Shown: one piece after another, positions 1 through 64,000 of the stretch
How the letters are laid out: the number at the start of each line of letters is the position of its first letter
How positions within the stretch are numbered: position 1 is the first letter of the stretch
Virus record (IMG/VR): IMGVR_UViG_3300037461_000469
Span: 29,752 to 93,751 of that record
Direction: 5' to 3' (one strand)
From: a virus
Lineage: Duplodnaviria > Heunggongvirae > Uroviricota > Caudoviricetes
Length of the DNA stretch: 64,000 nucleotides
Position numbers and translations under genes: made by a program
Notes under the pieces: generated by a model
Told to the model about the DNA's origin: nothing
What the model saw: the letters and a program-made list of their open reading frames with translations, nothing else
Database searches by the model: none

Positions 1-26
1 ATCGCTTATCGGACACGTTTTTGGTA

Positions 27-212
27 TCATCCTTCACCTTTAAATTTAGCAAGCGTAGCCTTACCATAATGACACAATCGACAAGCCCGTTTCGTTAGAT
101 AAAAACCGTCAATAATCCCATCGGCTTTATACGTTAATCCAAACGTACACCTATTGCTAAATATTACAATAAATTTTTGTTTATTGTTTATTGGACACTT
201 TTTCGGTATCAT
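27..212 (-). CDS. small Cys-rich protein, member 1 of MIPKxCP(L/I)NxKxK(L/F) paralog family (putative zinc ribbon)
   Basis: ORF; N-terminus MIPKKCPINNKQKF is shared with the next three ORFs and with two ORFs elsewhere (34794..35120, 48417..48767); 4-nt start/stop overlaps with the neighbouring gene. Confidence 0.55.
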   Translation of the reverse strand: MIPKKCPINNKQKFIVIFSNRCTFGLTYKADGIIDGFYLTKRACRLCHYGKATLAKFKGEG

Positions 213-420
213 CGTCTTTTAACCCCATCCACGTCAGCCATTGTTTCATTTCCTCTTTAAAATTCGCTGTAGAGTATTTTTGTTGTCTCTTCTTCTCTGC
301 GCTGTAGGGACATTCTTTGCAGAAGGATAATTTCTCGGAAACCTCTTCCAACAGGCACTCGGTTTTGAGTGTTGCTTGGAGTTTGCTCTTATCGTTCAGA
401 GGACAGTCTTTCGGTATCAT
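181..420 (-). CDS. paralog family member 2 (MIPKDCPLNDKSKL; CxxC...CxxC)
   Basis: ORF with conserved N-terminal motif and four Cys. Confidence 0.55.
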   Translation of the reverse strand: MIPKDCPLNDKSKLQATLKTECLLEEVSEKLSFCKECPYSAEKKRQQKYSTANFKEEMKQWLTWMGLKDDDTEKVSNKQ

Positions 421-691
421 AATAGTATGTGGGAATTCCCTGTTGTTTCATCATGTCCCTTTTAAATTCTTCTACCTTCCTCTTTCTTTCTAGTTCCTTT
501 TCTAGTTCCTCTCTCAATCGTGATATTCTTTCTCTCATTACTTCTTTCTCACGCTCCAGTTGCGCATCTTTCCCGTATTGGCAATCCTTGCAATCTTCAG
601 CACCTTTTGAGTACTCTTTAATGGCGCATATGTTTTGGAGCGTGGTTTGCAGTTTGTACTTGTTGTTCAGAGGACAGGTCTTGGGTATCAT
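389..691 (-). CDS. paralog family member 3 (start moved to internal MIPKTCPLNNKYKL)
   Basis: The family motif begins at an internal Met, 27 nt inside the ORF; coiled-coil-like E/R/K-rich C-terminus. Confidence 0.5.
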   Translation of the reverse strand: MIPKTCPLNNKYKLQTTLQNICAIKEYSKGAEDCKDCQYGKDAQLEREKEVMRERISRLREELEKELERKRKVEEFKRDMMKQQGIPTYYYDTERLSSER

Positions 692-891
692 TTCTCGTTC
701 CTGATATGACGGGGGCATTTTTCACAGGGTTTCATCTTGAACTCAAAATAAATAGTGTGATTAACCCCGCCACCAACACTATACATTACATCCCCCAATA
801 ATCTAGGTTTAACACCTTCACAAAAAACCTTGGGATTTAATGCCATTATAAACCTAGCCTTCAGAGGCAGAACGCACTTTCTCGGTATCAT
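688..891 (-). CDS. paralog family member 4 (MIPRKCVLPLKARF; C-terminal CEKCPRH)
   Basis: ORF in tandem with the three above. Confidence 0.5.
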   Translation of the reverse strand: MIPRKCVLPLKARFIMALNPKVFCEGVKPRLLGDVMYSVGGGVNHTIYFEFKMKPCEKCPRHIRNEK

Positions 892-1106
892 TTTCTATTC
901 TTTTTTAGGTGGGCGATTATTCTTTCTTCCACAGCGGGGGTCGTGTAATTTCCTTCTTTTAGGAACTCTCTACAGTTCTTGTAGCGTCCATCATCATCAA
1001 AAAATATGTACGCGCAGATGTTTGTTCCTAGGGATTTACGGCAATACTTACAATGCCATTCGTCAGGGTGCAGGGCTTTCCAAAGCGTGTACTTGTCAGG
1101 CTTCAT
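888..1106 (-). CDS. hypothetical Cys-rich protein
   Basis: ORF translationally coupled to its neighbours; CKYC and NC motifs. Confidence 0.45.
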   Translation of the reverse strand: MKPDKYTLWKALHPDEWHCKYCRKSLGTNICAYIFFDDDGRYKNCREFLKEGNYTTPAVEERIIAHLKKNRK

Positions 1107-1489
1107 CCCTTTGTTTCTGTTTCGATGAACTCGGCCTTGGTGATTTCCTTAAAATCAACATCAAGAGGTTCTTGTATAACAGTTCCTCTGGCGGCTTTCC
1201 CACCAATCCAATACCCCACATTCTTGCTCAGTAAACTATGTCCTTCTTTGATGACAATTGTTTGCCAAGTGGTCTTGTCTTTTTTATAAGCATCTTGTTG
1301 TGTTTTGCGGGAAATTTCCTTCGGGAACCTGAAAATTTTTACTTCCTTCGTTACTGGGTCTTTATGATGGATGTTGTAAAGAATGTAATGGATTTGGTAG
1401 TTAAGCCACAAGTCCCTAGCCTTTTCCAATTTTTCGATACGTTCTTCTTCCGCTTTTCTCTTCTTGGTTTTAAAAAACTCTGATATCAT
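1103..1489 (-). CDS. hypothetical protein
   Basis: ORF, tightly packed. Confidence 0.5.
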   Translation of the reverse strand: MISEFFKTKKRKAEEERIEKLEKARDLWLNYQIHYILYNIHHKDPVTKEVKIFRFPKEISRKTQQDAYKKDKTTWQTIVIKEGHSLLSKNVGYWIGGKAARGTVIQEPLDVDFKEITKAEFIETETKG

Positions 1490-1491
1490 TC

Positions 1492-1809
1492 TTATCTCTC
1501 CATCTTTACGATTGATAATCCTGCCCTGTCTAAGTTGGAAAATTTTCCCACCAAGTATTCCTGTCCGTTGTTCAGGTCTTTCACGATGTAATAGGTGATA
1601 TACCCTGCTTCTCCGACTTCGCTGATGCTGATGCGGTTCGACCTGACCTGTTCCTTGACTTCCTGAACGGGCATTGTGTACCCGTTGCGATTCTCCGCTC
1701 TACCCCTTCCTTTCGGATTTAATACAAACGGGACGAGAAGGGCTATGAGGATGCCAACAATGGCAACACAAATCAAGACCTCAATCAACGTAAATCCTTT
1801 CTTCTTCAT
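1492..1809 (-). CDS. type IV pilin/pseudopilin-like protein (prepilin-type N-terminus)
   Basis: N-terminus MKKKGFTLIEVLICVAIVGILIALL matches the class III signal peptide (G|FTLIE followed by a hydrophobic helix). Confidence 0.6.
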   Translation of the reverse strand: MKKKGFTLIEVLICVAIVGILIALLVPFVLNPKGRGRAENRNGYTMPVQEVKEQVRSNRISISEVGEAGYITYYIVKDLNNGQEYLVGKFSNLDRAGLSIVKMER

Positions 1810-1825
1810 TTTTAAACTCCTTTGT

Positions 1826-2104
1826 CTAATCTTTCTTTTCTTTTTTATTTTCTCGTGTTTTCCTGTACTCTTTGAATGGCGGGAGCAAATCAGGACGGCG
1901 TTCCTTTATCGACATCAGCACCTTGTCGATGCTCAGGTTGATAAGGAAGAACTGTACGGGAAAATTGGAAGTGTCCTTCAGATTTTCTAGGTTGATAAAT
2001 TCGATTTCGGATGCGTGTATCAAGTCCTCTCCGAAGTCGGATACTGCGGTGATGATACAATCACCCAACGATTTCTTTTCTCCCTTGTTTCTGTAAGTTG
2101 CCAT
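1826..2104 (-). CDS. hypothetical protein
   Basis: ORF. Confidence 0.45.
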   Translation of the reverse strand: MATYRNKGEKKSLGDCIITAVSDFGEDLIHASEIEFINLENLKDTSNFPVQFFLINLSIDKVLMSIKERRPDLLPPFKEYRKTRENKKEKKD

Positions 2105-2317
2105 TTATTCCTCTAGGTAAACTGCCACGACTTGTTTTTGGTGGATGTTGTTAGTTGGAATCAATTGCTTGAACTCCTTCTTGATTTCATCGCACCCCTT
2201 CTGAATCCCGATGGTTTTAAATTCCTTTTCGCAAGTGCATTTGTGCTTCATTAGGAAAAACTCGTAGGCATCGTAGTCTTCGATTTCCTCGTACAAAACG
2301 TGCCTGATAACCCTCAT
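2105..2317 (-). CDS. hypothetical protein
   Basis: ORF. Confidence 0.4.
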   Translation of the reverse strand: MRVIRHVLYEEIEDYDAYEFFLMKHKCTCEKEFKTIGIQKGCDEIKKEFKQLIPTNNIHQKQVVAVYLEE

Positions 2318-2320
2318 GTT

Positions 2321-2572
2321 CTATCCTATCACAACCCGTTTGGTTTTCTTCTTTTCCTTTTCCTCGTCAATCATTCTTGCGGCAAACCCAAATTTGGTAG
2401 CGGCGTGTTCGTTCAACTCCCGAATCAGCGTTGCAGGGCAAGTGTCCCCTTTTTGACGGTCTACGATTACCCGAACTTCAGCATTTTGGTTGTAGGTTTT
2501 TAGAACTTTAATTAACGCCTTTATCGTCATTGGCCCCTCCTTAACAATATTTATTCTTTGGGGAGTCGTCAT
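2321..2572 (-). CDS. hypothetical protein
   Basis: ORF. Confidence 0.45.
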   Translation of the reverse strand: MTTPQRINIVKEGPMTIKALIKVLKTYNQNAEVRVIVDRQKGDTCPATLIRELNEHAATKFGFAARMIDEEKEKKKTKRVVIG

Positions 2573-2838
2573 TTGTAAAGAACTTCCTTCTTGAAAGAGG
2601 CCTTCAAGTACTTGACTGTCTGCACGATAAAAACACCTGATACAGCGGCAAGAGCAACGATAATCAGAAGCCTTTTGGTAACTTCAGGAAAAGAATGTAG
2701 AGTGCCGTTGATGAAGCCGATGGATGAGCCGATGAAAAAGATGCGGCCTACGTGTTTCAGGTAGGACATATCTTTCATTCCCTGCGTAGTGTTACGCTTG
2801 ATTTTCCAAATCCGATATCGCCTGATTAATTCGTTCAT
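2569..2838 (-). CDS. small membrane protein
   Basis: ORF with a hydrophobic segment; coupled to the downstream gene. Confidence 0.45.
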   Translation of the reverse strand: MNELIRRYRIWKIKRNTTQGMKDMSYLKHVGRIFFIGSSIGFINGTLHSFPEVTKRLLIIVALAAVSGVFIVQTVKYLKASFKKEVLYK

Positions 2839-3860
2839 TCTTTCTCCTTCAAAAGAAATTCGTTGTTCAGCACCTTGAAACTGATACGGCTACGCATTTT
2901 CTCGGAAAAGTCTCCGTAGGTCGCACGAACCACGATGCCTTCCCTGTCGTTCTGCGTTCCGTTGTATTTACCCTTCGCCATTTCCAAGAGTTGCTCTTGG
3001 TCGTAGTGGAATCCTTCACCCATTTGCACTAACGGGACACGCTCTAGGCCGAACATTGTAACGACCTGAAACATCCTAGGAACGGACAGATACTTTCCAT
3101 CGTCAATGTCGTACACATCGAAAACGAAAAGCGAGTGTTCGGTCAATCCCAACTTGTTCTTTTGGATTCCTGGGCCGCAAATTTCGCCCTGAATGGCGAT
3201 GTTCGCACCCCACTCCCGCATCTTCTTTTCTAAGTCGTACTTACGAGCCATCTGCCAATAGACAGAGCCTTCGCTGTCCTTCTTTTCCATATTGCGTGAG
3301 CAGACCCCGAACTCGCCACGGTTAAAGTAAATCGTGCAACTCGTCCCATCACACTTTGTCGAGATGTAGTAGGACTTGCCACGCAATTCATTAAGAACTT
3401 TGGGGACGTTCTGAATCCGCTCTTCGTCCGTTTTCGGAAACAGCGGCGGGAAATTTCCCTTGGTATCACCTTGGTTAAAGCCGCCAGGAACGGGTTTCTC
3501 GTAGTGAGTAATCCCTAGAGTGCCTGAAACGTCCTGACCGACCTCGTATTCAAGATGGGTCAGCGGCGGCAGAATTGTCAGCGGGAAAACAATCCCCTGT
3601 GAAAGCGTTCCACGAAGTTTAATCGTTTTGATGCGGAACTTTTCCTTCGCAAGAAAGGCAAACTCAGGCTTGTCGGGAACGATGGTGTCGATTTGAATAT
3701 AGACCACCGCATCACCAACTTTAAACTCACCCTTCTTGACTACCACTTGCCACCCAAGCACGTAGGCCTTTTCGATGGCATCAGCGTTTTCAATCGGCTG
3801 AATGTCGATAATTTTTTGAATTGATGCTAACATTTTTAAATCTCCTTGACCTGAATCCAA
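2835..3860 (-). CDS. ATP-dependent RNA ligase-like nucleotidyltransferase with N-terminal OB-like domain
   Basis: KxDG adenylation motif (ISTKCDGTSCTIY) in the middle of the protein; N-terminal region looks like an OB/tRNA-binding fold, as in DraRnl-type ligases. Confidence 0.55.
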   Translation of the reverse strand: MDSGQGDLKMLASIQKIIDIQPIENADAIEKAYVLGWQVVVKKGEFKVGDAVVYIQIDTIVPDKPEFAFLAKEKFRIKTIKLRGTLSQGIVFPLTILPPLTHLEYEVGQDVSGTLGITHYEKPVPGGFNQGDTKGNFPPLFPKTDEERIQNVPKVLNELRGKSYYISTKCDGTSCTIYFNRGEFGVCSRNMEKKDSEGSVYWQMARKYDLEKKMREWGANIAIQGEICGPGIQKNKLGLTEHSLFVFDVYDIDDGKYLSVPRMFQVVTMFGLERVPLVQMGEGFHYDQEQLLEMAKGKYNGTQNDREGIVVRATYGDFSEKMRSRISFKVLNNEFLLKEKE

Positions 3861-4012
3861 AAGCCACCGTAGTAGCCGTTGTGTTCGTTGTGGGTCTCAA
3901 ACACGACAGTTTCATCTTCGGCGTGAATCCGAAGGAACTGAACCTCGTTCCCGCCTAACATTTGAATCATCACACCCAATCCTAATTGTGAACTGCTCAT
4001 TTTATTTCTCCT

Positions 4013-4234
4013 TTAACTTGCTTCCGTCCATTCCTTCAGCGTCTTTGCGAAAGAATGGAGTTGACTTTCAGAACCACGCAGAACAATATGGAAATCGCTT
4101 TCAAGCCATCCCTTGCTCTCGACCCATTCAAGGTCAAGTCCGAAGAGTTTCGCCTTTTCAAATTGACTGCGCACTTGCGGACAAGTCAACCTTCCCACCG
4201 TCAGCGTAGTTTTTAAAGTCCCTACCCGTTCCAT
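4013..4234 (-). CDS. hypothetical protein
   Basis: ORF. Confidence 0.4.
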   Translation of the reverse strand: MERVGTLKTTLTVGRLTCPQVRSQFEKAKLFGLDLEWVESKGWLESDFHIVLRGSESQLHSFAKTLKEWTEAS

Positions 4235-4236
4235 TT

Positions 4237-4488
4237 TTAATACCCCGTAATTCTGCGAATCGCTTCCTTCAGTTTGAAGGCAACCTCGCCCGAAATCTCG
4301 ACAGGCTTCATCAGCGTGGCCTCGCTCACGTAGGGGCGAAGCAACTCTAAGGCTTCATTTGTTTCCTGCAACCTTTCCTTGATATCTTTTTCGTGGCAAG
4401 GCTTGCAGATGATATCGTCCTCGTTGTCAACCGAATGACTGCAACGACTGCACCAAATATCAACATCAACATCGTAACTAATAGGCAT
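4237..4488 (-). CDS. hypothetical Cys-rich protein
   Basis: ORF; CSRCSH...CKPCHEKD. Confidence 0.45.
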   Translation of the reverse strand: MPISYDVDVDIWCSRCSHSVDNEDDIICKPCHEKDIKERLQETNEALELLRPYVSEATLMKPVEISGEVAFKLKEAIRRITGY

Positions 4489-4489
4489 T

Positions 4490-4726
4490 TTATTTCTCCT
4501 TTATTCCTCTAGCTGCCACAATCGTGTCGTACATTTCGTACATCTTGTCCCACAACACGTCAAAGTTTATAGACCTAGGCGCACTATTAGCGACCAAATC
4601 TTCCAACCACTTGTAGGCCTTTTCCCTATCTTCATCAGAAGGGAGCCTATCAGCGAAGGCGTAATACTGCTCGTGGAGAATCCCCACCTTTTTCTTAAAT
4701 AGACGCTTCTTCATTTTCTTAGCCAT
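4490..4726 (-). CDS. hypothetical protein
   Basis: ORF. Confidence 0.45.
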   Translation of the reverse strand: MAKKMKKRLFKKKVGILHEQYYAFADRLPSDEDREKAYKWLEDLVANSAPRSINFDVLWDKMYEMYDTIVAARGIKEK

Positions 4727-4729
4727 TTT

Positions 4730-6016
4730 TTACTCCTCTTCCTTCTCATCATTCCACATAATGATTTTTTCACCGAACGGGAAATCCATTTCCCTATTGC
4801 TCTTCTGCAAGACCCAAAAGGTCTGCCAATTGAACTTGCCCACGGCCTTTTCGATTTGGTTCTGGTCCCCGTAACCGTCCGTGAAATAGAACAGGGCTTT
4901 GATGTCCTTGTCCTTGTTCTTCGCCAAGTCTTCGAAAACGGGGATGAAGGACGTGCCGCCACCACCCGTCAGCACCTTGTTGATGTCGTTGCGGAAATTC
5001 TTCAAGCCCTTGATACGAGCCTTGCCGTGAATCATCGAGTCGCAACCGTACAGCACGACCTCTAGGAACGGCATCATCCTGAGCATCGATTTCAGTTCAC
5101 CGATGAATTCGATGATATCGTCCTGAGAGATTGAGCCTGACGTGTCAAGAGCGAGAGCGACCTTGGCCTTCGAACCCGTCTGCCCTGGCAGATACAGGCC
5201 GTAAGGAAGGTAGGCACGGTTGACCTTGGCGGTAGTGTACTGACCACGCCCGATTTCCTGAATCTTGCGCTTGATGAACCGCTTCCAATCGACATGACCT
5301 TCCAACTCTTCCATGTACTCGTCAATGAGCCTCTGCATTTCGGCGGGAACATCGCCCTTTTCCTTTGCACTCAGACCCGAAGCGGTCTTGAAGATTTTCT
5401 TGTCGATATCGTTCATTTGGTCTTGTAAACTTTTGCCCGTCTTTTTCTTGGTACTGGCAACGCCATCGCCCGTCATTTCCGAACTCGCACCGTGGTTGTC
5501 GAACTGACCGAAATCCCCTGCGTTACCCTGCATCCGCTGATTGGACTTGCTAGGGTTTTTCTTCTGCTCTTCTTTCAGCAGGGCAAGAATTTTCTCGGCG
5601 TTCATGCCCTTGAAGGCTTCATCATACAGGATTCCCTTCGGGAACTCCAACAGGTTGTCCTTGGTAGCCATTTCGTTGATGATGATGGAGTTGATAGCGT
5701 AGTCGAGAGCGAAGTTCAACTGCTTGCGGTCAGCCTCATTCTTGATGCTGTTGTGGATGTTAAAGCGCATAAAATGCTTGAACAGGATGTGCTGAAGTTC
5801 GTGCAGAAGGCACGTCATAACCTGATTCTTGTTTAACTTTTCAACGAAATCCTTGTTGTACATAATTTTTACGTTGTCGGTTGCCATCGTGTCGATGTCA
5901 GGGCGGGTGGTTTCCTCAATCGGGAACTCCAACAGAAGTCCACCGAACAGCCGATGCCGAATCAACAGACGGCACTTGGCGTACTTGATTTTCTCAGCCA
6001 CGGTCATATTAGCCAT
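4730..6016 (-). CDS. HExxH metallopeptidase-like N-domain + von Willebrand factor A (MIDAS) domain protein
   Basis: HELQH zinc-binding motif in the N-terminal part; DTSGSIS MIDAS motif followed by TDGYGD in the C-terminal part; driven by a consensus promoter at 6044..6072. Confidence 0.6.
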   Translation of the reverse strand: MANMTVAEKIKYAKCRLLIRHRLFGGLLLEFPIEETTRPDIDTMATDNVKIMYNKDFVEKLNKNQVMTCLLHELQHILFKHFMRFNIHNSIKNEADRKQLNFALDYAINSIIINEMATKDNLLEFPKGILYDEAFKGMNAEKILALLKEEQKKNPSKSNQRMQGNAGDFGQFDNHGASSEMTGDGVASTKKKTGKSLQDQMNDIDKKIFKTASGLSAKEKGDVPAEMQRLIDEYMEELEGHVDWKRFIKRKIQEIGRGQYTTAKVNRAYLPYGLYLPGQTGSKAKVALALDTSGSISQDDIIEFIGELKSMLRMMPFLEVVLYGCDSMIHGKARIKGLKNFRNDINKVLTGGGGTSFIPVFEDLAKNKDKDIKALFYFTDGYGDQNQIEKAVGKFNWQTFWVLQKSNREMDFPFGEKIIMWNDEKEEE

Positions 6017-6043
6017 TATTTCGTCTCCTTTATCATCATTAAT

Positions 6044-6072
6044 ATTATAGCAAATAAAACCCTATTTGTCAA
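6044..6072 (-). promoter_or_regulatory. sigma70-type promoter, TTGACA-N17-TATAAT
   Basis: The reverse complement reads TTGACAaatagggttttatttgcTATAAT, upstream of the VWA gene. Confidence 0.7.
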
Positions 6073-6116
6073 GGGTTTTTGTACCTAAATTATCCTTTGA
6101 TATCGGCTTTTCTTGC

Positions 6117-6554
6117 TTACTTATCATCTTTTTTCCAAACGAATTTGTCGCAAACCTCAGTAGGCAGGGATTCGTGAAATAATTCGTTAGATTCAAACGT
6201 AATATTTTTCTCGTAGTTTTCGTTGTCGAACGGGCAGGGCTTCGAATCGAGGCGAAGGCCGTCCCAATTGACGCACTTTTCGCACATCGGCAGGTCGTGC
6301 TTTAACTTGGATTGTAAGCGAATTTTTTCCTTCAACGGGAAGAGTTTCCGCTCACGGTCAGCCAACTCTTTAATGTCGTTGTAGATTTCAAGGCCAAACA
6401 TTTCACGGAAACGCTTGACCCCGATTCTGTGCATTTCTTTGATTAGGTCGTTGATTTCCTTGTCCTTGTGAAAGGTCTTTTCCCTGCGCTTTTCCAAGTC
6501 TTCGATATCTTCCGAACCCCAAACTCCGTGCGGATTAAAAATACTGTTAGCCAT
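6117..6554 (-). CDS. hypothetical protein
   Basis: ORF. Confidence 0.5.
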   Translation of the reverse strand: MANSIFNPHGVWGSEDIEDLEKRREKTFHKDKEINDLIKEMHRIGVKRFREMFGLEIYNDIKELADRERKLFPLKEKIRLQSKLKHDLPMCEKCVNWDGLRLDSKPCPFDNENYEKNITFESNELFHESLPTEVCDKFVWKKDDK

Positions 6555-7012
6555 TATTTACTCCTAGGAGCCGATTCGAACCTACGGCAGACGGAATAAC
6601 GCCACCTAGTTCCTGAGCGTCTCAGCACGAGCGTGTCTTTGCACCCTTCGGGCGGGTCAGTCGTGAACGTGCCATCGGGAAGCCATCTGCCACCCTGCCG
6701 AATTTCTTTCCCGTTCGCATCAAGCCTGACCACGTTAAATCTCAGGTAGGCGTGGTAGGGAACTCCTTTGTACTTGAAACAGTACCAACGCCATTTCTCA
6801 GGCGCAGGGGCGGGATTCAGATTACCGCCACTAATAAATTGCTGATGGGTAGGCCTTCCACCCACGATATTTCTCCAACAGAATTTGCAATTGTCGCAAC
6901 TGAGAAAATCCGATTTAAAAGACTTACCCTGTAATTTCAGGGAAAGTTCAATCTTCCTCAATGCTTCTGATTCGCCTAATAATCTTTTACTCATAATTCT
7001 ATGATAGCACAT
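6554..7012 (-). CDS. hypothetical protein
   Basis: ORF. Confidence 0.5.
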   Translation of the reverse strand: MCYHRIMSKRLLGESEALRKIELSLKLQGKSFKSDFLSCDNCKFCWRNIVGGRPTHQQFISGGNLNPAPAPEKWRWYCFKYKGVPYHAYLRFNVVRLDANGKEIRQGGRWLPDGTFTTDPPEGCKDTLVLRRSGTRWRYSVCRRFESAPRSK

Positions 7013-7092
7013 TTTTTCGTGTTTGTCAAGCCCTGTCTATATTATACCACATCTTGAAGCAAAACAATAAATACTAGTAGGAGTTCAGAACT

Positions 7093-7407
7093 ATGTTAAA
7101 AGCAAAGATATTGAGAGAAGCAAATGCCCCTGCACCGGCCGCACCCGCTCAGGCCGCACCCGCCCAACAAGCCCCTGCACAGTCCGCTCCCGCACCCGCC
7201 CAACAAGCCCCTGCACAGGCAGACCCAAAACAGGCACAGGCGATGGTGGATTTAATCGTTAAAATCATAACGCCAATTATCCAAAAGACGATTCAAGATG
7301 CTTTGAAACAGGCACAGCCAAAAGCCCCTGCCGCTCCTGCCAAGCAACCCGCCCCTGCTCAAAAACCCGCTCAGGCTCCTGCACAGAAACAACCCGCCGC
7401 TAAATAA
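7093..7407 (+). CDS. low-complexity Ala/Pro/Gln-repeat protein (APAQ repeats)
   Basis: Plus-strand ORF with RBS AGGAG 6 nt upstream; sequence dominated by repeated APAQ/AQAP units flanking a central helical segment. Confidence 0.5.
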   Translation: MLKAKILREANAPAPAAPAQAAPAQQAPAQSAPAPAQQAPAQADPKQAQAMVDLIVKIITPIIQKTIQDALKQAQPKAPAAPAKQPAPAQKPAQAPAQKQPAAK

Positions 7408-7408
7408 T

Positions 7409-7942
7409 TTACCTTTTAACGACAACTAGTTGTGTTTTGATTTTCGGACTTTCCAACGATTTAACGGCTTCAATATTTCTTTCGCTATCATCGTAAAACC
7501 GCACATCATCGTAATCATCCAATCGGGACAGAATTGCGTTCTTTTTCAGTCTCGCTAGTTCCTCGCCTGTTGCTCCCTTTTTACCCCCCACGATTATCAG
7601 GCGGTCAGGGTCAACCCACTTCGACAGGAACTCGCGCAAGCCGCTTGTGTTCGGCCTAGCGGTTAAAATCATAATATCCGAATCACCGCCCACTATTTTG
7701 CGGAAGGCGGTCTTCAGAAAATTGGTAGGTTTCGGATTAATCAATCCCCCTTGCTCAAAATCAGAAAGGTCGATTTTATCGTCAGGTTCGACTTTGTAAT
7801 CGGCAAATTCCTGTGTCGATAAGGATAGGCCTTTGTTCGGGATTCTGATTTTAGCATCGGTGGTTGCCAGGCAATCATCGAAATCAAATACACGGAGTTT
7901 TCTTTTTATTTTTTTAAATTTCATATTATTAAATCTCTCCAA
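7409..7942 (-). CDS. HAD-superfamily hydrolase (possible polynucleotide phosphatase)
   Basis: HAD motif I VFDFDDCLA (DxD), with later ILTARP and GGDSD motifs. Confidence 0.5.
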   Translation of the reverse strand: MERFNNMKFKKIKRKLRVFDFDDCLATTDAKIRIPNKGLSLSTQEFADYKVEPDDKIDLSDFEQGGLINPKPTNFLKTAFRKIVGGDSDIMILTARPNTSGLREFLSKWVDPDRLIIVGGKKGATGEELARLKKNAILSRLDDYDDVRFYDDSERNIEAVKSLESPKIKTQLVVVKR

Positions 7943-8613
7943 CTTTCATTATTTTTTATTCTGTAAAATTGTTTTTTAGAAATATTAAAATAACTAAAAA
8001 TTTCTTTTCTAGGAATTTTATTTTCGTTTATCAATTTCCTAATTTCGATTACGTTTTCTTTTGTTAGTTTAGCATTGGGATTGGTTTCCCCTTTCAATTT
8101 TTCTTTTACTTTTGGGTATTCTTGTAAAAATATTCTTCTTTTTTCTGATTGTAATTTTTTGGTTTTTTCAAGATGTTTTTTCCCCCAAAAAGGATGTTGT
8201 TTTCCTCTCATTTCTTTAGGGTGTTCTTTTAAATATTTTTTCCTTTTTTCCTTCATTAGATTTTTAGTTTCTTGTGATGGTGTCCAACCTAAACTACCTT
8301 CTCCACCTTCTGTTAAATTCCAACCTATTTTTTGTTTAGGGTCATAAGTATTTCTATTTTTAATTTGAAATTTTTCTCTAAGAAAAAGTAATTTTTCAAA
8401 TTCTTTTTCATTTCCTGTGTTTTTATGAACTTCTAAAATTTTGAAACAATTTTTATCAATTGGGAAATATTTTCTTAATGCATTATGGAAATATTTATTA
8501 GAATTTTTTACATTAAAATGGTCTTTAAATCGTTGTTTTAAATCAAAAGTAATCCCTACATATTCTTTATTACAAATTTTGAAAACATAAATAAATCCCC
8601 AATTAATCATCAC
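7921..8613 (-). CDS. GIY-YIG homing endonuclease
   Basis: GFIYVF...YVGIT...R...H GIY-YIG module; repeated NUMOD3-like basic motifs; AT-rich island. Confidence 0.75.
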   Translation of the reverse strand: MMINWGFIYVFKICNKEYVGITFDLKQRFKDHFNVKNSNKYFHNALRKYFPIDKNCFKILEVHKNTGNEKEFEKLLFLREKFQIKNRNTYDPKQKIGWNLTEGGEGSLGWTPSQETKNLMKEKRKKYLKEHPKEMRGKQHPFWGKKHLEKTKKLQSEKRRIFLQEYPKVKEKLKGETNPNAKLTKENVIEIRKLINENKIPRKEIFSYFNISKKQFYRIKNNESWRDLII

Positions 8614-8622
8614 TTGTATTTA

Positions 8623-9216
8623 TCAGAACGGGTCATCGTACTTATTTTTTTCGGACGGTTCCCAAGTGTTGTAATTGCTTTTTAACTTTTCCTGCCAAGC
8701 CTTGCGTCTCTCCATCAGTTTGTCTTTTAAAGACCACCCAAAGGGTACTTCTTCAGTCTCAGCCTTGTAAATTTCATCCGCAACTTTTTGGGCTTCATCC
8801 AAGTCCTCTTCGATTGTCGCATTAGTGTTGTCTATTTTCCCTTTCATGGCCTCTAAGGATGTTTCGGCCTTGCGCTTGTTTCCGTTCAGCGTCCGTTCCA
8901 ACTTTTCCTTTAAGAACTTGCTCTTGGTTTTCTCCGCTTTCTTGATGGAATCGTCCGTAATCTTTTTAAACGTTTCTTCTAGGACGCTTCGCAGATTGTC
9001 GGTGTTGCGTACCATCTGCTTGTTGTCCACCCTAGTCTGCAATTGCGGTTCGGTCAGCGTGGTAATCACGCCCGTTGTTGCCTGTTTCATTTCGTAGACT
9101 ATCTTGTGGCCTACGGCTGAGGCCAGGATGTTGTTGATAGACCAAACAGTAACGTTTCCCGCCCTGCTGACGGCGTAGAAAACATCGTCTAAGTTAAACT
9201 GCGTTGTCAGTTCCAT
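8623..9216 (-). CDS. hypothetical protein
   Basis: ORF. Confidence 0.5.
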   Translation of the reverse strand: MELTTQFNLDDVFYAVSRAGNVTVWSINNILASAVGHKIVYEMKQATTGVITTLTEPQLQTRVDNKQMVRNTDNLRSVLEETFKKITDDSIKKAEKTKSKFLKEKLERTLNGNKRKAETSLEAMKGKIDNTNATIEEDLDEAQKVADEIYKAETEEVPFGWSLKDKLMERRKAWQEKLKSNYNTWEPSEKNKYDDPF

Positions 9217-9835
9217 CGTCCTTCACTTTCTTGGTCGGCGGGACGAACCGCTTGGGTTGCGGAAGGCCAAGGCGATTGTAAACCTCAGTCTCAATCTCGT
9301 CAATCTTCGCTCTTACGGGCTTGTAGGCCGTCTCTTCGATGTTGTCGAGAGCCTTCTGCATAATGTCGGGAAGGTTGACGCTGAAAGGCTTGCCCTTGTT
9401 CTCAGGAAGGTTGGCAATCTCGTTCAGTTTCTTTTCCAACATTTTCTTGACCGTCCGTTCGTTCGTGAACGGGTCGAGTTTTGTTTTCCACTCCCGCTTC
9501 ATATTCGGGATGATGCCCCTGTCCTTGTCTAGCCAAGAATCCTTGGTCGGCGGGGTCTGCATTTTCTTGACTTGGGTGAGCGTATCGTCCACCCGCTTCA
9601 CGAACCGATTAACGTCCTTAATCTCGTCCGTGTCCTCGTAGGCCTTCCAAAAGTCGTAGGGGACATCAAGGGCTGGCGGGGTCGGACGCAAAGAGAGCGT
9701 TTCGGCAAGTTCCTGCGCTCGTTGTTCTCTCTGCTCAGGCAGGAGGCTGTCGTAATCGAGTTCTTTAAAACTGTTCCACACAGTCCGCTTCTGCTCTTCC
9801 AACTCTTGCTCTATCGTTTTGTCATTTTCGTCCAT
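9194..9835 (-). CDS. hypothetical protein
   Basis: ORF downstream of consensus promoter 9852..9880. Confidence 0.5.
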   Translation of the reverse strand: MDENDKTIEQELEEQKRTVWNSFKELDYDSLLPEQREQRAQELAETLSLRPTPPALDVPYDFWKAYEDTDEIKDVNRFVKRVDDTLTQVKKMQTPPTKDSWLDKDRGIIPNMKREWKTKLDPFTNERTVKKMLEKKLNEIANLPENKGKPFSVNLPDIMQKALDNIEETAYKPVRAKIDEIETEVYNRLGLPQPKRFVPPTKKVKDDGTDNAV

Positions 9836-9851
9836 TTTTTACCTATAGTTT

Positions 9852-9880
9852 AGTATATCATAAAATGATAGACTTGTCAA
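9852..9880 (-). promoter_or_regulatory. sigma70-type promoter, TTGACA-N17-TATACT
   Basis: Reverse complement CTTGACAagtctatcattttatgaTATACT. Confidence 0.6.
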
Positions 9881-10071
9881 GCGTTGTTGGCTTCGCCTTC
9901 GCCAAAAATTTCCTTGGAAAGAAGCGATACTCGCTCCTTTTCGAACGTCCGAATTTCATCGTACAGGGCATCCATATCCCTCTGCGTCCTGTTCTTATCG
10001 GCAAAGAGAGCCTGAACCTTTTTAAGAAGTTCGGTCTGCTTCTCTTCGATTTCCTTCAACGACATTATCAT
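9877..10071 (-). CDS. hypothetical protein
   Basis: ORF. Confidence 0.4.
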   Translation of the reverse strand: MIMSLKEIEEKQTELLKKVQALFADKNRTQRDMDALYDEIRTFEKERVSLLSKEIFGEGEANNA

Positions 10072-10391
10072 TTGCGTCTCCTATTAACTTTTCTTTGCTT
10101 CCTAGCGACCTTCGCCGCCTTCGCCCTCTTCGCCGCTTTCTTTTGGAGTTGCTGATTCCGCAGATTGGCCTTGAAGCGAATCTTCATCACCCTCTCTTCG
10201 TAAAGAGCCTTCATCTTTTCAAGTTGCTCCTTCTGAGCGGGAGACATCTTCGACAGGACGGTTTCTTCGTCTATCGGCTGTTTAACCTTTTCTTTGTTCT
10301 TTTTTTTGGGTACGGTATAGGGGATTATATCCTCTGCAAGTTCTTTAAGTTTTTTTTCTTTCTCTTCGAGAGTTCTAGTATCGTCTTCCAT
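10068..10391 (-). CDS. Lys-rich basic protein
   Basis: ORF; very basic C-terminus. Confidence 0.45.
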   Translation of the reverse strand: MEDDTRTLEEKEKKLKELAEDIIPYTVPKKKNKEKVKQPIDEETVLSKMSPAQKEQLEKMKALYEERVMKIRFKANLRNQQLQKKAAKRAKAAKVARKQRKVNRRRK

Positions 10392-10392
10392 T

Positions 10393-10560
10393 TACTCGTT
10401 CTCCTTGTTCAGTTCTTCCTTGGCCTCTTCGGTGTATTCCTTCACCAAGTCTTTGTACTCCGACTTGGGGCAGTACTTCCATCCCTCAGCTGCCACCATC
10501 TTGACAGCGGCCTTGTCCTTCACTCGCTTGACGTTCTTGCCCTTTTTAACGGTTTTCATT
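10393..10560 (-). CDS. small hypothetical protein (55 aa)
   Basis: Hand-translated ORF MKTVKKGKNVKRVKDK..., below the 60-aa cutoff of the ORF track. Confidence 0.35.
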
Positions 10561-10584
10561 TATTCTTCTCCTGTTCTTATTATA

Positions 10585-11535
10585 TCACACCCCGTAACCG
10601 AAATGCTCTTTCAGCATTTCAACCACTAGGCTATTAACCTCTTCGTAGCGGGGCTTGGAAGGAAGCGGCGATTTCTCGCTCATCTTTTCCACCCACTTTT
10701 CCAATTCCTCTCCGAGTTTCAAAACCTCGTTGAGTTTCCACTTGCCTTCCTTGACCTCTAGGACGAGTTGCCTGTCCTTCAACGGGAATTGCAAATCGCC
10801 CGTTTCAAGCAGTTCCATCCCTTCCATCAGAAGCCGAAGAAAATGCGAAGCGAACTTGGTATCGTAGCCTTTGCTCAGGTAGAGTTCCTTGCGGTTCCCT
10901 ACTTTCTCTAAGCGTTCGCTTATCTTTTTAACAACCCACCTGAGTTGACGGGTCAGTTCGAAGTCCAAGTCTCCGATAGTTACGTGCTTTTGCTTGAACA
11001 TCATAAACGGCAGATTTTTGTCCTTCAACTCCACCATGTAAGTCTCAGGCTTGTTAAACTCCACCATCCAATCAAGAGCATTTTTCAGTTCGTAGAACTT
11101 GTCAGTCCTGATTACCATTTTGTGTTTTTGCGAAAAGCCGTAGCCCAAAAACTTGTGCATCAAGCCCCGATGCAAAAACAGATGGCGGTTGTCCAAAAGT
11201 TTGAGACCCATTTCGTTCAGGAACAACACGTTCGGCTCGTTCACGAACAGTTGCTCCACCACGTTCGGGTTGTTCTCTAGGGACAGCCGCACGAACTTGC
11301 GGAACTCGTAGAGTTTGCGGTCAACAGCGTCAGGGTTGTTCTTGCCGTCCTTGCCCTTCGACACAACGGAAAGGTCAACCTCTTCGACAGCGTTCAGCCC
11401 AAGGTAGTACTCTTCGGGAGCCACGAACACGCCGCTGAAGTCCTCGTCAGAGGTCGGGGTGTTAGTGCCGTACAGATGGGAGCCTACCCTGTATTCAAGG
11501 ATTCTTCCCTTTTCAGCAAAAAGTCTTTCGTTCAT
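10585..11535 (-). CDS. Pol-beta superfamily nucleotidyltransferase (RNA-repair-associated type)
   Basis: N-terminal GS...D.D motif (RVGSHLYGTNTPTSDEDFSGVFV) typical of minimal nucleotidyltransferases. Confidence 0.5.
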   Translation of the reverse strand: MNERLFAEKGRILEYRVGSHLYGTNTPTSDEDFSGVFVAPEEYYLGLNAVEEVDLSVVSKGKDGKNNPDAVDRKLYEFRKFVRLSLENNPNVVEQLFVNEPNVLFLNEMGLKLLDNRHLFLHRGLMHKFLGYGFSQKHKMVIRTDKFYELKNALDWMVEFNKPETYMVELKDKNLPFMMFKQKHVTIGDLDFELTRQLRWVVKKISERLEKVGNRKELYLSKGYDTKFASHFLRLLMEGMELLETGDLQFPLKDRQLVLEVKEGKWKLNEVLKLGEELEKWVEKMSEKSPLPSKPRYEEVNSLVVEMLKEHFGYGV

Positions 11536-11541
11536 GTTTTA

Positions 11542-11570
11542 ATTATATCACAATTTTAGTGATTTGTCAA
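11542..11570 (-). promoter_or_regulatory. sigma70-type promoter, TTGACA-N17-TGtgaTATAAT
   Basis: Consensus -35 and extended -10. Confidence 0.65.
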
Positions 11571-12922
11571 TAGGGGCGGTTGCGGGTTCGATATTCCCAA
11601 CCGTCATAATCATAAGCATTGCCCCACGCCTTTAAACCACAGCCGATTAGGAATCCTAGGATAAGAGCCACCGCAATCCACAGAATTAACAAACCCACCC
11701 TGAAGGTGTTGTGGTTGATTCCGTGCGGGAAATTGCGGTCATACATTTTCTCTGACATCGAAATGATTTCCCGCCGAAGAGAATTTTTGCTACCCTTTCT
11801 ACCTTCTAATACCACGGCGATGTATTCCTCAATCTTGCTTTTCAAAATTGGCAGTTCGCCTCTTGTGGTTTGGAGTGAGAAAACAAGTTGGTTGATGGCC
11901 TGAATGACCCTGTTCGCCAAGTCCCTGATATTCTCAACGGACTGATATTCTTTGGGGCCAGGGTCGCTAGAGGAGCCTGTACTGTAAGAATCATCGTGTG
12001 CCGTGTCCTTGTCCTTTTCCCACACTTTTATCAGCCCGTACATCCCGTTGTAGGCTAGGATATCGTCCCTGAGATTGTTGTAGAGTGAACCCGTGTTCCA
12101 CATCGTTGCAATTTCCATCAGGGAAGCCCTGTCGTGTCGCTCCACTCTGCGGCTCTTGTCGGCGGCGTATTCGCCTTCGGCGTTTGTTCTAGAAGGCCGC
12201 ATTAAATTTCCTGGCCAATCCAAGCGGTAGAAATATTTTAACATCCGTATGCCGCTCTGATAGGCTCTCTCGCCCTGCGGCTTGTGATACCAATAGGAAT
12301 GGTCGGTGTGGTCGTAAACCTGTCGGGTGTGCATTTCGGTGTGCGTATTCCCGTTGGAATCGGTTGATGTCGTGAAATAAATTTCCGTCCTGTACTCATC
12401 ATCGTGTTCTTCGTCCCATGCCTCGCCAAACTGAACCTCTACGCTTCGCAGGGTAGGGGTCAGGGCGATGTACTTTTTCAACGTGGCAAGCACCTTGTCA
12501 ATCGTTGTCGGTAGGGTGTCGAACAGGTCGAACTCGTACTTGTAAATCTTGTTCTTCCTAGCGTCCAATTCCCTAGCGAACGCTTCGTTAGTCCCGATTA
12601 AACCAAAGTCGAGAGAGGTGTTCCAACACTCAAAAACCTTGTTGGTCGCATCGCTCAACTTGGCGTAGTATTCGGTGATGGGGTCAACAGGCTTGTGTTT
12701 GCGCTCCGCATCAAGTTCAATCTGCTCAATTTCGGAAAAGCCGAGCGGAATCAACTTGGCGTGTTTGATTTCCTTCGGGAGAAAGATGAACAGGGTTATC
12801 GTTAGAACTATAACGATTGCCGTTCCCACGACAAACTGTTCGTCCGTGTCCTGAATTAAATCCCTGAACCATTCCTTAGCCTTCAAGAAATATTGCACAA
12901 GTCTTTTGATTACCTGTTCCAT
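11567..12922 (-). CDS. membrane protein (TM segments at both the N- and C-terminus)
   Basis: ORF with hydrophobic segments. Confidence 0.5.
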   Translation of the reverse strand: MEQVIKRLVQYFLKAKEWFRDLIQDTDEQFVVGTAIVIVLTITLFIFLPKEIKHAKLIPLGFSEIEQIELDAERKHKPVDPITEYYAKLSDATNKVFECWNTSLDFGLIGTNEAFARELDARKNKIYKYEFDLFDTLPTTIDKVLATLKKYIALTPTLRSVEVQFGEAWDEEHDDEYRTEIYFTTSTDSNGNTHTEMHTRQVYDHTDHSYWYHKPQGERAYQSGIRMLKYFYRLDWPGNLMRPSRTNAEGEYAADKSRRVERHDRASLMEIATMWNTGSLYNNLRDDILAYNGMYGLIKVWEKDKDTAHDDSYSTGSSSDPGPKEYQSVENIRDLANRVIQAINQLVFSLQTTRGELPILKSKIEEYIAVVLEGRKGSKNSLRREIISMSEKMYDRNFPHGINHNTFRVGLLILWIAVALILGFLIGCGLKAWGNAYDYDGWEYRTRNRPY

Positions 12923-12924
12923 TT

Positions 12925-14145
12925 TTACCTGTCCTCTTTCGTACCCTTGAAAATCGGGAAGCGGAGCGAACTCTTATCGTCCGTAAGCCCCTGATATTTG
13001 ATTTCGGCCTTCAGGCCGACCATCTGCTTGCGATTTCTCCAAAATTCTTCTCTCTGTTCATCGCTGAAGCCTGAGCCGCACTCCGTTTCGACCTTGTGGC
13101 CTTCGACCTTACCCCTGCACAGGAACGCTCCTAGCATCCCCTTGTACTTGCCCGAACCTTCGATAGCGTCCACGATTTCCAAGTCCTCTTCCTTGAAGGA
13201 TTTAAACTTGACAAGCGCATCGCTACGCTTCCAATCGTAAACAACGTCCATCGAACGGAGCATCACGCCTTCGTAGCCTTCAGCCACCCACAGTTTATCC
13301 AAGGCCTTGATTTTCTCAAAGTCGTTTTTGATGATTCGGTACTCCACGAAGCGAAGATATTTGTATTTTTTTGAGTGTTCACGTAAAGCATCAAGTAGGT
13401 TGACCATCGTGGGGGTGTCAATATCACTATCCCCATCGTTGCCAAGGATGGCGAAAATGTTGTAGAAGATTTTCTTTTTGTCCTCTTCCACGACATTTTT
13501 CTTCCGCATCACGTAGCCTTGAATTTCCTGAAACGGAATTTCGGGGCTGTACAGTTCGCCGTCAATCAGGTCATACGTTCCTAGGCTGTTCAGTTCGTCC
13601 ACGATGTGTTCGAAGCCGACAACCTCTTTCCCGTTGCGGGTGTACAGTTTGCCGTTCTTCAGGACGCAACGAAGGCCATCCATCTTGCGGCTAGCCGCCC
13701 ACTTGGTGTTCTTGTACTTTTTCTTGGGGTCGTACTTGTTCGCAAGTTGAACCTTGAACTCCGGTATGAGTTTCGGGAAAACCTTGTTCACGATACTGTC
13801 GCTGACGTTGCAACGCAAATCCCTGAACAGGATGCGCTTGGCAAGGTCTTGGGCTTCGGGGGTACAGATTTCAAACATTCCCACCGTATTGCGGACGGCT
13901 TCGTGGCCTGTGTATTCCCGTTCATTCAGGGCTTGTAACAGGTGCATAATCTGAGGCCACATACATTCAAACTTGCCAATACCCGTTTTCATTTCGGGCA
14001 GTTTCTTGATGTAGTAGTTAAATTCGGGGTTGAGCGTGTAGAACAGGACTTCCTTCAACAGAGCCTTGTTCTTGAACTGTTTGAGCAGTTCCGCTTTCTT
14101 GATGGTGCTACCGTTATTTTCCAAATCTTTTATTAACTTTATCAT
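12925..14145 (-). CDS. ATP-dependent DNA ligase
   Basis: KxDG motif I (SRKMDGLRCVL), EGVMLR, an OB-domain region, and LRFPIF motif VI. Confidence 0.8.
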   Translation of the reverse strand: MIKLIKDLENNGSTIKKAELLKQFKNKALLKEVLFYTLNPEFNYYIKKLPEMKTGIGKFECMWPQIMHLLQALNEREYTGHEAVRNTVGMFEICTPEAQDLAKRILFRDLRCNVSDSIVNKVFPKLIPEFKVQLANKYDPKKKYKNTKWAASRKMDGLRCVLKNGKLYTRNGKEVVGFEHIVDELNSLGTYDLIDGELYSPEIPFQEIQGYVMRKKNVVEEDKKKIFYNIFAILGNDGDSDIDTPTMVNLLDALREHSKKYKYLRFVEYRIIKNDFEKIKALDKLWVAEGYEGVMLRSMDVVYDWKRSDALVKFKSFKEEDLEIVDAIEGSGKYKGMLGAFLCRGKVEGHKVETECGSGFSDEQREEFWRNRKQMVGLKAEIKYQGLTDDKSSLRFPIFKGTKEDR

Positions 14146-14152
14146 ACTCTTA

Positions 14153-14181
14153 TTATACCAAATAAAAAGGGGCTTGTCAAG
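14153..14181 (-). promoter_or_regulatory. sigma70-type promoter, TTGACA-N17-TATAAT
   Basis: Reverse complement CTTGACAagcccctttttatttggTATAAT, upstream of the DNA ligase gene. Confidence 0.7.
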
Positions 14182-14196
14182 GGCTAAAACCCCTGA

Positions 14197-14784
14197 TTAA
14201 TCGGCAACTCCCATGTGCGTACTGCGATATTTGTCAACCTCAGCGGCCTTCTTCACAACTTCGTCCTTGCTCATTACCTTGTATTCGTTGTTCGCACCCG
14301 CAAGATTCTTGACAAAGCGGCTGTAAGAAACCGTGCTAGGCTCGTTGTCGCAATCGCCAAGCACCGCCACTAGGACGTAGCCTTCTTCCTTGCCGAAGAA
14401 TTTCTTCAACTGCCGAGCCTCGTCCTTAGTGAAATCGGGGTCTTTTCTGTAAGCGTCCGTGGTGTACACAACGCAACGCACCCGAACACTCTTCATTTCA
14501 GGATGGCGTTTCAGGTACATTCCGACCTCGCCCCGATACTGCCGAAGCACGTAATCTTTCGGGTCTTTGCTACCACGCTTCCAAGTCCCTGCGGACACCC
14601 AATCGTTGACCTTTTTGGGAAGGTCTATAACGGCCTGTCCTTTGACCAAGCCCGTTGAAAAGTCGTGCTTCTCAATCGCCCCACTCAATTCAAAGAAAAA
14701 TTCCCCTCTGAAATTAAGAAAAACTTTACTGCCGACAGTCTTAGAGTTGAACGCTTCGCAGATATCCGAAACCATTACTTTCAT
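14197..14784 (-). CDS. hypothetical protein
   Basis: ORF downstream of consensus promoter 14804..14832. Confidence 0.5.
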   Translation of the reverse strand: MKVMVSDICEAFNSKTVGSKVFLNFRGEFFFELSGAIEKHDFSTGLVKGQAVIDLPKKVNDWVSAGTWKRGSKDPKDYVLRQYRGEVGMYLKRHPEMKSVRVRCVVYTTDAYRKDPDFTKDEARQLKKFFGKEEGYVLVAVLGDCDNEPSTVSYSRFVKNLAGANNEYKVMSKDEVVKKAAEVDKYRSTHMGVAD

Positions 14785-14803
14785 TCTTACCTCACTACCC
14801 CTT

Positions 14804-14832
14804 ATTATACTCTATTTTTTCGCTTTTGTCAA
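14804..14832 (-). promoter_or_regulatory. sigma70-type promoter, TTGACA-N17-TATAAT
   Basis: Reverse complement CTTGACAaaagcgaaaaaatagagTATAAT. Confidence 0.7.
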
Positions 14833-14927
14833 GTCGGCCAGGCTTCATTTGCCTGTTTTTTCTGCCGCACCTAGGGCATTTTTTGCCAACTGCTACGATG
14901 GCTCCATCACAGCAGTCGCACCACCAC

Positions 14928-15221
14928 TTAGCCCTTTTTAGTGTCTTTAATTTCATCAGGGGTTTCTTGTTCACACCCTATCATTGTGCGGCAAACGTGC
15001 CACAGCCTGAACAGGTTGAAATATCCCGTGGCAAAAATAATCACTAGGATGATGGGGATGAGATTGTTCGTGATGTTGAAAAAGGATACCATCCCCTGCA
15101 CCGAAAGAAGTGTGGCAATTGCCGTGTCAAAAAGGGTGAAGAGGTTAATTTTCACCTTGTCCGAATTGTCGGCCTTTTCGTTAAACTGCTTGACCAAATA
15201 CTGTCCGAAACTCATCATCAT
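14928..15221 (-). CDS. small membrane protein
   Basis: ORF; start moved to internal MMMSFG so that it couples to the upstream gene. Confidence 0.4.
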   Translation of the reverse strand: MMMSFGQYLVKQFNEKADNSDKVKINLFTLFDTAIATLLSVQGMVSFFNITNNLIPIILVIIFATGYFNLFRLWHVCRTMIGCEQETPDEIKDTKKG

Positions 15222-16138
15222 ACGTCCCACCCCTTCACGTGTCCGCACGTAACAACCGAGCCGTTATCGCCATCGTTGAACTCAATCTTGAAATACTCAG
15301 GCGTGTTCTCAATGACCTTGATGTTGGTCGGGTGAAGGCCACGCTCCACGAGTTTCTTGACGTAGCGGTTTAATTCCACCTTCGACAGTTTCGGCGGCTT
15401 GGCAGTCTTGCCGTTCGCAATCCTTTCCTCAATCTCCTGAGCCTTCTTCAAATCATCGACCCTGGCGAAACTCGTAATCTCGCCCTGCTTCTTGTCAACA
15501 AACTCCACCGTCCACATTGTCGGGGTTTTCTCGACAACCTTGAACGTGGACTCTTTCCACGTGTATCCCTTTTCTTTCAGGCCGCTCTTGATTCTATCCA
15601 AGACAGGAACGACAGGGATTTCATCCACGTTCTCTTTCCTGTCCGAAAAGCCGCTGATGCCGACAGGTGGTTGATTCGGCGCAGCCGCAATCGGGCTGTA
15701 CTTGCTGTAGTCGATTCCTTGTCTGCTAGAAACCGATTCACCGTGGGAAGCACCGTTGCCGATGCTGTTCTTGCGCCGCATTTTCTTGTTGATTTTTGCC
15801 ATCGCCATCTCTTCCACCGCCTTCTTATATTTACGCTTTCCGAGTTTCGCAATCTTGTGCATTTTTTCCCGCTTGGTTTCCTTCACGACCTTCTCGACCT
15901 TACGGGGTCTGCCTCTTTTCTTCGGGGCAACAGAGACCTTTTCCTTGCGGGGACGACCCCTCTTGCGCTTCGGTGCTTCGATTTGGGACAGCATTTCCTT
16001 TTCAATTTTTTTCTGAGAGTTAGGAGTGCCGAGCCGTTGCTCATCTTTCCGGGGCCGACCTCTCTTCTTCGGGGCAACCGCAACGAGTTTCTTGGTCTTG
16101 ATTTTCTTGGCTTTCTTAGCCTTTTTAATTTTCTTCAT
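15218..16138 (-). CDS. AT-hook DNA-binding protein (3 x KKRGRPRK)
   Basis: Three canonical AT-hook cores PKKRGRPRK in a Lys-rich N-terminal half. Confidence 0.65.
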   Translation of the reverse strand: MKKIKKAKKAKKIKTKKLVAVAPKKRGRPRKDEQRLGTPNSQKKIEKEMLSQIEAPKRKRGRPRKEKVSVAPKKRGRPRKVEKVVKETKREKMHKIAKLGKRKYKKAVEEMAMAKINKKMRRKNSIGNGASHGESVSSRQGIDYSKYSPIAAAPNQPPVGISGFSDRKENVDEIPVVPVLDRIKSGLKEKGYTWKESTFKVVEKTPTMWTVEFVDKKQGEITSFARVDDLKKAQEIEERIANGKTAKPPKLSKVELNRYVKKLVERGLHPTNIKVIENTPEYFKIEFNDGDNGSVVTCGHVKGWDV

Positions 16139-16158
16139 TGGACACTCCTTGTCCTAGT

Positions 16159-16187
16159 ATCTTATCACATTTTTTCCCAATTGTCAA
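16159..16187 (-). promoter_or_regulatory. sigma70-type promoter, TTGACA-N17-TAAGAT
   Basis: Upstream of the AT-hook gene. Confidence 0.5.
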
Positions 16188-16968
16188 GCCACCAAAGCGT
16201 TTGTAGCATCGACAACGTGGCAATCGGCGGTAATTTCCGTTTAAATTCGGACTTCTTCACACGGTTTAAGACCTTGACGATGGTTGCTCTTGGGAAACTT
16301 CCTACTTCTTCGATTTCGTCTAGCGAAAATCCTTTTTCGTCCCACAGGTGCAAAATCTTGTCTATCTCTTTGTAGGTAACGCCGATTTCGCCTTCGTCCG
16401 TCTGTCCTTCCCAAAGGTCGGCAGAGGGCTTCTTGTTGATAATCACGTCAGGAACACCCAAGTATCGGGCGAACTCAAAGACCTGAGTTTTGTATAGGTC
16501 GGCAATCGGTTCAAAAGCCGCCGCATCGTCCCCGTGCTGAGTGCAATAGCCAATCAGGTACTCGCTCTTGTTGGACGTTCCCGCCACGAGTGCGCTCTTG
16601 CGAACGGAGAAATCGTACAGGACGCTCATCCTTTCTCTTGCGCACTTGTTCGGAATCTGCAAGTGATGTTCGGCGGGGTAGCGGTTAAAGTAAGCGTACA
16701 CCGAAGGCGAAATGTCGATGGTTTCGTGTGCAATCCCTAGAGTCTCGCAAACCAACTTGCCGTGTTCAAGGCTTTCAGGAGAAGAGGTACGGAAAGGCAT
16801 CATCAGACTGTAGACGTGTTCAGCCCCTAGCGCACGGACGCACAAGGTTGCAACCACGGCTGAATCCAAACCGCCTGAAACCCCGATAACCACGTTCTTG
16901 AACCCGCTCTGATAAACGTAGTTCTTGATGAATGTAGTCGTGTATTTTTCAACTAATTCCCAATTCAT
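16165..16968 (-). CDS. nadE: NH3-dependent NAD+ synthetase
   Basis: PP-loop SGGLDS motif and overall NadE-like length and sequence. Confidence 0.75.
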   Translation of the reverse strand: MNWELVEKYTTTFIKNYVYQSGFKNVVIGVSGGLDSAVVATLCVRALGAEHVYSLMMPFRTSSPESLEHGKLVCETLGIAHETIDISPSVYAYFNRYPAEHHLQIPNKCARERMSVLYDFSVRKSALVAGTSNKSEYLIGYCTQHGDDAAAFEPIADLYKTQVFEFARYLGVPDVIINKKPSADLWEGQTDEGEIGVTYKEIDKILHLWDEKGFSLDEIEEVGSFPRATIVKVLNRVKKSEFKRKLPPIATLSMLQTLWWLDNWEKM

Positions 16969-17183
16969 TTTTTATCTCCCTTTAATTGCATACTGATGAT
17001 TTTGATGGCATCGTCCCAAGTGGGGGCTTTAAAAGGCCTGACCACGGTTATCACGAACGGGTTGCCCTCGCAATCACGTGTGTAATCATCGTGGTCTCCG
17101 AGCCACCGCTTCAGTTGAATCGTCCCGTTGCTGTGGAGATAACCCCACCACCACGTTCCTTGTAAATTCTTTTCAATGTTCAT
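16965..17183 (-). CDS. hypothetical protein
   Basis: ORF coupled to nadE. Confidence 0.4.
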   Translation of the reverse strand: MNIEKNLQGTWWWGYLHSNGTIQLKRWLGDHDDYTRDCEGNPFVITVVRPFKAPTWDDAIKIISMQLKGDKK

Positions 17184-17332
17184 TTGTTCTCCTTTTTGAT
17201 AGTTTTTCCTTTTTCAAAAACTTCTTGTAAAATGGCGATAATATCTCTTTCACACCAAAAATTAGTACACATTGGTTTAAAAACTTCGTAAACTTTTTTG
17301 GCTTTATTTTTGATATATCTTTTTTCGTTCAT

Positions 17333-18499
17333 TTATCCTCTCCTGATGATGCTCTTCAGCATCTTCAAATAGTTTTCGTCCTCGCACATCCCCTTGCCGC
17401 TGTTGTCCGAAATCTTCGCAACGGGCTGGCCGTTACAATGCGTCATTTTGATGACGATGTTCAGCGGCTCACGCTCCAAGTCGTTCGTCAGGTTCGTGCC
17501 GATGCCGAACGAAACCTTGATGCGCTTGTGGAAATACTCGTACAGGCCAATGGCCTTGATGATGTCAAGACTGTCGCTGAAAACGATGGTTTTGGTCTTG
17601 GGGTCGATGTGGAGTTTCTCGTAGTGCTTGATGATTTTCTCACCCGCTTCGATAGGGTCGCCGCTGTCGTGGCGAACGCCGTCAAACAACTTGGCAAAGT
17701 AACTGTCGAAATCCCGAAGGAAAACGTCAAGTCCTAGCGTGTCGCTCAGGGCAATCCCCAACTCGCCCCTGTATTCGTCTGCCCATTTCTGAAGCATGAA
17801 TTTCTGACTGTCCTTGATGTTGGTCAAGGCCTGACCCGCCTGAATCCACTCGTGCGCCATCGTGCCGATTGGCTTGATGCCGTGCTTGTAGGCAAAGTAC
17901 ACGTTGGAAGTCCCGACAAAGTTCTGCGGCAACTCCCCTTTCAGCGTCCCGACAACGGTGTTCTGCCAACTGCGGGAAAATCTGCGCCGTGCGCCGAAAT
18001 CGCTGAATTTGAAATCGGGGTCTCCGAAGGATAATACCGAATGGATTTTCTTGTACAACTTATTGGAACCCGTGATGGTCTCCGATAAAGTGTCCTTGTC
18101 GGTCAGGTTGAAATAGACCTCGTTCACAATCGAAAGCACAGGCGTTTCGAACAGAATCGTGTGAACCCACGGCCCTTTGATGGTGATATCCAACACGCCA
18201 TCGACGAGGCCGATTTTAATGTACTCTTTGCGCAACCTGAAATTACGCAAAAAGTCGATGTAGTCGGGCTTCAAAAAGTAAATCGTGCTGAGGTACTTTA
18301 ACTCTTCGGTATCGAAATGGAGTTCGCAAAGGTGCAAAATCTGCCGATTAATCTCGTCAAACTGTTCCTTCGTGAATTTAACTCCCTCGTTGCGGCACTT
18401 GAACTTGAACCTAGCATCCGTGCTAGGGAACTGATGGAGTACGGCCTGTTGCTGAGAAAATTTGTATAAATCCGTGTCCAATAATGATTCAATAATCAT
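17333..18499 (-). CDS. pncB: nicotinate phosphoribosyltransferase
   Basis: N-terminus LLDTDLYKFSQQQA matches the conserved NAPRTase start; length ~390 aa. Confidence 0.75.
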   Translation of the reverse strand: MIIESLLDTDLYKFSQQQAVLHQFPSTDARFKFKCRNEGVKFTKEQFDEINRQILHLCELHFDTEELKYLSTIYFLKPDYIDFLRNFRLRKEYIKIGLVDGVLDITIKGPWVHTILFETPVLSIVNEVYFNLTDKDTLSETITGSNKLYKKIHSVLSFGDPDFKFSDFGARRRFSRSWQNTVVGTLKGELPQNFVGTSNVYFAYKHGIKPIGTMAHEWIQAGQALTNIKDSQKFMLQKWADEYRGELGIALSDTLGLDVFLRDFDSYFAKLFDGVRHDSGDPIEAGEKIIKHYEKLHIDPKTKTIVFSDSLDIIKAIGLYEYFHKRIKVSFGIGTNLTNDLEREPLNIVIKMTHCNGQPVAKISDNSGKGMCEDENYLKMLKSIIRRG

Positions 18500-19137
18500 T
18501 CTTCTCTCCTTATTTTATATCCTTTAGTATTATCTCGTTCTTTCCTTAAAACTTTATATAAATTTCCGTGTTGAATATCGTGTTCTCGGCAAAATTGGCT
18601 AATATTATCAGTATGATATTCCATTCCATTTGGGTCAATAATAATATATTTGACATATTTTCTATTTTTACCCAACATAGATTTTCTCATTTTTTCTAAT
18701 GTTTCGGGTTTTGTTATTCTTTTTTTTCTAGCAATACTCAAATTCTTTTTGTGTTTTTTAGTGAATTTCATTCCTATTCTTGATTTACTAATTTTATTTC
18801 TACATTCTAATGTTCTCTTTTGACCTATATGTTTTTGTCTGATTTTTTCTATAGTTTCGGGTGTTATTCCCGAAAACCCATCACCACCATAAGAACGATT
18901 ATAACCAATATTTTTATCAGTAGAATTATTAACCTCAATCCAATATTTTTCCCTCTCGTTTAGAGTTTGGTAATCGGAACAATTTTCTAAAATTTCCTTT
19001 TTGAAGTTTTCTTTGCCGTACTTTTTGATTGCCTGTCTAATAACTATTCCTGACCCGTAATATCTTTTTCTGTTTTTCGTGTCTTTCCCCACGTATATCT
19101 TGCCGTTAATCAGGTTAGTTATTTTGTAGATGTTCAT
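18496..19137 (-). CDS. GIY-YIG homing endonuclease inserted between pncB and pncA
   Basis: NIYKITNLINGKIYVGKD...YYGSG GIY-YIG module (start at internal Met); NUMOD3-like repeats; AT-rich. Confidence 0.7.
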   Translation of the reverse strand: MNIYKITNLINGKIYVGKDTKNRKRYYGSGIVIRQAIKKYGKENFKKEILENCSDYQTLNEREKYWIEVNNSTDKNIGYNRSYGGDGFSGITPETIEKIRQKHIGQKRTLECRNKISKSRIGMKFTKKHKKNLSIARKKRITKPETLEKMRKSMLGKNRKYVKYIIIDPNGMEYHTDNISQFCREHDIQHGNLYKVLRKERDNTKGYKIRREE

Positions 19138-19175
19138 ACCTTTATTTATCGTTTTTGTATAAGTCAGTATCCAAA

Positions 19176-19847
19176 TTACGCTCCTAACATCTTGGCAAAG
19201 TTTTTCAGGTCTCTCAGCCAACTTTCGACAGAAGCCGTCCCGCCGTAAATCGTGCGGATGCCCAACTTGCTCATTTCCACGTCAGCCACCATCTGAGTTT
19301 CGGTGCTGATGGCACGGGTGGCGATGTCGTTGACAACAACGATGAATCCCGCCTTGCGCAACTGAATTGCCGTGGTCTTGACGCAGTAATCGTAGGCGAG
19401 ACCGCCGACAATCACCACCTTGACATCCTTGCTCTTCAGCCACTCAATCACGCCCGTGGAGAGTGTATCTCCCATATCGTGATAGCAAGCCCCGTAAGGG
19501 TGAAGGTCAGGCTCAATTCCCTTGAAAACGAAGTAGTCGTAGTCAACTACCTTCGGCAGACCGTCAAGCAGTTCGTTTCCCTTCGTGCCGACAACACAAT
19601 GGGCGTTCCAATGAATGTCCACGTTTGTGCCGCCGTCCTTCACAGGGGTGAACTGAGGATGCTCCGCATCGGCAGTCCACAACGCCTTCGGCGGGTGGCA
19701 ATCCTTCGACCCCACTCTGTAGTCAGCGAGAGCGGCCTGAGCGTTCAGTTCCCCGACAATCTCATCCCCACCCTTCACGGGCAGTTCATCAGGACGCAGG
19801 GGCGTAAAACCCTTCTGTGCGTCCACATCAAAACTTGCAATCTTCAT
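19176..19847 (-). CDS. pncA: nicotinamidase/isochorismatase-family hydrolase
   Basis: FDVDAQKGF motif; catalytic Cys in VIVGGLAYDYCV. Confidence 0.7.
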   Translation of the reverse strand: MKIASFDVDAQKGFTPLRPDELPVKGGDEIVGELNAQAALADYRVGSKDCHPPKALWTADAEHPQFTPVKDGGTNVDIHWNAHCVVGTKGNELLDGLPKVVDYDYFVFKGIEPDLHPYGACYHDMGDTLSTGVIEWLKSKDVKVVIVGGLAYDYCVKTTAIQLRKAGFIVVVNDIATRAISTETQMVADVEMSKLGIRTIYGGTASVESWLRDLKNFAKMLGA

Positions 19848-19850
19848 TTT

Positions 19851-20102
19851 TTATCTCCTTTCAAAACAGGTATAGACTTCAAAAATTCGTCCAATCCCTG
19901 TTCGTTTGTCAATCTGATTAAACCTGATAATTTGGCTATGGTCAACCTCTTCCTGCCCTGAGAAGCGAGTATAAAACCCACCTTTCCCACGGCAAGCGTA
20001 ATTGTTGCAATTGGTGCAGTAATATTTTTCAACTTCGGATTCATCGATGTTAGGGTGGATTTTCCTGATGAATTTTAGGCGGTTAATTTCTCTAGGGGTC
20101 AT
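19851..20102 (-). CDS. hypothetical Cys-rich protein
   Basis: ORF with 4-nt overlaps on both sides; CTNCNNYAC. Confidence 0.45.
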   Translation of the reverse strand: MTPREINRLKFIRKIHPNIDESEVEKYYCTNCNNYACRGKGGFYTRFSGQEEVDHSQIIRFNQIDKRTGIGRIFEVYTCFERR

Positions 20103-20368
20103 TTGATATCGCCTGTGTCCCTGAGCATATCAATGTGCTTGCAAGAGTGGCTTCTCCACGACCATTTTTGGTAAGAAGGGCAAGTACAAGTCCAAATTTT
20201 GTACGTTTTGCCCGATTTTTTGAATAAAACGTCCTTTTTTGCTACGATATAGGCCAATTTCCTCTCAAAATTGAAGATTTTAAAGGCAAACTCGCCTATT
20301 TTGGTAATTTTATAAGTCGGGAGTAAGAAAAATTTATTTTTTTTCTTATTTAATTCTTTCATATTCAT
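20099..20368 (-). CDS. SWIM-type zinc-finger protein
   Basis: CxCx(n)CxH signature (WTCTCPSYQ...SHSCKHI). Confidence 0.5.
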   Translation of the reverse strand: MNMKELNKKKNKFFLLPTYKITKIGEFAFKIFNFERKLAYIVAKKDVLFKKSGKTYKIWTCTCPSYQKWSWRSHSCKHIDMLRDTGDIK

Positions 20369-20397
20369 ATTTTAACATATTTTTTAGTGTTTGTCAA
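20369..20397 (-). promoter_or_regulatory. sigma70-type promoter, TTGACA-N17-TAAAAT
   Basis: Upstream of the SWIM protein gene. Confidence 0.5.
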
Positions 20398-20917
20398 TAG
20401 ATTGTCGCAAATAAAATAAAGCAAGATTGTTTAATCTTTTATTTTCTAATTCCTTTTGTTTTTTTCTTCTTTTATGACTTATTTTTAATTTTTTAGCGTG
20501 AATTTCTTTCGCTTGGGGATTATTTTGAAAGTAATTTTTTATTGTTCTTTTGATTTTCTCTTTGTGTTCTTCTGAGAGGGGTTTACCCAATAACGCTTTT
20601 TTTATTTTTTGCTTTGTCAATTCGTGAACTGTTTTATTCGTTTCTCCTCCGCTGTTTAAATTATATCCGTAAGGCACTAAAGTATTTAATTCTTTAATTA
20701 AAAAATTTTCAGCCCAATCTAAATTTTCTACAGGATAATCAAAATGAATCCATTTGAAATTCATAATCCCATATTTTTCTATGGCTCTATGAAAATACTT
20801 ACAACCATTACATCTAATATGTGCGCTTTTTCTTTTGTTTAGTGGTTGAATAGTTTGACCGATATATTGTTTTTTATTAATTAGATTGGTAGCAATATAA
20901 ATTATTCCTTTCTCCAT
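20384..20917 (-). CDS. GIY-YIG homing endonuclease
   Basis: GIIYIATNLINKKQYIGQT...R...H GIY-YIG module, NUMOD3-like motifs; AT-rich; start assumed at internal Met. Confidence 0.65.
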   Translation of the reverse strand: MEKGIIYIATNLINKKQYIGQTIQPLNKRKSAHIRCNGCKYFHRAIEKYGIMNFKWIHFDYPVENLDWAENFLIKELNTLVPYGYNLNSGGETNKTVHELTKQKIKKALLGKPLSEEHKEKIKRTIKNYFQNNPQAKEIHAKKLKISHKRRKKQKELENKRLNNLALFYLRQSIDKH

Positions 20918-20948
20918 CTCCCTTATTATACCACACTTTGTAACGAAA

Positions 20949-21659
20949 TTATCTTTTTTTTCTTGCGGAGCCGCCTTCATCCTTTTTTACGGGCGGCGGC
21001 GGTGTTAAATGGCGGTAAGGGGTAATTGTGGGTCTGTGGGGGACCACTGTACCCTGATATTCCCGTCTAGAAGGGTTAAAACTGCGTGGGAAATCGCTTC
21101 TAGGCACGAATTTGCGCTCATTTCGGGGAATCACCCTCATCCCGTCCCTGCGTGGCTGTACGGGCATCTGACGGCGATACCCGTCAGGCCGTTTCAGGCT
21201 ATCCCTGCGGATGATAAAAGGCCGATTTTGTCCGCTGTTCCTGTGCTGATAGTAGTAATCAAAGTGCGGCCTCCAATGCGGACGATAGTGCCGATGATAC
21301 CAATGGCTCCACAGGCTGTTGTAGTAGCCGTATCCCCAAGAATTGCAGAACCAATCGTAGGAACGCCAAATAATGCGCCCTCTGAATCGTGGTACGATGT
21401 AGTGGTAAAAATAGTCGTAGGGGATGATGTAAATGCGGTTGCCGAGAATCACTAGGAACACCCTGTCGCTGTCGTAATAACTGTAGAGGATGTCGTAGTC
21501 AGCGACAGACCAATCTACCTGAGCGTAGTTGTCTAAGTATGCGTAGTCTTCGCTGTATTCCTCTTCGTAGTCGTACTGCGGTTGGGCGAACATCATCGAG
21601 CATCCTGTTGTCAGTAGTGCCGTTAATACAAGCACAATTGTGAAAAGAATCTTTTTCAT
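20949..21659 (-). CDS. secreted/lipoprotein-like Tyr/Trp/His/Arg-rich protein
   Basis: Signal peptide ending LLTTGCS (lipobox-like); extreme Y/W/H/R/P composition. Confidence 0.5.
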   Translation of the reverse strand: MKKILFTIVLVLTALLTTGCSMMFAQPQYDYEEEYSEDYAYLDNYAQVDWSVADYDILYSYYDSDRVFLVILGNRIYIIPYDYFYHYIVPRFRGRIIWRSYDWFCNSWGYGYYNSLWSHWYHRHYRPHWRPHFDYYYQHRNSGQNRPFIIRRDSLKRPDGYRRQMPVQPRRDGMRVIPRNERKFVPRSDFPRSFNPSRREYQGTVVPHRPTITPYRHLTPPPPVKKDEGGSARKKR

Positions 21660-21711
21660 CTTTCGCCTCCTACAAATATATAAGCAAGTTGAATGCCAAG
21701 ATTTTTAAGGG

Positions 21712-21873
21712 TTAAATGTCCTGATTCTTGGATAAATTTTGTTTTTCATACTTGCGGCGGTAGTCTTTCTTGGTATTGGGTTTGACTTTTTGAACCATTT
21801 TGACGTTGTATTTGTAGAGGCGTGGAGTGCGTTTGATTACAATATTTCTGGTTAATGTTTGGTGTTTTGCCAT
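21712..21873 (-). CDS. small basic protein
   Basis: ORF; start moved so that it does not run through the promoter motif. Confidence 0.35.
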   Translation of the reverse strand: MAKHQTLTRNIVIKRTPRLYKYNVKMVQKVKPNTKKDYRRKYEKQNLSKNQDI

Positions 21874-21940
21874 AATCCCTCTATATTTATTATACCACAA
21901 GTTATAATAACAATAAATATGTGTAGGAGTGGTCTGAAAA

Positions 21941-23491
21941 ATGTTTCAAAGCCTATTTGAATATTCCAACAACGGGATTGTGATTACAACCCCTGTTGAT
22001 AACGGAAATAACTTTGTTATCAAAGACATCAACCCCGAAGCCGAAAAAATAGAAAAAATAAAGAAGGAAGATGCTGTCGGTAAACTGATAACAGAGATTT
22101 GGCCCGGAATAGAAAGTTTTAGTCTGCTTACCACGATGCGAAATGTGTACAAAACGGGGAAGGGTGAACAACACCCTACTTCATTTTATCAGGACGAACG
22201 CATTTCAGGCTGGCGTGAGAACTTTGTTTACAAGGCCAAGACAGGCGAAATCGTCAATATCTATTATGACCGCACGGAAGAGAAAACGATAGAGATTAAA
22301 AACGCTTCCATCATCAAGGCACTTCCTGATTTATTTTTCAGATTCAGCGAAGATGGTACATATTTGGATTGTTGGACTAGCAATCCAAAACTTCTTATTC
22401 AACCAAAGGAAGATTTTATCGGCAAGAAACTAGAGGAAGTCCTACCGAAAGATATTGCTGATGGAGCGTATAAATTAATCAGGGAAGTTGTTGAAACAAA
22501 AGAACCTAGAAGTTTTGAGTACGAATTGGTTTTGTATGGCGGCAAGAGATATTTTGAATCACGATTGGTTTTCGATTCCGACCATACGGTGATGGCAATT
22601 GTAAGGGATGTTACCGACAAGATAGAGATGGTCGGTAAGTTGACGGAGAGCGAACAAAAATTCCGAAAGATTTTCAAGACAAGTCCTGATGCCATTCTGC
22701 TCACTTCTGTTGTGGATGGAAAAATTCTTGATGTCAACGAAGCGGGGGTGGCACTCACGGGATATACGTTGGATGAAATGTTAGGAAAGACAACAATTGA
22801 AATGGAATTTTGGTTTGATATAGAAGAAAGAAGTAAATATATTCAAAAATTATTGACAGAAAAACAAATTAATAACTACGAAGCAAAATTCAGGACAAAA
22901 CATGGAATAATTGATACTATGATTTCTGGAGAAATCATGGAAATTAATGGACAAAATTATTTCGTTTCTATTATTCGCAACGTTAGTGATTTGAGAAAAA
23001 TAAACAGGGAACTAAAATTCAGTCAGGAAAAGTTTAAGGATATTGTTGAAAACATTTCTGAAATTGTTGTTGAAATGGATAAAGATTACACGGTTACTTT
23101 TGTGAATAGTGGAATATATCATGTTACAGGATATACACCCGAAGAAATAATTGGTAAAGATTGGACACATTTCTTTACTGAAGAAACTCGTACTAAATGC
23201 CAAAGTCTTCATAAAGAAATGGTAAGAAGGAAAAATAGTTCGATATACAATTGTATTGCCGATTTCATAACAAAGACAGATGAAATTAAAATTTTAAGTG
23301 TCCAATTCAGAATTGCATTTATGAATGGTAGTGGGACAAAGACATATATGGTTGCCCGGGATGTTACCGAAGAGGAGATGGAAAAAAGAGAGAAAAAATT
23401 AGTTGAAGATAAATTGAAAGATGAGTTCCGAGAAACCTTATCCCGCATTGGTGCGGACTTAAAAAATATGACAAGTAGAGGAGAAAGATAA
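21941..23491 (+). CDS. multi-PAS-domain protein (about 4 tandem PAS folds, no output domain)
   Basis: Repeated PAS-like segments; good RBS AGGAG upstream. Confidence 0.6.
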   Translation: MFQSLFEYSNNGIVITTPVDNGNNFVIKDINPEAEKIEKIKKEDAVGKLITEIWPGIESFSLLTTMRNVYKTGKGEQHPTSFYQDERISGWRENFVYKAKTGEIVNIYYDRTEEKTIEIKNASIIKALPDLFFRFSEDGTYLDCWTSNPKLLIQPKEDFIGKKLEEVLPKDIADGAYKLIREVVETKEPRSFEYELVLYGGKRYFESRLVFDSDHTVMAIVRDVTDKIEMVGKLTESEQKFRKIFKTSPDAILLTSVVDGKILDVNEAGVALTGYTLDEMLGKTTIEMEFWFDIEERSKYIQKLLTEKQINNYEAKFRTKHGIIDTMISGEIMEINGQNYFVSIIRNVSDLRKINRELKFSQEKFKDIVENISEIVVEMDKDYTVTFVNSGIYHVTGYTPEEIIGKDWTHFFTEETRTKCQSLHKEMVRRKNSSIYNCIADFITKTDEIKILSVQFRIAFMNGSGTKTYMVARDVTEEEMEKREKKLVEDKLKDEFRETLSRIGADLKNMTSRGER

Positions 23492-23850
23492 TGCCTATCG
23501 TTGACCCTGCAACTGTTGGTACTGCCACGCAAGCCGTCCAAACTATGAATTGGCCTGGACTTATCTTTTTAGCCTCCATTATCATCGCAGGATTTGGATT
23601 GATTTGGCTTTGGTTAAGAAAAGAAAGTAAAAAGGAACCTGAGCCTGTAAAGATTGAACTTCCATTTGATAAGGAAACCTTTGAAGATATTCAAAGAAAA
23701 ATAAGTCAATGTAAAACGTCATTGGAAGAATTAAAATCCGAAATGCTGACGGTTAAGGCCACAGAAGCAAGAATAGAGGCCGATATGGTCAGAGTTTCCA
23801 ATCACTTGCGAGACCTTGTTGATAAGATGTCTTATTTTGCTATCAAGTAG
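23491..23850 (+). CDS. membrane protein with coiled-coil C-terminus
   Basis: ORF with a TM segment (LIFLASIIIAGFGLIWLWL). Confidence 0.5.
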   Translation: MPIVDPATVGTATQAVQTMNWPGLIFLASIIIAGFGLIWLWLRKESKKEPEPVKIELPFDKETFEDIQRKISQCKTSLEELKSEMLTVKATEARIEADMVRVSNHLRDLVDKMSYFAIK

Positions 23851-23858
23851 GAGACACA

Positions 23859-24560
23859 ATGCCTTTTGAAAACCGTCCTGATTCGTTCGACACCGAGAAG
23901 CCGTTAGATATGGATTATTTCCATATCAACGAAAATGTCGATACGAAAACCATGATTAGTTTTCTCCAAGAGTACAATAAAATCGGCGGTCTCTTCGTTT
24001 ATTGGTACAGGCTCCAAGACGCTGAAATGGGAATGGACCCTGTTTTCTTGGAGAAGGCAAACAAGAAGTGGTGCAGACCTATCGCAATCAAGGCCGTGTT
24101 CCAATACCTAGAGGAAATGATTGAGAACCAAAGATACGGTACTCAAATCATCGATGAAGTCAACCTGATTATCGAGAAGACGTATTGGAAGGATACTACG
24201 AAAACTCTATCCCCTTCCATCGGAGACCTCTTCTACATCGAACACGTCAAGTTGATGTTCGAAGTTGTGAACCTCGTTGACAGCGATGCAAACTTTTGGG
24301 GCAACAAGTTGACTTGGAAATTGACGGCAAAGATTTGGCAAGACAGCGGCGAAGACGAGAGAGTTACGGAAGATATCACCGAGCCTGGCTGGGCTCCTGA
24401 CGAGCAGGGCTTGCCCGTACAGGCCATCCCGGGCGAACCGAATCCGCCAGGTGCAACTGATGCTAACGGCAATCCTGCGGGTATAACTGCGGGTATCGAA
24501 CAGAAGTGTGAGGAACAACACACCTACACTCCGGGCGATAACCCATTCGGAAATTACTAA
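23859..24560 (+). CDS. hypothetical protein
   Basis: ORF. Confidence 0.5.
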   Translation: MPFENRPDSFDTEKPLDMDYFHINENVDTKTMISFLQEYNKIGGLFVYWYRLQDAEMGMDPVFLEKANKKWCRPIAIKAVFQYLEEMIENQRYGTQIIDEVNLIIEKTYWKDTTKTLSPSIGDLFYIEHVKLMFEVVNLVDSDANFWGNKLTWKLTAKIWQDSGEDERVTEDITEPGWAPDEQGLPVQAIPGEPNPPGATDANGNPAGITAGIEQKCEEQHTYTPGDNPFGNY

Positions 24561-24561
24561 G

Positions 24562-24696
24562 ATGAAGAAACTAAACATCCACATCGGAGACTTACGTTGT
24601 CAGATTAGCGTAGGAACGATAATCTTTTACGTTCTACTTTTTGCAGGCTTGGGGACTTTGTTGTACTTCAGCGTGTGGGAAGCCATGCATCATTAA
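24562..24696 (+). CDS. small membrane protein (44 aa)
   Basis: Hand-adjusted start MKKLNIHIG; single TM segment. Confidence 0.35.
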   Translation: MKKLNIHIGDLRCQISVGTIIFYVLLFAGLGTLLYFSVWEAMHH

Positions 24697-24706
24697 GGAG
24701 AGGGAA

Positions 24707-25099
24707 ATGAAATTCACACTAACAGAAAAAGAAATCAAACAGGATAATGTTTACGAAGACCCGCAATCTTCAGGTACGGAAAGTTATCATCGTGTCTCTG
24801 CGCTATTCAGAACCTTCGTAGCCACAGACGGCGTTGCGGAGATGTGCCAAAAGTTAAAATGCTTTTGGGTGATGGACGTTGTTGCATCGTATCTTCCTAG
24901 ACTGAGGAATAGGGATTCCTTCTTCACCGTCAAGGTTACAAGAGACGAGAAAGGTGGCTGTCAATTCACAATCGATAACGGCAGCGGCAAAATTTACGTT
25001 ACCCAAGATATCCCCTATACGGATTTGACCTACGACCTAAAACTTTTCCTGTCTTACGATGGTGAATTGTGGGTGATTATGTTACCGAGTGAATATTAG
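24707..25099 (+). CDS. hypothetical protein
   Basis: Start at MKFTLTEK with RBS GGAGAGGG. Confidence 0.5.
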   Translation: MKFTLTEKEIKQDNVYEDPQSSGTESYHRVSALFRTFVATDGVAEMCQKLKCFWVMDVVASYLPRLRNRDSFFTVKVTRDEKGGCQFTIDNGSGKIYVTQDIPYTDLTYDLKLFLSYDGELWVIMLPSEY

Positions 25100-25108
25100 G
25101 AGACTAAA

Positions 25109-25492
25109 ATGAAATTTAAAATTGCTGAAGATTTATCCACGTTCAACTTTGGGAATGACTTTGCCAACGCAGGGCGTTCCTACGAAAAGAAGGTAACGGA
25201 AAAAGACGTAGATGCCGAACAGTTGGAAATGGGAATCAACACGGAAATGGAACACACGGTGAACAAGGATATTGCCAAGAAGATTGCTCTTGACCACCTT
25301 GCCGAAATCAAGGACTACTACACCCGCCTGAAGAAAATGGAAGACAAGGCCAAAAAGGACGGTGAAAAGGATGCCGAAGATAGCAAAGAGGAAAAAGAAG
25401 AAGAGGGCGATGAAAAGGATGAAAAGGAAGATAAGGACGAAGAAAAAGACGAAGACGAAAAGGAAGATAAAGAAGAATCTATGAAGGTGTAA
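25109..25492 (+). CDS. acidic-tailed hypothetical protein
   Basis: ORF with RBS; poly-E/D/K C-terminus. Confidence 0.5.
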   Translation: MKFKIAEDLSTFNFGNDFANAGRSYEKKVTEKDVDAEQLEMGINTEMEHTVNKDIAKKIALDHLAEIKDYYTRLKKMEDKAKKDGEKDAEDSKEEKEEEGDEKDEKEDKDEEKDEDEKEDKEESMKV

Positions 25493-25493
25493 A

Positions 25494-25829
25494 ATGAAAT
25501 CAGTTCAGGAAAAGATTGACGAGAAACGAAAAACGCTAGACGAGATAAACGACACCCTTACCAAGTCGATGACGTTGTACGACATCACCACGTCTGAGTT
25601 CGGGGCGTTGTTTAAGGCTAACAATGGGAAAATAGATGGCAAGCAGACCCTTTCAGGAATTGCCCAACTGCTCTCCAAAATCAACGAGATGCTCACGACC
25701 CGTAACATGATTGAAAACGAAATTAACTCCCTGTTGGAATTGGAAGACGAGCAGAACAATACAAAGACAGACCAGTTCAAGGGGTCGAAAGAATCAATCC
25801 TTAAATTGTTGGAAGGGGCTAAGAAGTGA
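25494..25829 (+). CDS. hypothetical protein
   Basis: ORF. Confidence 0.5.
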   Translation: MKSVQEKIDEKRKTLDEINDTLTKSMTLYDITTSEFGALFKANNGKIDGKQTLSGIAQLLSKINEMLTTRNMIENEINSLLELEDEQNNTKTDQFKGSKESILKLLEGAKK

Positions 25830-26569
25830 AATTCACAGTAGTAGAAGATGCCGAACAGGATAAGTCCTTTCGCCAAGAGGCTCTTAATATTTGGCATAAA
25901 ATCTTGGCCGCCCCTAGAACCAAATGGGGACACTATTCTGATGGAAAGGGTTTAGAACTTGGAAAAATAGATAAAAAATATTCAGATTTGGCTTTATTAG
26001 TTGTAGAAGCGGAAAATGAGGAACAAGAAGAAACAGGTTCTTTTGGATTTGACTTGGATAATCCTAAAGATAATGGTATCGAAATTTATCTTAAAAAATC
26101 CGACTTGCCAAAAGCACTATCCCTGCTAAAGAGAAAAAAGAATTTAGAAACTACGTTTATTCACGAGTTCATACATTACTTAGATAGAGTAAGATACAAA
26201 GACCAAGAAGCATATAAAAAAATAAGAATGAGTTATGATACAGCCACAGGTGATTATGTAAAATATTTTAACGGCCCCCTAGAATTTAATGCATACGCCC
26301 AACAATTCATAAAAGAAATAGAAGATTGGTTGGATGGGCAACGGAAGATATATGATAAAATGGGTCGAAAAGAAAAATTCGCTAAGGATGTTCTAGAAAA
26401 TATATTATCATCCTTTGATAGATTTTGGAAATCTTTCCCGTACATCGCCGCGCCCAATTTTTTATTCTTTTTTAAACATTTATCTCCGAAAAATAAAAAG
26501 AAAATACAACGCCGTATGTACGGTTTCTATCTAAAATTAAAAAGCGATTTAGAAAAGGAAGTCGAATAA
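25826..26569 (+). CDS. putative HExxH metallopeptidase-like protein
   Basis: HEFIHYLD motif. Confidence 0.4.
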   Translation: MKFTVVEDAEQDKSFRQEALNIWHKILAAPRTKWGHYSDGKGLELGKIDKKYSDLALLVVEAENEEQEETGSFGFDLDNPKDNGIEIYLKKSDLPKALSLLKRKKNLETTFIHEFIHYLDRVRYKDQEAYKKIRMSYDTATGDYVKYFNGPLEFNAYAQQFIKEIEDWLDGQRKIYDKMGRKEKFAKDVLENILSSFDRFWKSFPYIAAPNFLFFFKHLSPKNKKKIQRRMYGFYLKLKSDLEKEVE

Positions 26570-26570
26570 A

Positions 26571-28493
26571 ATGGCTAAAATAGCAACAAAAGTTCGCGCA
26601 CCTTTGCCGACATTGACCGCCGATGAACTGAAAACTTTCTACGAGTGTTCTCAGGACATTTTGAAGTTCATCGAACACGTTAAAATCTACAACCCTGCAA
26701 GGGGAACATTACTCCTGTCCGATGTCATCTACCCGAAGCAGAAAAAGATACTTGTGGACTTGCAGAATAATTGGAAGAACAAGTACGTTGTCTTGCTCTC
26801 CCCTCGTCAGTCTTCGAAGACCACGCTCGTTCTAGTGTTCATCCTGTGGCTCATTACCTTCACGTCCTCATCCAACATCGGCATCCTTGCGAACAAGAAG
26901 GATAACGCAAGAAAGATATTCCGCAGATTCAGCGGGATGTACGAGAAACTTCCTGATATGTTCAGGCTGTCAAGTTCGACAAGCGACAGCAAGTTCGAAT
27001 TGGAGTTGGAAGACGGAACCATCGTGTTCTGCGCCGCAACGAGCAAGTCGGGCTTGCGTTCGGAATCCTTGACGCTCCTGTACTTGGACGAATTTGCGTG
27101 GTTGCCTACGCCTGAATTGCAGAGCGAGTTTTGGACTTCGAACTACCCCATCATGCAATCGATGGACGGCGGCTTGATTGTCAGTTCGACCCCGAACGGC
27201 AAAGAACTCTTCTACGACCTGTGGCGCAAGACGCAGAAAACTCTCAAAGGTGAACCGAATCCGGCCTACGACCCGAAGTGGATTTTGGAGCAGATTCATT
27301 GGAAGGACGTTGACCCTAGAGGCAAGGGTAGGGATGCCAAGTGGAAAGAGCAAACCATCCGAGACCTTGCCGTTGGCGGCAAGAACGGAGAGGAACGCTT
27401 CGCTCAGGAATTTGACAACTCGTTTGAGATTCAGGCGGGTGTTGCCCGATTCTTCAATCCTGACGTAATCGCTAGGTTCCAATACCAACCGCCTCTGTTC
27501 GAATGGGTTCCTAACAAGAACTACACAGGCGAACCGATGAAGATTTACGATACTGTCGGGGACCAGTCGTTTTTGGTCGGCATTGACATTTCCGAAGGCA
27601 AGGGGCTTAACTTTTCTACCGTGATAGGCCTATCCGTGCGCAAGGTAAAACTTCAGGGAGAGACAAGCCTAGAGACGTTCGCAGTTAAGCAAGCATTTCA
27701 GTTTATGCACGCGAACACCTTGCCCGATGACTTCTTTAACTTCCTGTTCATCTTCTTACTGACCCAATTGAATGACAAGTGGTTCCTGATTTTTGAATTG
27801 AACGATGTCGGACGCACGTTCTCAGTCCGTTTCGAAAACTTGATTGAGGAAATCACCACTAACGAGTTTTCCAAGAAGAACGATATGTTCAAGCAGTTCT
27901 TGGTGGATAAGTTTTCAGGGGACAACGAGAAGATGGTCAACTACCTAGTGAGACGGGTATTTCGTTCTCTAGGTGGTGCGAAGAGACGTGGTTATATCCC
28001 GTGGGGATTTAAGTCCGACAGGAAGAACAATATCGACCTAAAGAACAACTTGAAGACAGTTGTAGATAAGGGGATGGTGTCTGTCGTGGACGAGTTCTTG
28101 CTTGAAGAGATGCGGTTGTTTGAAGATAAGAAAGGCAAGGAGAATATCACCCACTCACGCTACGATGGCACGAGCCACTTTGACCTGATTACGGCCTTGA
28201 AGTTCGCAACGTGGATGATGTCGGACAGGAGCCGAATGAAGGATGTCATGGCTATCTCCCCTCTTATCGATTCTAACCAATCTAGGGAACAGCAGTACTT
28301 GGAAGCCGTCCTAGGGGCAAACATTTCCAGGAACGCCCATGAATCCTTCCGTAAGCAGATGCAGAGAGAAAATATGGAACAGTTGAAGACAGAAGGAGAG
28401 GTTCCTCTTTCGTACAACGAAATCAGCATCAAGGATATGGGAGATGTTACTTCGATGTGGAAACCCTTCGGACGCATCACTAGAAAACGATAA
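26571..28493 (+). CDS. terL: terminase large subunit
   Basis: Walker A LLSPRQSSKTT, Walker B LLYLDEFAW, and a C-terminal nuclease-like region. Confidence 0.75.
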   Translation: MAKIATKVRAPLPTLTADELKTFYECSQDILKFIEHVKIYNPARGTLLLSDVIYPKQKKILVDLQNNWKNKYVVLLSPRQSSKTTLVLVFILWLITFTSSSNIGILANKKDNARKIFRRFSGMYEKLPDMFRLSSSTSDSKFELELEDGTIVFCAATSKSGLRSESLTLLYLDEFAWLPTPELQSEFWTSNYPIMQSMDGGLIVSSTPNGKELFYDLWRKTQKTLKGEPNPAYDPKWILEQIHWKDVDPRGKGRDAKWKEQTIRDLAVGGKNGEERFAQEFDNSFEIQAGVARFFNPDVIARFQYQPPLFEWVPNKNYTGEPMKIYDTVGDQSFLVGIDISEGKGLNFSTVIGLSVRKVKLQGETSLETFAVKQAFQFMHANTLPDDFFNFLFIFLLTQLNDKWFLIFELNDVGRTFSVRFENLIEEITTNEFSKKNDMFKQFLVDKFSGDNEKMVNYLVRRVFRSLGGAKRRGYIPWGFKSDRKNNIDLKNNLKTVVDKGMVSVVDEFLLEEMRLFEDKKGKENITHSRYDGTSHFDLITALKFATWMMSDRSRMKDVMAISPLIDSNQSREQQYLEAVLGANISRNAHESFRKQMQRENMEQLKTEGEVPLSYNEISIKDMGDVTSMWKPFGRITRKR

Positions 28494-28499
28494 ATACTA

Positions 28500-29195
28500 G
28501 TGATGAAGTTCAAAATTAGGGATGCTCAGGAAATTCAGGATGATGTCATTAATTTGGCGGCAGACATCTACGAAAAATACAAAATAACGATGTGGATGGA
28601 ATACGATGATTGGGAAAAGCAACTCGTAATCGACAAGATAGAAAAACGGGACAAGCAAAAAGACAGCCGGGGCTATTGGGCTTTGAAGGAAGTCGTGAAA
28701 TTCGCTGACGATAACCACATCAAAATTAACATCATCGCCTCACCATCCTACGGTACTTCGTTGGATAAATTACTAGACTTGTATCAGAGTTTCGGGTTTA
28801 AGAAAGTAGGGGATATCCCTGGCGGTGATGTGTTGATGATAAGGGAGCCGAAAAATATAGTGGAGGGTGTTAATATGAAACTTACTAGAGAAGATATTTA
28901 TAAGTATGGCACGAAAGAAGAAATTCAATTTCTTTTGGAGGCCATTATGCCAGGCAATTTTGTCAAGTCGATGATGAACTTTAAAAATTATTTAGATTCG
29001 CCGCAAGGCAAAGAGGCCAAGGCTCAATATCAGAATTTACTCAATCAGATAATCGAACTACAAAAAAAAGGTAGTACGGGAATCGTGCAATATATCAGGG
29101 ACAACCAAAAGCCTGTAGGGGATTTTATAACCTTTGTCGATTTACTACTGAAGGGGAAAAGACCGCCTGAACCTGTTCTTATCCCTTTACCTTGA
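28500..29195 (+). CDS. hypothetical protein
   Basis: ORF. Confidence 0.5.
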   Translation: MMKFKIRDAQEIQDDVINLAADIYEKYKITMWMEYDDWEKQLVIDKIEKRDKQKDSRGYWALKEVVKFADDNHIKINIIASPSYGTSLDKLLDLYQSFGFKKVGDIPGGDVLMIREPKNIVEGVNMKLTREDIYKYGTKEEIQFLLEAIMPGNFVKSMMNFKNYLDSPQGKEAKAQYQNLLNQIIELQKKGSTGIVQYIRDNQKPVGDFITFVDLLLKGKRPPEPVLIPLP

Positions 29196-29358
29196 ACATA
29201 TCATCGGCTAGTAGATTAGCACCCGCAATAGCCGTTCGGAAAGAGCGGACAATCATCCAATCCTGAATTTTTCTATTTTCAATACGGTTCAGTAAAAATT
29301 CCCAAATTAAGGCCTCGCCCATCAGCGACCAGCCCCAAACAAAATTGATAACTTTCAT
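29188..29358 (-). CDS. small hypothetical protein (56 aa)
   Basis: Hand-translated ORF immediately downstream of consensus promoter 29364..29392. Confidence 0.35.
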
Positions 29359-29363
29359 GTCTT

Positions 29364-29392
29364 AATTATATCACAAAAAACTACATTTGTAA
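29364..29392 (-). promoter_or_regulatory. sigma70-type promoter, TTTACA-N17-TGtgaTATAAT
   Basis: Embedded in the 3' end of the radical SAM gene. Confidence 0.55.
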
Positions 29393-30556
29393 AGCCCTTG
29401 GCGGTGGGCAATTTTTCTTCTCTAGTCGGAACTTTTTAACGGTTGCAAACTTTCTTGCGTTGTCTAGAAATTCTTCCTTGGTGTGTCCAATCCAATTAAA
29501 AATGTTGTGGCTCGTGGTTACAGGCAGAAAGCCGTGCATGAAGGTGTAGAGGCGCACCATTCCCGTTACCAAGTCCTTGTCCCACTTTGACCCGATGTAG
29601 TTGTTACGGGTCAGAGCATCTAGCGGTTCGAACCTCTGCGGGAACAGGAATATCGTGCGCCCTACCTTGTCCGTCATTTCCTGAGCCATCACAATACGCT
29701 TCCAAAAATCATCAGGGCTGTCAACCCAATTGAAAAGCATATAACAGAAGAATCCCGCCTTGATTTGGTGCTTCTCAGCGAGTTTCAAAGCCCTCAGAAT
29801 GTGTGCCTGATATCCCACGAAATCGAACGAAAATCTCATGTAGGCCGTTCCTGCCTCGTGCTGTGCGCCCCACTTCAATCGGGCGAACCTTTCGGCCTGA
29901 TGGTCGGTGAAGGATGAAACGTGAAGGCCGTGAATGTCAATCGGCAAGCCGTACTCTTCCAATTCATCGCAGATTTTGTCGAAGTACTGATGCTCCGTGA
30001 AGTTGTTGTCGTAGAGGACAATGCCTGACGGGTCTTTGATTTCCTTCAATCCGTTGTCGAGCATCGGCCTGATGGACGGGAACGAGCGCATACACCCCTC
30101 TAGTTTTGAAACGGCGCAGTACTTGCAAGCGTTCGTGCAACCACGGCTTGCGTAGCCGACAATCTTCTTCGACCACGGTGCGATGGAGTACTTCAGCGGC
30201 AAGTCTTCAATTTCGGGATAGATGCCCTCGTGGATTTCGGCAAAAGATAAATTCTCCTTGAACCACTGGGGATTCAGGGTTGGAAATGCGCCGCCTACTA
30301 GGAACCGAGCCTTGGGAAAAAGGTTCTTGTAGTGAACTAGGGTTTCCCGATACTCCTTGCTGTAGAACGAGAAAATGCAACTCATTACAACAAGGTCGGG
30401 AGTTATTTTCGGATTAATCCGCTTGCCGTTTTCGTCCTTCCATCCCGTGATGTACCTGAAGGTGTGATGATGCTTCTCAGCCCATGTAGCGAACTTTAAC
30501 ATCGCTAGATTCGGGGCGATACGCTTCACATCGGCTTCAACTAGTAGAATGTGCAT
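29381..30556 (-). CDS. radical SAM domain protein
   Basis: CxxxCxxC motif GCTNACKYCA. Confidence 0.6.
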   Translation of the reverse strand: MHILLVEADVKRIAPNLAMLKFATWAEKHHHTFRYITGWKDENGKRINPKITPDLVVMSCIFSFYSKEYRETLVHYKNLFPKARFLVGGAFPTLNPQWFKENLSFAEIHEGIYPEIEDLPLKYSIAPWSKKIVGYASRGCTNACKYCAVSKLEGCMRSFPSIRPMLDNGLKEIKDPSGIVLYDNNFTEHQYFDKICDELEEYGLPIDIHGLHVSSFTDHQAERFARLKWGAQHEAGTAYMRFSFDFVGYQAHILRALKLAEKHQIKAGFFCYMLFNWVDSPDDFWKRIVMAQEMTDKVGRTIFLFPQRFEPLDALTRNNYIGSKWDKDLVTGMVRLYTFMHGFLPVTTSHNIFNWIGHTKEEFLDNARKFATVKKFRLEKKNCPPPRALQM

Positions 30557-30578
30557 ACCTTAATTATACCACAGTTCG

Positions 30579-31124
30579 TTACTGATTCGTGGCTGACCAA
30601 ATCTTAGCGAGTGAGACGAATTTATCTCCCCACGCATTATTAGGGATGATGAAGTGAAAAAGGTCATTCCTGTTGACGTTGCCGTTGCAAGCCGTCCTTT
30701 TCTTCTGACCACCCGCCCAAATGATTTGCTTGGGATGTTGTGAAGCGAACGACATGAAATCTTTCTTGGAAATCTGCCGAATATCGATGTATTCGGGATA
30801 GATGCAGACAAACACTAAGGTGTCGTAGTCTTGTGTTTGGCGAATTTGGAAGAACGTCAGCGAGAAATTTCCCTGCTTGTTCTTGTTCGTCCTTGTTGCC
30901 ATCTTGACTTCGACCCGTTGCCTTCCGACCTTGACATCGTAATCGGTAGAGTCCGATTTTTGATGTTTGATACCTTGGTCATCTAGGAAGGCGATGTAGG
31001 TTCTCTCTCCGAACACCCCTTTTTTCTTCGGGGTCATTGTCCGCACAGGGAGAAATTCCGACTTCGCCCAATCGCCGCCGAGTTTGCTCAACCCATCCAT
31101 AATTTCCATTATTTTTTCTTTCAT
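30579..31124 (-). CDS. hypothetical protein (possible PD-(D/E)xK nuclease fold)
   Basis: D...EVK arrangement (DYDVKVGRQRVEVKMA); weak call. Confidence 0.35.
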   Translation of the reverse strand: MKEKIMEIMDGLSKLGGDWAKSEFLPVRTMTPKKKGVFGERTYIAFLDDQGIKHQKSDSTDYDVKVGRQRVEVKMATRTNKNKQGNFSLTFFQIRQTQDYDTLVFVCIYPEYIDIRQISKKDFMSFASQHPKQIIWAGGQKKRTACNGNVNRNDLFHFIIPNNAWGDKFVSLAKIWSATNQ

Positions 31125-31130
31125 GCTTGT

Positions 31131-31159
31131 CTTATACCATAAAAATTTTCATTTGTCAA
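31131..31159 (-). promoter_or_regulatory. sigma70-type promoter, TTGACA-N17-TATAAG
   Basis: Consensus -35 and near-consensus -10. Confidence 0.55.
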
Positions 31160-31460
31160 GTGTTTCTAATTTATCGGGGTACATCCAACCAAAACAAACG
31201 TAAGGATGAATTGACGGTAAAACAAATTCACTTTGACACCATACTTCAGTTGCCCCTGTTTGTTTACACAAATGGTGATTTTTACACTTCAAGTAAACAC
31301 AGGATTTATTTTTAATTTCTTCTTCGATATCTTCATTGTGCAACGTTGCCCACAATGTAACCTTGCGCAAAAGTTTGTCCCTCTGCGCATCTGTTAGGGG
31401 TTTAAAAAGCAAAGGGGCTTCCGAATTGGAAGCCCCCTGCGAAATCTTTTTTTGGCTCAC
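31149..31460 (-). CDS. hypothetical protein
   Basis: ORF. Confidence 0.45.
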   Translation of the reverse strand: MSQKKISQGASNSEAPLLFKPLTDAQRDKLLRKVTLWATLHNEDIEEEIKNKSCVYLKCKNHHLCKQTGATEVWCQSEFVLPSIHPYVCFGWMYPDKLETLDK

Positions 31461-31463
31461 GCC

Positions 31464-32426
31464 TTACTTCTGAAAATCCTTCAACGAATAAACCATCGGC
31501 ATCCCGACTTGACTTGAACTTGTCGGCACGAAGACGAAGGTGGAGTTCTTGGAGTGAGCAACGTCCTTCATCATCTGAATGGCCTCAAACTGCAAGTACT
31601 GCGGGGTCAAGGTCTGATGAATAATGTCCTGAGCCTTCGCAATACCTTCGGCGTTCTTAATACGAATCTTGGCATCCATTTCGGACTTTTTCAACTCGTA
31701 CTCCTTGGCCTGAAGTTGCTGTTGCTGTTCAAGTTTCATACCGATAGCGGCAGTAACCCTTTGGTCTTCGGGAACTACGTTCCGAATCATAACCGTGTCG
31801 ATGACTACACCCTTGTCGTGTGTCAGTTTAATCAGGATTTCGTCAATCTTTTTTGTCAATTCGGTACGACCTTTTACAGACGTAATCTCTTCAAAGGTGT
31901 AATAAACCGAAGCGTCCCTGACGGCTGAACGAATTGCGGGGAACGTAATCATATCGTCAATATCGCTCTCCGTTGCGGAAATATCACGCCGAATCATCTT
32001 CACTTGATTTTTAAGAATCTTCCACCAAATCGTAGCGTCAACCTTGACCGCCAACTTGTCGGAAGTCAATGCCTGAAGATAGTTGCCGTCCTTAATATCC
32101 ATCGTGGTCTCCCGCAACTGCACATTGTACGTAACGGTGGACGCAAACGGACTCTTAAAGTTGATACCCTCTGTCAGCACATTATCGAGTACCTTACCGA
32201 ACATGATTTGGACTTTAACCTCACTCGCATCGACTGTAGTGATACAGCGAGACAGAAAACCAAGCCCAAATACAATGAGCATACACAGACCAACGAAAGA
32301 CCCTATGCGTCCCGCATTGGCTGATTCCTCATCATGCCCCTTGATTGCCACGGCGCGAACGCCCTTGCCAATCCACATAACAACAAGACCTATGACCGCT
32401 AAGGCCAATACAACAATACCGCCCAT
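31464..32426 (-). CDS. SPFH/Band-7 (prohibitin/HflC-like) membrane protein
   Basis: N-terminal TM segment, SPFH core, and a coiled-coil (QQQQLQAKEYELKK...). Confidence 0.6.
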   Translation of the reverse strand: MGGIVVLALAVIGLVVMWIGKGVRAVAIKGHDEESANAGRIGSFVGLCMLIVFGLGFLSRCITTVDASEVKVQIMFGKVLDNVLTEGINFKSPFASTVTYNVQLRETTMDIKDGNYLQALTSDKLAVKVDATIWWKILKNQVKMIRRDISATESDIDDMITFPAIRSAVRDASVYYTFEEITSVKGRTELTKKIDEILIKLTHDKGVVIDTVMIRNVVPEDQRVTAAIGMKLEQQQQLQAKEYELKKSEMDAKIRIKNAEGIAKAQDIIHQTLTPQYLQFEAIQMMKDVAHSKNSTFVFVPTSSSQVGMPMVYSLKDFQK

Positions 32427-32502
32427 TCTTTGAGCCTCCTTCGCTCTTACTTTAATTATACCACAGGGTGTTGCATTTTTGGTTTTGTGGCACGAAAAAC
32501 AA

Positions 32503-32578
32503 TGGCGGGCCAGGAGGGAGTTGAACCCCCAGTCTCAGATTTGGAGTCTGATGGTTTATCCAATTAACCGACTGACCC
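32503..32578 (-). tRNA. tRNA-Trp(CCA)
   Basis: Hand-folded cloverleaf: acceptor GGGTCAG/CTGGCCC, anticodon loop CTCCAAA, T-loop TTCAACT, CCA encoded. Confidence 0.75.
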
Positions 32579-32579
32579 G

Positions 32580-32666
32580 TGGTGCTAAGGGTGGGATTCG
32601 AACCCACAATCCGTTGCCGGCTACGGCTTTTGAGACCGCATTGAATACCAGTTCCAGCACCTTAGC
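32580..32666 (-). tRNA. tRNA-Leu(CAA), type II
   Basis: Acceptor GCTAAGG/CCTTAGC, AC loop CTCAAAA, long variable arm, T-loop TTCGAAT, CCA encoded. Confidence 0.75.
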
Positions 32667-32667
32667 A

Positions 32668-33450
32668 TTATTTCATTTCAGCAGTAGCCTGTATCACACA
32701 ATTATTAAGAAACTCTCTATCTTGGGTAAAAGTAGGAGCGTGTGCAGTTGCCCATTTGCTACGGCTTACATCATTGATAAGGGTGTGAACTTTGATAATC
32801 ATTCTACCCCTCTTGTACTTGGGGGCGTAGTCGTTCCAATTCTGCCCCTTCTGAAAAATCATTTCCTGAAGTTCTGTCGTGTTCTTGCCGTTCATTTCCT
32901 TGTGCGAGTAGAGAGATTGTGCAACCGAAAGGATACTGTTGCGAACACAGTCCTGTTGTCTCCAAATGAAGTAGTTTTGTACCTCGTCCCACTCAGGGAT
33001 TTGAAATACCCTGCTGTCGAACTCACCCCACTTCATGTTACGAGTGCAGGACTCAATTGTGTGTGGGCCTTCCTCGTAAGCAAACCTTTTCAGCCTAGCC
33101 TCATTGAATGCCCTCGTTGCCATACTTGCCGACACGCTTGCCATCTTCTGAATGTTGTTGTCGAACCAAGCATCCGTTGTGAGTTTGTCGAAGTCCATGA
33201 GAAGAATAGAAATCTCATCGGACTGCACGTAGGCGAACTTGGCTCCCTGAATGTTCTTGCAGAGGTCGGCCGCAGTTGCGTCCATGTCCTCAATAAATCC
33301 ATCATCGAACGGACGAGTCAGCCCACGCGTGTACGTGTGGAAAGCCTTCCCGTCAATTCGGATAATGGTGTGCGTTCTACGGGGCAGACAAATTCGTGTT
33401 CTGTCCTCGTAGTTCGATTTCATCCTATTTCCGATGTCATCTTTCTTCAT
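32668..33450 (-). CDS. Thg1-like protein (tRNA-His guanylyltransferase family 3'-5' polymerase)
   Basis: IIRIDGKAFH...AYVQSDEISILL and WRQQDC motifs match the Thg1/TLP family; the gene sits between two tRNA-Leu genes. Confidence 0.7.
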   Translation of the reverse strand: MKKDDIGNRMKSNYEDRTRICLPRRTHTIIRIDGKAFHTYTRGLTRPFDDGFIEDMDATAADLCKNIQGAKFAYVQSDEISILLMDFDKLTTDAWFDNNIQKMASVSASMATRAFNEARLKRFAYEEGPHTIESCTRNMKWGEFDSRVFQIPEWDEVQNYFIWRQQDCVRNSILSVAQSLYSHKEMNGKNTTELQEMIFQKGQNWNDYAPKYKRGRMIIKVHTLINDVSRSKWATAHAPTFTQDREFLNNCVIQATAEMK

Positions 33451-33495
33451 TTTATCCTCACTAAAATTAAATACTTGGTGCTAGCGAAGGGATTC

Positions 33496-33582
33496 GAACC
33501 CCCAATCCTTTTCAGGCCGTGCGTTCTAAGCGCACGATGAATACCAGTTCCAACACGCTAGCAAATGGGGTGAATGGAGAGA
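33496..33582 (-). tRNA. tRNA-Leu(TAG), type II
   Basis: Acceptor GCTAGCG, AC stem GTGCG/CGCAC with loop CTTAGAA, CCA encoded. Confidence 0.75.
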
Positions 33583-33585
33583 TTC

Positions 33586-33663
33586 GAACTCTCGACTAGT
33601 GCGTTCACAGCGCACCGCCTTTGGCCTCTAGGCGACATCCACCATAAAAGTTAAAAATTGGGT
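33586..33663 (-). tRNA. tRNA-His(GTG) with genomically encoded G-1
   Basis: AC loop CTGTGAA; extra 5' G pairing with C73; CCA encoded. Confidence 0.75.
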
Positions 33664-33677
33664 GAGCGGGACTTGCA

Positions 33678-33749
33678 CCCGCAACTCGTAGTTTCCGATA
33701 CTACGCGTCTTCTATTGACTTACCACCCACTACAATTCAATGGTTGGGA
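33678..33749 (-). tRNA. tRNA-Pro(CGG), non-canonical subfamily (U1:A72, D-loop AATAGAA, T-loop TGCAAGT)
   Basis: AC stem GTAGT/ACTAC with loop ATCGGAA; T-stem GCGGG/CCCGC. Confidence 0.5.
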
Positions 33750-33760
33750 ATGGGAGATTC

Positions 33761-33836
33761 GAACTCCCAAATTCTTGCGTCCAAGGCAAGCGACTTAACC
33801 GTTAGTCTAATTCCCAATACAGCCGTTGATGGTACT
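33761..33836 (-). tRNA. tRNA-Pro(TGG) (U1:A72)
   Basis: AC CTTGC-CTTGGAC-GCAAG; T-loop TTCGAAT; CCA encoded. Confidence 0.7.
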
Positions 33837-33839
33837 GCC

Positions 33840-33910
33840 CCACCGCCTCACGGTTCAGAGCCGTGTGTAATGCTATTTTACTAAACGGCTAAAAGCACCC
33901 CTGAGAGGAA
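33840..33910 (-). tRNA. tRNA-Gln(CTG), compact non-canonical subfamily (T-loop GGCAGTA)
   Basis: AGCCGTT|TA|GTAA-AATAGCA-TTAC|A|CACGG-CTCTGAA-CCGTG|AGGC|GGTGG-GGCAGTA-CCATC|AACGGCT. Confidence 0.5.
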
Positions 33911-33915
33911 TTGAA

Positions 33916-33987
33916 CCTCTACTGTAGGTTTAGGAAACCTGTGCGCTATCCGTTACACCACAGGGGCTTAAAAACGACAGGTCATAC
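33916..33987 (-). tRNA. tRNA-Arg(CCT) (G1:U72, no CCA)
   Basis: AC CAGGT-TTCCTAA-ACCTA, T-loop TTCAATT. Confidence 0.65.
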
Positions 33988-33992
33988 GACAA

Positions 33993-34108
33993 GGTGAGAA
34001 CACTTCGGGTGCGACCCGACCATCGTAAAGTCTTTAAACTAACCACGTGAACTCGCATCTCACCATTAGGGGAAATTGCGTGTCTAGTTCCACGCCGCTG
34101 TCGTTAAA
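33993..34108 (-). ncRNA. structured RNA element S1 (tRNA-like 5' domain plus expanded body; unknown function)
   Basis: Termini AACGACAG / CTGTCGTT are complementary; the internal conserved block CCACGCCGCTG is shared with S2 and S3. Confidence 0.45.
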
Positions 34109-34116
34109 TAGTGCAG

Positions 34117-34186
34117 GGCTGCTCCGATTCGAACAGAGATAAATGGGTTCAAAGCCCATCACCCTAACCATTGGGTTACAGCCCTA
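34117..34186 (-). tRNA. tRNA-Gln(TTG) (A1:U72)
   Basis: D-stem ACCC/GGGT, AC ATGGG-CTTTGAA-CCCAT, T-loop TTCGAAT; short variable loop. Confidence 0.6.
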
Positions 34187-34190
34187 TACG

Positions 34191-34262
34191 CATCCCCGAA
34201 GGGAATTGAACCCCTACTAAGGGTTTAGAAGACCCTTGCGCTATCCGTTACACCACGGGGAC
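34191..34262 (-). tRNA. tRNA-Arg(TCT)
   Basis: AC AGGGT-CTTCTAA-ACCCT; paralog of the Arg(CCT) gene. Confidence 0.7.
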
Positions 34263-34300
34263 ATAAAATTGCTTGTAGAAGAAGGGAGCCTTTCGGCCCC

Positions 34301-34645
34301 CTATTCAACACCTAGAACGTTTTTCAGCCTTGCCTTGTTGATGAATAAACTGTAGTCGTGCCAATTTGCGAAAATGGTTGCTTCCTCTAACATCACCGCT
34401 TCCACCTCTCCGTCTGATAACCCTCTGTCTTCCCATTCATCGCAACCACTACAACTCCCGTAGGAGTAGTTGTAACTGAACACCCGGCCGTCCCCCAACA
34501 ATACGTCTACGTCTACGTGGCCTTGGTAGTCATCCTCGTAGTCTGCCCTCAACAATTTCATGGCTCCCAGTTTGTCCAACACACTTTGCAAGTTGTCTGC
34601 GTAACGTCCCATGTGGCTTACTTCTACTTTGTTTTGTTCTGACAT
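34301..34645 (-). CDS. hypothetical acidic protein
   Basis: ORF within the tRNA island. Confidence 0.45.
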   Translation of the reverse strand: MSEQNKVEVSHMGRYADNLQSVLDKLGAMKLLRADYEDDYQGHVDVDVLLGDGRVFSYNYSYGSCSGCDEWEDRGLSDGEVEAVMLEEATIFANWHDYSLFINKARLKNVLGVE

Positions 34646-34705
34646 TTTGCACCTCCAAATGCCTTAGTGATGCTTCTTCGTATCAGAACATTAAAATTGC
34701 TAAAT

Positions 34706-34793
34706 TGGCGATGGGTGAAGGAGTTGAACCTCCGCTACTGTTACGTAGGCTTCGGTTTAGCAAACCGACACATTACCGCTCTGTCAACCCACC
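34706..34793 (-). tRNA. tRNA-Ser(GCT), type II
   Basis: AC TCGGT-TTGCTAA-ACCGA; long variable arm; CCA encoded. Confidence 0.7.
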
Positions 34794-35120
34794 CTATTTT
34801 TTCTTAGTCCACACGAACCCTAAAAGCAAACGATGTATTTTCCTATGAAACCAATTGGGAATTTTTCCATTCGGGGGTTCAACAGTTATACAACCACCAA
34901 ATAAAGAACAATGCCAATCCCCTGGCGAAGTGGTTACTGTATAAATGGGCATATAAGGGGAGTTCAAGATTTTTTCATCAGAGGACTTGGTAAAATGACA
35001 CCCCTTACAACAATCAAAAACTTCTTGGTTAGAAAAATGAATATCATATTCGGGACAACTTGAATGTAAAATATTTTTCAATTTTGTTTTTTTAGTAAGA
35101 GGACACTTTTTACTAATCAT
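34794..35120 (-). CDS. MIPKxCPL paralog family member 5
   Basis: MISKKCPLTKKTKLKNILHSSC N-terminus; its stop abuts the 5' end of tRNA-Ser. Confidence 0.5.
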   Translation of the reverse strand: MISKKCPLTKKTKLKNILHSSCPEYDIHFSNQEVFDCCKGCHFTKSSDEKILNSPYMPIYTVTTSPGDWHCSLFGGCITVEPPNGKIPNWFHRKIHRLLLGFVWTKKK

Positions 35121-35158
35121 TTATTATCCTGTTTATATTATATCATATTTTGTTTTTT

Positions 35159-35241
35159 CGGAAAGAGCAAGATTCGAACTTGCGGGTCTTTCGACCTTCC
35201 GCTTTCCAAGCGGATGCAATAGACCGCTCTGCCATCTCTCC
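35159..35241 (-). tRNA. tRNA-Ser(GGA), type II
   Basis: AC TCCGC-TTGGAAA-GCGGA; T-arm GCAAG-TTCGAAT-CTTGC. Confidence 0.7.
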
Positions 35242-35244
35242 ATT

Positions 35245-35339
35245 TGGCGGGAAGAAAGGGATTCGAACCCCTGAAGGATGGTATTAGCACCCTTGTCTGC
35301 TTTCAAGGCAGATGCATTAAACCGCTCTGCCATCTTCCC
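35245..35339 (-). tRNA. tRNA-Ser(TGA), type II with very long variable arm
   Basis: AC TCTGC-CTTGAAA-GCAGA; CCA encoded. Confidence 0.65.
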
Positions 35340-35349
35340 GTAATAAAAA

Positions 35350-35420
35350 TGCCCAATGATGGTTACGCTCCACCGCCTCGTCTTTGTAGGAGACATATTC
35401 TACTATTAAACTAATCGGGC
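35350..35420 (-). tRNA. tRNA-Val(TAC), compact non-canonical subfamily (C33; T-loop AGCGTAA)
   Basis: GCCCGAT|TA|GTTT-AATAGTA-GAAT|A|TGTCT-CCTACAA-AGACG|AGGC|GGTGG-AGCGTAA-CCATC|ATTGGGC. Confidence 0.45.
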
Positions 35421-35427
35421 ATACAAG

Positions 35428-35499
35428 TACCCCCCAAGGGAATCGAACCCCTGTCTCCTCGTTCGTAGCAAGGTGTTCTATCCGTTGAACTAGGAGGGC
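35428..35499 (-). tRNA. tRNA-Arg(ACG)
   Basis: AC CCTTG-CTACGAA-CGAGG; G1:U72; T-loop TTCGATT. Confidence 0.7.
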
Positions 35500-36147
35500 T
35501 TATTTTTCGTAAAACATAGGACTAGGATAATGATGCAACATGAACTGATTCTGCACAGTCGAATGTGTCGGATAGTTGTAGCATATATGGGGGTTGATAC
35601 AATACACGTTCATTCCCTTTTGTAAGTCCCTGAGTAATGCATCGAACGGGGCAGGGAACCTGTCATACATAACGATAATTCTGTCGTAAATTCTCTTGTT
35701 GATGATTACGCCGTGTACGCCGAAAGCGGATATTACTTTGTACACGTTCTTACAGATTCGTACAGGCCTGTAGCCGTCTTGGTCTGTATGCGCACCCGCA
35801 AGATACAACATATCCCAATCCTTCGGAACTGCTTCTAGAAAGCCTTCCAAATGCTCGTTGAAATCATCCACGAGAATCAAATCATCTTCAAACAAGGCAA
35901 CTGCTCTAGAGTGATAATACTTGCGTATAATTCGCTTGTATGATTCCAAACACCCGAAGGCATTTAGGCCGTGGCGGGTGATGTCTTCGGCGGGATACAT
36001 ATGTTCTACGTCTTTCCCCGCAATTGCGGGAAAAAGTTCAGCCGTGATTCCCAACTTGTTAAATTGGATGTTCATATGATTTGTCTTGAACTCGTTTAGG
36101 CTGAGTAGAACAACGTTATCAACGATTGTGTGTAAAATGCTTTTCAT
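35500..36147 (-). CDS. glycosyltransferase family 25-like protein
   Basis: N-terminus VLLSLNEFKTNHMNIQFNKLGITAELFPAIAGKD resembles the GT25 start. Confidence 0.45.
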   Translation of the reverse strand: MKSILHTIVDNVVLLSLNEFKTNHMNIQFNKLGITAELFPAIAGKDVEHMYPAEDITRHGLNAFGCLESYKRIIRKYYHSRAVALFEDDLILVDDFNEHLEGFLEAVPKDWDMLYLAGAHTDQDGYRPVRICKNVYKVISAFGVHGVIINKRIYDRIIVMYDRFPAPFDALLRDLQKGMNVYCINPHICYNYPTHSTVQNQFMLHHYPSPMFYEK

Positions 36148-36176
36148 TCTTGCTCCCCTATTATTTAGGGGAAAAG

Positions 36177-36247
36177 TGGGTCTAGAGGGAATCGAACCCC
36201 CATCTTCAGGTTAAAGGCCTGCTCGTCTACCGTTGACATATAAACCC
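36177..36247 (-). tRNA. tRNA-Lys(TTT)-like with C32-C33 anticodon loop (CCTTTAA)
   Basis: Canonical D and T arms; AC stem CAGG/CCTG with a 27:43 mismatch. Confidence 0.5.
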
Positions 36248-36254
36248 ATAAAAG

Positions 36255-36325
36255 TGAAGCCGGAGGGAATCGAACCCACATAGATTGATTAAGAGTCAAC
36301 TATTCTTCCGTTGAATTACGGCTCC
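36255..36325 (-). tRNA. tRNA-Lys(CTT)
   Basis: AC GTTGA-CTCTTAA-TCAAT. Confidence 0.65.
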
Positions 36326-36329
36326 ATAA

Positions 36330-36480
36330 AACCGACAGGTTGAAATTTATATTTCAACTTTCCTACTTTTCCATCGTATCTTTACCTTCTAGATTAGGTG
36401 TAGGAATCGTCTATCTGTCTAGTATTCCTCTAGAAAACACGCAAACGATAGTGTGTACTCTATCCACACCGCTGTCGGTT
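36330..36480 (-). ncRNA. structured RNA element S2 (paralog of S1)
   Basis: Termini ACCGACAG / CTGTCGGT are complementary; conserved internal block; internal 8-bp hairpin GTTGAAAT/ATTTCAAC. Confidence 0.45.
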
Positions 36481-36494
36481 AAAATTGCAAAAAA

Positions 36495-36568
36495 TGGTGA
36501 GGCCGAGAAGAATCGAACTTCTATAGATTGATTAAAAGTCAACTATTCTGCCGTTGAATTACGACCCC
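36495..36568 (-). tRNA. tRNA-Lys(TTT)
   Basis: AC GTTGA-CTTTTAA-TCAAT; CCA encoded. Confidence 0.7.
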
Positions 36569-36575
36569 ACAAAAC

Positions 36576-36657
36576 TGCCTAGGGTGGGATTTGAACCCAC
36601 ATGAGCCGAAGCCCAACGGATTTTAAGTCCGCACGGTATACATTCCACCACCTAGGC
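36576..36657 (-). tRNA. tRNA-Leu(TAA), type II
   Basis: Acceptor GCCTAGG/CCTAGGC; AC GCGGA-CTTAAAA-TCCGT. Confidence 0.7.
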
Positions 36658-36670
36658 GTAATAATTCAAA

Positions 36671-36746
36671 TGGTGGCAAGGGGAGGAATCGAACCTCCAT
36701 TTCCCGCTCTTCAGGCGGGTGCTATGACCACGTAAGCGACCTTGCC
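36671..36746 (-). tRNA. tRNA-Phe(GAA)
   Basis: AC CCCGC-CTGAAGA-GCGGG; CCA encoded. Confidence 0.75.
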
Positions 36747-36748
36747 TT

Positions 36749-36834
36749 TGGTGTTGCTGAAAGGCATCGAACCTTCACCCCTTACGGGACAGGACTCTCA
36801 TTCCTGCGTGTCTACCAAGTTACACCACAGCAAC
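36749..36834 (-). tRNA. tRNA-Leu(GAG), type II
   Basis: AC CAGGA-ATGAGAG-TCCTG; CCA encoded. Confidence 0.65.
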
Positions 36835-36842
36835 ATAAAAAA

Positions 36843-36921
36843 TGGCGGGGGCGAAGAGATTCGAACTCCTAACTCACAGGGGTTAACGGCCCCCGGTTCT
36901 ACCGATTAGAACTACACCCCC
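36843..36921 (-). tRNA. tRNA-Asn(GTT) with C33 (loop CCGTTAA)
   Basis: AC GGGGG-CCGTTAA-CCCCT; CCA encoded; 7-nt variable region. Confidence 0.6.
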
Positions 36922-37176
36922 ACTCTAACATCATGCATATTGATGATGATTATTCTTCGTAAAAGTCCGAAGTCAAAATAAATTTCAAATCTGCGATTGT
37001 TTTTAGCAAAGGTCAAATGGGAGCCTAATTCAATACAGCCGTCAAAAGCCTTTGCCCAAGTAAAGTAAATTTTTTTGTGTCTAAAAAGTCTAAACTCTTT
37101 CTCCACTAAAAAAGGACTTCTGTTGTACTCACAATCATGTTCATCTTCTTTTTTCATTTTTACCTCTTGTTAATTT

Positions 37177-37250
37177 TGGAGCGGGTAGAGGTAGTCGAAA
37201 CCTCATCCTTTGGTTGGAAGCCAAATATTCTACCGTTGAACTACACCCGC
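37177..37250 (-). tRNA. tRNA-Gly(TCC) (U73)
   Basis: AC TTTGG-CTTCCAA-CCAAA; T-loop TTCGACT; CCA encoded. Confidence 0.75.
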
Positions 37251-37310
37251 AAGCGGACGAAAATATTAGAAATTTGAAATTCGAATTTCACAAAAACACT
37301 AAATATATGT

Positions 37311-37931
37311 ATGGGATTAATAAAAGGACATTGTAGCCATTGTGGAAAAAATTTTTCAAAAAAAGGGTCTATTGAAAACTATAACCGATGGAAAACTCAT
37401 TTTTGTTCGAAAGACTGTCAAGATAAATATAAAATGACAAAAATAAAAGTGATTTGTAAAAACTGCAATAAAGAATTTGAAAAACAACTGAAACGAATAG
37501 TAACTAATAATTTCTGTTCTTCTTCTTGTGCCGCTATTTATAATAACACTCACAAAACAAAAGGAACCCGAACATCAAAGTTAGAGGTTTGGCTTCAGGA
37601 ACAACTACGAACTCTGTATCCAAAAGAAGAAATTCTTTTCAACGATAAGACCGCTATTAACTCAGAGTTGGATATTTACTTCCCTCGTCTAAAATTAGCC
37701 TTTGAATTGAACGGTATTTTTCATTACGAACCAATTTACGGGAAAGAAAAACTTGAACAAATTCAAAACAACGACCAAAGAAAATTTCTTCTTTGTCAAC
37801 AAAAAGGAATCTCGCTTTGCGTGATTGATGCTTCGAAAGAAAATTATTTCAAAGAAGAACGAAGCAAAAAATATTTAGATATTGTTATTGATATTTTTCA
37901 AAAGGCGGCGAAGGGAGTCGCACCCATTTAG
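37311..37931 (+). CDS. putative homing endonuclease, Zn-ribbon + Vsr-like (DUF559/PD-(D/E)xK) nuclease domain, paralog 1
   Basis: N-terminal CxxC pairs; C-terminal LDIYFPRLKLAFELNGIFHY matches the Vsr core D-I-x-F-P..KLA...G.F.H; AT-rich; the 3' end overlaps tRNA-Cys. Confidence 0.5.
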   Translation: MGLIKGHCSHCGKNFSKKGSIENYNRWKTHFCSKDCQDKYKMTKIKVICKNCNKEFEKQLKRIVTNNFCSSSCAAIYNNTHKTKGTRTSKLEVWLQEQLRTLYPKEEILFNDKTAINSELDIYFPRLKLAFELNGIFHYEPIYGKEKLEQIQNNDQRKFLLCQQKGISLCVIDASKENYFKEERSKKYLDIVIDIFQKAAKGVAPI

Positions 37932-37973
37932 ACGGTTTTGCAGACCGCTGCCTAACTGTTCGGCCACGCCGTC
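37903..37973 (-). tRNA. tRNA-Cys(GCA)-like, non-canonical T-loop TGCGACT
   Basis: AC GCGGT-CTGCAAA-ACCGT; acceptor has one A:C mismatch; overlaps the 3' end of Vsr-like paralog 1. Confidence 0.4.
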
Positions 37974-37978
37974 CTACA

Positions 37979-38061
37979 CGGAGAGAGCAAGATTCGAACT
38001 TGCGCCCCTTTCGGGGAACGGCTTTCGAAACCGCCACGATAGACCACTCTGACATCTCTCC
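37979..38061 (-). tRNA. tRNA-Ser(CGA), type II
   Basis: AC GCGGT-TTCGAAA-GCCGT; paralog of the Ser(GGA) gene. Confidence 0.7.
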
Positions 38062-38065
38062 ACAA

Positions 38066-38136
38066 AGCGGATTATCGGCTCTGCCCCGATACTCCAACGT
38101 TGGCAACGTTGGGTGCTACTATTACACCAAACCCGC
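38066..38136 (-). tRNA. tRNA-Gly(GCC), compact non-canonical subfamily (U73; T-loop GGCAGAG)
   Basis: GCGGGTT|TG|GTGT-AATAGTA-GCAC|C|CAACG-TTGCCAA-CGTTG|GAGT|ATCGG-GGCAGAG-CCGAT|AATCCGC. Confidence 0.5.
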
Positions 38137-38145
38137 AGAAATTCG

Positions 38146-38217
38146 CACCCCTACTAGGATTCGAACCCAGTCTCAATCGTTCGAAGCGATTGTTGCTTTC
38201 CATTACATCATAGGGGC
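38146..38217 (-). tRNA. tRNA-Arg(TCG)
   Basis: AC AATCG-CTTCGAA-CGATT; G1:U72. Confidence 0.65.
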
Positions 38218-38222
38218 ATAAT

Positions 38223-38376
38223 ACCGCTAGGCGGGGCTTGATTCCCGCTGACCGTTATCTAGCCATTGTAGTTTAACCGTATCACTTGCCACCCTGGTCT
38301 TTCGGGCTACGGGTTCTGTCCAATTGAGGACATAGGCGTTCGCTACAATGCGGTGTCCTTCCACGCCGCTAGCGGT
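38223..38376 (-). ncRNA. structured RNA element S3 (paralog of S1/S2)
   Basis: Termini ACCGCTAG / CTAGCGGT pair; the two changed positions on one strand are matched by the complementary changes on the other (covariation relative to S1/S2); T-arm-like hairpin GCGGG...CCCGC next to the 3' strand. Confidence 0.45.
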
Positions 38377-38455
38377 TATCAGAAAGGACAACGCAAAGCG
38401 ATGTCCCAACTCTTTCTACACTTGATTACCACGGTAGATGAGATAGATGAAATTA

Positions 38456-38529
38456 TGGAGCCGCTGAATGGAATTGCACCAATATTTCTTGTTTACCGAA
38501 CAAGCGGTCTGCTATTGAACTACAGCGGC
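38456..38529 (-). tRNA. tRNA-Thr(GGT), non-canonical subfamily (D-loop AATAGCA, T-loop TGCAATT, C33)
   Basis: AC CTTGT-TCGGTAA-ACAAG; CCA encoded. Confidence 0.5.
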
Positions 38530-38701
38530 ATTTACGTAATGAAGCGTTGGATGCTACGATATGAAAACGGTTCAAAGCCACCTGACGAGAACGATTCGCC
38601 AAAACCCGCTTACGAAACGGGTATTTTGCCAATTAAATTAAGGTGGCATAAAAAAGAGCCATAAAAGAGATTCGAAAATGAGATTTTCACTAAATAGTAG
38701 T

Positions 38702-39364
38702 ATGAGTATAGAAAAAGATATTTTGTATTGTAATTATTGTCATAAAAAACTTGAAAGGGTTTGGGTGCGATATGGAAAAAGAGCAACCCAAAATCACTAT
38801 TGCTCTGCTGACTGTTTACATCAATTTAGAAATAAAGCACAATTAGTTTCTTGTAAAAATTGCGGAAAAGAATTTATGAAAAGATTAGACCAAATTAAAA
38901 AATTCCCTAATAATTTTTGTTCCCAATCTTGCGCCGCCATTTATAATAATGCTCACAAAACAAAAGGAACCCGAACTTCAAAACTTGAAGTTTGGTTACA
39001 GGGGCGATTACGAACCCTTTACCCTAACGAAGAAATTCTTTTCAACGATAAAACTGCTATCAACTCCGAATTAGATATTTACTTTCCTCGTTTGAAGTTG
39101 GCTTTTGAGTTGAATGGTATCTTCCATTACGAACCTATATACGGAAAAGAAAAACTTACACAAATTCAAAACAACGACCAAAGAAAGTTTTTACTTTGCC
39201 ATCAAAAAGGAATTTCGCTTTGTGTAATTGACACATCGAAACAGAAATACTTTAAAAAAGAACAAAGTGAAAAATATTTAAAAATCATAACAGATATAAT
39301 TCAGCCGCCGGAGGAAATTGCATCCCCAACATCCGCATTACAGGTGCGGCACTCTGCTAATTGA
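38702..39364 (+). CDS. Vsr-like homing endonuclease paralog 2
   Basis: About 75% identical to paralog 1 over the nuclease domain; start set at the MSIEKDILYC shared with paralog 3; C-terminal read-through into the tRNA-Thr gene. Confidence 0.5.
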   Translation: MSIEKDILYCNYCHKKLERVWVRYGKRATQNHYCSADCLHQFRNKAQLVSCKNCGKEFMKRLDQIKKFPNNFCSQSCAAIYNNAHKTKGTRTSKLEVWLQGRLRTLYPNEEILFNDKTAINSELDIYFPRLKLAFELNGIFHYEPIYGKEKLTQIQNNDQRKFLLCHQKGISLCVIDTSKQKYFKKEQSEKYLKIITDIIQPPEEIASPTSALQVRHSAN

Positions 39365-39375
39365 GTTACGGCGGC
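39303..39375 (-). tRNA. tRNA-Thr(TGT), non-canonical subfamily (T-loop TGCAATT, C33)
   Basis: Acceptor GCCGCCG/CGGCGGC; AC CCGCA-CCTGTAA-TGCGG; overlaps the 3' end of Vsr-like paralog 2. Confidence 0.5.
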
Positions 39376-39403
39376 ATCAAATATATTTAATTTAAAACCG
39401 AAA

Positions 39404-39476
39404 AATTTCTACGGGGAGTCGAACCCCGATTTTCTGGTTGCAGGCCAGATGTACGCCCGTTATACTATAGCCCCAT
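39404..39476 (-). tRNA. tRNA-Ala(TGC)-like with mismatched 5' acceptor strand (possible 5'-editing substrate or pseudogene)
   Basis: Canonical D, AC (TCTGG-CCTGCAA-CCAGA) and T arms, but 5' GGGGCTA against 3' TAGAAAT leaves G:A mismatches at positions 2-4. Confidence 0.35.
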
Positions 39477-39577
39477 AATAAAGGGTATGGTATTAAAGAA
39501 ATATTGCAAAATAACAGAGAGGGGAAATAATTCAAAACCTTATCTTGTCTAGAATGATAAGATTCTTTTTCTTTCAC

Positions 39578-39653
39578 GTGTGCCGTTGGGATTTGAACCC
39601 AAGCCTCCCGCCTTCTGCGGCGGGTGTGCTATCCAGCCTACACCATTAGCACA
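39578..39653 (-). tRNA. tRNA of undetermined specificity (palindromic anticodon arm CCCGCC-GCAGAA-GGCGGG)
   Basis: Canonical D-loop AGGCTGGATA and T-loop TTCAAAT; anticodon loop is 6 or 8 nt long, not 7. Confidence 0.4.
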
Positions 39654-39681
39654 ACTCCTCTCCGAACTTATAAGTTCAATG

Positions 39682-39753
39682 TTGTCGTGGGTGGGGTCGA
39701 ACCACCATTGAGCGATTATAAGTCGCCTCGCCTGCCAATTGGCGGACACGACA
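39682..39753 (-). tRNA. tRNA-Ile(TAT) (U1:A72)
   Basis: AC GGCGA-CTTATAA-TCGCT; T-loop TTCGACC. Confidence 0.65.
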
Positions 39754-39759
39754 ATATTC

Positions 39760-39799
39760 AAAATAAAATTAAATACTGCGGGGCGGGTGGTCCCGCCCC
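39760..39799 (-). terminator. intrinsic terminator (minus-strand direction)
   Basis: 8-bp GC stem GGGGCGGG/CCCGCCCC followed, in the minus sense, by a U-rich tract. Confidence 0.5.
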
Positions 39800-40387
39800 A
39801 AAAAGTTATAATGGATGACCGCCGACAGAGACTTGACGCATGAAGGCGGTACTTAGGCAGATGTAGGCTCGTATGATTGGCCCACTTCGCCTTAACCTAA
39901 GTCAATCTTGGTGCGGGGCTATTGGTAACACCGTGGTCAAACAGCATTACCAACAGCCTGACCTTCCGCACACTTTCCAAACACTCTAATTTGAACCTAC
40001 AGAAATCCACGAATGTCGCACCACCAACGAATTTCTGACGATTCTCTTTTACCATAATTACTGACCGCTAATGGAATTGTTCCGAATCTCTGTGCGATTG
40101 AGAATGGTTCCGCTAACTGTATTAAAAGCACCACCCCTGTCCCATCATAATCCAAAATCTAAATGATTTCGCAGGGTGGCTGACTTAAAATCGAATCTTA
40201 CTCAGGGGCTAACAGGTTCCACGACAACCCGTTGCCTCTGAGTTCCGTCTAATCTTTTTAATTTTAATTATGTCCGCTGACCTAAATCTCAGGCCTTGGT
40301 CGTGGAAAGGTCAAAGATTTATTTCTGCCAACGGATTCAAAGGTGGTGTCCTTATAAGGGACAACCTTCCAACCTAAGAACAAAATG

Positions 40388-40472
40388 TGCCGCGGGGTAG
40401 AATTGCACTACCAACGCCTTGCGGCGAACGGTTTTACAGACCGCTAGGCTCACTACGCTGCCCAACCACGGC
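40388..40472 (-). tRNA. tRNA-Tyr(GTA), type II, T-loop TGCAATT
   Basis: AC GCGGT-CTGTAAA-ACCGT; variable arm hairpin CGCC-GCAA-GGCG. Confidence 0.55.
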
Positions 40473-40478
40473 ATAAAG

Positions 40479-40549
40479 TCCCCAATGACGGTACTGCCCC
40501 GCCGTCTGACGATTATCGGTCGCCGGTTCTGCTATTGAACTAAATGGGG
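40479..40549 (-). tRNA. tRNA-Ile(GAT), compact non-canonical subfamily (C33; T-loop GGCAGTA)
   Basis: CCCCATT|TA|GTTC-AATAGCA-GAAC|C|GGCGA-CCGATAA-TCGTC|AGAC|GGCGG-GGCAGTA-CCGTC|ATTGGGG. Confidence 0.45.
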
Positions 40550-40612
40550 ATGTATTGCTGACGGGGATTGAAAATTTTATTCCGATTTCTTTCAAAAACA
40601 CTAAATAATAGT

Positions 40613-41224
40613 ATGAGTATTAGCAAAGAAATTTTGTATTGTGATTATTGCCACAAAAACTTCAATGGATGGGTTCGTAATAAAAATAGGGAAAAAGAAA
40701 AACACTACTGTTCCCGATATTGTTATCGTCAAGCCAAAATCACAAAACAAACCGTTTCCTGTAAAAATTGCGGAAAAGAATTTGAAAAAACATTAGGTGA
40801 AATTAAAAAATATTCAAATCATTTTTGTTCTCACTCTTGTCGTGCCATTTATCAAAACACCCACAAAACAAAAGGAACCCGAATATCGAAGTTGGAAATT
40901 TGGCTTCGGGAACAATTACGAACTCTTTACCCTGACGAAGAAATTCTTTTCAACGATAAAACCACCATCAACTCTGAATTGGATATTTATTTTCCAAACC
41001 GCAAATTGGCCTTCGAACTAAATGGAATTTTCCATTACGAACCAATTTACGGAAAAGAAAAACTTACACAAATTCAAAACAATGACCAACGTAAGTTTTT
41101 ACTTTGCCAACAAAAAAATATTTCTCTTTGTGTGATTGATGCTTCAAAAGAAAATTACTTTAAAGAAGAACGAAGTAAAAAATATTTGAATATTATTATC
41201 AATATTATTAATAATCAAAAGTAG
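40613..41224 (+). CDS. Vsr-like homing endonuclease paralog 3
   Basis: Same domain layout; its stop overlaps the 3' end of tRNA-Glu. Confidence 0.5.
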   Translation: MSISKEILYCDYCHKNFNGWVRNKNREKEKHYCSRYCYRQAKITKQTVSCKNCGKEFEKTLGEIKKYSNHFCSHSCRAIYQNTHKTKGTRISKLEIWLREQLRTLYPDEEILFNDKTTINSELDIYFPNRKLAFELNGIFHYEPIYGKEKLTQIQNNDQRKFLLCQQKNISLCVIDASKENYFKEERSKKYLNIIINIINNQK

Positions 41225-41293
41225 CCCTGCGGGTAATCGAAACCCGACCTAAAGATTGAGGGTCTTTCATCCTGACCGTTAGACGACAGGGCC
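41222..41293 (-). tRNA. tRNA-Glu(CTC) with C33 (loop CCCTCAA)
   Basis: AC AAAGA-CCCTCAA-TCTTT; T-loop TTCGATT. Confidence 0.6.
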
Positions 41294-41319
41294 AATTACT
41301 CTACAGTAACAAAAAATCT

Positions 41320-41390
41320 CCACCCTGTGATACTCAGGGATTGGCGGCAGATACGCCGCTGTCCTATTATGTTAGACGATGGAGAAAATA
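41320..41390 (-). pseudogene. degenerate tRNA-like element
   Basis: Has an acceptor-like stem and T-like hairpin CCCTG-AGTATCA-CAGGG, but the anticodon hairpin has a 6-nt loop. Confidence 0.25.
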
Positions 41391-41394
41391 TTTC

Positions 41395-41469
41395 TTGGTA
41401 GCCCCACGGAGAATTGAACTCCGACTCCGAGATTGAAAATCTCGTGTCCTGACCATTAGACGATGGAGC
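41395..41469 (-). tRNA. tRNA-Glu(TTC)
   Basis: AC CGAGA-TTTTCAA-TCTCG; T-loop TTCAATT; CCA encoded. Confidence 0.75.
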
Positions 41470-41481
41470 CATAAAATTGCT

Positions 41482-41557
41482 TTGGTCGCAGAGGAAAGAT
41501 TCGAACTTTCGGCTACAAGTTTATGAAACTCGTTCCTTAGCCACTAGGATACTCTGC
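41482..41557 (-). tRNA. tRNA-Met(CAT), elongator (or Ile2)
   Basis: Acceptor CGCAGAG/CTCTGCG fully paired; AC CGAGT-TTCATAA-ACTTG. Confidence 0.7.
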
Positions 41558-41562
41558 GAAAA

Positions 41563-41638
41563 ATGGTAGCGGGTCAGGGAATCGAACCCTGCTCAGGGGT
41601 GGTTATGAGCCACCTGAAACACCTTGCCTCCCACCCGC
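41563..41638 (-). tRNA. tRNA-Met(CAT), initiator-like (1:72 mismatch, A11:U24)
   Basis: U1:U72 mismatch; D-stem GAGG/TTTC gives A11:U24; AC GGTGG-CTCATAA-CCACC. Confidence 0.55.
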
Positions 41639-42281
41639 AATAAAAATACAAATGGAATAACCTTTGGTTACTTGATTTACATAAATCTAAACTTTCCACT
41701 TATCACTAAAAATGGTGATGAGTGGAAATAATAAAATATTTCACGCCGCAAGCAAGGCCACATCCAAGTACTCGTTGCCGAAATACAAAAATGGGGGCAA
41801 CCCCTGCTCCACGGCACTATTGCTAACCTCTTGTGGTTTTTTGAGTATAGGAACTAGGATACGACTTCCGAGTACCACTCCCCACGGCTCACCACTAACC
41901 TCAATAAAAATCTTTCTGACCGCCGAATTTCACGGGATACTTTGGGTCATACTAGATTTAAAATTGCTACTTCTTTTTTTACATCTTGGTGAAAAAGAAT
42001 ACGAAGAAAAAACACCATCTTATAAAAGTGCTAGAAGTCAGCCACCACTACGGAAGAGCGTTTTATACACGTCTGCGAACTGCCTTTAAACTTCAGCCGC
42101 CATTCGTCAATGGCGAACTCGTAGATACAGGGACGATATGCCCTGCGGTGGCTGACTTCAAAATTGCAAGAGTCGAACTAGCCCTCTACGGCGTGAACGC
42201 TGAACCCGCACGTCTGCAAGGCTACTCGTAGAGTGGAATGACGGCTCTCTGCCGTTGGCTAATCCGACTCATAAAAAAGCA

Positions 42282-42357
42282 TGGCGGGACCGACGGGTAC
42301 TGCCCCCGCATATTCCACGCTGACAACGTGGCGCGCCTACTTGTGTGCCACGGCCCC
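42282..42357 (-). tRNA. tRNA-Asp(GTC), non-canonical T-loop GGCAGTA (G73, CCA encoded)
   Basis: AC CCACG-TTGTCAG-CGTGG; acceptor GGGGCCG/CGGTCCC. Confidence 0.5.
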
Positions 42358-42519
42358 ATTAATTAAAAGGATATAATATTGCTTACAAAAACAAAAAGAA
42401 AGAAGCGGGGTTCCCCTCGCCGATTCGAAAATCGTCAAGAGGAACGCCCACTTCAAAAAGCCACAAAACCAAAAATGTCAAACACCCTAAGACTCATAGC
42501 CTACGAGTCAATACAACCC

Positions 42520-42548
42520 ATTATAACACAGGTTGTTGTATCTGTCAA
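42520..42548 (-). promoter_or_regulatory. sigma70-type promoter, TTGACA-N17-TGtgtTATAAT, directed into the non-coding region and tRNA-Asp
   Basis: Perfect consensus hexamers with 17-nt spacer. Confidence 0.65.
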
Positions 42549-42593
42549 GCCCTTTTGGAATTTTTTTTCAAAATCCAAAACAGTCTTACATTC

Positions 42594-42669
42594 TGGTCGG
42601 GGTGAGAGGGTTCGAACCTCCAACTTCTTGCTCCCAAAGCAAGCACGCTGCCAATTGCGCCACACCCCG
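42594..42669 (-). tRNA. tRNA-Pro(TGG) (G37, C1:G72)
   Basis: AC CTTGC-TTTGGGA-GCAAG; T-loop TTCGAAC; CCA encoded; driven by promoter 42687..42715. Confidence 0.7.
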
Positions 42670-42686
42670 AAAACTGATTCCAAATA

Positions 42687-42715
42687 ATTATATCACACCA
42701 CGTAACGTTTGTCAA
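42687..42715 (-). promoter_or_regulatory. sigma70-type promoter, TTGACA-N17-TGtgaTATAAT, driving tRNA-Pro and the tRNA island
   Basis: Consensus hexamers about 18 nt upstream of the 5' end of tRNA-Pro. Confidence 0.7.
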
Positions 42716-42764
42716 ATTTTTGTGTTCGTTCTTTCTTTCGTACTGCTATTTATGATTTTCCCGA

Positions 42765-43226
42765 TTAGGGCTTATTAAAATTCAATTTTACGAAGTAGTA
42801 CAGGTCGATTGCTCTGCGAATCCACCCACGCAGGAACTTAATATTGTTGCCTACGTTGGCAATTTCCGTGTACCGCTTGATGCGCTCGATGATGGCGGTG
42901 CAGGGGTCGTATCCTTTTAACTTCTCAGCAAAGATATGTCCCATGTTCACGCAAGTGTCCATCACGATTGCGTCTGTGCCTTTCTGTATTTGGTCGCAGT
43001 CGCACCTATTCCAATAATCCCGATGAAAAATCTTTTTGGCATATTCCTGTGAATCCTCTTTGGTCATGTTCCACATCAGTTCCACATCTTCGGGGTAATA
43101 TTTTTCTGCGATACCCCAAACTGTTCTGCCACCCGCATCATCAGGGTCATCGGACTTCCAACCTTCCCACTTAAACACAAACTCCATTATCTTGTCGAAA
43201 TTTTCGGTCATGGTAGTTACCCCCAC
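42765..43226 (-). CDS. glycoside hydrolase family 108 lysozyme-like protein (with PG-binding domain)
   Basis: FVFKWEGWKSDDPDDAGGRTVWGI matches the GH108 N-terminal signature. Confidence 0.6.
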   Translation of the reverse strand: MGVTTMTENFDKIMEFVFKWEGWKSDDPDDAGGRTVWGIAEKYYPEDVELMWNMTKEDSQEYAKKIFHRDYWNRCDCDQIQKGTDAIVMDTCVNMGHIFAEKLKGYDPCTAIIERIKRYTEIANVGNNIKFLRGWIRRAIDLYYFVKLNFNKP

Positions 43227-43228
43227 AA

Positions 43229-44752
43229 TTACTTGAACATCTTTAAAATCATTTCGGCTTCTTCATCCGACATATTTTTAATTCTGTCTGAATTTATAGC
43301 CTTACCAAAACCAAGCGGGTCTTTTTTGGAAAAATCGGGCTTCTTCAATTCCATTTCTTTTTTGACCTTGCGTAGTCTGTTCAAATATCTTTGATACAGT
43401 TTCCTTCTTTCCTTTTTTTCTTCACGATGCTTGCTAGGAATTGTCCACTTCTGAATGTACCACGTTACTCCATCCCTAGCCGATTGAAATTCAAATGTGG
43501 CATCTTTGATTTCCCGTGGAGACATTTTAGCAATCATTTTCTTCCATTCTTCCACATCACCATTACTTGCTTTGATAAAGTTCATGGCTCTTTGGTCAGC
43601 AACAGATTCTTTCAAAGATTTTTTTTCGATACTTTCTTCCCACGGCAAAAAACTATCTTTAGCAAAAGGCCGTTTCTTCATTTCTTGGGCAATCATATGA
43701 ACTTCATCCCAATAATACCCTGCATTATTTGGCACACCTTCTTTTTCCATTTGGTCATGTATTTTTGCAGTTTCGTATGCATCTTTTCGAGCAAACTCTA
43801 ATTCGGAGTATGTCATACTTTTTAGTTTTTTCTTATATGCCTCAAAATCCATATGCTTTTCACCAACCCATTCCTTCAGGAATTCTTTTTCATTATCAGT
43901 TGCAAATTTATCAATATCATCACCCCAAGGGTATCTATTCTTCCACGGCATTTCTGATAATTTATCGCTGACATAGCGATTGATGTCTTGGTAAAGGGTT
44001 TCTGTTTCACGGACAGCGGCAACTTCATCGTAGAGTTCAGGCCAATCATCAACGTTGAACCAAAGACTTCCACGCTTGATATCGTGATAATGCTCTTCGA
44101 TGAATCTATCTATAATTTTTTTCTGCTTGATGTAAAGGGGGATATATCCTCTTCGGCGTTCGGATAATTCCTTGGATTCTTTTACTTTGTGATATTCTTC
44201 GGGGTTAACACCACCTGAAATTAATGGGTTCGCATCCCATGCGGCTATAGGGGTATTATATCCCAATCTTTTTGCCAAATTATACATCGCATCATACGAT
44301 TCAAATTCATCAAAACTTGAATATACTTTTTGTAATCTTGCCGTCCATTTTTCCATCAATTGTTTTGATTCTTTTCTTAAAGAATTAGGCCCAGGTAAAT
44401 CTTCTTGTCCTTCGTAATTAACTGCCCAAGTCCAAAAGTCTTTAAGGAGTTCAGCCATTTTTCTTTCAATATTATGACCGCTGTACACCAAATCGTTCAT
44501 TTTCCATTTATCTTCCAAAGCACCAATAAGTTTATCAGCCCAATTACTCACACCCATCTCGTGCGCACCGTAACGCTTGTGGTGGGCGATGATTTTCTTT
44601 TTGGCTTTGGTAATATCCTGTTGTAATGCTTGTAGCCGATTTAATCCTTGTCTATCAATTGGGGTAGAACGAATTGGTATATCGTCTTCTTTTAAAATTT
44701 TCTTCTCGTCTTCCGTTGCGAATTTTTGGATATCTTCTTTGGATAGTTTCAT
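43229..44752 (-). CDS. hypothetical protein (507 aa)
   Basis: ORF. Confidence 0.55.
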   Translation of the reverse strand: MKLSKEDIQKFATEDEKKILKEDDIPIRSTPIDRQGLNRLQALQQDITKAKKKIIAHHKRYGAHEMGVSNWADKLIGALEDKWKMNDLVYSGHNIERKMAELLKDFWTWAVNYEGQEDLPGPNSLRKESKQLMEKWTARLQKVYSSFDEFESYDAMYNLAKRLGYNTPIAAWDANPLISGGVNPEEYHKVKESKELSERRRGYIPLYIKQKKIIDRFIEEHYHDIKRGSLWFNVDDWPELYDEVAAVRETETLYQDINRYVSDKLSEMPWKNRYPWGDDIDKFATDNEKEFLKEWVGEKHMDFEAYKKKLKSMTYSELEFARKDAYETAKIHDQMEKEGVPNNAGYYWDEVHMIAQEMKKRPFAKDSFLPWEESIEKKSLKESVADQRAMNFIKASNGDVEEWKKMIAKMSPREIKDATFEFQSARDGVTWYIQKWTIPSKHREEKKERRKLYQRYLNRLRKVKKEMELKKPDFSKKDPLGFGKAINSDRIKNMSDEEAEMILKMFK

Positions 44753-44795
44753 AGGCCACCTCTATGATTATTTATTGTTTTGTGGCTATGAAAAG

Positions 44796-45200
44796 TTATT
44801 TATTGAGTTGCTCCCAGAAACGTTTAGGTAAGTGAATATTCGAAATATCCTTTGCCTTTTCGAATAAAGGGGCAATTTGTTTGGGGGAGAACCTAGCCAA
44901 TCCACAACCGATTTCCGTAACAAGGAAAGTGAGTTGTGGGTTTTCTTTGGCACAAATAATGAACTTGCGAACATGGTGTTCAATTTCAGGGATACTCAAC
45001 ACATCCATATTACGCCCTTTAGTTGGAATTCCGTAAGATTTCCCTTGCAGTCCTGCCGCTTGCCCCCATTTAGCACCGAACTTGTGCAAGGCAGTCTTTG
45101 CCGCACCTTTGCCGTGTTTGCCGCTGAGATTACTACCAAATACGAACACTTCATTTTCATTCAAAGACACAATCTTCTCTGAAGTTGTTCTACCGTCCAT
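44796..45200 (-). CDS. Rossmann-fold SLOG/DprA-LOG-like nucleotide-binding protein
   Basis: VFVFGSNLSGKHGKGAAK...SYGIP motif. Confidence 0.4.
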   Translation of the reverse strand: MDGRTTSEKIVSLNENEVFVFGSNLSGKHGKGAAKTALHKFGAKWGQAAGLQGKSYGIPTKGRNMDVLSIPEIEHHVRKFIICAKENPQLTFLVTEIGCGLARFSPKQIAPLFEKAKDISNIHLPKRFWEQLNK

Positions 45201-45206
45201 TATTTT

Positions 45207-45443
45207 TTATTTCTCCTTTTTGGGCATTTCCAATCTTGCCCAATGTGTTATTTTACTTAAATCAAATGAAAAATTACGAAGAATCGAACCCCTAGTATAA
45301 CCCCAAATTAAACAGCCTGTGGGTTTTGTGTCAAGATAATATTCATCGACCAATGCGCAAAATTCGTAGTGCTTTCCGTCTGTAACTAGAACTTCTTCGT
45401 GTTTATTTGGTCTGTGTTTGTAATCGTACTTAATCCACTTCAT
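45207..45443 (-). CDS. hypothetical protein
   Basis: ORF. Confidence 0.45.
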   Translation of the reverse strand: MKWIKYDYKHRPNKHEEVLVTDGKHYEFCALVDEYYLDTKPTGCLIWGYTRGSILRNFSFDLSKITHWARLEMPKKEK

Positions 45444-45471
45444 TCTTTACTCCTACCTATATTATACCACA

Positions 45472-45972
45472 TTATGAGGGAATTGTTTGTACCTCATCGA
45501 ACTGTTTATCAATGTTTTGCAATCCGTTTTTAAACTGAGTGAGTTGTCGTGCGATTACTTCTTTCGGTACTGCGCTTCTGTCTTTGCCACTTGTTAAATC
45601 ACCCTGCACTCTGCCGTAGAGTTTGTCCACGATTTCCTCGTCTGTGCCTTGCGGCTGAAAGACGATGGCTACCTTGTGGACTCCTGCGGGAACGTTCTTC
45701 AGAAATTGGTTGCGTAGGGATGATTTGGTGTTGGTGGCATCCAAGACAGCCAAACCCATTTTATCAAGGTTGGCCTGTATTCTTTCTGCTGTTATTTTCC
45801 ACACCATAAAATCTCTGCTTTGGTCGCTGACCGAACCTGTGAGTTCCTTACGGATGGCATCAGGTTCCACGATTACTTCCCGTTCGAACACTTTGTCGAG
45901 AATGGTGGATTTGCCTGAACCACTAAGGCCGATTGCCATATAAAACGTAGGATGCATCACTTTAAATCTCAT
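45472..45972 (-). CDS. P-loop kinase (polynucleotide kinase-like)
   Basis: Walker A GLSGSGKST; short kinase-domain length; sits among RNA-repair genes. Confidence 0.55.
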   Translation of the reverse strand: MRFKVMHPTFYMAIGLSGSGKSTILDKVFEREVIVEPDAIRKELTGSVSDQSRDFMVWKITAERIQANLDKMGLAVLDATNTKSSLRNQFLKNVPAGVHKVAIVFQPQGTDEEIVDKLYGRVQGDLTSGKDRSAVPKEVIARQLTQFKNGLQNIDKQFDEVQTIPS

Positions 45973-47358
45973 CTACTTCTTATTTATTTCCTTTTCAATA
46001 CGCTTCCAATTATTTTGCGCCCAACGTTTCAGGAACTCCTTCTTGTTCTTCTCAGGGTTCATTATTACTAAATCAAGTAACCCTTTTAAAACTTTTCCTA
46101 TTATAATACCTGGCGGAATTCCAATTGATATTAAATCATCGCCATTAATAGCCAAATGAGAGATTTCATAGGGTTCTTTCTTGGCTAGGATATCGTCAAT
46201 CTGTGCGGCTCTAGACCCGTACTTCTCCATCCCCGCCTCAATCTTCTCAGGCTTATGCGCCCTGATATCTGCTAGCCGCATCGCCTTCCAATCTTCCAAG
46301 TAGTCTACGCCCAAGTTTCTGATGAAGTGCTTGATTTTGTTGCGCTTCTCAGGTTCGGCTTGGTGCAGGAAAATCAACCTGACGATTTTCGTGATTGCTT
46401 CGTTTTTGAATTTCAAACGGCGCAGAATAGGCTCTGCCAACTCTGCCGAAATCTTGTCGTGTCCGATGAACCTATCTCGTCCCGTTTCATCCCTGACCCT
46501 AGCCTTCTCCTTGCCGATATCGTGGAGCAGGGTTGCCCAACGAACGTCTAGACGTGCGGGCGCGCCGTCAATCACGTCCATCGTGTGTCCGAAGACGTTC
46601 TTGTGATGCCACGGGCTTTGCTGTGGAACGCTGTCGAGAACATCTACTTCGGGCAGAATGATTTTGAGCAGTCCAAGGTCGTGAAGCATTTGGATTCCTA
46701 CAGACGGCTTTGGGGTCAACAGGATTCCGTCAAGTTCGTCCTTGATTCTTTCAGACGAAACGTAGCGTAATCTTTCGGCGTTGCGTTTGATTGCCTTTTC
46801 CGTGTCAGTATCTAGTTTAAACCCGTAGCGGCTTGCAAAGCGAACCACTCGCATCAATCTGAGTGCGTCCTCGTGGAAGCGTTCTTCAGGACGGCCTACT
46901 GCTTTCAACGTGCCGCTTTCCAAATCTTCCTGACCGCCAAAGGGGTCAACAAGTTCACCTGTCAGCGGGTCGAAGGCCATTGAATTGATTGTCAAGTCCC
47001 TACGAGCCAAATCTTCCTTGATGTCTTTGGAGAACGATACGGCTTTCGGCCTACGGGCATCGGAGTAGTCTGCCTCTAGCCTGTAGGTGGTGATTTCAAA
47101 CTCTTCATCGTCTACGATAGCCGCCCACGTTCCATATTCTGCCCCCTTGTCGTAATTTTTTATCCCTGCATCAGTTAGAATTTTTTCTGTTTCTTTCGGA
47201 AGGGCATCAGTTGTGAAGTCCCAATCCTTCGGCTGTCTACCTAGCATGATGTCCCTGACACAACCACCTACAAGGTAGGCTTCGTGTCCTGCGTCATTAA
47301 AGAGTTGTGCAATTTCAAGGGCTTGCGGCGGGATGTCTCCAAAGTTTTTAAATTCCAT
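45973..47358 (-). CDS. cca: CCA-adding tRNA nucleotidyltransferase with HD domain
   Basis: AYLVGGCVRDIMLG...DWDF and RDLTINSMA motifs of class II tRNA nucleotidyltransferases; HD motif HTMDV...LLHDIGK. Confidence 0.8.
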   Translation of the reverse strand: MEFKNFGDIPPQALEIAQLFNDAGHEAYLVGGCVRDIMLGRQPKDWDFTTDALPKETEKILTDAGIKNYDKGAEYGTWAAIVDDEEFEITTYRLEADYSDARRPKAVSFSKDIKEDLARRDLTINSMAFDPLTGELVDPFGGQEDLESGTLKAVGRPEERFHEDALRLMRVVRFASRYGFKLDTDTEKAIKRNAERLRYVSSERIKDELDGILLTPKPSVGIQMLHDLGLLKIILPEVDVLDSVPQQSPWHHKNVFGHTMDVIDGAPARLDVRWATLLHDIGKEKARVRDETGRDRFIGHDKISAELAEPILRRLKFKNEAITKIVRLIFLHQAEPEKRNKIKHFIRNLGVDYLEDWKAMRLADIRAHKPEKIEAGMEKYGSRAAQIDDILAKKEPYEISHLAINGDDLISIGIPPGIIIGKVLKGLLDLVIMNPEKNKKEFLKRWAQNNWKRIEKEINKK

Positions 47359-47767
47359 TTCGTACCTTCTTCCAAAGATTAATCAATTCTTTTTCCGTGT
47401 AAATATTTTTGTTATCAAAAAGCATATAGTCGTTGTGTTCCCCTGCGGGAAGTTTGACCCCATCGTATCCCATCTGTATCAATTGGACTATCATGTATTT
47501 GTCGTACTCATTCCACCCTGCCCAATTTTTCCCTGTGAGATATCTCTCCATTATGTATTTCGTTCCCTGTGCGCCTGATTCGCCTCTGATGATTGTGTCC
47601 TTATCATCCGTGAACCAAATGGTTCCCTGCGCACCCTTCTTCGGGTTGAACTTTCGAAATTCGGTATTTGTGCCGTGATAGACTTTCGGAAAACTTTTTA
47701 CGAAGTCTTCAGGCGTATCAAATTGCAAGGCTTCCTGTTCCAAAGATTCCACGATTCTAAGTTTCAT
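47348..47767 (-). CDS. hypothetical protein with YHGT motif (possible Tpt1/ADP-ribosyltransferase-like fold)
   Basis: KVYHGTNTEF resembles the KptA/ART YHGT region; weak call. Confidence 0.3.
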   Translation of the reverse strand: MKLRIVESLEQEALQFDTPEDFVKSFPKVYHGTNTEFRKFNPKKGAQGTIWFTDDKDTIIRGESGAQGTKYIMERYLTGKNWAGWNEYDKYMIVQLIQMGYDGVKLPAGEHNDYMLFDNKNIYTEKELINLWKKVRNGI

Positions 47768-47774
47768 TCTACCT

Positions 47775-48041
47775 CTATTTATTATCCTTATTTAAAAATT
47801 CAATACAACTTCCAAAGTATATAAATTTAGGTTTGTGGGTTTCATCGTATACCCCATCGATTGTTCCTATTGTTTTACCACCATCGTGAGATTGATAATA
47901 AAAATATCTTCGGTATCCTTTAAAAAGGCATCGACCAAATTGAAAATGACGACAAGAGGTTTTTTGACAATCTGCTATAGTTCTGTTTCCGTGTAAAATG
48001 CTGTATAGTTTTAATTTCTTCAGCAATTTTTCATTTGTCAT
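47775..48041 (-). CDS. hypothetical protein
   Basis: ORF. Confidence 0.4.
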   Translation of the reverse strand: MTNEKLLKKLKLYSILHGNRTIADCQKTSCRHFQFGRCLFKGYRRYFYYQSHDGGKTIGTIDGVYDETHKPKFIYFGSCIEFLNKDNK

Positions 48042-48049
48042 CTGTTATC

Positions 48050-48082
48050 TTTAAAAAAGGGGGCGTCATTGGCAGACGCCCC
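48050..48082 (-). terminator. rho-independent terminator (minus-strand direction)
   Basis: 9-bp stem GGGGGCGTC/GACGCCCCC with a 7-nt loop, followed in the minus sense by UUUUUUAA. Confidence 0.75.
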
Positions 48083-48106
48083 CAGACCCAACCTAGGCTG
48101 TGAAGA

Positions 48107-48370
48107 TTACTGATTCTTCTTCAGCCACTTCACGAACTGCGGGTCAATCAGATACCTGTTGTCCTTCAGTTCGTAGGCAACTCCAGGATAATCCTGTGCC
48201 TTCTCACGAAGTCTGCGGGTGGCAGAATCTTCGGACTTCGAAAGGCCTAGAATCTCTGAGTGGTCAAGCACGTGCATCGTTCTGCGATTGACCTTTGCCT
48301 TCGGTGCGTTGACGATGGCCTCAACCACCTTGCTCGTAATCGTTTTTGTCATTTTTCTTTTACCCTCCAA
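48107..48370 (-). CDS. hypothetical protein
   Basis: ORF followed by a strong intrinsic terminator. Confidence 0.5.
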   Translation of the reverse strand: MEGKRKMTKTITSKVVEAIVNAPKAKVNRRTMHVLDHSEILGLSKSEDSATRRLREKAQDYPGVAYELKDNRYLIDPQFVKWLKKNQ

Positions 48371-48416
48371 GATAAAATTTACTTACACTAATATTATACC
48401 ACACGGCGTTTGTTTT

Positions 48417-48767
48417 TTAAAACACACGGCGCATATATCGCACCCAATTCTTGAATTTGTCAAGAACATTGGGCTTGCGATAGGCTTCCGCTGTACGGCC
48501 TGAATATCCTGACCAGCCTGAATATCCTGACCAGCCCGAATATCCCCACATCACATTCAAAGTACAATTTTTACAATCGGGAAAATTAAAATATTCTGAA
48601 TTGGGGTCTTTGTAATCCCAATTTTGGTTTACTTTAATTAAAGAAGTCGTTTTTTGAGTGTCGTTGTCATCCAACTGACTGCACATTTCGGCGTGTAAGA
48701 CAAGATACAGTTTGCGCTTGTTCGAAAGAGGGCAACCCTTGTGAAACATAAAATTCTTCTTTTCCAT
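48417..48767 (-). CDS. MIPKxCPL paralog family member 6 with GYSGWS tandem repeats
   Basis: FHKGCPLSNKRKLYLVLHAEMC N-terminus; three 15-nt tandem repeats encode (GYSGWS)n. Confidence 0.5.
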   Translation of the reverse strand: MEKKNFMFHKGCPLSNKRKLYLVLHAEMCSQLDDNDTQKTTSLIKVNQNWDYKDPNSEYFNFPDCKNCTLNVMWGYSGWSGYSGWSGYSGRTAEAYRKPNVLDKFKNWVRYMRRVF

Positions 48768-48931
48768 TTATTTCTCCTTTAAATGAATTATAGCACGATT
48801 TGCTACAGAATTGATATAGTGGAGGGGGTAGGGATAAAAACGCCACCACGGGCCTGAAAACCGCCAAAAAACCACCTTCTAGGGGTCAATCGCAGAGCGA
48901 TGAGCAGGATTATAGTTGGTAAGAAAAATCA

Positions 48932-50044
48932 TCACAAAGGTTGGTCTGTAAAACGATAAATTTTATTGTTCCAATTTTTAAAGATATATTCGTTGTTTTC
49001 TACCTTCTCAATATAAGTAGGTAGTAATGGTGTCTTCCCTCCACCATTCGGTAAGTCGCACACAAAATGAGGAATTGCGTAACCAGATATTTTCCCAATC
49101 AACTCCTTCATTATTTCTAAAGTTTTTAAAACAGGAACTCTAAAATGTGAACCACCTGGAACAAAATCCATATTGTATAAGTAGTAGGGTTTAACCCCCA
49201 CAGTTAAAAGTTGCTTGAACAACGTTCCCAGCACTTCGGGGCTGTCGTTTACGCCGTTTAAACAAACCGTCTGACTCCCTAGGAAAGCGTGGCCTTCGTG
49301 CGTGAGCATCCTACAGGCCTGTCTCGTCTCCACGGTCAGTTCGGCGGGGTGCGTAAAGTGGATGCTGATGTAGAGGGGGCTGTACCTAGACAGGATATCG
49401 ACAAGCCGTTTCGTGATTCTTTGCGGAAGCACGACAGGAACCTTCGTCCCAATCCTGACCATTTCCACGTGCTTGATTTCGTAGAGTTTTTCCAAAAGGT
49501 AAGTGAGTTGCGAATCGTTCAGGAGCAAGGGGTCGCCGCCTGAAAGCAGAACGTCCCTGATTTCGGGGTGGTTCTTGATGTACTCCAAACTCTCGCCCCA
49601 AGAGTGGCTGATGGAGTGGTCGCTGTTCTCTACAAGCCGACTGCGGGTGCAGTAGCGGCAGTTGCTAGCGCAGATGTTGGTAGTGAGGAAGAGAACCCTG
49701 TCGGGGTAGCGGTGGATGATGTGTTCAGTTTTTCTGTCCCTTTCTTCAGCCAAGGAGTCCTCTTGTTCGCAAAGGGAAATTTCCAATTCCCTTGCAGTCG
49801 GCACGATGCACTTTCGGATTGCGGGATTTAAAAGCAGTCGTGCGTAGTAAGGCGTGATTCGGAGTGGAAGATTACCTGACTTTCTTTCTTCGTCCGTCAG
49901 GGTAATATATTTTTCTAACTCTTCAAGAGTTGTTATAGAGTTCTTGATTTGCCAAGTCCAATCGTTCCAATCTTTAACAAGCGGCGGCTCGTCATCATTG
50001 ACGCAGCCCTCCTTCGTTTGTAGTGTGGTACTAAAAGTGTTCAA
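48932..50044 (-). CDS. KamA-family radical SAM aminomutase (lysine 2,3-aminomutase/EpmB-like)
   Basis: RITPYYA signature and CASNCRYC radical-SAM cluster motif. Confidence 0.65.
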   Translation of the reverse strand: MNTFSTTLQTKEGCVNDDEPPLVKDWNDWTWQIKNSITTLEELEKYITLTDEERKSGNLPLRITPYYARLLLNPAIRKCIVPTARELEISLCEQEDSLAEERDRKTEHIIHRYPDRVLFLTTNICASNCRYCTRSRLVENSDHSISHSWGESLEYIKNHPEIRDVLLSGGDPLLLNDSQLTYLLEKLYEIKHVEMVRIGTKVPVVLPQRITKRLVDILSRYSPLYISIHFTHPAELTVETRQACRMLTHEGHAFLGSQTVCLNGVNDSPEVLGTLFKQLLTVGVKPYYLYNMDFVPGGSHFRVPVLKTLEIMKELIGKISGYAIPHFVCDLPNGGGKTPLLPTYIEKVENNEYIFKNWNNKIYRFTDQPL

Positions 50045-50199
50045 TTTGAGTTTCTCCTTCGAAGTCTATTTATGATTTTCTATTTTATTTCTTTTTTTCG
50101 TCTTTATCAATTTTTTTATTTTCTCATCTGCAACTTTTTTGCCATATCTTTCCACCATCGAAGAGTACAGAATTTTGTAATCTGCTAGAGTTTTGGATT

Positions 50200-50499
50200 T
50201 CATTGTACAAAAATAAAAGGTAATGTATTATCAACAGCATATGCTCGATATTCAAAATCTTTTTTATAAATTTTTCCGTCTGGTTTTGATATGGGATGTA
50301 ATGTATATGACTGATGGGTATTTGGGTGATTATCTGGAAGATAATAACACCAATGAACCGAGGTGATGATATAATATCTTTCGTTTTTAAAACCATCACG
50401 ATTTCGTTCGGTTTCACCAATATATTGTAATATAGTCCCCTTTGTATATTTCGGTATATATTGTTTGTTATCTTTTTGTTCTACTATTTGGAATTTCAT
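50200..50499 (-). CDS. hypothetical protein
   Basis: ORF coupled to its neighbour. Confidence 0.45.
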   Translation of the reverse strand: MKFQIVEQKDNKQYIPKYTKGTILQYIGETERNRDGFKNERYYIITSVHWCYYLPDNHPNTHQSYTLHPISKPDGKIYKKDFEYRAYAVDNTLPFIFVQ

Positions 50500-50828
50500 T
50501 TTCCGTAAAGTGCCTCAACATCTTTAATAGTTTCAATAAATTGGCGTTCATCGGCATGAGACGAAAACCCACCAAAATCAATACCAAAATAAATTAAAGA
50601 TTGTCTCGGTTCAAACCCTGTCCAATATTCATACTCACCGCTTCCTGATTTTAGAGATATTGCCTCATTCCAAGTATCTAATTCAAGAAATTTCTCTCCT
50701 TCTAAATTTAATTTAACCCATTCCCCGTGTTTCTTTCTATAATGTTCGCCATATTTTAGAATTAATCTAACTAAACGGTCATGGTATTTTTTTAAATTTT
50801 CTTTTTCTTCAATAATTTTTAGTTTCAT
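50496..50828 (-). CDS. hypothetical protein
   Basis: ORF. Confidence 0.5.
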   Translation of the reverse strand: MKLKIIEEKENLKKYHDRLVRLILKYGEHYRKKHGEWVKLNLEGEKFLELDTWNEAISLKSGSGEYEYWTGFEPRQSLIYFGIDFGGFSSHADERQFIETIKDVEALYGK

Positions 50829-51082
50829 CTTGCCATCTCCTCTATCGCCCGAATTGCCCTGAGAAAAATAATGAGAGCATCAAAATCCATGATGGGAAAC
50901 TTGTTGCTTCCCCTGATTTTCCCGCCGTTTTTGGTTTCTGCGCTAAACCAATATAGAAAACTAGCGGTAGCCCATACAAATTCATCATAATCTTTTTCAA
51001 CCTTAGTCCATTTGTCATTATCTTCATTGTAAGAGAATCCAAGTGCTTGCAAACGCTTCTGTTTGTCAGGGGTCCAGACCAC
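50825..51082 (-). CDS. hypothetical protein
   Basis: ORF. Confidence 0.45.
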   Translation of the reverse strand: MVWTPDKQKRLQALGFSYNEDNDKWTKVEKDYDEFVWATASFLYWFSAETKNGGKIRGSNKFPIMDFDALIIFLRAIRAIEEMAR

Positions 51083-51096
51083 CTACCGCCCTCCAT

Positions 51097-52323
51097 TTAC
51101 CACTCTCCCTTTCCAATCCCTATCGCAGAGAGTAGCCTATCAGTTTGAGTTTCCATTACGTACTTGTAAATGAACTTGTCAATCTCTCTTTCACCTCTTG
51201 TAAATGCATCTAAGGCCTTGAACATCGCTCCTGAGTTTGTCGTTTTCTTTGCGACCTCTGCGAACTCCTTTCGGGATTTAAAATCAGGGCCGAAAGCAGA
51301 GTACAAATCTTTCCAATCTTCTTGAATGGCTTTGATGTACTCGTTAATTTTGGTGCGTAATTCTTCTACTCTTTCCGTGTACTCAGGGAACGCCGACAGG
51401 AACTCGTCCGTCTCGTTCGCCTGTATCATTTCGACAAACTTTTTAGGCCCAGTATCGCCGTTGCCTTTCAAATAATGCATCTTTAGATAGAGCGACCCTT
51501 TGACCTTCACCCTCTTAAACTCAGGGTCTCTGACAACGTAGCCCTCTTCGTTCGCACCTAAAATTTCAGCCGCCGCCAGCATATCCTCTTGTGAGGAAAA
51601 AGAAAAGGTTTTTGGCCTGTTGATTCCTAGCGAAGTGATTTTCTTAACCTCTTTGTTGCTTTCGTCAAACGTGTCGATTTCCCTCATCGTCTTGTTCTCA
51701 CGGATGCCGATTAAATACACGCCAGGCTTCTCGTATTTGACAACTACACGAGTGATGGGGTGAACGAGTTCGAAGATGTAGGTCAGGCCCGGGGTTAGAT
51801 TTGCGGTCAGTTCGGGAAAGGTTACTCCCTGCTCTTCCAAGCCTTCGTGGAACAGGTCGTAAAAGTTGTGCTTCTTTCCCGTCAACGGGTCGGTGGCTTC
51901 AGCATCCTTTGCGTCTATCGTTCCGTTCGTGGCGATTCGCCATGCTTTCTCGTAGTAGTAAACCTTGATGATGGAGCCGTCCACCTTCTCCTGAATTGAA
52001 GACGTTGCGAAGTCCACTTTTTCGGCGTGAGTTTCCTGAATGTTGAAGAACTTATTAAATCCATATGCTATTGTCTTATTTGTGTCCTTTTCTAAAATAA
52101 TCCCCCTACATTGCCTAACTATTTTATATGAGAAATCTGAGTCTATTTGACTATATTTTAAAATATATAGATTCCCTTTGTCTTGGGCTTTTATATTGAA
52201 CGGGTCTTTTGATAATTTTTCTTTTATGAAATCATAGGAATTACCATCAAGGAAATCGAATAAATCGGTATCTTTTTCAATGGGAATATCTATGGTTTCA
52301 ATAATATTAAACCTCATACTCAT
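51097..52323 (-). CDS. RNA ligase, T4 Rnl1 (RnlA) family
   Basis: CRGII...KFFNI...EKVDGS aligns with T4 Rnl1 ECRGIMF...KFFNL...KEDGS motif I. Confidence 0.7.
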   Translation of the reverse strand: MSMRFNIIETIDIPIEKDTDLFDFLDGNSYDFIKEKLSKDPFNIKAQDKGNLYILKYSQIDSDFSYKIVRQCRGIILEKDTNKTIAYGFNKFFNIQETHAEKVDFATSSIQEKVDGSIIKVYYYEKAWRIATNGTIDAKDAEATDPLTGKKHNFYDLFHEGLEEQGVTFPELTANLTPGLTYIFELVHPITRVVVKYEKPGVYLIGIRENKTMREIDTFDESNKEVKKITSLGINRPKTFSFSSQEDMLAAAEILGANEEGYVVRDPEFKRVKVKGSLYLKMHYLKGNGDTGPKKFVEMIQANETDEFLSAFPEYTERVEELRTKINEYIKAIQEDWKDLYSAFGPDFKSRKEFAEVAKKTTNSGAMFKALDAFTRGEREIDKFIYKYVMETQTDRLLSAIGIGKGEW

Positions 52324-52325
52324 AT

Positions 52326-53015
52326 TTATTTATCTCCATATGTTTTCAGATAGGTTTTAAAAATTTTATATTTTTTTCCTTTATAAACTTCATTTTGGTA
52401 TAACATTTTCCCAAATTTGACTGCGTTTTTCCCCACCCAACGCATTTGAAATCCTTTTTTTTGTTTATAAAATTTACAATCAATGCCTAAATTTTTTATT
52501 GATTTTGCTACGATGGTTGTTATGAATTTTTCATTGCCATATAAGGTGATTAAAAGTCTAGGTTTATTTTTATGTCCTATATAATAAGACCCCACACAAC
52601 CATCCCCATCAATATATCCCCTTAAAAAATCTAAAAAAAATTCATCAGGTAAAATTTCAGGATAAGAATATGAAAAACTTTTGTTTTGTGTGATATTATA
52701 TTTTTCGAAATCTTTTGCCATAGGGGTAGAAGTCCAATCGAAACTATATACAATTCTACCAAATGGTTTTCCATTTTTCATTGGTTGGGTTGAACGAATA
52801 ATACCGTTACTACTAATTAATTTTTTAGTATAATTTATAAGTCTTCTCCCCTCATTTCCCGATTGAGATATATGGATATATGATTTTTTTATATATCCAT
52901 CAGCCGCCATCAATCCCAAAAACCACGCCTTTGTGGGGTCTAATTTTTTTAGAAAGTCATCATTAAGGATGTACTTCCGTTCAAATTGCCCATTTTCTTT
53001 ATTTCTCTTTTCCAT
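52326..53015 (-). CDS. LAGLIDADG homing endonuclease
   Basis: Two LAGLIDADG motifs (FLGLMAADGYI, LRGYIDGDGCV); AT-rich; immediately upstream of the rnl1-like gene. Confidence 0.7.
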   Translation of the reverse strand: MEKRNKENGQFERKYILNDDFLKKLDPTKAWFLGLMAADGYIKKSYIHISQSGNEGRRLINYTKKLISSNGIIRSTQPMKNGKPFGRIVYSFDWTSTPMAKDFEKYNITQNKSFSYSYPEILPDEFFLDFLRGYIDGDGCVGSYYIGHKNKPRLLITLYGNEKFITTIVAKSIKNLGIDCKFYKQKKGFQMRWVGKNAVKFGKMLYQNEVYKGKKYKIFKTYLKTYGDK

Positions 53016-53064
53016 ATTTATATTTATTGTTTTTCAAAAAAGTTGTATTCGTTTTTGAATGGGT

Positions 53065-53769
53065 TTATTCTTCTTCAGGAATTCCGTTTTTATCGTTGTA
53101 CCACTTGATGAAACTCTTTTTCCTCTGCATATAGCGAAGGCGGTCAGGGAGAGTAAGATTCTCAATTTCACGGGCATTAGCCTGTTCCTTATAGAAGTAC
53201 TCTTTGTCCTCTCCTTCAACTTCCTGACGAAGAAGGCTGTCTACCAAGTCCCATTGTTTCTTGCTCAGGTAGCCTTTCGAACGGAACTGATTCAGGACGG
53301 ACGGGATGAAGGTCTTTTTGAAATTGGAACGCCACGTGTCCTTCTTCTTGTCGTAAACTCTGCTCAGGGCGTGAATCATCTGCAACTGCTGTGCGTACTT
53401 GCGGCCTACGGCGTCCCAAATCCGACCACGCAGGGTTATCTTGACCGTGAGCGGGTCGCTAGGAAGAAAGACCTGTTTGAACATCTTCTTGTACTCGTTG
53501 AACTGTCCTTCGGTGATGGTGGTCTTGTCTGACTTTTCGTACTCAGAGGTGAAACGAAAATCGAAATCGTGCATCCCGAAGCGGTCTCGCTGTTCTTCAG
53601 GAAGGCCGTTCTGCGTATCCTGATAATACTTAGTCCAACAATGGTAGTCGGAGTGAATGATGATGTCCTTTTTGACTACCACGACTGAGGAAGTTTTGAT
53701 AAACTTCCTATCGCAGACGGGGCAGACCACGGCGGGAATCGCCAACTTTTTAATTATAACAGTTTTCAT
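53065..53769 (-). CDS. hypothetical protein
   Basis: ORF; N-terminal CPVC. Confidence 0.5.
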   Translation of the reverse strand: MKTVIIKKLAIPAVVCPVCDRKFIKTSSVVVVKKDIIIHSDYHCWTKYYQDTQNGLPEEQRDRFGMHDFDFRFTSEYEKSDKTTITEGQFNEYKKMFKQVFLPSDPLTVKITLRGRIWDAVGRKYAQQLQMIHALSRVYDKKKDTWRSNFKKTFIPSVLNQFRSKGYLSKKQWDLVDSLLRQEVEGEDKEYFYKEQANAREIENLTLPDRLRYMQRKKSFIKWYNDKNGIPEEE

Positions 53770-54140
53770 TATTTTCCTCCACTCAGAACATCGGACAATT
53801 TTTCCTTGTTGACCTCTTTCACGACTTTTTGGAAAGAGTCCGTATACAAGAACAGCAAACTTTCCAAAAGTTTGGTCAAGAAATGATGAAGCGTTTGTAA
53901 TTCTTCTTCAGTTCTATCAATTGACCGCTTGATGATTTTATTATCCCCTTTGGAATATTCCATCGTGGTGTAAACTATTTGCTTTCTATCGATTGAGATT
54001 TTAGTAATGACGGCTACGGTGGGAACCTGAGTGAAGATTCCTACAGTATCACGTTCGCCGTTGTCGAATACTATTTCGGTGTGGGGTAAACTATACGACA
54101 TAAAAAACGTATCACCAATCTTAAACTTCGGTTCCCTCAT
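53769..54140 (-). CDS. hypothetical protein
   Basis: ORF downstream of promoter 54157..54186. Confidence 0.5.
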   Translation of the reverse strand: MREPKFKIGDTFFMSYSLPHTEIVFDNGERDTVGIFTQVPTVAVITKISIDRKQIVYTTMEYSKGDNKIIKRSIDRTEEELQTLHHFLTKLLESLLFLYTDSFQKVVKEVNKEKLSDVLSGGK

Positions 54141-54156
54141 TATTTCCTCACAATAG

Positions 54157-54186
54157 TATTATACCACAATTGGGAGTGGTTTGTCA
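54157..54186 (-). promoter_or_regulatory. sigma70-type promoter, TTGACA-N18-TGtggTATAAT
   Basis: Consensus hexamers. Confidence 0.55.
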
Positions 54187-54201
54187 AGGATTGGAAAAGG
54201 C

Positions 54202-54921
54202 CTATACGTGAGGCTTATCTGCCCCGTAAGGTTTGCCTTTGTAGTGATATTCGTCCTGAGCCTTTACGGTTTGCCTGTAGGACTTGCCTTTTTGCATCGC
54301 TAGGTCGCTGTCAGGGATTGATTTTTGCACCTTCGGGGCTTTGGGTTTGCGGCGTTTCTTCCAATCGTAGGAAGGGTTGGTCAGGACTTTAAACTTGGTA
54401 GATTCCATCGACAATTGAGGCCATCCCCACGCACTTTTAACTTGGGGTTCGACCCCTGCGATGTGCCTCTCGTAGCGGTACTCGTCCACGGGGCTGATAT
54501 CTGCGGAGCGCATCAAGGCCTTGATAACGTTTGTGTTCAGGCGGTTGCCGCCGATTTTCTTCCACATTCTTTCCAAGCGGGGAGAAATCTCAATCCACGC
54601 CCTGCGGAGTTTTGGGTTTTGGTCTTCAGCCATTATCCCCATCAGGGCTTCGATACCGATGAAAGTTCCGTTCGAACCTAGGCCTACGCACTTGCGTCCG
54701 AACTTATCCCGATACACCGCAGCCGCTACAATCTCTCCATTTTTCTTTGCAAGTTTCCAAACGCTCGTGAGTTGAATCAACTCTTCAGGGTTTTTATGCG
54801 TCCAAAAGCCACCGATATCCTTGTAGGATTTTTGCAGAATATCCCACACGACATCTTTGTACTTTTCTTTCTGGTCGGGAGCAATCAAAGTAATGTAGCG
54901 TTCTACCAAGAGGAACTTCAT
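54202..54921 (-). CDS. hypothetical protein
   Basis: ORF. Confidence 0.5.
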   Translation of the reverse strand: MKFLLVERYITLIAPDQKEKYKDVVWDILQKSYKDIGGFWTHKNPEELIQLTSVWKLAKKNGEIVAAAVYRDKFGRKCVGLGSNGTFIGIEALMGIMAEDQNPKLRRAWIEISPRLERMWKKIGGNRLNTNVIKALMRSADISPVDEYRYERHIAGVEPQVKSAWGWPQLSMESTKFKVLTNPSYDWKKRRKPKAPKVQKSIPDSDLAMQKGKSYRQTVKAQDEYHYKGKPYGADKPHV

Positions 54922-54925
54922 ACTA

Positions 54926-55510
54926 TTATTTAGTTAAAAGTTCTTTTAGATTTGTGATTACAATGACGGCATTTCCGTGAGGGTAAGGCTGTCCGTATTT
55001 AAAGTCAAATTTTCTAGGATTCGTAACTTTCCAATTGTTGTGGTCATCTCGGTTGAGAGTAAGAATATTTTTGTCGTTTAATCTTGTAACCACGGTGGTA
55101 GCGTAGTGGTCAAGAAGCAAATTATAGCCGATAGGCCAAGTAATCAGGTACGTCTTTGCCTCTAGCATCTTATTCAGGGTTGTGATTGCCCGATAAGGCG
55201 AAGTGGCACGAAGGCCGTATTCTGCTTTGCCGATGTGTTCAATCGTTGAAACCGACATCACGTTCTTGCCAACGTAATCCAAATTTTCGGCAAACTCTTT
55301 TGTTGCCGCATCATCCGTGGGGTCGAAAATTTGATGATAGGTCAGCAAGTACTTACAAGATACCGCCCCTACCTCAATAAATTCCTCTTTGTCGGTGCGT
55401 TGGATGAAATGGGCTAACAGGGGAACTTCGAACCGCCTTTCCGTGCTAGGGTCAGGCTCCAAGTAATTCAGTTCCATCCCACCAATTTTGAAAGTCTTAT
55501 TTTGGGGCAT
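54926..55510 (-). CDS. hypothetical protein
   Basis: ORF. Confidence 0.5.
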   Translation of the reverse strand: MPQNKTFKIGGMELNYLEPDPSTERRFEVPLLAHFIQRTDKEEFIEVGAVSCKYLLTYHQIFDPTDDAATKEFAENLDYVGKNVMSVSTIEHIGKAEYGLRATSPYRAITTLNKMLEAKTYLITWPIGYNLLLDHYATTVVTRLNDKNILTLNRDDHNNWKVTNPRKFDFKYGQPYPHGNAVIVITNLKELLTK

Positions 55511-56564
55511 CTAAAATCCTCTTGTAAAGATTGAAGAAAAACTCGTTGTGCCATTTTTGAAAGTCGAGCATTTCCACGGCAATTTCACGGCTACGATTAG
55601 CCATTTTTTGTCTGATTTTTTCGTTGTTTAAAAGGTAAAGGACTACGAGTTTGAACTCGCCCTCGCTGTCCACTAAAAATGCATTTTCGCCGTCAAGCAC
55701 GAAATTGGATTTTTGAAACGTCTTGTTGAACCCGACAATCGGCAAGCCACAAGCAACGGCTTCTGCGACTGAGCGGTTTGTCAGGGTGATTGGGTTCTCG
55801 TAGGATTCGTGCGCCCCCCACAGGAAGATTTTGGCCTTGTTGTAAATCAGCGGCAGTTCTGTCGGGTGTACGAAATCCACAAAGTCCACAGTCAACTTGT
55901 CTTTTGTCTGTTCGTAAAGTTGCTTGGTGTATAGGTACTCGTCCGTGTAAATTCCTTCGTTGGACTTTTGCGCCCCGATGAACAGGAGACGCACAGGTTC
56001 TTTTGCGAAGGTTCTCACGAGTACGTCTTGCCCCTTGCGACAGTAAAAGCCGCCGACCTGAACGCCATCGTAGACTTTTTCCACTTCGGGCATCGGCCTG
56101 TAGATATTCAGGTCAGAGCAAATTCTAGCAACTACTCTTTTTTCGGGCGGGATGTGTTGAAAGGCGGGGACGTGAACATCGTCAATCACAACGTAGTCCA
56201 CGAAGTCTCCACCGTATCCGTCAGGGTAAGCCCCTGCGTAACGTTGGATAATCTTGCATCGTCCGTGGAAATCTTGGACGAATCGCCTTGCCTCTCCAAG
56301 AAACAAAGGTCCGAAAAGTTGGATGATATCGGGGCTGAATCTTTCGATTTCGCCCCGCATCTCCTCATACGGCGTGTTCCTGTTAAACGCCTTGATACTA
56401 AACCCCGCTCGCTTCTTGACGAAGGTGGGGCTTAACGTCTTGACGATAAACAGGATGTCGAAGTACTCACTAAGCCAATCCTTGTTGTGGACGTGGCACA
56501 TTTGTTCAAGTGCCAAATCATCGTAGATATGGTCTATCAGATAAACAAGTTTTGGCTTTTGCAA
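55497..56564 (-). CDS. GT4-family (group 1) glycosyltransferase
   Basis: C-terminal domain carries the E-x7-E-like sugar-donor motif (ESYENPITLTNRSVAEAVACGLPIV). Confidence 0.55.
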   Translation of the reverse strand: MQKPKLVYLIDHIYDDLALEQMCHVHNKDWLSEYFDILFIVKTLSPTFVKKRAGFSIKAFNRNTPYEEMRGEIERFSPDIIQLFGPLFLGEARRFVQDFHGRCKIIQRYAGAYPDGYGGDFVDYVVIDDVHVPAFQHIPPEKRVVARICSDLNIYRPMPEVEKVYDGVQVGGFYCRKGQDVLVRTFAKEPVRLLFIGAQKSNEGIYTDEYLYTKQLYEQTKDKLTVDFVDFVHPTELPLIYNKAKIFLWGAHESYENPITLTNRSVAEAVACGLPIVGFNKTFQKSNFVLDGENAFLVDSEGEFKLVVLYLLNNEKIRQKMANRSREIAVEMLDFQKWHNEFFFNLYKRILDAPK

Positions 56565-56566
56565 GT

Positions 56567-56944
56567 TTACTTTTTACCGAAGAGTTTTCTCGGAATGATT
56601 TCGTGTGTGAAATCACTCAAAAGGTGAGAAACGATTTTCTTCTCGTACTCAGGCGTAAGGTCTTTTACAACCTCACCAATGTCCACGAGCATGAACGGCT
56701 TTTCGTTTCCAAGGTGGCGAAGAACTTCCTCACGACCTTCCTTACGGCTGAACCTGTCCAACTTCGGGTGAGTGATTGCCACTTCGAAACGGGCAACCTT
56801 CTTCACCTTGTCGTAGTACACTAGTGTAGTGTACTCTCTCATTTCTGAGCAGTTCGCAATACAACCGTACTTCTTCTGAAGTTTTTGTTTTGATACGTGG
56901 ATAAGTTTCTGGAAAAATTCCACGTTGTCGGTGTAGATATTCAT
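56567..56944 (-). CDS. hypothetical protein
   Basis: ORF. Confidence 0.45.
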   Translation of the reverse strand: MNIYTDNVEFFQKLIHVSKQKLQKKYGCIANCSEMREYTTLVYYDKVKKVARFEVAITHPKLDRFSRKEGREEVLRHLGNEKPFMLVDIGEVVKDLTPEYEKKIVSHLLSDFTHEIIPRKLFGKK

Positions 56945-57004
56945 TTTCTTTCCTCCAATATCTATTATAACACAAGGTGTTACAAAAACTATTTATGGTT
57001 TTGC

Positions 57005-58027
57005 CTACAGGAAGTTTTCGTGTTCTATTTTCTTCGTCAGGACATCCAACAGGATATTGTAGTTTTCGTAGTAGCAAACCTCGCAAGCAGAGCCGTCAAA
57101 ATGCTTCTGTTTATCGATGATGGCGGGAAGGTTTGTGAAGTGTCCCATGCTCATGTAATCGGGCAAGTCTAGTGGCTGTTCCAACTTGGCATACTGCGCC
57201 CCACAGCAAGGATATACGATTCCGTCTGCTCCAATCACAGGCTTCAACAGGCTGATGAGGCAATTCTTCCGACCCCTATTGTACTGCTGACGGTCTTGGT
57301 AAATCATTAGTGAGTCGTTGATTCCCGCCTCGACCATTACCCTGCGCACGTCTTCCATCGGGTAGGCGTTCGGGATATCGATTAAGTCGGATACAGCACG
57401 GACGTGGGTGAAACCGTGAGCATTGGCAAACTTAACATATTTGATGAAATTATCGGCGTTGAAGTCTTTACTCACTACATAACTGAACGCCCAATCAATA
57501 CCTTCCTCGGATTTATTAAGCGCATCCAATAGAACACCCTGAGCATCGTTGTCGAAATCTCTTGTGTCGCTAGCAGAGACTCTGCACCAAGTCAACCGCC
57601 TCAATGCGCTAGGGTATAATTCGTTCAGCAAGAGGCCATTGGTAACTAGGCCGATATCGATGCTCATGCGTTTCGTCTCGTAAAGCATCTCGTTGATATC
57701 GGGATGGAGCAGGGGTTCGCCCCCGCCCGTGATGGTGTATGCTTTACACCCTAATTGGGTACTGATTTCCAACAGGTGCTTGTAGTCAAAGATACTCATT
57801 TCTGTCTGTTTATTTCTAGCCTTGCAGGAGCAGAAAGAGCAATCTAGATTGCATCGATTTGTAGGAATCACCTGAATGTGAATAGGTAGAATCTTTTTAG
57901 TCTCTTTCACACTTTCCATAAAATCCGAATGGAAACACACTTTCAGCGGCATCGAACTTGCCGAAGTATAACTGATGGCTTTACTTTTGTTCATTCTTCT
58001 TCCCCACGAACCAACAATCTGGCCCAA
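57005..58027 (-). CDS. radical SAM protein
   Basis: IPTNRCNLDCSFCS CxxxCxxC motif; GGGEPLL; start is probably an internal Met near 57994. Confidence 0.6.
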   Translation of the reverse strand: MGQIVGSWGRRMNKSKAISYTSASSMPLKVCFHSDFMESVKETKKILPIHIQVIPTNRCNLDCSFCSCKARNKQTEMSIFDYKHLLEISTQLGCKAYTITGGGEPLLHPDINEMLYETKRMSIDIGLVTNGLLLNELYPSALRRLTWCRVSASDTRDFDNDAQGVLLDALNKSEEGIDWAFSYVVSKDFNADNFIKYVKFANAHGFTHVRAVSDLIDIPNAYPMEDVRRVMVEAGINDSLMIYQDRQQYNRGRKNCLISLLKPVIGADGIVYPCCGAQYAKLEQPLDLPDYMSMGHFTNLPAIIDKQKHFDGSACEVCYYENYNILLDVLTKKIEHENFL

Positions 58028-58475
58028 CTAGGTAGGACGTGATACAGGTAACGAGAGGCTCAGGGAAGAGCAGTTTCATCCCGTCAGGAAGGAATCGCCA
58101 ACAGTCGATAGGGTAGCGATGTTCGTGGACGCTGAAGGGAGCGGTGATAAAAAGCAATCCTTCGGGCTTGGCTATCCTGATGATTTCGGCGGCTAGTTTG
58201 AAGGGGTTGGTACAATGCTCTAGGCATTGTCCGCTCAGGACGATATCGGCGGTGTTGTCAGGTAGTCCTGTGTCGAACTCCCCTGGCATTATCGCATCCA
58301 CATTCTTTCCCGCCTGAACATCAAAGCCGTTATAACGCCACCGTGGTTCAACGATTGGTTTGTAACTGCCGTTGATATCCTGTGAGCCTATGTCGGCTAC
58401 GTAAGACCCAAGTGGCACGTTGGAAGCATACTTGTTCAAATTATGAATCATATTTTCCATACTTAGTGGATGCAT
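57981..58475 (-). CDS. class I SAM-dependent methyltransferase
   Basis: VADIGSQ motif I, LEHCTNP, PEGLLFIT. Confidence 0.55.
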   Translation of the reverse strand: MHPLSMENMIHNLNKYASNVPLGSYVADIGSQDINGSYKPIVEPRWRYNGFDVQAGKNVDAIMPGEFDTGLPDNTADIVLSGQCLEHCTNPFKLAAEIIRIAKPEGLLFITAPFSVHEHRYPIDCWRFLPDGMKLLFPEPLVTCITSYLVGPDCWFVGKKNEQK

Positions 58476-59840
58476 TTATACCTCTTTATTCCAGCCAAAA
58501 CTTCTGTTCAAATATTCTTCTAGGGCTTCATTATGGGGTTTGTAAAATTTGTAAAGCCATTCCTCAATATCTTTTGGAATCGGGGGATACCCCACTTTAT
58601 CTTTGATTTCTTTCCACGGGTCTCGTTTTGATATTTCCATAGGCGGTTCATAATCCACACCAAGAAACTTATCAACCGTTTTAATCGTGTCTAGTTCATT
58701 TGCAAAATAATCTTCACTTCGGATGATTAGTAAATTTTCCTTTGGAAAATATTCATGCCACTTTTTTATTTGATACAAATAAATTCCTCTATTGATGACG
58801 GATGAATTTGGGTCTGTTAAAATAGAAAGTGGATAATTGTAAGGTGGTAAAGCATATCGAGGGACATAATGGCTCCACGCTCTTGTTACGGGATTTCTTA
58901 ACATCAAAATTGCTTTTATATCTGGAATTAAACCTTTGATTCTTTCATGGCAAGGTGCAAATATGGTAAGGGTTGAACCCTCAAATCTCAAATTTTCTTT
59001 GGGTGTATCTTTCCACAAGTTAATGTACCAATTGATACCGATTCTATAATGGCGTTGTCCTGCAAAAAAGTTTGGTTCTTTCAGAGATGCTAAAGAGAGT
59101 TTAGAGTGTTGGTCTAAATTATCGCATAAACTAGTCGTGCCACACTTGGCTGCTCCTATTATAAGAAATTTTGGAAGTGCATTTATTATTTCTTGGGTCA
59201 GGGTTTCCCTGTTAATCTTACAGGGAAACTGTCGGCTTAAATTTGGTCTTGATAACATAATAAACTCCTTTACTAATATCGCTATGGGTTCTTTGTCGAT
59301 GATGTGTACGGTATCATCTGTTTTATCCAAAGGTAACATTCCTTCTTCGTCAACGTAATAGGAATATATATCTAGATAGAGCCATTTCCTCGTTTCACAT
59401 TCTCTCTTCAAATATTGATTCATTGTTTTGGTGTACAATGCCCGTTCTTTTCCACTCCCGCCTACAGGCCACTTGAATGAGCCGGGTTTCACTTTTCTGC
59501 TCGGCGGCACGATGCTCATTATTACTATCCCTGCATTATTCAAATCAAGAAGCGAAATACGGTGGCAATAATTCTTTGCCCAAGTTTCTAACAAGCCATC
59601 TAAAGTGATAGACTTTCTGTGTTCTACTGTTGGTTTGACATAACACCTGATATCAATTTCACCGAAACAAAAAATGACAAAATCATCTTTGGTCAATTTC
59701 ATCTTTTTGATAATTGGAGGAATGACCGTATCTTCTACTTGACTAGCCCTGCCTAGCGTGAGTTGGTTGGTACTCCACATTCGGCAATTTGGTACTTTTT
59801 CGAAAGACCCCGCATGGCTATCCCCGATGGCGTGTATCAT
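58476..59840 (-). CDS. sulfotransferase-domain protein with N-terminal extra domain
   Basis: 5'-PSB-like KCGTTSL and 3'-PB-like RNPVTRAWS motifs in the C-terminal half. Confidence 0.5.
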   Translation of the reverse strand: MIHAIGDSHAGSFEKVPNCRMWSTNQLTLGRASQVEDTVIPPIIKKMKLTKDDFVIFCFGEIDIRCYVKPTVEHRKSITLDGLLETWAKNYCHRISLLDLNNAGIVIMSIVPPSRKVKPGSFKWPVGGSGKERALYTKTMNQYLKRECETRKWLYLDIYSYYVDEEGMLPLDKTDDTVHIIDKEPIAILVKEFIMLSRPNLSRQFPCKINRETLTQEIINALPKFLIIGAAKCGTTSLCDNLDQHSKLSLASLKEPNFFAGQRHYRIGINWYINLWKDTPKENLRFEGSTLTIFAPCHERIKGLIPDIKAILMLRNPVTRAWSHYVPRYALPPYNYPLSILTDPNSSVINRGIYLYQIKKWHEYFPKENLLIIRSEDYFANELDTIKTVDKFLGVDYEPPMEISKRDPWKEIKDKVGYPPIPKDIEEWLYKFYKPHNEALEEYLNRSFGWNKEV

Positions 59841-60379
59841 TTGGTTATTGTGATGTAGAAAAATATACCTTTAGATATTACTTCTCTATTATATTTTGCG
59901 AAAAGGTCATAAAGAGATTCCAAGGTGTGAAGTCGGAGATGGCCGGGGTCGCCTACCTCTTTGTTGGGGGTGGTGAATATCACTTTTTGTTTTGCAATTT
60001 CGATAACCTTTTCGATGAATAGTCTATCATCAGGAATGTGTTCAATTACCTCAGAACACACTACGGAATCATACTGCCCTACCATCTCTTTGTAGTTATA
60101 ATCGGGGGAGTAGTAAAAATGGATATCGGGAAAATTCTGCTTGGCTTTCTCAATAACGGGTTCGTAAAAATCCAAACCCGACCATTCCCCATCCTTGAAT
60201 TGTTTAAGCATATTTGTGGAATGACCGCAGGCGCAGCCTACGTCTATAAATTTTGTACCCACTAAACTGCTAGCACAATTCTTAAACCTTTCGTAGTGGT
60301 GGTTTTTGTTGTTGACATTGTAATCGTAAATCTGTGGCTTTTTGAGCCAATGACCTTCTAAATATTCTTCTGCTGTCAT
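59837..60379 (-). CDS. SAM-dependent methyltransferase
   Basis: IDVGCACGHS motif I; acidic motif II VVCSEVIEHIPDD. Confidence 0.55.
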   Translation of the reverse strand: MTAEEYLEGHWLKKPQIYDYNVNNKNHHYERFKNCASSLVGTKFIDVGCACGHSTNMLKQFKDGEWSGLDFYEPVIEKAKQNFPDIHFYYSPDYNYKEMVGQYDSVVCSEVIEHIPDDRLFIEKVIEIAKQKVIFTTPNKEVGDPGHLRLHTLESLYDLFAKYNREVISKGIFFYITITK

Positions 60380-60380
60380 T

Positions 60381-61316
60381 TTATTCTCCTGATTCTATTT
60401 CTTTAACCAAATATTTTACTCGTTCGGCGTAGGTGTGTTCTGTAAGGGTTCTTATTCTGCCTGCTAATCCTATCGAATTGCGCAACTCAGGGGATGCAAG
60501 TAATCTCCTGACACAATCCATTAACTCATCATCGGAATTGTAAAAGAGGACTTCCTTATTGTTTTCAAAATGTTTTTCTAATCCCTTGACATATCCGACT
60601 ACACATGGCGTCCCTGTTGCGGTTGCCACGTAGACCCTATTCGACCAATAATTATTTGACATTTCTGCTGATGGAGCAGGAACAAATCCTATTTTTGCCT
60701 TTTGATATGCTTCAAAAAAATTACGACCATATACACGAGTACTTGCTGGTATACCATATACGTCTACTGAAAAGTTTAATTTCAAAAGTTCTAACTGTCT
60801 CATTCTTTCTAGGAATTTGTGATTAAATGCTCCTGTAAATACTACTTCACTTTTTCTAAGTTCAGCAGGCTGAATATCGTAATCAAAATCATTGGGTTCA
60901 ACTCCCTGCATTAAATGTCGATAGTTTTGGATGTGGTTTTCCCAAGGATAAGAATGGTCTGTTGTAAAAAGCCAATCCACATACGGCAACGACCTTTTTA
61001 TGGTTTCAAATTTTCTAGAATCGTAGTTCGGATTACACAAGTCAAAATACCACAAGGCTAAGTGGGAATTAACGGATTTATTATCAAATAGTATTTTTGC
61101 TTGTTGAAGATTGGTAGGAGCGAATAACGTAGCAAAGGAAAGTATCAGGTCAAAATTTTTAATTGGCTCAACAGCAAACTCGGAGTGATTCATAAAAGTG
61201 GCTTCATATCCTAGGAATTGAAATGCTTTATAAATACGGAAAGCGTTGGGAATTTCTCTTCGTTTTCTAGATTTTAGTTCCGATAAAATCAATACTTTAT
61301 TTACTTTCATATCCAA
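60381..61316 (-). CDS. hypothetical protein (possible glycosyltransferase-like)
   Basis: ORF. Confidence 0.4.
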   Translation of the reverse strand: MDMKVNKVLILSELKSRKRREIPNAFRIYKAFQFLGYEATFMNHSEFAVEPIKNFDLILSFATLFAPTNLQQAKILFDNKSVNSHLALWYFDLCNPNYDSRKFETIKRSLPYVDWLFTTDHSYPWENHIQNYRHLMQGVEPNDFDYDIQPAELRKSEVVFTGAFNHKFLERMRQLELLKLNFSVDVYGIPASTRVYGRNFFEAYQKAKIGFVPAPSAEMSNNYWSNRVYVATATGTPCVVGYVKGLEKHFENNKEVLFYNSDDELMDCVRRLLASPELRNSIGLAGRIRTLTEHTYAERVKYLVKEIESGE

Positions 61317-62025
61317 ATCTCTCTTTCAAAATATTCACGTCCTTTTCTTCTTTTCTTAGAATATATCTCATCCCAATACGGCTTGATGTATTGATATCGT
61401 GAATCGAAACACAGAAATTATTATCAGGTAATTGTTGTGGTTTAAAGTTGATGACAGCGGGATGTGTAGGATGGCGTTTTTCCCTGTCAAAATGCTTCAT
61501 ATTTTTGGGGTCAAAGCGATGGGCGAAAAATGGCCCAGAGCCTATCGTGTCGTAGCCATATAATTTTTTGTTTAGGATATCGTAGGCATATCCGTATTTA
61601 AAATACATCCATTCACTATTATTTTCAGCCATCATTATTTCGCCGGCATCGATGGAGTACATATCATCTGAATCGATTAAGGCATAGATGATTTCATCAT
61701 ATGATTTCAGTTTATCCAATGCTTCGCCGTCTTCGTACACGTAGAGGACACGGGAATCCTCTTTCGGCATCAACCCGTCAACCTTTTCTTTCGATTTCGG
61801 GTCCATTAGGATAATGTAAAGAAAATCATCGTACTTCTGCTGTAGGATACTTGGTAAGTTGAACCGTTTAAACAGGGCAATTCGGGAATTAATCCAAATA
61901 TCTGTTGTACAGGGATGCGGAGTTCCTTCGGGTTTCCCTCGTAAAAGTTTTGAGGATTGGTATGAGTTAAACGCTGTCCAAAAGACTAATTTCCTGTTCA
62001 TTTTTTGTAGAACCTCTCGTAACAT
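61297..62025 (-). CDS. hypothetical protein
   Basis: ORF. Confidence 0.45.
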   Translation of the reverse strand: MLREVLQKMNRKLVFWTAFNSYQSSKLLRGKPEGTPHPCTTDIWINSRIALFKRFNLPSILQQKYDDFLYIILMDPKSKEKVDGLMPKEDSRVLYVYEDGEALDKLKSYDEIIYALIDSDDMYSIDAGEIMMAENNSEWMYFKYGYAYDILNKKLYGYDTIGSGPFFAHRFDPKNMKHFDREKRHPTHPAVINFKPQQLPDNNFCVSIHDINTSSRIGMRYILRKEEKDVNILKERFGYESK

Positions 62026-62657
62026 TTTTTGTAAAACGCTCTTCGAACTACACGAGCCTCTGGATTACCGCAAAGCCGTTGCGGGTCTTTGCTCGACTGT
62101 AATTTGGTGTACTTGGTGGTCGAGATGATATATTTCGCCGCAGTTGGGTATGCCCAATTGTGCCAAAACAAATCTTCCACAGGAGACTCACATCCTTTCA
62201 AATCCATCGCCAAATATTTGCGTGGGGTACAGGTGATGATGCCTAGAAAATCAACTCGGATAGGTGGTTGGCCAGGAAGAGGGCGATGAACCAATTTGGT
62301 TTGCCTGTAATAATCCTCGCCGTTGAACATTCGTGCGTGGATGCCTGTAATGCCGTCAACTTGCTGATGGGCTTGGATAAAGTCAGCGACAATCCCTGGC
62401 TGTGGGACGATATCATCATCTGCTTTGATAACCAAGTCCCCGTCAGTCATCATCGCAACGGCGTGTCGGATTTTACTCCCTGGGTCGGGGATTGCCCTGA
62501 TGATTTTTACGGGAAGGTTCGTCTTGAATCCTTCCTTGCTACAGTCGCAAAGCCACACATCAGGAGTTTCCTTTAGCCAACTGCTAAGAATCAATTCCAT
62601 GTCTTGCAAGCGGCGATATGTTACAACGACTACTGATACGTTCATTTTGTCTCCCAT
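61998..62657 (-). CDS. GT2-family glycosyltransferase (GT-A fold)
   Basis: VSVVVVTYRR N-terminus and DDD motif (KADDDIVP). Confidence 0.55.
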   Translation of the reverse strand: MGDKMNVSVVVVTYRRLQDMELILSSWLKETPDVWLCDCSKEGFKTNLPVKIIRAIPDPGSKIRHAVAMMTDGDLVIKADDDIVPQPGIVADFIQAHQQVDGITGIHARMFNGEDYYRQTKLVHRPLPGQPPIRVDFLGIITCTPRKYLAMDLKGCESPVEDLFWHNWAYPTAAKYIISTTKYTKLQSSKDPQRLCGNPEARVVRRAFYKKCYERFYKK

Positions 62658-63985
62658 CTCAGAGTCGTGCCAAATCCCACTTCCTTGCGGAAGCGTCTCG
62701 ATGCCTGAAAATGCTCGATTATCGGTTTTTTTTTTGTGGGGTAGGAGTAGTCGAAAACATAAGTGTATTCAAATGGCATCCGACAAATCCTTACTTCAGT
62801 CCCGCTGTCTTGCAGTTGCTCTATTGCCATTCTCAGGCATTGTTGGTGTCTAATGTCTTCTCTCTGTAAGCCAACTTCGTGCCATTTCCTAACTAGATTT
62901 CTTCCCCGTTCGTTGTTAGGGAACCACAACGTCCCCGACAGTAATTCGTTGGCATCCCCTGAACGTGGTGAGTATTTTCGGAACGATGCGGCTACGTCAA
63001 AATATTTTTGGCGGGAAAGGACATCGAACAGGATTGGATACTGCCGCATAATTCCATCCGCATCAATGAAAACGATATCCTGATTTGGGAACATATCGAA
63101 GGCCTTCAGAATACATTTTGATTTGTAGTTCAGATTTTTTCGCCACGTTCCCTGCGGGGTGGATGGGAAGAAGTGGTAGTCCACTCCGAACTCTTCCAAG
63201 GATTCTCTTAACTTTTCGATTTCCTGTTCGTAACTTGTCCCCTTCGTATAAAACGAGACAACGACCCATTTTTTCGTGTACTCGTTTTTGTTAAGTTCGG
63301 GAAGGTCCCCGAACTCAAAACACTCTAGAGCGGAGTCTTTGTTTAAGTTGATGATTTGGATGCCTCTTTCCTTTGCCTGTTTTGCCAAGTCGGGAAATTT
63401 TTTTGCGAACATTTCAAGTTGCTTCTCGACTTGGGGCTTGGGATAGCCGCCGTGGAAATGGGAGTTTCCTTCCTTGTCGTGCTTCATGTCGTATCCCAAA
63501 AGATAAATCGGGTTTGCTCCTAGAGTAATGGCAAGATTGATTGCGGCATAACCTGAATTGGAGCCGTCAAAAACTCCTTCTTCTAAAGACTGACTGATTC
63601 CTTCGTGGCCGGCCAGGTTGACGAACTCAATATCGCTTTGGTAAATCTCTCCAGGGACTTTGAGCCACACTTTGTGTCCTTCGAACTCAGGCCACATTTT
63701 CTGAGCCTCTTCCATTACTGGCCCACCCTTATCAGGATTTGTTACCCAATCTTGGAACTGCCTATCGATGGCAAAGGCTATTTCGGCAAAGGGAGCGGCT
63801 ACGAAAGACTTGTTGATGGCGATGACTTTCTCGTAGTGGAGTTGTGAAAAATCGAAACCTGTCAGGGATGGCCCTCCACCGATAATGAAACATCGTTGGC
63901 CTTTCCAACTCCCTGTAGGCATAGATTCCTGTAGAAATCGTTCTGAAAAGAATTGGGGCATTTGCCTTATCATTTCCCTGCGCAC
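62642..63985 (-). CDS. Maf/DUF115 (MptE-like) family protein
   Basis: IIGGGPSL...LGYDMK core resembles motility-associated-factor glycosyltransferases. Confidence 0.4.
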   Translation of the reverse strand: MRREMIRQMPQFFSERFLQESMPTGSWKGQRCFIIGGGPSLTGFDFSQLHYEKVIAINKSFVAAPFAEIAFAIDRQFQDWVTNPDKGGPVMEEAQKMWPEFEGHKVWLKVPGEIYQSDIEFVNLAGHEGISQSLEEGVFDGSNSGYAAINLAITLGANPIYLLGYDMKHDKEGNSHFHGGYPKPQVEKQLEMFAKKFPDLAKQAKERGIQIINLNKDSALECFEFGDLPELNKNEYTKKWVVVSFYTKGTSYEQEIEKLRESLEEFGVDYHFFPSTPQGTWRKNLNYKSKCILKAFDMFPNQDIVFIDADGIMRQYPILFDVLSRQKYFDVAASFRKYSPRSGDANELLSGTLWFPNNERGRNLVRKWHEVGLQREDIRHQQCLRMAIEQLQDSGTEVRICRMPFEYTYVFDYSYPTKKKPIIEHFQASRRFRKEVGFGTTLRWETK

Positions 63986-64000
63986 GAGGTCATCGATACT

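Follow-up and report, generated by a model that had tools for sequence, protein, structure and literature searches.

The internal proteins IPI, IPII and IPIII of phage T4 are encoded in a hypervariable locus and carry an N-terminal capsid-targeting sequence (CTS), and multi-copy RiPP precursors, for example those of the prochlorosin type, join a conserved leader to a variable core. The Gol region of the T4 major capsid protein gp23 (at about residues 93-122) links this protein to EF-Tu and the Lit protease, and assembly of the sheath is initiated by the baseplate protein gp25/TssE through its sheath-like domain. Gol has been located in the first quarter of gp23 and triggers the Lit abortive-infection protease (PMC3014915), and a second paper offers a precedent for a capsid protein acting as a direct immune trigger (PMC9712102). 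Interference with assembly between phages also has precedents, in the phage- and satellite-encoded assembly blockers Tab (PMC10884400) and Tai (PMC11364771), which come from prophages and satellites.

The family of small proteins described here, found in a 64,000-nucleotide stretch of phage DNA (the whole stretch analysed, hereafter the window), shares with the T4 internal proteins its tandem small genes, conserved N-terminus, unrelated C-terminal parts and turnover of cassettes between related phages, and both may be viewed as accessory or arms-race proteins of T4-type phages. The part shared within the family is, however, a 40-residue domain with four cysteines and without an (L/I)xE cleavage site, and there is no sequence similarity to the internal proteins. 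RiPP precursors likewise occur in many tandem copies and combine an N-terminal part that is conserved with a C-terminal part that varies, but the family differs in its metal-site-like cysteine pattern, in arrays without an adjacent recognised maturase, and in tails that show conservation and have homologues among structural proteins. One of the tail classes can be aligned to residues 97-133 of gp23, and thereby recalls the Gol region, although as a free-standing tail on a small protein rather than as part of a capsid, and in no member within the window. Another is homologous to residues 555-643 of the sheath protein gp18, but is fused to the four-cysteine head without the rest of the sheath protein, and its genes, also absent from the window, sit among replication genes. 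Tab and Tai are precedents for an action of small mobile-element proteins on the virion assembly of another phage; they are unrelated to the family in sequence, are not presented as pieces of structural proteins, and are encoded by prophages or satellites, whereas the family belongs to lytic giant phages.

Members in the window and in related phages

Six ORFs of the window, all on the minus strand, had been grouped from the sequence alone into one family, and all six were confirmed at their coordinates. When a family profile built from 79 family N-termini was scored against the 1,499 ORFs of the window, the six copies obtained E-values of 3.4e-17 to 3.8e-9 and the next-best ORF only 0.098, which excludes chance as the origin of the grouping. 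Four of the copies lie in tandem, at 27..212 (61 aa, MIPKKCPINNKQKF..., E = 5.3e-14), 181..420 (79 aa with an amphipathic W..W.G tail, E = 3.4e-17), 389..691 (100 aa with a Lys/Glu-rich, coiled-coil-like tail, E = 5.6e-17) and 688..891 (67 aa with 31 residues inserted after the second cysteine and ahead of the CxxC, E = 3.8e-9). The final 32 nt of the second of these are shared with the next copy in a different frame, while the stop of copy 27-212, which is absent in the relatives L002 and L003, overlaps the next start as ATGA. The mechanical ORF of the third gene extends to 718, and the family start is the ATG at 691, in an ATGA overlap with the upstream stop. The array is headed by a gene for a 72-aa protein with another Cys-rich head (888..1106, minus strand; MKPDKY..HCKYCRK..NC), joined to it by an ATGA overlap; in a homologue from a relative on a 239-kb contig (L183), the C-terminal end of this protein is a capsid fragment, DAGIFYTPYIPVQIIKK.

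The count of four tandem copies proved too low by two. A six-frame motif scan located the start of a fifth copy (1..30, minus strand; MIPKTCPISD..., beginning at base 30), which is cut by the left edge of the window and is complete, at 73 aa, on the overlapping Logan contig L001 (2989-3210, E = 3.9e-15). It is followed there, outside the window, by a sixth copy of 77 aa (P0004), and the phage therefore carries six tandem and two dispersed copies. The dispersed pair stood as described, though the proximity to tRNA genes claimed for both holds for one only. Copy 34794..35120 (108 aa, minus strand, tail with SPYMPIYTV, E = 1.1e-13) lies within a tRNA cluster, abutting a tRNA-Ser gene at 34706-34793 and 38 bases downstream of another at 35158-35242, whereas the nearest tRNA gene to copy 48417..48767 (116 aa, minus strand, 35-residue loop, E = 3e-12) is 5.7 kb away. 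The latter copy adjoins a lysine-2,3-aminomutase-like radical-SAM gene and contains the GYSGWS repeats noted earlier, which are encoded by an 18-nt tandem repeat at 48498..48545 (2.7 copies, 96% matches, coding for WGYSGWSGYSGWSGYSG). An 88-aa ORF at 47775..48041 (minus strand, MTNEKLLKKLKLYSILHGN...), which lacks the first cysteine and gave a borderline profile match (E = 0.098), is a possible degenerate relative of the family.

Word-indexed protein searches returned members from a few metagenomic contigs only, with just 9 proteins in the broad alignment, and an exhaustive profile search was therefore needed to reach the wider family. From 1.84 billion proteins this search recovered 72 cluster representatives, every traceable one of which belonged to a metagenomic phage contig. 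Tandem arrays of 2-6 genes were the usual layout, also for the 76 profile matches in the loci that were fetched, and the proteins were 55-153 aa long. Among 50,697 records of cultured phages no match was found, either by blastn of window positions 1-8000 or by tblastn of the consensus head, and approximately 160 ordinary T4-like capsid and sheath loci contained no member. A scan of species genomes produced a single match, a chance one to a cellular radical-SAM gene read in an alternative frame. Copy number and composition of the arrays differ between close relatives, so that cassettes are gained and lost, in agreement with the tandem diversification proposed in the sequence-only reading. What the six ORFs represent is a genuine protein family, so far unannotated, whose carriers are uncultivated giant phages related to T4.

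The four-cysteine head

The head comprises approximately 40 residues with the consensus M-I-P-K-x-C-P-L-x-D-K-x-K-L-x3-L-x3-C ... C-x-x-C-x-Y/F, and the pattern C-x15-18-C-x6-39-CxxC fits 110 of the 122 unique members, in keeping with the expectation that a distal CxxC closes the cysteine set. Within these 110 members the first cysteine is present in 109, it is separated from the second by 15 residues in 96, a Tyr or Phe stands two residues past the CxxC in 95, and the head begins at residue 1 in 106 (in one member it lies 34 residues from the called start). Across the alignment of 79 sequences there is no variation at C22, C34 and C37, and conservation of C6 is 90% or more; in one orthologue (P0005) Arg replaces the first cysteine. 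The near-identical 14-residue start motif with C-P-(L/I) was borne out broadly for the window copies, with the exceptions that copy 688-891 reads C-V-L and that copy 48417-48767 has six extra residues (MEKKNF) ahead of the motif, which are kept in its orthologue P0028. The second cysteine had been misplaced: in the window copies it is residue 22-24, 15-17 residues past the first cysteine, and follows the motif by 8-10 residues rather than by 6-7.

Four conserved cysteines within approximately 40 residues, with a CxxC followed by an aromatic residue, are a likeness to zinc ribbons and other small Cys4 zinc fingers, and a two-knuckle zinc ribbon had been suggested, a reading that is not supported. 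The family has, in contrast, a single CxxC knuckle, with its other two cysteines 15 residues apart across a predicted helix, and the AlphaFold2 model of the head is helical (H10-19, H25-28 and H32-35) and without the strands of a beta-hairpin core. The confidence of this model is moderate, with a pLDDT that rose from 59.5 with 11 sequences to 67.7 with 79. Foldseek comparison of the model with the PDB gave 0 matches, no PDB sequence was matched either, a Pfam scan of the 79 heads gave no consistent family, and Pfam and PHROGs searches with the six window proteins gave nothing meaningful, so the family was rightly called unrecognised. The head is probably a metal-binding fold built around its four cysteines, since these are nearly invariant across the 110 members.

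The refutation proposed with the original observation, namely that the shared N-terminus is a repeat at the nucleotide level, was put to the test by dN/dS, and conservation was found at the level of the protein. In 10 of 11 orthologue pairs dN/dS was 0.19-0.43 (0.68 in the remaining pair), with values of 0.23 for copy 181-420 against its L002 orthologue, 0.40 and 0.21 for copy 389-691 against those in L002 and L003, respectively, and 0.19 for copy 688-891 against that in L003. Between paralogues, synonymous sites of the N-terminal motif are saturated (pS 0.73-0.81 vs pN 0.32-0.42), and identity is near random at third codon positions (0.34-0.38) compared with 0.54-0.66 at the first two positions. 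The starts, which are nearly always ATG-ATA and at which adjacent genes overlap, might suggest a promoter, translation-initiation cassette or recombination site with merely incidental ORFs, but the ATG-ATA preference stems from the ATGA overlaps of stop and start. Such an element is moreover contradicted by the synonymous variation in the Pro, Lys, Leu and Cys codons of the motif, by the lack of conservation in the DNA upstream of family starts, and by a distal CxxC that is retained despite loops of differing length. A DNA-level repeat is refuted by the codon-position pattern together with the orthologue dN/dS, and deserves practically no credence: what is conserved in the shared N-terminus is the protein and not the DNA.

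Tails related to capsid and sheath proteins

Family-wide, approximately 30% of the tails are fragments either of a T4-type major capsid protein, from four separate segments, or of the C-terminal domain of a sheath protein. A tail profile of six members matched gp23 residues 97-133 (E = 5e-8), where conservation within the first quarter of that protein is highest, and one of eight members matched gp18 residues 555-643 (E = 4e-8), while comparison of tails with capsid and sheath profiles made for this analysis gave E-values down to 1e-19. The capsid-type tails map to positions 77-123, 208-260, 296-328 and 386-405 of the 447 in the capsid profile, and the sheath-type tails to positions 542-638 of the 652 in the sheath profile. 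The capsid-aligned stretches are 17-50 residues long and correspond to single conserved secondary-structure elements. The sheath-type tails span the conserved C-terminal domain and end 2-4 residues past it, and therefore lack the last ~16 residues of gp18. Single-sequence searches with every tail, run against 14,697 ORFs from the surroundings of T4-like capsid and sheath genes, matched no proteins other than those of capsid and sheath, save for one family member (on L084). Tail classes are conserved across contigs and between distant phages. Core identity is 48% among capsid-like tails, compared with 76% among capsid proteins; the tails thus evolve faster, which could reflect relaxed constraint rather than maintained mimicry.

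In the phage studied here, a capsid- or sheath-like tail occurs only in the sixth tandem copy, just outside the window (profile match E = 2e-3). None of the six complete copies in the window has a tail that is significantly capsid- or sheath-like, and that of copy 34794-35120 aligns non-significantly at the capsid-profile position of the 'YxPYIPV' tails. Several tails resemble coiled coils or amphipathic helices, and searches of PDB profiles and PHROGs gave nothing for the GVTFDAET, W..W.G, IKIE and Thr-rich classes or for the tails of the 34794 and 48417 copies.

The proteins are not themselves T4-type major capsid proteins (Pfam PF07068), as the full-length HK97 fold of ~450 residues is absent and only fragments occur. 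Capsid and sheath genes were found neither in the window nor in the family loci, and a search with the closest sampled capsid protein returned nothing beyond the small gene of the 239-kb contig. The idea of capsid or sheath genes that are split or interrupted by introns was also rejected, because the small genes sit among replication genes, have Lys-rich termini of their own and are not collinear with the capsid protein.

Candidate functions of the family

The nearest strong promoter upstream of the array is a perfect sigma-70-type match at 6044..6079 (minus strand; TTGACA-17-TATAAT with TG), with its -35 element in the loop of a stem-loop, and no strong minus-strand terminators were called between it and base 891. 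Two perfect sigma-70-type promoters (42520..42715, minus strand) stand at the head of the tRNA cluster that holds copy 34794-35120. Early expression of the family genes is predicted from these upstream consensus matches. In relatives, family genes lie among those for a gp55-like late sigma factor, an SbcD-like nuclease, primase, clamp loader and DNA polymerase. In nine of the fetched loci, a family gene or array is followed directly downstream by the gene for a protein of ~130 aa with an HExxH motif, and in a tenth this gene lies ~0.6 kb further downstream; the adjacency may be merely conserved gene order inside one phage clade. This neighbour, whose gene lies outside the window, had no match among PDB sequences, and three homologues aligned to PF13699 (DUF4157/eCIS_core), mainly around the motif, below threshold (E = 0.09-0.26; 12-13 bits vs a cut-off of 22).

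Because roughly a third of the tails across the family copy short conserved capsid segments, including the Gol region, and the sheath C-terminal domain, our preferred reading, to which we assign a probability of about 0.35, is that the family consists of early accessory proteins that mimic segments of virion proteins. The constant head of ~40 residues would fold around a metal ion held by the four cysteines, and the variable tail would give each copy its specificity by filling whatever partner normally recognises the matching segment. That partner might be a host immune sensor set off by capsid or sheath protein or, alternatively, the not yet assembled subunits of a T4-like competitor that infects the same cell. 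From the head would come stability or a common role as effector or docking site, perhaps for the small HExxH protein. That the proteins bind metal, are expressed early and act as mimics is inferred in each case, and the anti-defence or host-takeover role suggested in the sequence-only reading is a conjecture that fits the sigma-70-type promoters nearby and the capsid- and sheath-fragment tails of relatives. In a more specific and doubtful form, the copies would be a bait library, made early on a metal-stabilised head, which displays those segments of the capsid and sheath of the phage itself that are most conserved and hence most immunogenic, so as to pre-occupy host sensors or hand them to the HExxH protein as a protease.

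Two other functions are conceivable for free-standing structural fragments on a small basic head, both of them rather unlikely on balance. As helpers of the phage's own virion assembly, the proteins would use a capsid or sheath interface element to start, cap or chaperone polymerisation, which suits both the coverage of the conserved domain by the sheath-type tails, with their ends just beyond it, and the single-element nature of the capsid-type tails, and which resembles the role of gp25/TssE in sheath initiation. Yet it is in replication and tRNA regions, outside structural modules, that the genes are found, with sigma-70-type promoters upstream of them. Their copy number and composition vary between close relatives, which is unusual for essential assembly factors, and neither the ordinary T4-like capsid and sheath loci nor any of the cultured phages searched contains a member. 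Small zinc-finger regulators, binding nucleic acid or polymerase in host takeover or in the control of transcription or translation, with tails as effector or oligomerisation peptides, could equally be small, probably early proteins with a Lys-rich head (mean net charge +1.7) and coiled-coil-like or amphipathic tails; against this, no similarity to zinc-finger, DksA/TraR-type or other regulator families was seen in Pfam or the PDB, and the tails that copy capsid and sheath would be left unexplained.

The layout of the arrays brings in two further readings. If the conserved N-terminus were a capsid-targeting signal like the T4 CTS, by which variable cargo would enter the head and later reach the next host, the locus would be organised as that of the T4 internal proteins is, but the common part is a cysteine-containing domain of 40 residues and not a peptide of ~10, the alignments show no conserved (L/I)-x-E protease site after the motif, and the displaced head of one member is hard to reconcile with such a signal; packaging is accordingly improbable. 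Poorer still are the prospects of natural-product precursors, with a leader and core cut by the HExxH neighbour or modified by a radical-SAM enzyme, even though conserved heads, variable tails, tandem copies, the HExxH protein downstream of many arrays and the radical-SAM gene beside the GYSGWS-repeat copy all speak for them. The loop of 6-39 residues spanned by the conserved cysteines suits a folded metal site and not a leader, tail types are kept across distant phages and share homology with segments of gp23 and gp18, and the HExxH protein stays below the Pfam threshold. Beside the arrays of L001, L002, L003, L183 and L175, moreover, no recognised RiPP maturase (radical-SAM, YcaO, lanthionine synthetase or similar) was found.

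Tandem arrays of small proteins with fast turnover are a store of phage weapons against hosts and rival phages, most of which offer no handle for study. Here the constant head is recognisable and the family is therefore searchable, and for some tails the origin can be traced to capsid and sheath proteins. Should the proteins turn out to be ordinary zinc-finger regulators, they would still represent a new domain, restricted to uncultivated T4-related giant phages. If the tails are mimics, the virus would be recycling pieces of its own virion as decoys or competitors, and the tails would point to capsid and sheath epitopes, for example the Gol region, that are relevant to host sensors or to assembly. 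A bait library, if true, would give phages a general and evolvable means of countering abortive infection that is triggered by capsid or tail.

Family copies and their surroundings in the window

The window, 43% GC, belongs to a large phage. Alongside 35 tRNA genes it encodes a large terminase subunit, a nicotinate phosphoribosyltransferase, a CCA-adding enzyme, a DNA ligase and two RNA ligases. Nothing similar to its first 8 kb was found among 50,697 deposited phage genomes; the protein encoded at 389-691 is recorded on a 168,828-nt JGI contig, and a relative of it (78% identical) lies on a 222,974-nt contig. The six ORFs that the sequence-only reading had grouped as one family (27-212, 181-420, 389-691, 688-891, 34794-35120 and 48417-48767) were all found, on the minus strand, and a profile built from 79 family N-termini scored them at E = 4e-9 to 3e-17, against 0.098 for the next of the 1,499 window ORFs. 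The extent of the third gene (389-691) stood, with its true start at 691 rather than at the upstream ATG of the mechanically called ORF. Both dispersed copies had been placed near tRNA genes, but only that at 34794-35120 lies among them; in 48417-48767, six conserved residues precede the motif. An 88-aa ORF at 47775-48041 (minus strand; MTNEKLLKKLKLYSILHGN...), which lacks the first Cys and gave a borderline head match (E = 0.098), may be a degenerate relative.

A six-frame motif scan detected a seventh start (MIPKTCPISD) at base 30, from which the gene runs off the left edge of the window, and an overlapping Logan contig (L001) shows this phage to have six tandem copies (67, 100, 79, 61, 73 and 77 aa), followed by a 128-aa protein with an HExxH motif. 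The tandem genes are closely chained, three junctions being ATGA stop/start overlaps, and at two the end of the upstream gene overlaps the following copy by 32 nt, read in a different frame; this chaining accounts for the near-invariant ATG-ATA start and for the '..ND(S/T)' ends of many family members elsewhere. The minus strand of the window carries four perfect TTGACA-17-TATAAT promoters, each with an extended -10. One (6072-6044, within 6044-6079) has the -35 placed in a stem-loop's loop (AAAACCCTTGACAAATAGGGTTTT), an arrangement reminiscent of 'promoter early stem-loop' cassettes in T4-type phages; it heads an unbroken minus-strand gene run ending in the array 5.2 kb downstream, with no strong terminator called in between. 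A pair (42520-42548 and 42687-42715) heads the tRNA cluster with copy 34794-35120, and the fourth lies at about 54187. A weaker match (10/12) is found just upstream of 48417-48767, with a strong terminator after the next gene. These consensus matches suggest early transcription by host RNA polymerase, and the array regions are probably early.

Several neighbouring genes were recorded in passing. The run of small genes that includes the array also encodes a 105-aa protein bearing a prokaryotic N-terminal methylation motif, as in type IV pilins (1492-1809, minus strand; Pfam N_methyl, E = 5e-9). Three radical-SAM proteins are encoded on the minus strand (29381-30556, 48932-50044 and 57005-58027), one of them lysine-2,3-aminomutase-like and directly upstream of the GYSGWS-repeat copy of the family. 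A 139-aa protein (47348-47767, minus strand) narrowly passes the Pfam cut-off for ART-PolyVal, the polyvalent-protein ADP-ribosyltransferase (E = 4e-7). A 516-aa multi-PAS sensor-domain protein (21941-23491, plus strand), an unusual gene for a phage, lies with the terminase in a small plus-strand block. A sialyltransferase-like protein is encoded at 62642-63985 (minus strand; PHROG 4603, E = 1e-31), and a family-25 glycosyltransferase gene (35500-36147, minus strand) sits inside the tRNA cluster. The same 35-gene cluster contains a tRNA with a four-base anticodon (caga; 39578-39653, minus strand), given no identity by ARAGORN, which could be frameshift-suppressor-like or otherwise unusual.

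The four-cysteine head and its distribution

Head statistics were taken from 122 unique family proteins (55-153 aa, median 80), 110 of which fit the pattern C-x15-18-C-x6-39-C-x-x-C. Of these 110, 109 keep the first Cys, 106 have the module starting at residue 1, 96 have a C1-C2 spacing of exactly 15, and 95 have Y or F two residues past CxxC. The single protein without the first Cys has Arg there; it is the counterpart of the sixth tandem copy, as orthologue, in the 223-kb relative (L002, 10678-10929; MLLKSRELS versus MILKSCELS). The loop between the second Cys and CxxC varies in length while all four Cys stay, which fits a folded metal site, and the head is probably metal-binding. A two-knuckle zinc ribbon, as first proposed, did not hold up: the second Cys follows the first by 15-17 residues, just one CxxC knuckle is present, and AlphaFold2 gave a helical head (H10-19, 25-28, 32-35) without strands. 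Confidence in this model is moderate (pLDDT 67.7 with 79 sequences and 59.5 with 11). No match to the head model was found in the PDB by Foldseek, no consistent match of the 79 heads in Pfam, and no match of the family's window proteins in PHROGs; by every test applied here the head is a new domain.

The possibility that the shared N-terminus is a nucleotide-level repeat was ruled out by codon and dN/dS analysis. For the eight paralogues of this phage, pS was 0.79 and pN 0.33 over codons 2-14, and pairwise identity over codons 2-21 was 0.54, 0.62 and 0.34 at positions 1, 2 and 3; orthologue dN/dS against the close relatives L002 and L003 was 0.19-0.43 in 10 of 11 pairs and 0.68 in one. The DNA upstream of the copies is unrelated between them, and the motif codons for Pro, Lys, Leu and Cys differ synonymously. 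Judged by these substitution patterns, the genes are translated and under purifying selection.

Word-indexed searches yielded few proteins, each of them from a metagenomic contig, and an exhaustive profile search of 1.84 billion representatives gave 72 clusters (E <= 1e-3), with matches nearly always beginning at residue 1. A degenerate DNA pattern for the motif retrieved 22 metagenome contigs and 4 viral-contig stretches. No member was found in cultured phages, and among 185,579 bacterial and archaeal species (one genome each) the sole pattern match was a chance one, in another frame of a cellular gene. The fetched loci hold 76 copies by profile, typically as tandem arrays of 2-6. At least two arrays (L164, L165) belong to the 223-kb relative; a 239-kb phage (IMGVR_UViG_3300014204_000109) carries five copies in one array (L167/L183) and two more beside its DNA polymerase gene (L084). 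The tandem diversification noted from the sequence was borne out: cassettes run a-b-c-d-e-f in this phage, b-c-e-f in L002 and a-b-e-x-f in L003, and such variation between close relatives indicates gain and loss of whole cassettes, for which unequal exchange at the similar 5' ends is a plausible mechanism.

A protein of about 130 aa with an invariant H-E-x-x-H and further invariant His and Glu is encoded directly downstream of a family gene or array in nine loci (L001, where it lies at 3494-3880, just left of the window; L002/L165, one locus fetched twice; L003, L169, L170, L175, L184, L187 and L189), and about 0.6 kb downstream in L183, where a second, 241-aa protein with HELTH intervenes. 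It gave sub-threshold Pfam matches to eCIS_core/DUF4157 around the motif (E = 0.09-0.26) and none to PDB sequences. Since the whole array region is syntenic among these phages, the linkage may reflect inherited gene order rather than functional coupling.

Capsid and sheath segments in the tails

Among the 72 representatives, several tails resembled parts of T4 virion proteins on reading, and profiles bore this out. A profile of six members matches T4 gp23, the major capsid protein, at residues 97-133 (E = 5e-8), and one of eight other members matches T4 gp18, the tail sheath protein, at residues 555-643 (E = 4e-8) and, more weakly, the Afp and Pvc sheath proteins. Against capsid and sheath profiles built from 25 genes each of ordinary T4-like loci, tails map to four capsid regions (77-123, 208-260, 296-328 and 386-405 of 447) and to sheath positions 542-638 of 652, with best E-values of 1e-15 and 1e-19, respectively. 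Altogether, 24 capsid-type and 13 sheath-type members were counted among the 122 (about 30%). A comparison of all tails with the 14,697 ORFs surrounding capsid and sheath genes gave matches to these two kinds of protein alone, besides those to a family member in L084. On these alignments, many members carry as their tail a copy of a conserved interface or epitope segment from a capsid or sheath protein.

None of the tails inside the window is significantly capsid- or sheath-like; that of 34794-35120 contains SPYMPIYTV, which aligns where 'YxPYIPV' tails do, a chance-level match. Just left of the window, the tail of the sixth tandem copy (P0004; '...RANYLIVSPTVADVL') resembles capsid positions 302-328 (E = 2e-3). 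The remaining tail classes (coiled-coil, W..W.G, IKIE, GVTFDAET, Thr-rich and GYSGWS) had no match in the PDB or PHROGs. Fragment tails occur on more than one type of head: the array is headed by a 72-aa protein with a second Cys-rich head (888-1106, minus strand; MKxDKYxLWKxLHPxExHCxYCRK...NC), whose homologue in the 239-kb phage (L183, reverse strand 6842-7102) ends in the capsid fragment DAGIFYTPYIPVQIIKK.

Split or interrupted capsid or sheath genes were rejected as an explanation. Capsid-type copies lie among replication genes, between clamp loader and DNA polymerase in L084 and, in locus L166, amid genes for a primase, an SbcD-like nuclease and a gp55-like late sigma factor; they finish with Lys-rich termini of their own and show no collinearity with the capsid protein. 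No four-Cys head was found in about 160 ordinary T4-like capsid and sheath loci. Head and tail are conserved as a unit, for example in family protein P0034 and the L084 copy (75% identity over residues 1-75). The capsid-like core changes more quickly in the family than it does in true capsid proteins: its identity is 76.5% among the latter, 48% among family members and 47.5% between the two groups. Replication and late-transcription genes of T4 type point to the presence of gp23- and gp18-type virion proteins in these phages themselves. Separately, as read from the translation only, the L084 DNA polymerase (6469-10098, plus strand; 1,209 aa) contains LAGLIDADG-like motifs (LAGLVYTDGS, LSGLLDGDGC), suggesting an intein, and a GIY-YIG-like gene lies nearby.

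Possible roles of the family

The family combines a constant head with exchangeable tails, many of them copying virion segments, in arrays that are rapidly reshuffled in non-structural regions of uncultivated T4-related giant phages. We tentatively favour molecular mimicry, at a probability of roughly 0.35 for its two forms together, in which the tail would take the place of a virion-protein segment at its usual recognition partner. Precedents exist for two kinds of partner: a host immune sensor, as when a capsid protein directly activates CapRel (PMC9712102), and the assembly pathway of another phage, Tab and Tai being examples of action on another phage's assembly (PMC10884400, PMC11364771). 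Sheath-type tails end just before the last ~16 residues of gp18, which, speculatively, would suit a chain-capping competitor. That the tails form a library of virion-segment baits is doubtful.

Helpers of the phage's own assembly, and regulators using the head as a zinc finger, are both unlikely; packaged proteins with a targeting head are very unlikely, and RiPP-like precursors more so. The remaining probability falls to something else, and the six in-window tails offer no hint of what they target. No account of a constant head joined to capsid or sheath fragments was found in the literature searched, and we know of none for such a fusion. The surprising tails are mainly a feature of relatives rather than of the copies inside the window. 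Tandem, diversifying small accessory proteins that share an N-terminus are a known kind in T4-type phages, of which this is a real, clean and searchable family with surprising tails.

Follow-up and report, generated by a model that had tools for sequence, protein, structure and literature searches.

Can a phage that encodes three enzymes of the deamidating (Preiss–Handler) route from nicotinamide to NAD+, with no gene for the remaining step at hand, add to the NAD+ supply of the cell that it infects, and where would the missing reaction take place? The locus that raises this question lies in a 64-kb stretch of DNA (hereafter the window), which amounts to ~38% of a source contig of at least 168.8 kb (168,828 bp). 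The source is a large, uncultured, distantly T4-like phage; a T4-type TerL, several homing endonuclease genes, ligases, and 35 tRNAs mark the window as phage DNA. In bacteria, the deamidating route leads from nicotinamide to NAD+ in four well-established steps (see also PMC9316036).

Organization of the NAD+ Salvage Region

The salvage region spans 3.7 kb of the minus strand (16165..19847 of the window), with pncA, pncB, and nadE in pathway order (Table 1). The original prediction had placed a nicotinamidase, a nicotinate phosphoribosyltransferase, and an NAD synthetase here, and all three ORFs lie on the minus strand at exactly the coordinates that it gave. Three enzymes of the same pathway, ordered within 3.7 kb and with E < 1e-80 for two of them, are far beyond chance.

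Table 1. Features of the salvage region and its upstream flank, in window coordinates
Feature	Coordinates	Strand	Description
nadE	16165..16968	-	267 aa; single-domain NH3-type NAD+ synthetase; PF02540, NF010587
Small ORF between pncB and nadE	16965..17183	-	72 aa; no Pfam/PHROG match
Small AT-rich ORF	17180..17332	-	50 aa, 26% GC; no family match
pncB	17333..18499	-	388 aa; nicotinate phosphoribosyltransferase; TIGR01514, NF003704
GIY-YIG homing endonuclease gene, free-standing	18496..19137	-	213 aa; PF01541, TIGR01453, phrog_314
pncA	19176..19847	-	223 aa; nicotinamidase; PF00857
Small ORF upstream of pncA	19851..20102	-	83 aa
Small ORF further upstream of pncA	20099..20368	-	up to 89 aa; no family match (Pfam, PHROG)
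Sigma-70-type promoter-like site	20369..20397	-	TTGACA, 17 nt, TAAAAT, extended -10 TG
Second GIY-YIG homing endonuclease gene	20384..20980	-	198 aa, 28% GC; PF01541, TIGR01453

The promoter-like site matches the sigma-70 consensus at 11/12 positions and heads a minus-strand run that contains pncA, the first endonuclease gene, pncB, and nadE. Counting consensus matches only, 11 sites with at least 11/12 matches occur in the window, all on the minus strand, compared with 1.7 ± 1.3 in shuffled sequences. No intrinsic terminator is predicted between pncA, pncB, and nadE. Given their pathway order, their location on one strand, and the near-consensus host-type promoter upstream, we posit that the three genes are probably expressed early and together.

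Several of the small ORFs have counterparts in a syntenic relative, L003, which is carried on a 239-kb contig. The 72-aa ORF shares 73% identity with positions 11221..11421 of that locus, directly after pncB (tblastn). Residues 17–89 of the ORF furthest upstream match 8899..9114 at 64% identity, again upstream of pncA, and its real start is probably located downstream of 20368. The 83-aa ORF has a weak homolog there (33% identity, E = 2e-9) and overlaps an alternative frame of 66 aa (19844..20044) that is preferred by the Logan gene call. A search of related loci for a homolog of the 50-aa ORF found none; this ORF is possibly a moron or an insertion.

Family Assignment of the Three Enzymes

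PncB and NadE score above curated equivalog cut-offs; PncA does so for its Pfam family (PF00857, 39.8 vs. a cut-off of 27) but not for the E. coli-type PncA equivalog (NF008623, 62 bits vs. a cut-off of 174). The assignment of the 388-aa ORF as a nicotinate phosphoribosyltransferase holds against both NAPRTase equivalog models (TIGR01514, 488.7 vs. a cut-off of 269.55; NF003704, 552 vs. a cut-off of 379), and these scores rule out a different PRTase family. The protein is full length, with N-terminal and catalytic domains (PF17767 and PF04095), and residues G212, T213, A215, H216, and E217 of its GTxAHE motif are invariant in a multiple sequence alignment (A1). The histidine of this motif is the conserved residue of the ATP-coupled phosphoenzyme, as in Salmonella PncB. 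The phage relatives of this PncB are 70–74% identical to it.

NadE is likewise borne out as an NH3-dependent NAD synthetase (PF02540, 272.8 bits; NCBIfam equivalog NF010587, 316.8 vs. a cut-off of 255), and its PHROG annotation is "NAD synthetase." Residues 31–36 form the SGGLDS ATP-pyrophosphatase motif (SGGxDS), and a glutaminase domain is absent. Its best PDB matches are the NH3-dependent NadE structures 2e18, 3p52, and 1xng (~182 bits), compared with 128 bits for Francisella 3fiu, a Francisella-type NMN synthetase; sequence alone does not fix a preference for NaAD over NaMN, and by these scores the phage enzyme appears closest to characterized NH3-dependent enzymes that amidate NaAD.

PncA belongs to a subfamily other than E. 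coli-type PncA. Every one of its sequence matches in the PDB is a nicotinamidase, and its catalytic triad (D9/K109/C155) aligns with that of solved nicotinamidases. The metal ligands D49/H51/H83 are also present, in a D49-x-H51 arrangement and with H83 within a WNAHC motif; a metal-binding Asp/His/His site sets nicotinamidases apart from other isochorismatase-like enzymes. Among 50 distinct PncA-like proteins from phage loci, D9, D49, H51, and H83 are kept in all 49 that span those columns and C155 in all 50, with K109 split over two alignment column groups. In the PDB, the 12 best Foldseek matches to the AlphaFold model (pLDDT 91.7) are all nicotinamidases (TM-scores of 0.67–0.82), and the protein is 59–65% identical to bacterial proteins named nicotinamidase (59–61% for those of Bordetella). 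The retained triad and metal site, together with the fold, uphold the predicted nicotinamidase. An isochorismatase-family ORF lacking the nicotinamidase triad is ruled out by the presence of D9, K109, and C155.

Homing Endonuclease Genes in the Cluster

The endonuclease ORF between pncA and pncB extends mechanically over 18496..19221, from a TTG at 19221; the gene itself likely runs from the ATG at 19137 to the TGA at 18496, and an independent gene call (L090) agrees. The 213-aa product (PF01541, 25.8 vs. 22.6; TIGR01453, 57.9 vs. 56.05; phrog_314 "homing endonuclease," E = 2e-37) combines a GIY-YIG catalytic domain with a NUMOD-like DNA-binding tail. That this gene is wedged into the cluster is confirmed as a true insertion by alignment to relatives: ~660 bp containing it are absent from L001, L003, and L004, in all of which pncA abuts pncB. 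Its GC content is 29%, compared with 49–55% in the flanking genes, and its TGA overlaps the pncB ATG (ATGA). The insertion falls exactly between the two genes and leaves pncB with a ribosome-binding site. We propose that a selfish, free-standing GIY-YIG gene entered the pncA–pncB junction without disrupting either gene and is now translationally coupled to pncB.

The second endonuclease gene (PF01541, 33.6 bits; TIGR01453, 66.5 vs. 56.05) is located ~0.5 kb upstream of pncA and is absent at that position in L003. The 213-aa endonuclease is only distantly related to the two other GIY-YIG proteins of the window (28–31% identity). Like the Seg-type free-standing endonucleases of T4-like phages, it has a GIY-YIG domain and a NUMOD-like tail, is intergenic between conserved genes, varies in presence and absence, and is low in GC; its cleavage activity and target site are putative.

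Recurrence of the Gene Set in Other Phages

IMG/VR contains at least 180 pncB stretches, from which 50 distinct loci with full flanks were used to count gene sets. The four-gene set pncA, pncB, nadD, and nadE is found in 16 of these 50 loci, the set of the window (pncA, pncB, and nadE) in 9, and pncA with pncB only in another 9. No nadD is encoded near pncB in 30 loci, and an adenylyltransferase is carried by 20. On the PncB tree these states are intermixed, with nadD-less sets in many separate branches, so the enzyme combination that the original prediction had singled out as particular is not so. The window is a sound but rather unremarkable case of the partial sets that are common in big phages and that have already been described.

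The adjacency of pncA and pncB is kept in the clade of the window (L001 and L003, 70–82% protein identity) and in L004 (56–66%), and the genes are therefore under selection. In contrast, nadE is absent from the corresponding place in L003, and it is thus dispensable. The conserved core is pncA–pncB, not the full set of three genes.

Comparison with Known NAD+ Systems

Preiss–Handler clusters that include pncA are already published for phages: the "NAD-jumbo phages," defined by all genes of one NAD+ pathway and a genome >200 kb, have clusters such as Kuafu_71 pncB-nadD-nadE, and phage pncA is also mentioned (Microbiome 2024, PMC11662467). These phages share with the window clustered pncB and nadE, for which the proposed purpose is more NAD+ for the phage (PMC11662467). 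The window differs in that pncA lies within its cluster, that nadD is missing both from the cluster and from the 64 kb, so that not all genes of one pathway are found within it, and that the contig known for it is 168.8 kb, which may be less than the whole genome. Both the NAD-jumbo clusters and the module described here are computational predictions.

Two cultured jumbo phages come close: Sinorhizobium phage Phosso has nadE, pncB, and a PncA-like "hydrolase," and Agrobacterium phage Atu_ph07 has PncA-like and pncB genes. Unlike that of the window, the clusters of both phages also contain genes for a Nudix hydrolase and an NMN/NaMN adenylyltransferase, and their PncB proteins are only ~35% identical to that of the window. 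The bacterial PncA–PncB–NadD–NadE salvage pathway has the same enzyme families, catalytic residues, and reaction order; the phage set, in contrast, sits on a lytic-type phage genome and has no NadD, and a homing endonuclease gene splits it between pncA and pncB.

The NARP systems also rebuild NAD+ from phage genes. NARP2 (Nampt and Nmnat), the type to which NadV/NatV of Vibrio phage KVP40 belongs (KVP40 is cited in PMC11662467), likewise leads from nicotinamide to NAD+. However, it is a self-sufficient, two-step amidated route via NMN with other enzyme families, and experiments have shown that it counters defence, whereas the module of the window is a prediction. NARP1 (Adps and Namat) differs in reusing ADPR and nicotinamide through ADPR-PP, and NARP3 (PnuC and NadR) in importing nicotinamide riboside; Pfam scans of the window detected neither NARP1 nor NARP3 genes. 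Given that a gene for the conversion of NaMN to NaAD is absent, the window does not encode a route that is self-sufficient in the NARP sense.

Proposed Function

We hypothesize, and consider it likely, that the cluster serves as an auxiliary module for NAD+ salvage, passing nicotinamide along the deamidating route to the NadD step of the host. PncA would convert nicotinamide to nicotinate, PncB would join nicotinate and PRPP to form NaMN, an adenylyltransferase not encoded in the window would convert NaMN to NaAD, and the phage NadE would amidate NaAD to NAD+. The claim that nadD is absent from the window stands: no NadD/NadM-type gene came up in Pfam scans that covered essentially every ORF of 100 aa or more, and an HMM of 29 phage NadD/NadM proteins, run against every six-frame ORF of 50 aa or more, gave a best match of E = 1.3. 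Nearly all bacteria have NadD and NadE and cannot do without them. The adenylyltransferase step is thus most likely performed by the host's own NadD, the presence of which we assume from general knowledge. Such a module would raise the capacity of the infected cell to turn free nicotinamide into NAD+. Both NADase defence effectors and ADP-ribosyltransferases release nicotinamide, and the phage may benefit through counter-defence, through supply of its own NAD+-using enzymes, or through both. The module may plausibly act against Thoeris, DSR, or SIR2 systems.

A sizeable chance, if a good deal short of even, goes to a general metabolic helper in place of counter-defence, which would provide NAD+ for a long infection and for the phage's own consumers, or would open a salvage entry missing from the host. 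A putative ADP-ribosyltransferase is among the products of the same phage (ART-PolyVal, 31.3 bits vs. a cut-off of 31.2), and elsewhere pncB adjoins an NAD-dependent DNA ligase in 5 phage loci and Nudix hydrolases in 11. A case for phage–host complementarity of NAD+ synthesis has also been argued, with a list of many phage NAD+ consumers (PMC11662467). However, the DNA ligase encoded in the window is ATP-dependent, the entry substrate nicotinamide is exactly what NADase effectors release, and phage NAD+ synthesis defeats such defences in NARP1, NARP2, and NARP3. The metabolic and counter-defence roles are not mutually exclusive.

Dependence on host NadD would fall away if the phage pathway were complete, with nadD, nadM, or nadR encoded elsewhere in the genome. 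The window covers only a minor part of the contig that bears the exact PncA, adenylyltransferases are carried by 20 of the 50 loci and by Phosso and Atu_ph07, and in one locus (L015) the gene is located 6.4 kb from pncB. This is the farthest such distance: when present, nadD is tightly linked to pncB, lying at most 2.5 kb away in 27 of 29 nadD-bearing phage loci. Around the window pncB, none is found over 17 kb in one direction and 45 kb in the other; L003 and L004 have none within ±10 kb, nor do the flanks retained by L001 and L002, both of which are cut at a contig end. We regard a complete phage pathway as unlikely.

Decay of a formerly complete pathway that has ceased to be of use to the phage, with endonuclease invasion and the patchy loss of nadD and nadE as its signs, has very little probability in our view: the genes present vary greatly from locus to locus, and the region has taken in two endonuclease genes and an AT-rich mini-ORF, but none of the three ORFs is broken or shortened and each retains all of its catalytic residues, they are 70–82% identical to relatives whose flanking genes diverge similarly, and the insertion between pncA and pncB spared both the genes and the pncB ribosome-binding site. 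Least probable of all, to the point of being nearly negligible, is NadD-independent chemistry in which a PncB-like enzyme would act as a deamido analogue of Namat and join nicotinate and ADPR-pyrophosphate to form NaAD for NadE; this would fit the gene set logically and has a precedent in the Nampt homolog of NARP1 (Namat), which evolved in this way, but PncB lies far above the canonical NAPRTase cut-offs and shares ~49% identity with the bacterial-type PncB from records deposited under the names Acinetobacter phage MD-2021a and Moraxella phage Mcat17, a PRPS-like Adps gene is absent from the window, close PncB relatives co-occur with nadD (L013, L014, and L015), and L003 has pncA–pncB without nadE.

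Returning to a module that relies on the NadD of the host, a literature search for a test of a phage PncA/PncB route in NAD+ restoration or in rescue from NAD+-depleting defence found none. We speculate, tentatively and with more doubt than confidence, that a pncA–pncB core, optionally boosted by nadE, represents a fourth, deamidating form of phage NAD+ reconstitution, one that is widespread and modular, overcomes NAD+-depleting immunity, and plugs into the NadD and NadE of the host. If so, the nicotinamide released by NADases would be captured, and phages would carry only the entry enzymes that are not universal.

Identity and Organization of the NAD+ Salvage Genes

The three enzyme ORFs of the original prediction, pncA (nicotinamidase), pncB (nicotinate phosphoribosyltransferase), and nadE (NAD synthetase), match ORFs on the minus strand exactly and belong to a run of ORFs at 16165..20368 that all lie on that strand. 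Profile HMMs assign NadE and PncB to the predicted families. For NadE, the NCBIfam equivalog NF010587 gives 316.8 bits (cut-off 255) and PF02540 gives 272.8 bits. Its residues 31-36 form the SGGLDS ATP-pyrophosphatase motif, it lacks a glutaminase domain, and among solved structures it is closest to the NH3-dependent synthetases 2e18, 3p52, and 1xng (~182 bits), with the Francisella enzyme 3fiu, an NMN-synthetase variant, trailing at 128 bits. PncB exceeds the cut-offs of both TIGR01514 (488.7 bits; cut-off 269.55) and NF003704 (552 bits; cut-off 379), contains both Pfam NAPRTase domains, and keeps the histidine of the GTxAHE motif (H216). PncA is the weak point among the three identities, falling well short of the 174-bit cut-off of the E. 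coli-type equivalog with 62 bits, and its assignment draws on structures, residues, and a model. All seven of its PDB sequence matches are nicotinamidases, and residues D9, D49-x-H51, H83, K109, and C155 align to the catalytic triad and metal site of solved nicotinamidases; these residues are kept in essentially all of the 50 distinct PncA-like proteins that adjoin phage pncB. Bacterial relatives with 59-65% identity, for example from Bordetella, carry the name nicotinamidase, and the 12 best PDB fold matches of an AlphaFold model of PncA (32 homologs; pLDDT 91.7) are nicotinamidases. Based on this evidence, both doubts attached to the original prediction, that the isochorismatase-family ORF might lack the nicotinamidase triad and that the 388-aa ORF might belong to a different PRTase family, can be set aside. 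PHROGs v4 contains NAD synthetase families and no dedicated PncB or PncA family.

The window contains 11 sigma-70-like sites (at least 11/12 matches), all on the minus strand and 10 of them with an extended -10 TG, compared with 1.7 +/- 1.3 such sites in shuffled sequence. These sites look like an early promoter set for the host polymerase. One of them (20397..20369) lies at the head of the run that holds the NAD genes, and no terminator-like site was found on the minus strand from pncA to nadE. It is reasonable to infer from these signals that the NAD genes are co-transcribed early by the host polymerase. The two small ORFs between pncB and nadE were considered as a split form of a 120-aa ORF found at the same place in two related phage loci (L001 and L002) and as a remnant of nadD (NaMN adenylyltransferase), and similarity was found to neither.

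Features of the window and of other phage pncB loci (L-numbered)
Feature	Position	Strand	Remarks
ORF, up to 89 aa	20099..20368	minus	first of run in transcription order
83-aa ORF	19851..20102	minus	second
pncA, isochorismatase family, 223 aa	19176..19847	minus	third
GIY-YIG protein, mechanical ORF	18496..19221	minus	fourth
pncB, 388 aa	17333..18499	minus	fifth
50-aa ORF	17180..17332	minus	between pncB and nadE
72-aa ORF	16965..17183	minus	between pncB and nadE
nadE, 267 aa	16165..16968	minus	last of run
Sigma-70-like sites, first hexamer starts	54187, 42715, 42548, 29393, 20397, 14832, 14180, 11570, 9880, 7029, 6072	minus	
Additional homing endonuclease genes	7921..8613, 20384..20980, 52326..53015		two GIY-YIG, one LAGLIDADG
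Second GIY-YIG gene near pncA	20384..20980		28% GC; ~0.5 kb upstream of pncA, absent there in L003
Rejected NadD candidate	14197..14784		
T4-type large terminase	26571..28493		
PAS-domain protein, 516 aa	21941..23491	plus	
35-gene tRNA array	32503..42669	minus	
tRNA call, four-base anticodon (caga)	39578..39653		ARAGORN
Cys-rich zf-FCS-like paralogues	37311..37931, 38678..39364, 40568..41224	plus	faint endonuclease-like Pfam matches
134-aa protein	44796..45200	minus	
AAA_33 kinase	45472..45972		
CCA-adding enzyme	45973..47358		
ART-PolyVal protein, 139 aa	47348..47767	minus	
RNA-repair-type set	2835..3860, 10585..11535, 45472..47358, 51097..52323		
Glycosyltransferase, sulfotransferase, methyltransferase, and radical-SAM block	~54900..63985	minus	
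L008 (Atu_ph07), PncA-like and NadD-like	1350..1958, 1963..2622		annotated 'hypothetical protein'
L056, NadD-NadE ORF, 415 aa	9563..10810		
DUF5662, examples	L050 7432..7980; L054 7427..7957; L062 7419..7967; L033 3920..4477		

A Homing Endonuclease at the pncA-pncB Junction

The homing endonuclease that the original prediction placed between pncB and pncA is a true insertion. Its ORF passes PF01541 and TIGR01453 and matches the PHROG 'homing endonuclease' at E = 2e-37. The pncA stop codon (TAA, 19176..19178) is followed by a putative ribosome-binding site and, at 19137, by an ATG that is the likely start of the endonuclease gene. The TGA of this gene overlaps the pncB ATG (ATGA, 18496..18499), and an AGGAGA lies a short way upstream of the overlap. 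Gene calling done independently on a 4-kb Logan contig of identical sequence yields the same 213-aa protein. In the phage loci L001, L003, and L004, pncA directly abuts pncB, and the ~660 bp of the insert are absent. The GC content of the insert is 29%, compared with 49-55% for pncA, pncB, and nadE. Given its absence in relatives and its low GC content, we interpret the gene as a free-standing selfish insertion that left both neighbours intact. In a further four phage loci (L017, L021, L028, and L075), GIY-YIG/NUMOD genes lie immediately next to pncB, which identifies the edges of pncB as a predicted recurrent homing site. The three additional homing endonuclease genes of the window have 24-29% GC, compared with 43% for the window, and its GIY-YIG genes share only 28-31% identity with one another.

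Genomic Context

The window is phage DNA of an uncultured lineage: it encodes a T4-type large terminase that is only ~25% identical to that of any deposited phage, and no relative of the region turned up when deposited phages were searched at the DNA level. The window also encodes an ATP-dependent DNA ligase, two RNA ligases (Rnl2-like and Rnl1-like), an RlaP nucleotidyltransferase, and a CCA-adding enzyme; the RNA enzymes, together with a kinase, form an RNA-repair-type set scattered in the window. The tRNA array covers most amino acids, including tRNA-Ile(tat), and has within its span the call with a four-base anticodon as well as three paralogous Cys-rich proteins of ~206-228 aa, which are probably encoded by mobile endonuclease-type genes. 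Beside the tRNA region and a lysozyme gene lies the gene for the 134-aa protein, which has a 'FVFGSNLSGKHGKGAAK' motif and no Pfam match. The PAS protein, uncommon phage cargo, is composed of PAS domains only, without an output domain, and its gene is divergent from the NAD gene run. The long block at the end of the window comprises glycosyltransferase, sulfotransferase, methyltransferase, and radical-SAM genes, possibly a pathway for surface or DNA/sugar modification.

Absence of nadD from the Window

The predicted lack of nadD holds for the window, which represents ~38% of the known genome given that a 168,828-bp JGI contig carries an identical PncA. Among window ORFs of 100 aa or more, essentially all of which were scanned with Pfam, none had a PF01467-type match; the same model detects phage NadD genes in the related loci L006 and L007. 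A regular expression for the GxFxPxHxGH signature matched nothing in the window or the loci, and given that it also missed the genuine NadD proteins with variant motifs in L006 and L007, HMMs were used instead. A second profile was built from 29 phage NadD/NadM proteins, in most of which the (H/T)xGH motif is clear and in a few of which a TxxH variant takes its place; run against all six-frame window ORFs of at least 50 aa, this HMM gave a best match of E = 1.3. One ORF had matched weakly (E ~0.01) by tblastn and a small HMM of the L006 and L007 NadD proteins, with only NadD residues 78-176 aligned, the HxGH region lacking, and no Pfam or PHROG match; the match was gone with the 29-member HMM and was judged noise.

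Among the 29 loci where nadD occurs, 27 have it no more than 2.5 kb from pncB, and the greatest distance is 6.4 kb. Around the window pncB, no nadD was found over 17 kb to one side or 45 kb to the other, and none was found within +/-10 kb in the relatives L003 and L004 or in the retained flanks of L001 and L002, both cut at a contig end. This linkage argument, though indirect, favours true absence of nadD from the genome.

Phage pncB Loci and Known Phage NAD+ Systems

PncB is rare among deposited phages, being present in 13 of 50,697 records, most of which are genomes of 460-735 kb, and IMG/VR holds at least 180 pncB stretches. HMMs were used to classify 83 loci; after clustering at 90% PncB identity, the 50 distinct loci with 6 kb or more on each side were retained. 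In this census, which covers +/-8 kb per locus rather than whole genomes and in which IMG/VR contigs may contain misassigned cellular DNA, 16 of the 50 distinct loci have pncA, pncB, nadD, and nadE, nine have the window's set of pncA, pncB, and nadE, nine have pncA and pncB, seven have pncB alone, five have pncB and nadE, three have pncB and nadD, and one has pncA, pncB, and nadD, so that nadD is not near pncB in 30. The gene-set states are interleaved in a neighbour-joining PncB tree. The clade of the window (window, L010/L001, and L012/L003) is uniformly nadD-less, and given that L003 also lacks nadE at the corresponding place, we consider pncA-pncB the conserved unit of this clade and nadE accessory. 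The enzymes, the insertion, and the absence of nadD from the window stand, and the idea that the combination is unusual does not. With the adenylyltransferase missing in most phage pncB loci, we conclude that lack of this step is common among known, modular phage NAD+ salvage clusters, and large phages appear often to hold only part of the Preiss-Handler route, with pncB the most constant gene, usually accompanied by pncA.

Neighbours of pncB in related loci include HAD_SAK_2, CCA-adding enzyme, and Thg1 genes, and in L056 a single ORF adjoining pncB is matched by the NadD HMM as well as the NadE HMM and is apparently a fusion. DUF5662 (PF18907) recurs in 17 loci, often directly between pncA and pncB; its H..HD..HH..H pattern suggests a small HD-type hydrolase, and we found no PDB sequence match and no literature for it. 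As a substitute for NadD in the window it was rejected, being absent there and present elsewhere both with and without nadD.

Of 668 gut jumbo phages, 174 are reported to encode complete NAD+ pathways, some of them as Preiss-Handler clusters such as pncB-nadD-nadE in Kuafu_71, and phage pncA is mentioned too (PMC11662467, Microbiome 2024). In the cultured phage Phosso, nadE and pncB are accompanied by a Nudix gene, an NMN adenylyltransferase gene, and a 'hydrolase' with nicotinamidase motifs. Cultured Agrobacterium phage Atu_ph07 (L008) has PncA-like and NadD-like genes (HMM matches at E = 5e-39 and 7e-49) that adjoin an ADP-ribose pyrophosphatase gene 3-4 kb from pncB, an unannotated Preiss-Handler set in a deposited genome. 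The experimentally proven phage routes are NARP1 (Adps and Namat), NARP2 (Nampt and Nmnat), and NARP3 (PnuC and NadR), none of which uses deamidating Preiss-Handler enzymes. PncA, PncB, NadE, and NadD are unmentioned in the NARP preprint, the survey of Iyer et al. covers NadV, NadM, and NadR only, and we found no report in the literature testing a phage PncA/PncB route.

Predicted Role of the Partial Pathway

We place the locus among the phage NAD+ salvage clusters, a class that is modular and already known. The deamidating route has four steps and is standard. Given that PncA and PncB are its non-universal, flux-limiting steps, and that nearly all bacteria require NadD and NadE, a phage may carry entry enzymes only, a reasoning that agrees with the census, in which pncB and pncA are the most constant pair. 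PncA would convert nicotinamide to nicotinate, PncB with PRPP would form NaMN, an adenylyltransferase absent from the window, most likely host NadD, would yield NaAD, and phage NadE would complete NAD+, a chemistry that is standard (PMC9316036).

The phage may benefit through counter-defence, through a supply of NAD+ to its own consuming enzymes, or through both. Supply is consistent with a borderline ART-PolyVal match in the window (31.3 bits, threshold 31.2), possibly an NAD+-consuming ADP-ribosyltransferase, and with the NAD-dependent ligase and Nudix genes that adjoin pncB in other loci. The ART-PolyVal gene adjoins those of the CCA-adding enzyme and the AAA_33 kinase. We consider a chemistry independent of NadD, in which PncB would act on ADPR-PP, very unlikely given that PncB is a high-scoring canonical NAPRTase, that no Adps-like gene is present in the window, and that nadD co-occurs with close PncB relatives.

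The contribution of this locus is a well-verified example and a census, not a new principle. Depletion of NAD+ is a major means by which bacteria resist phages. If partial sets feed host NadD, they would be a cheap fourth counter-measure to it, and host NadD would be a point of phage dependence.
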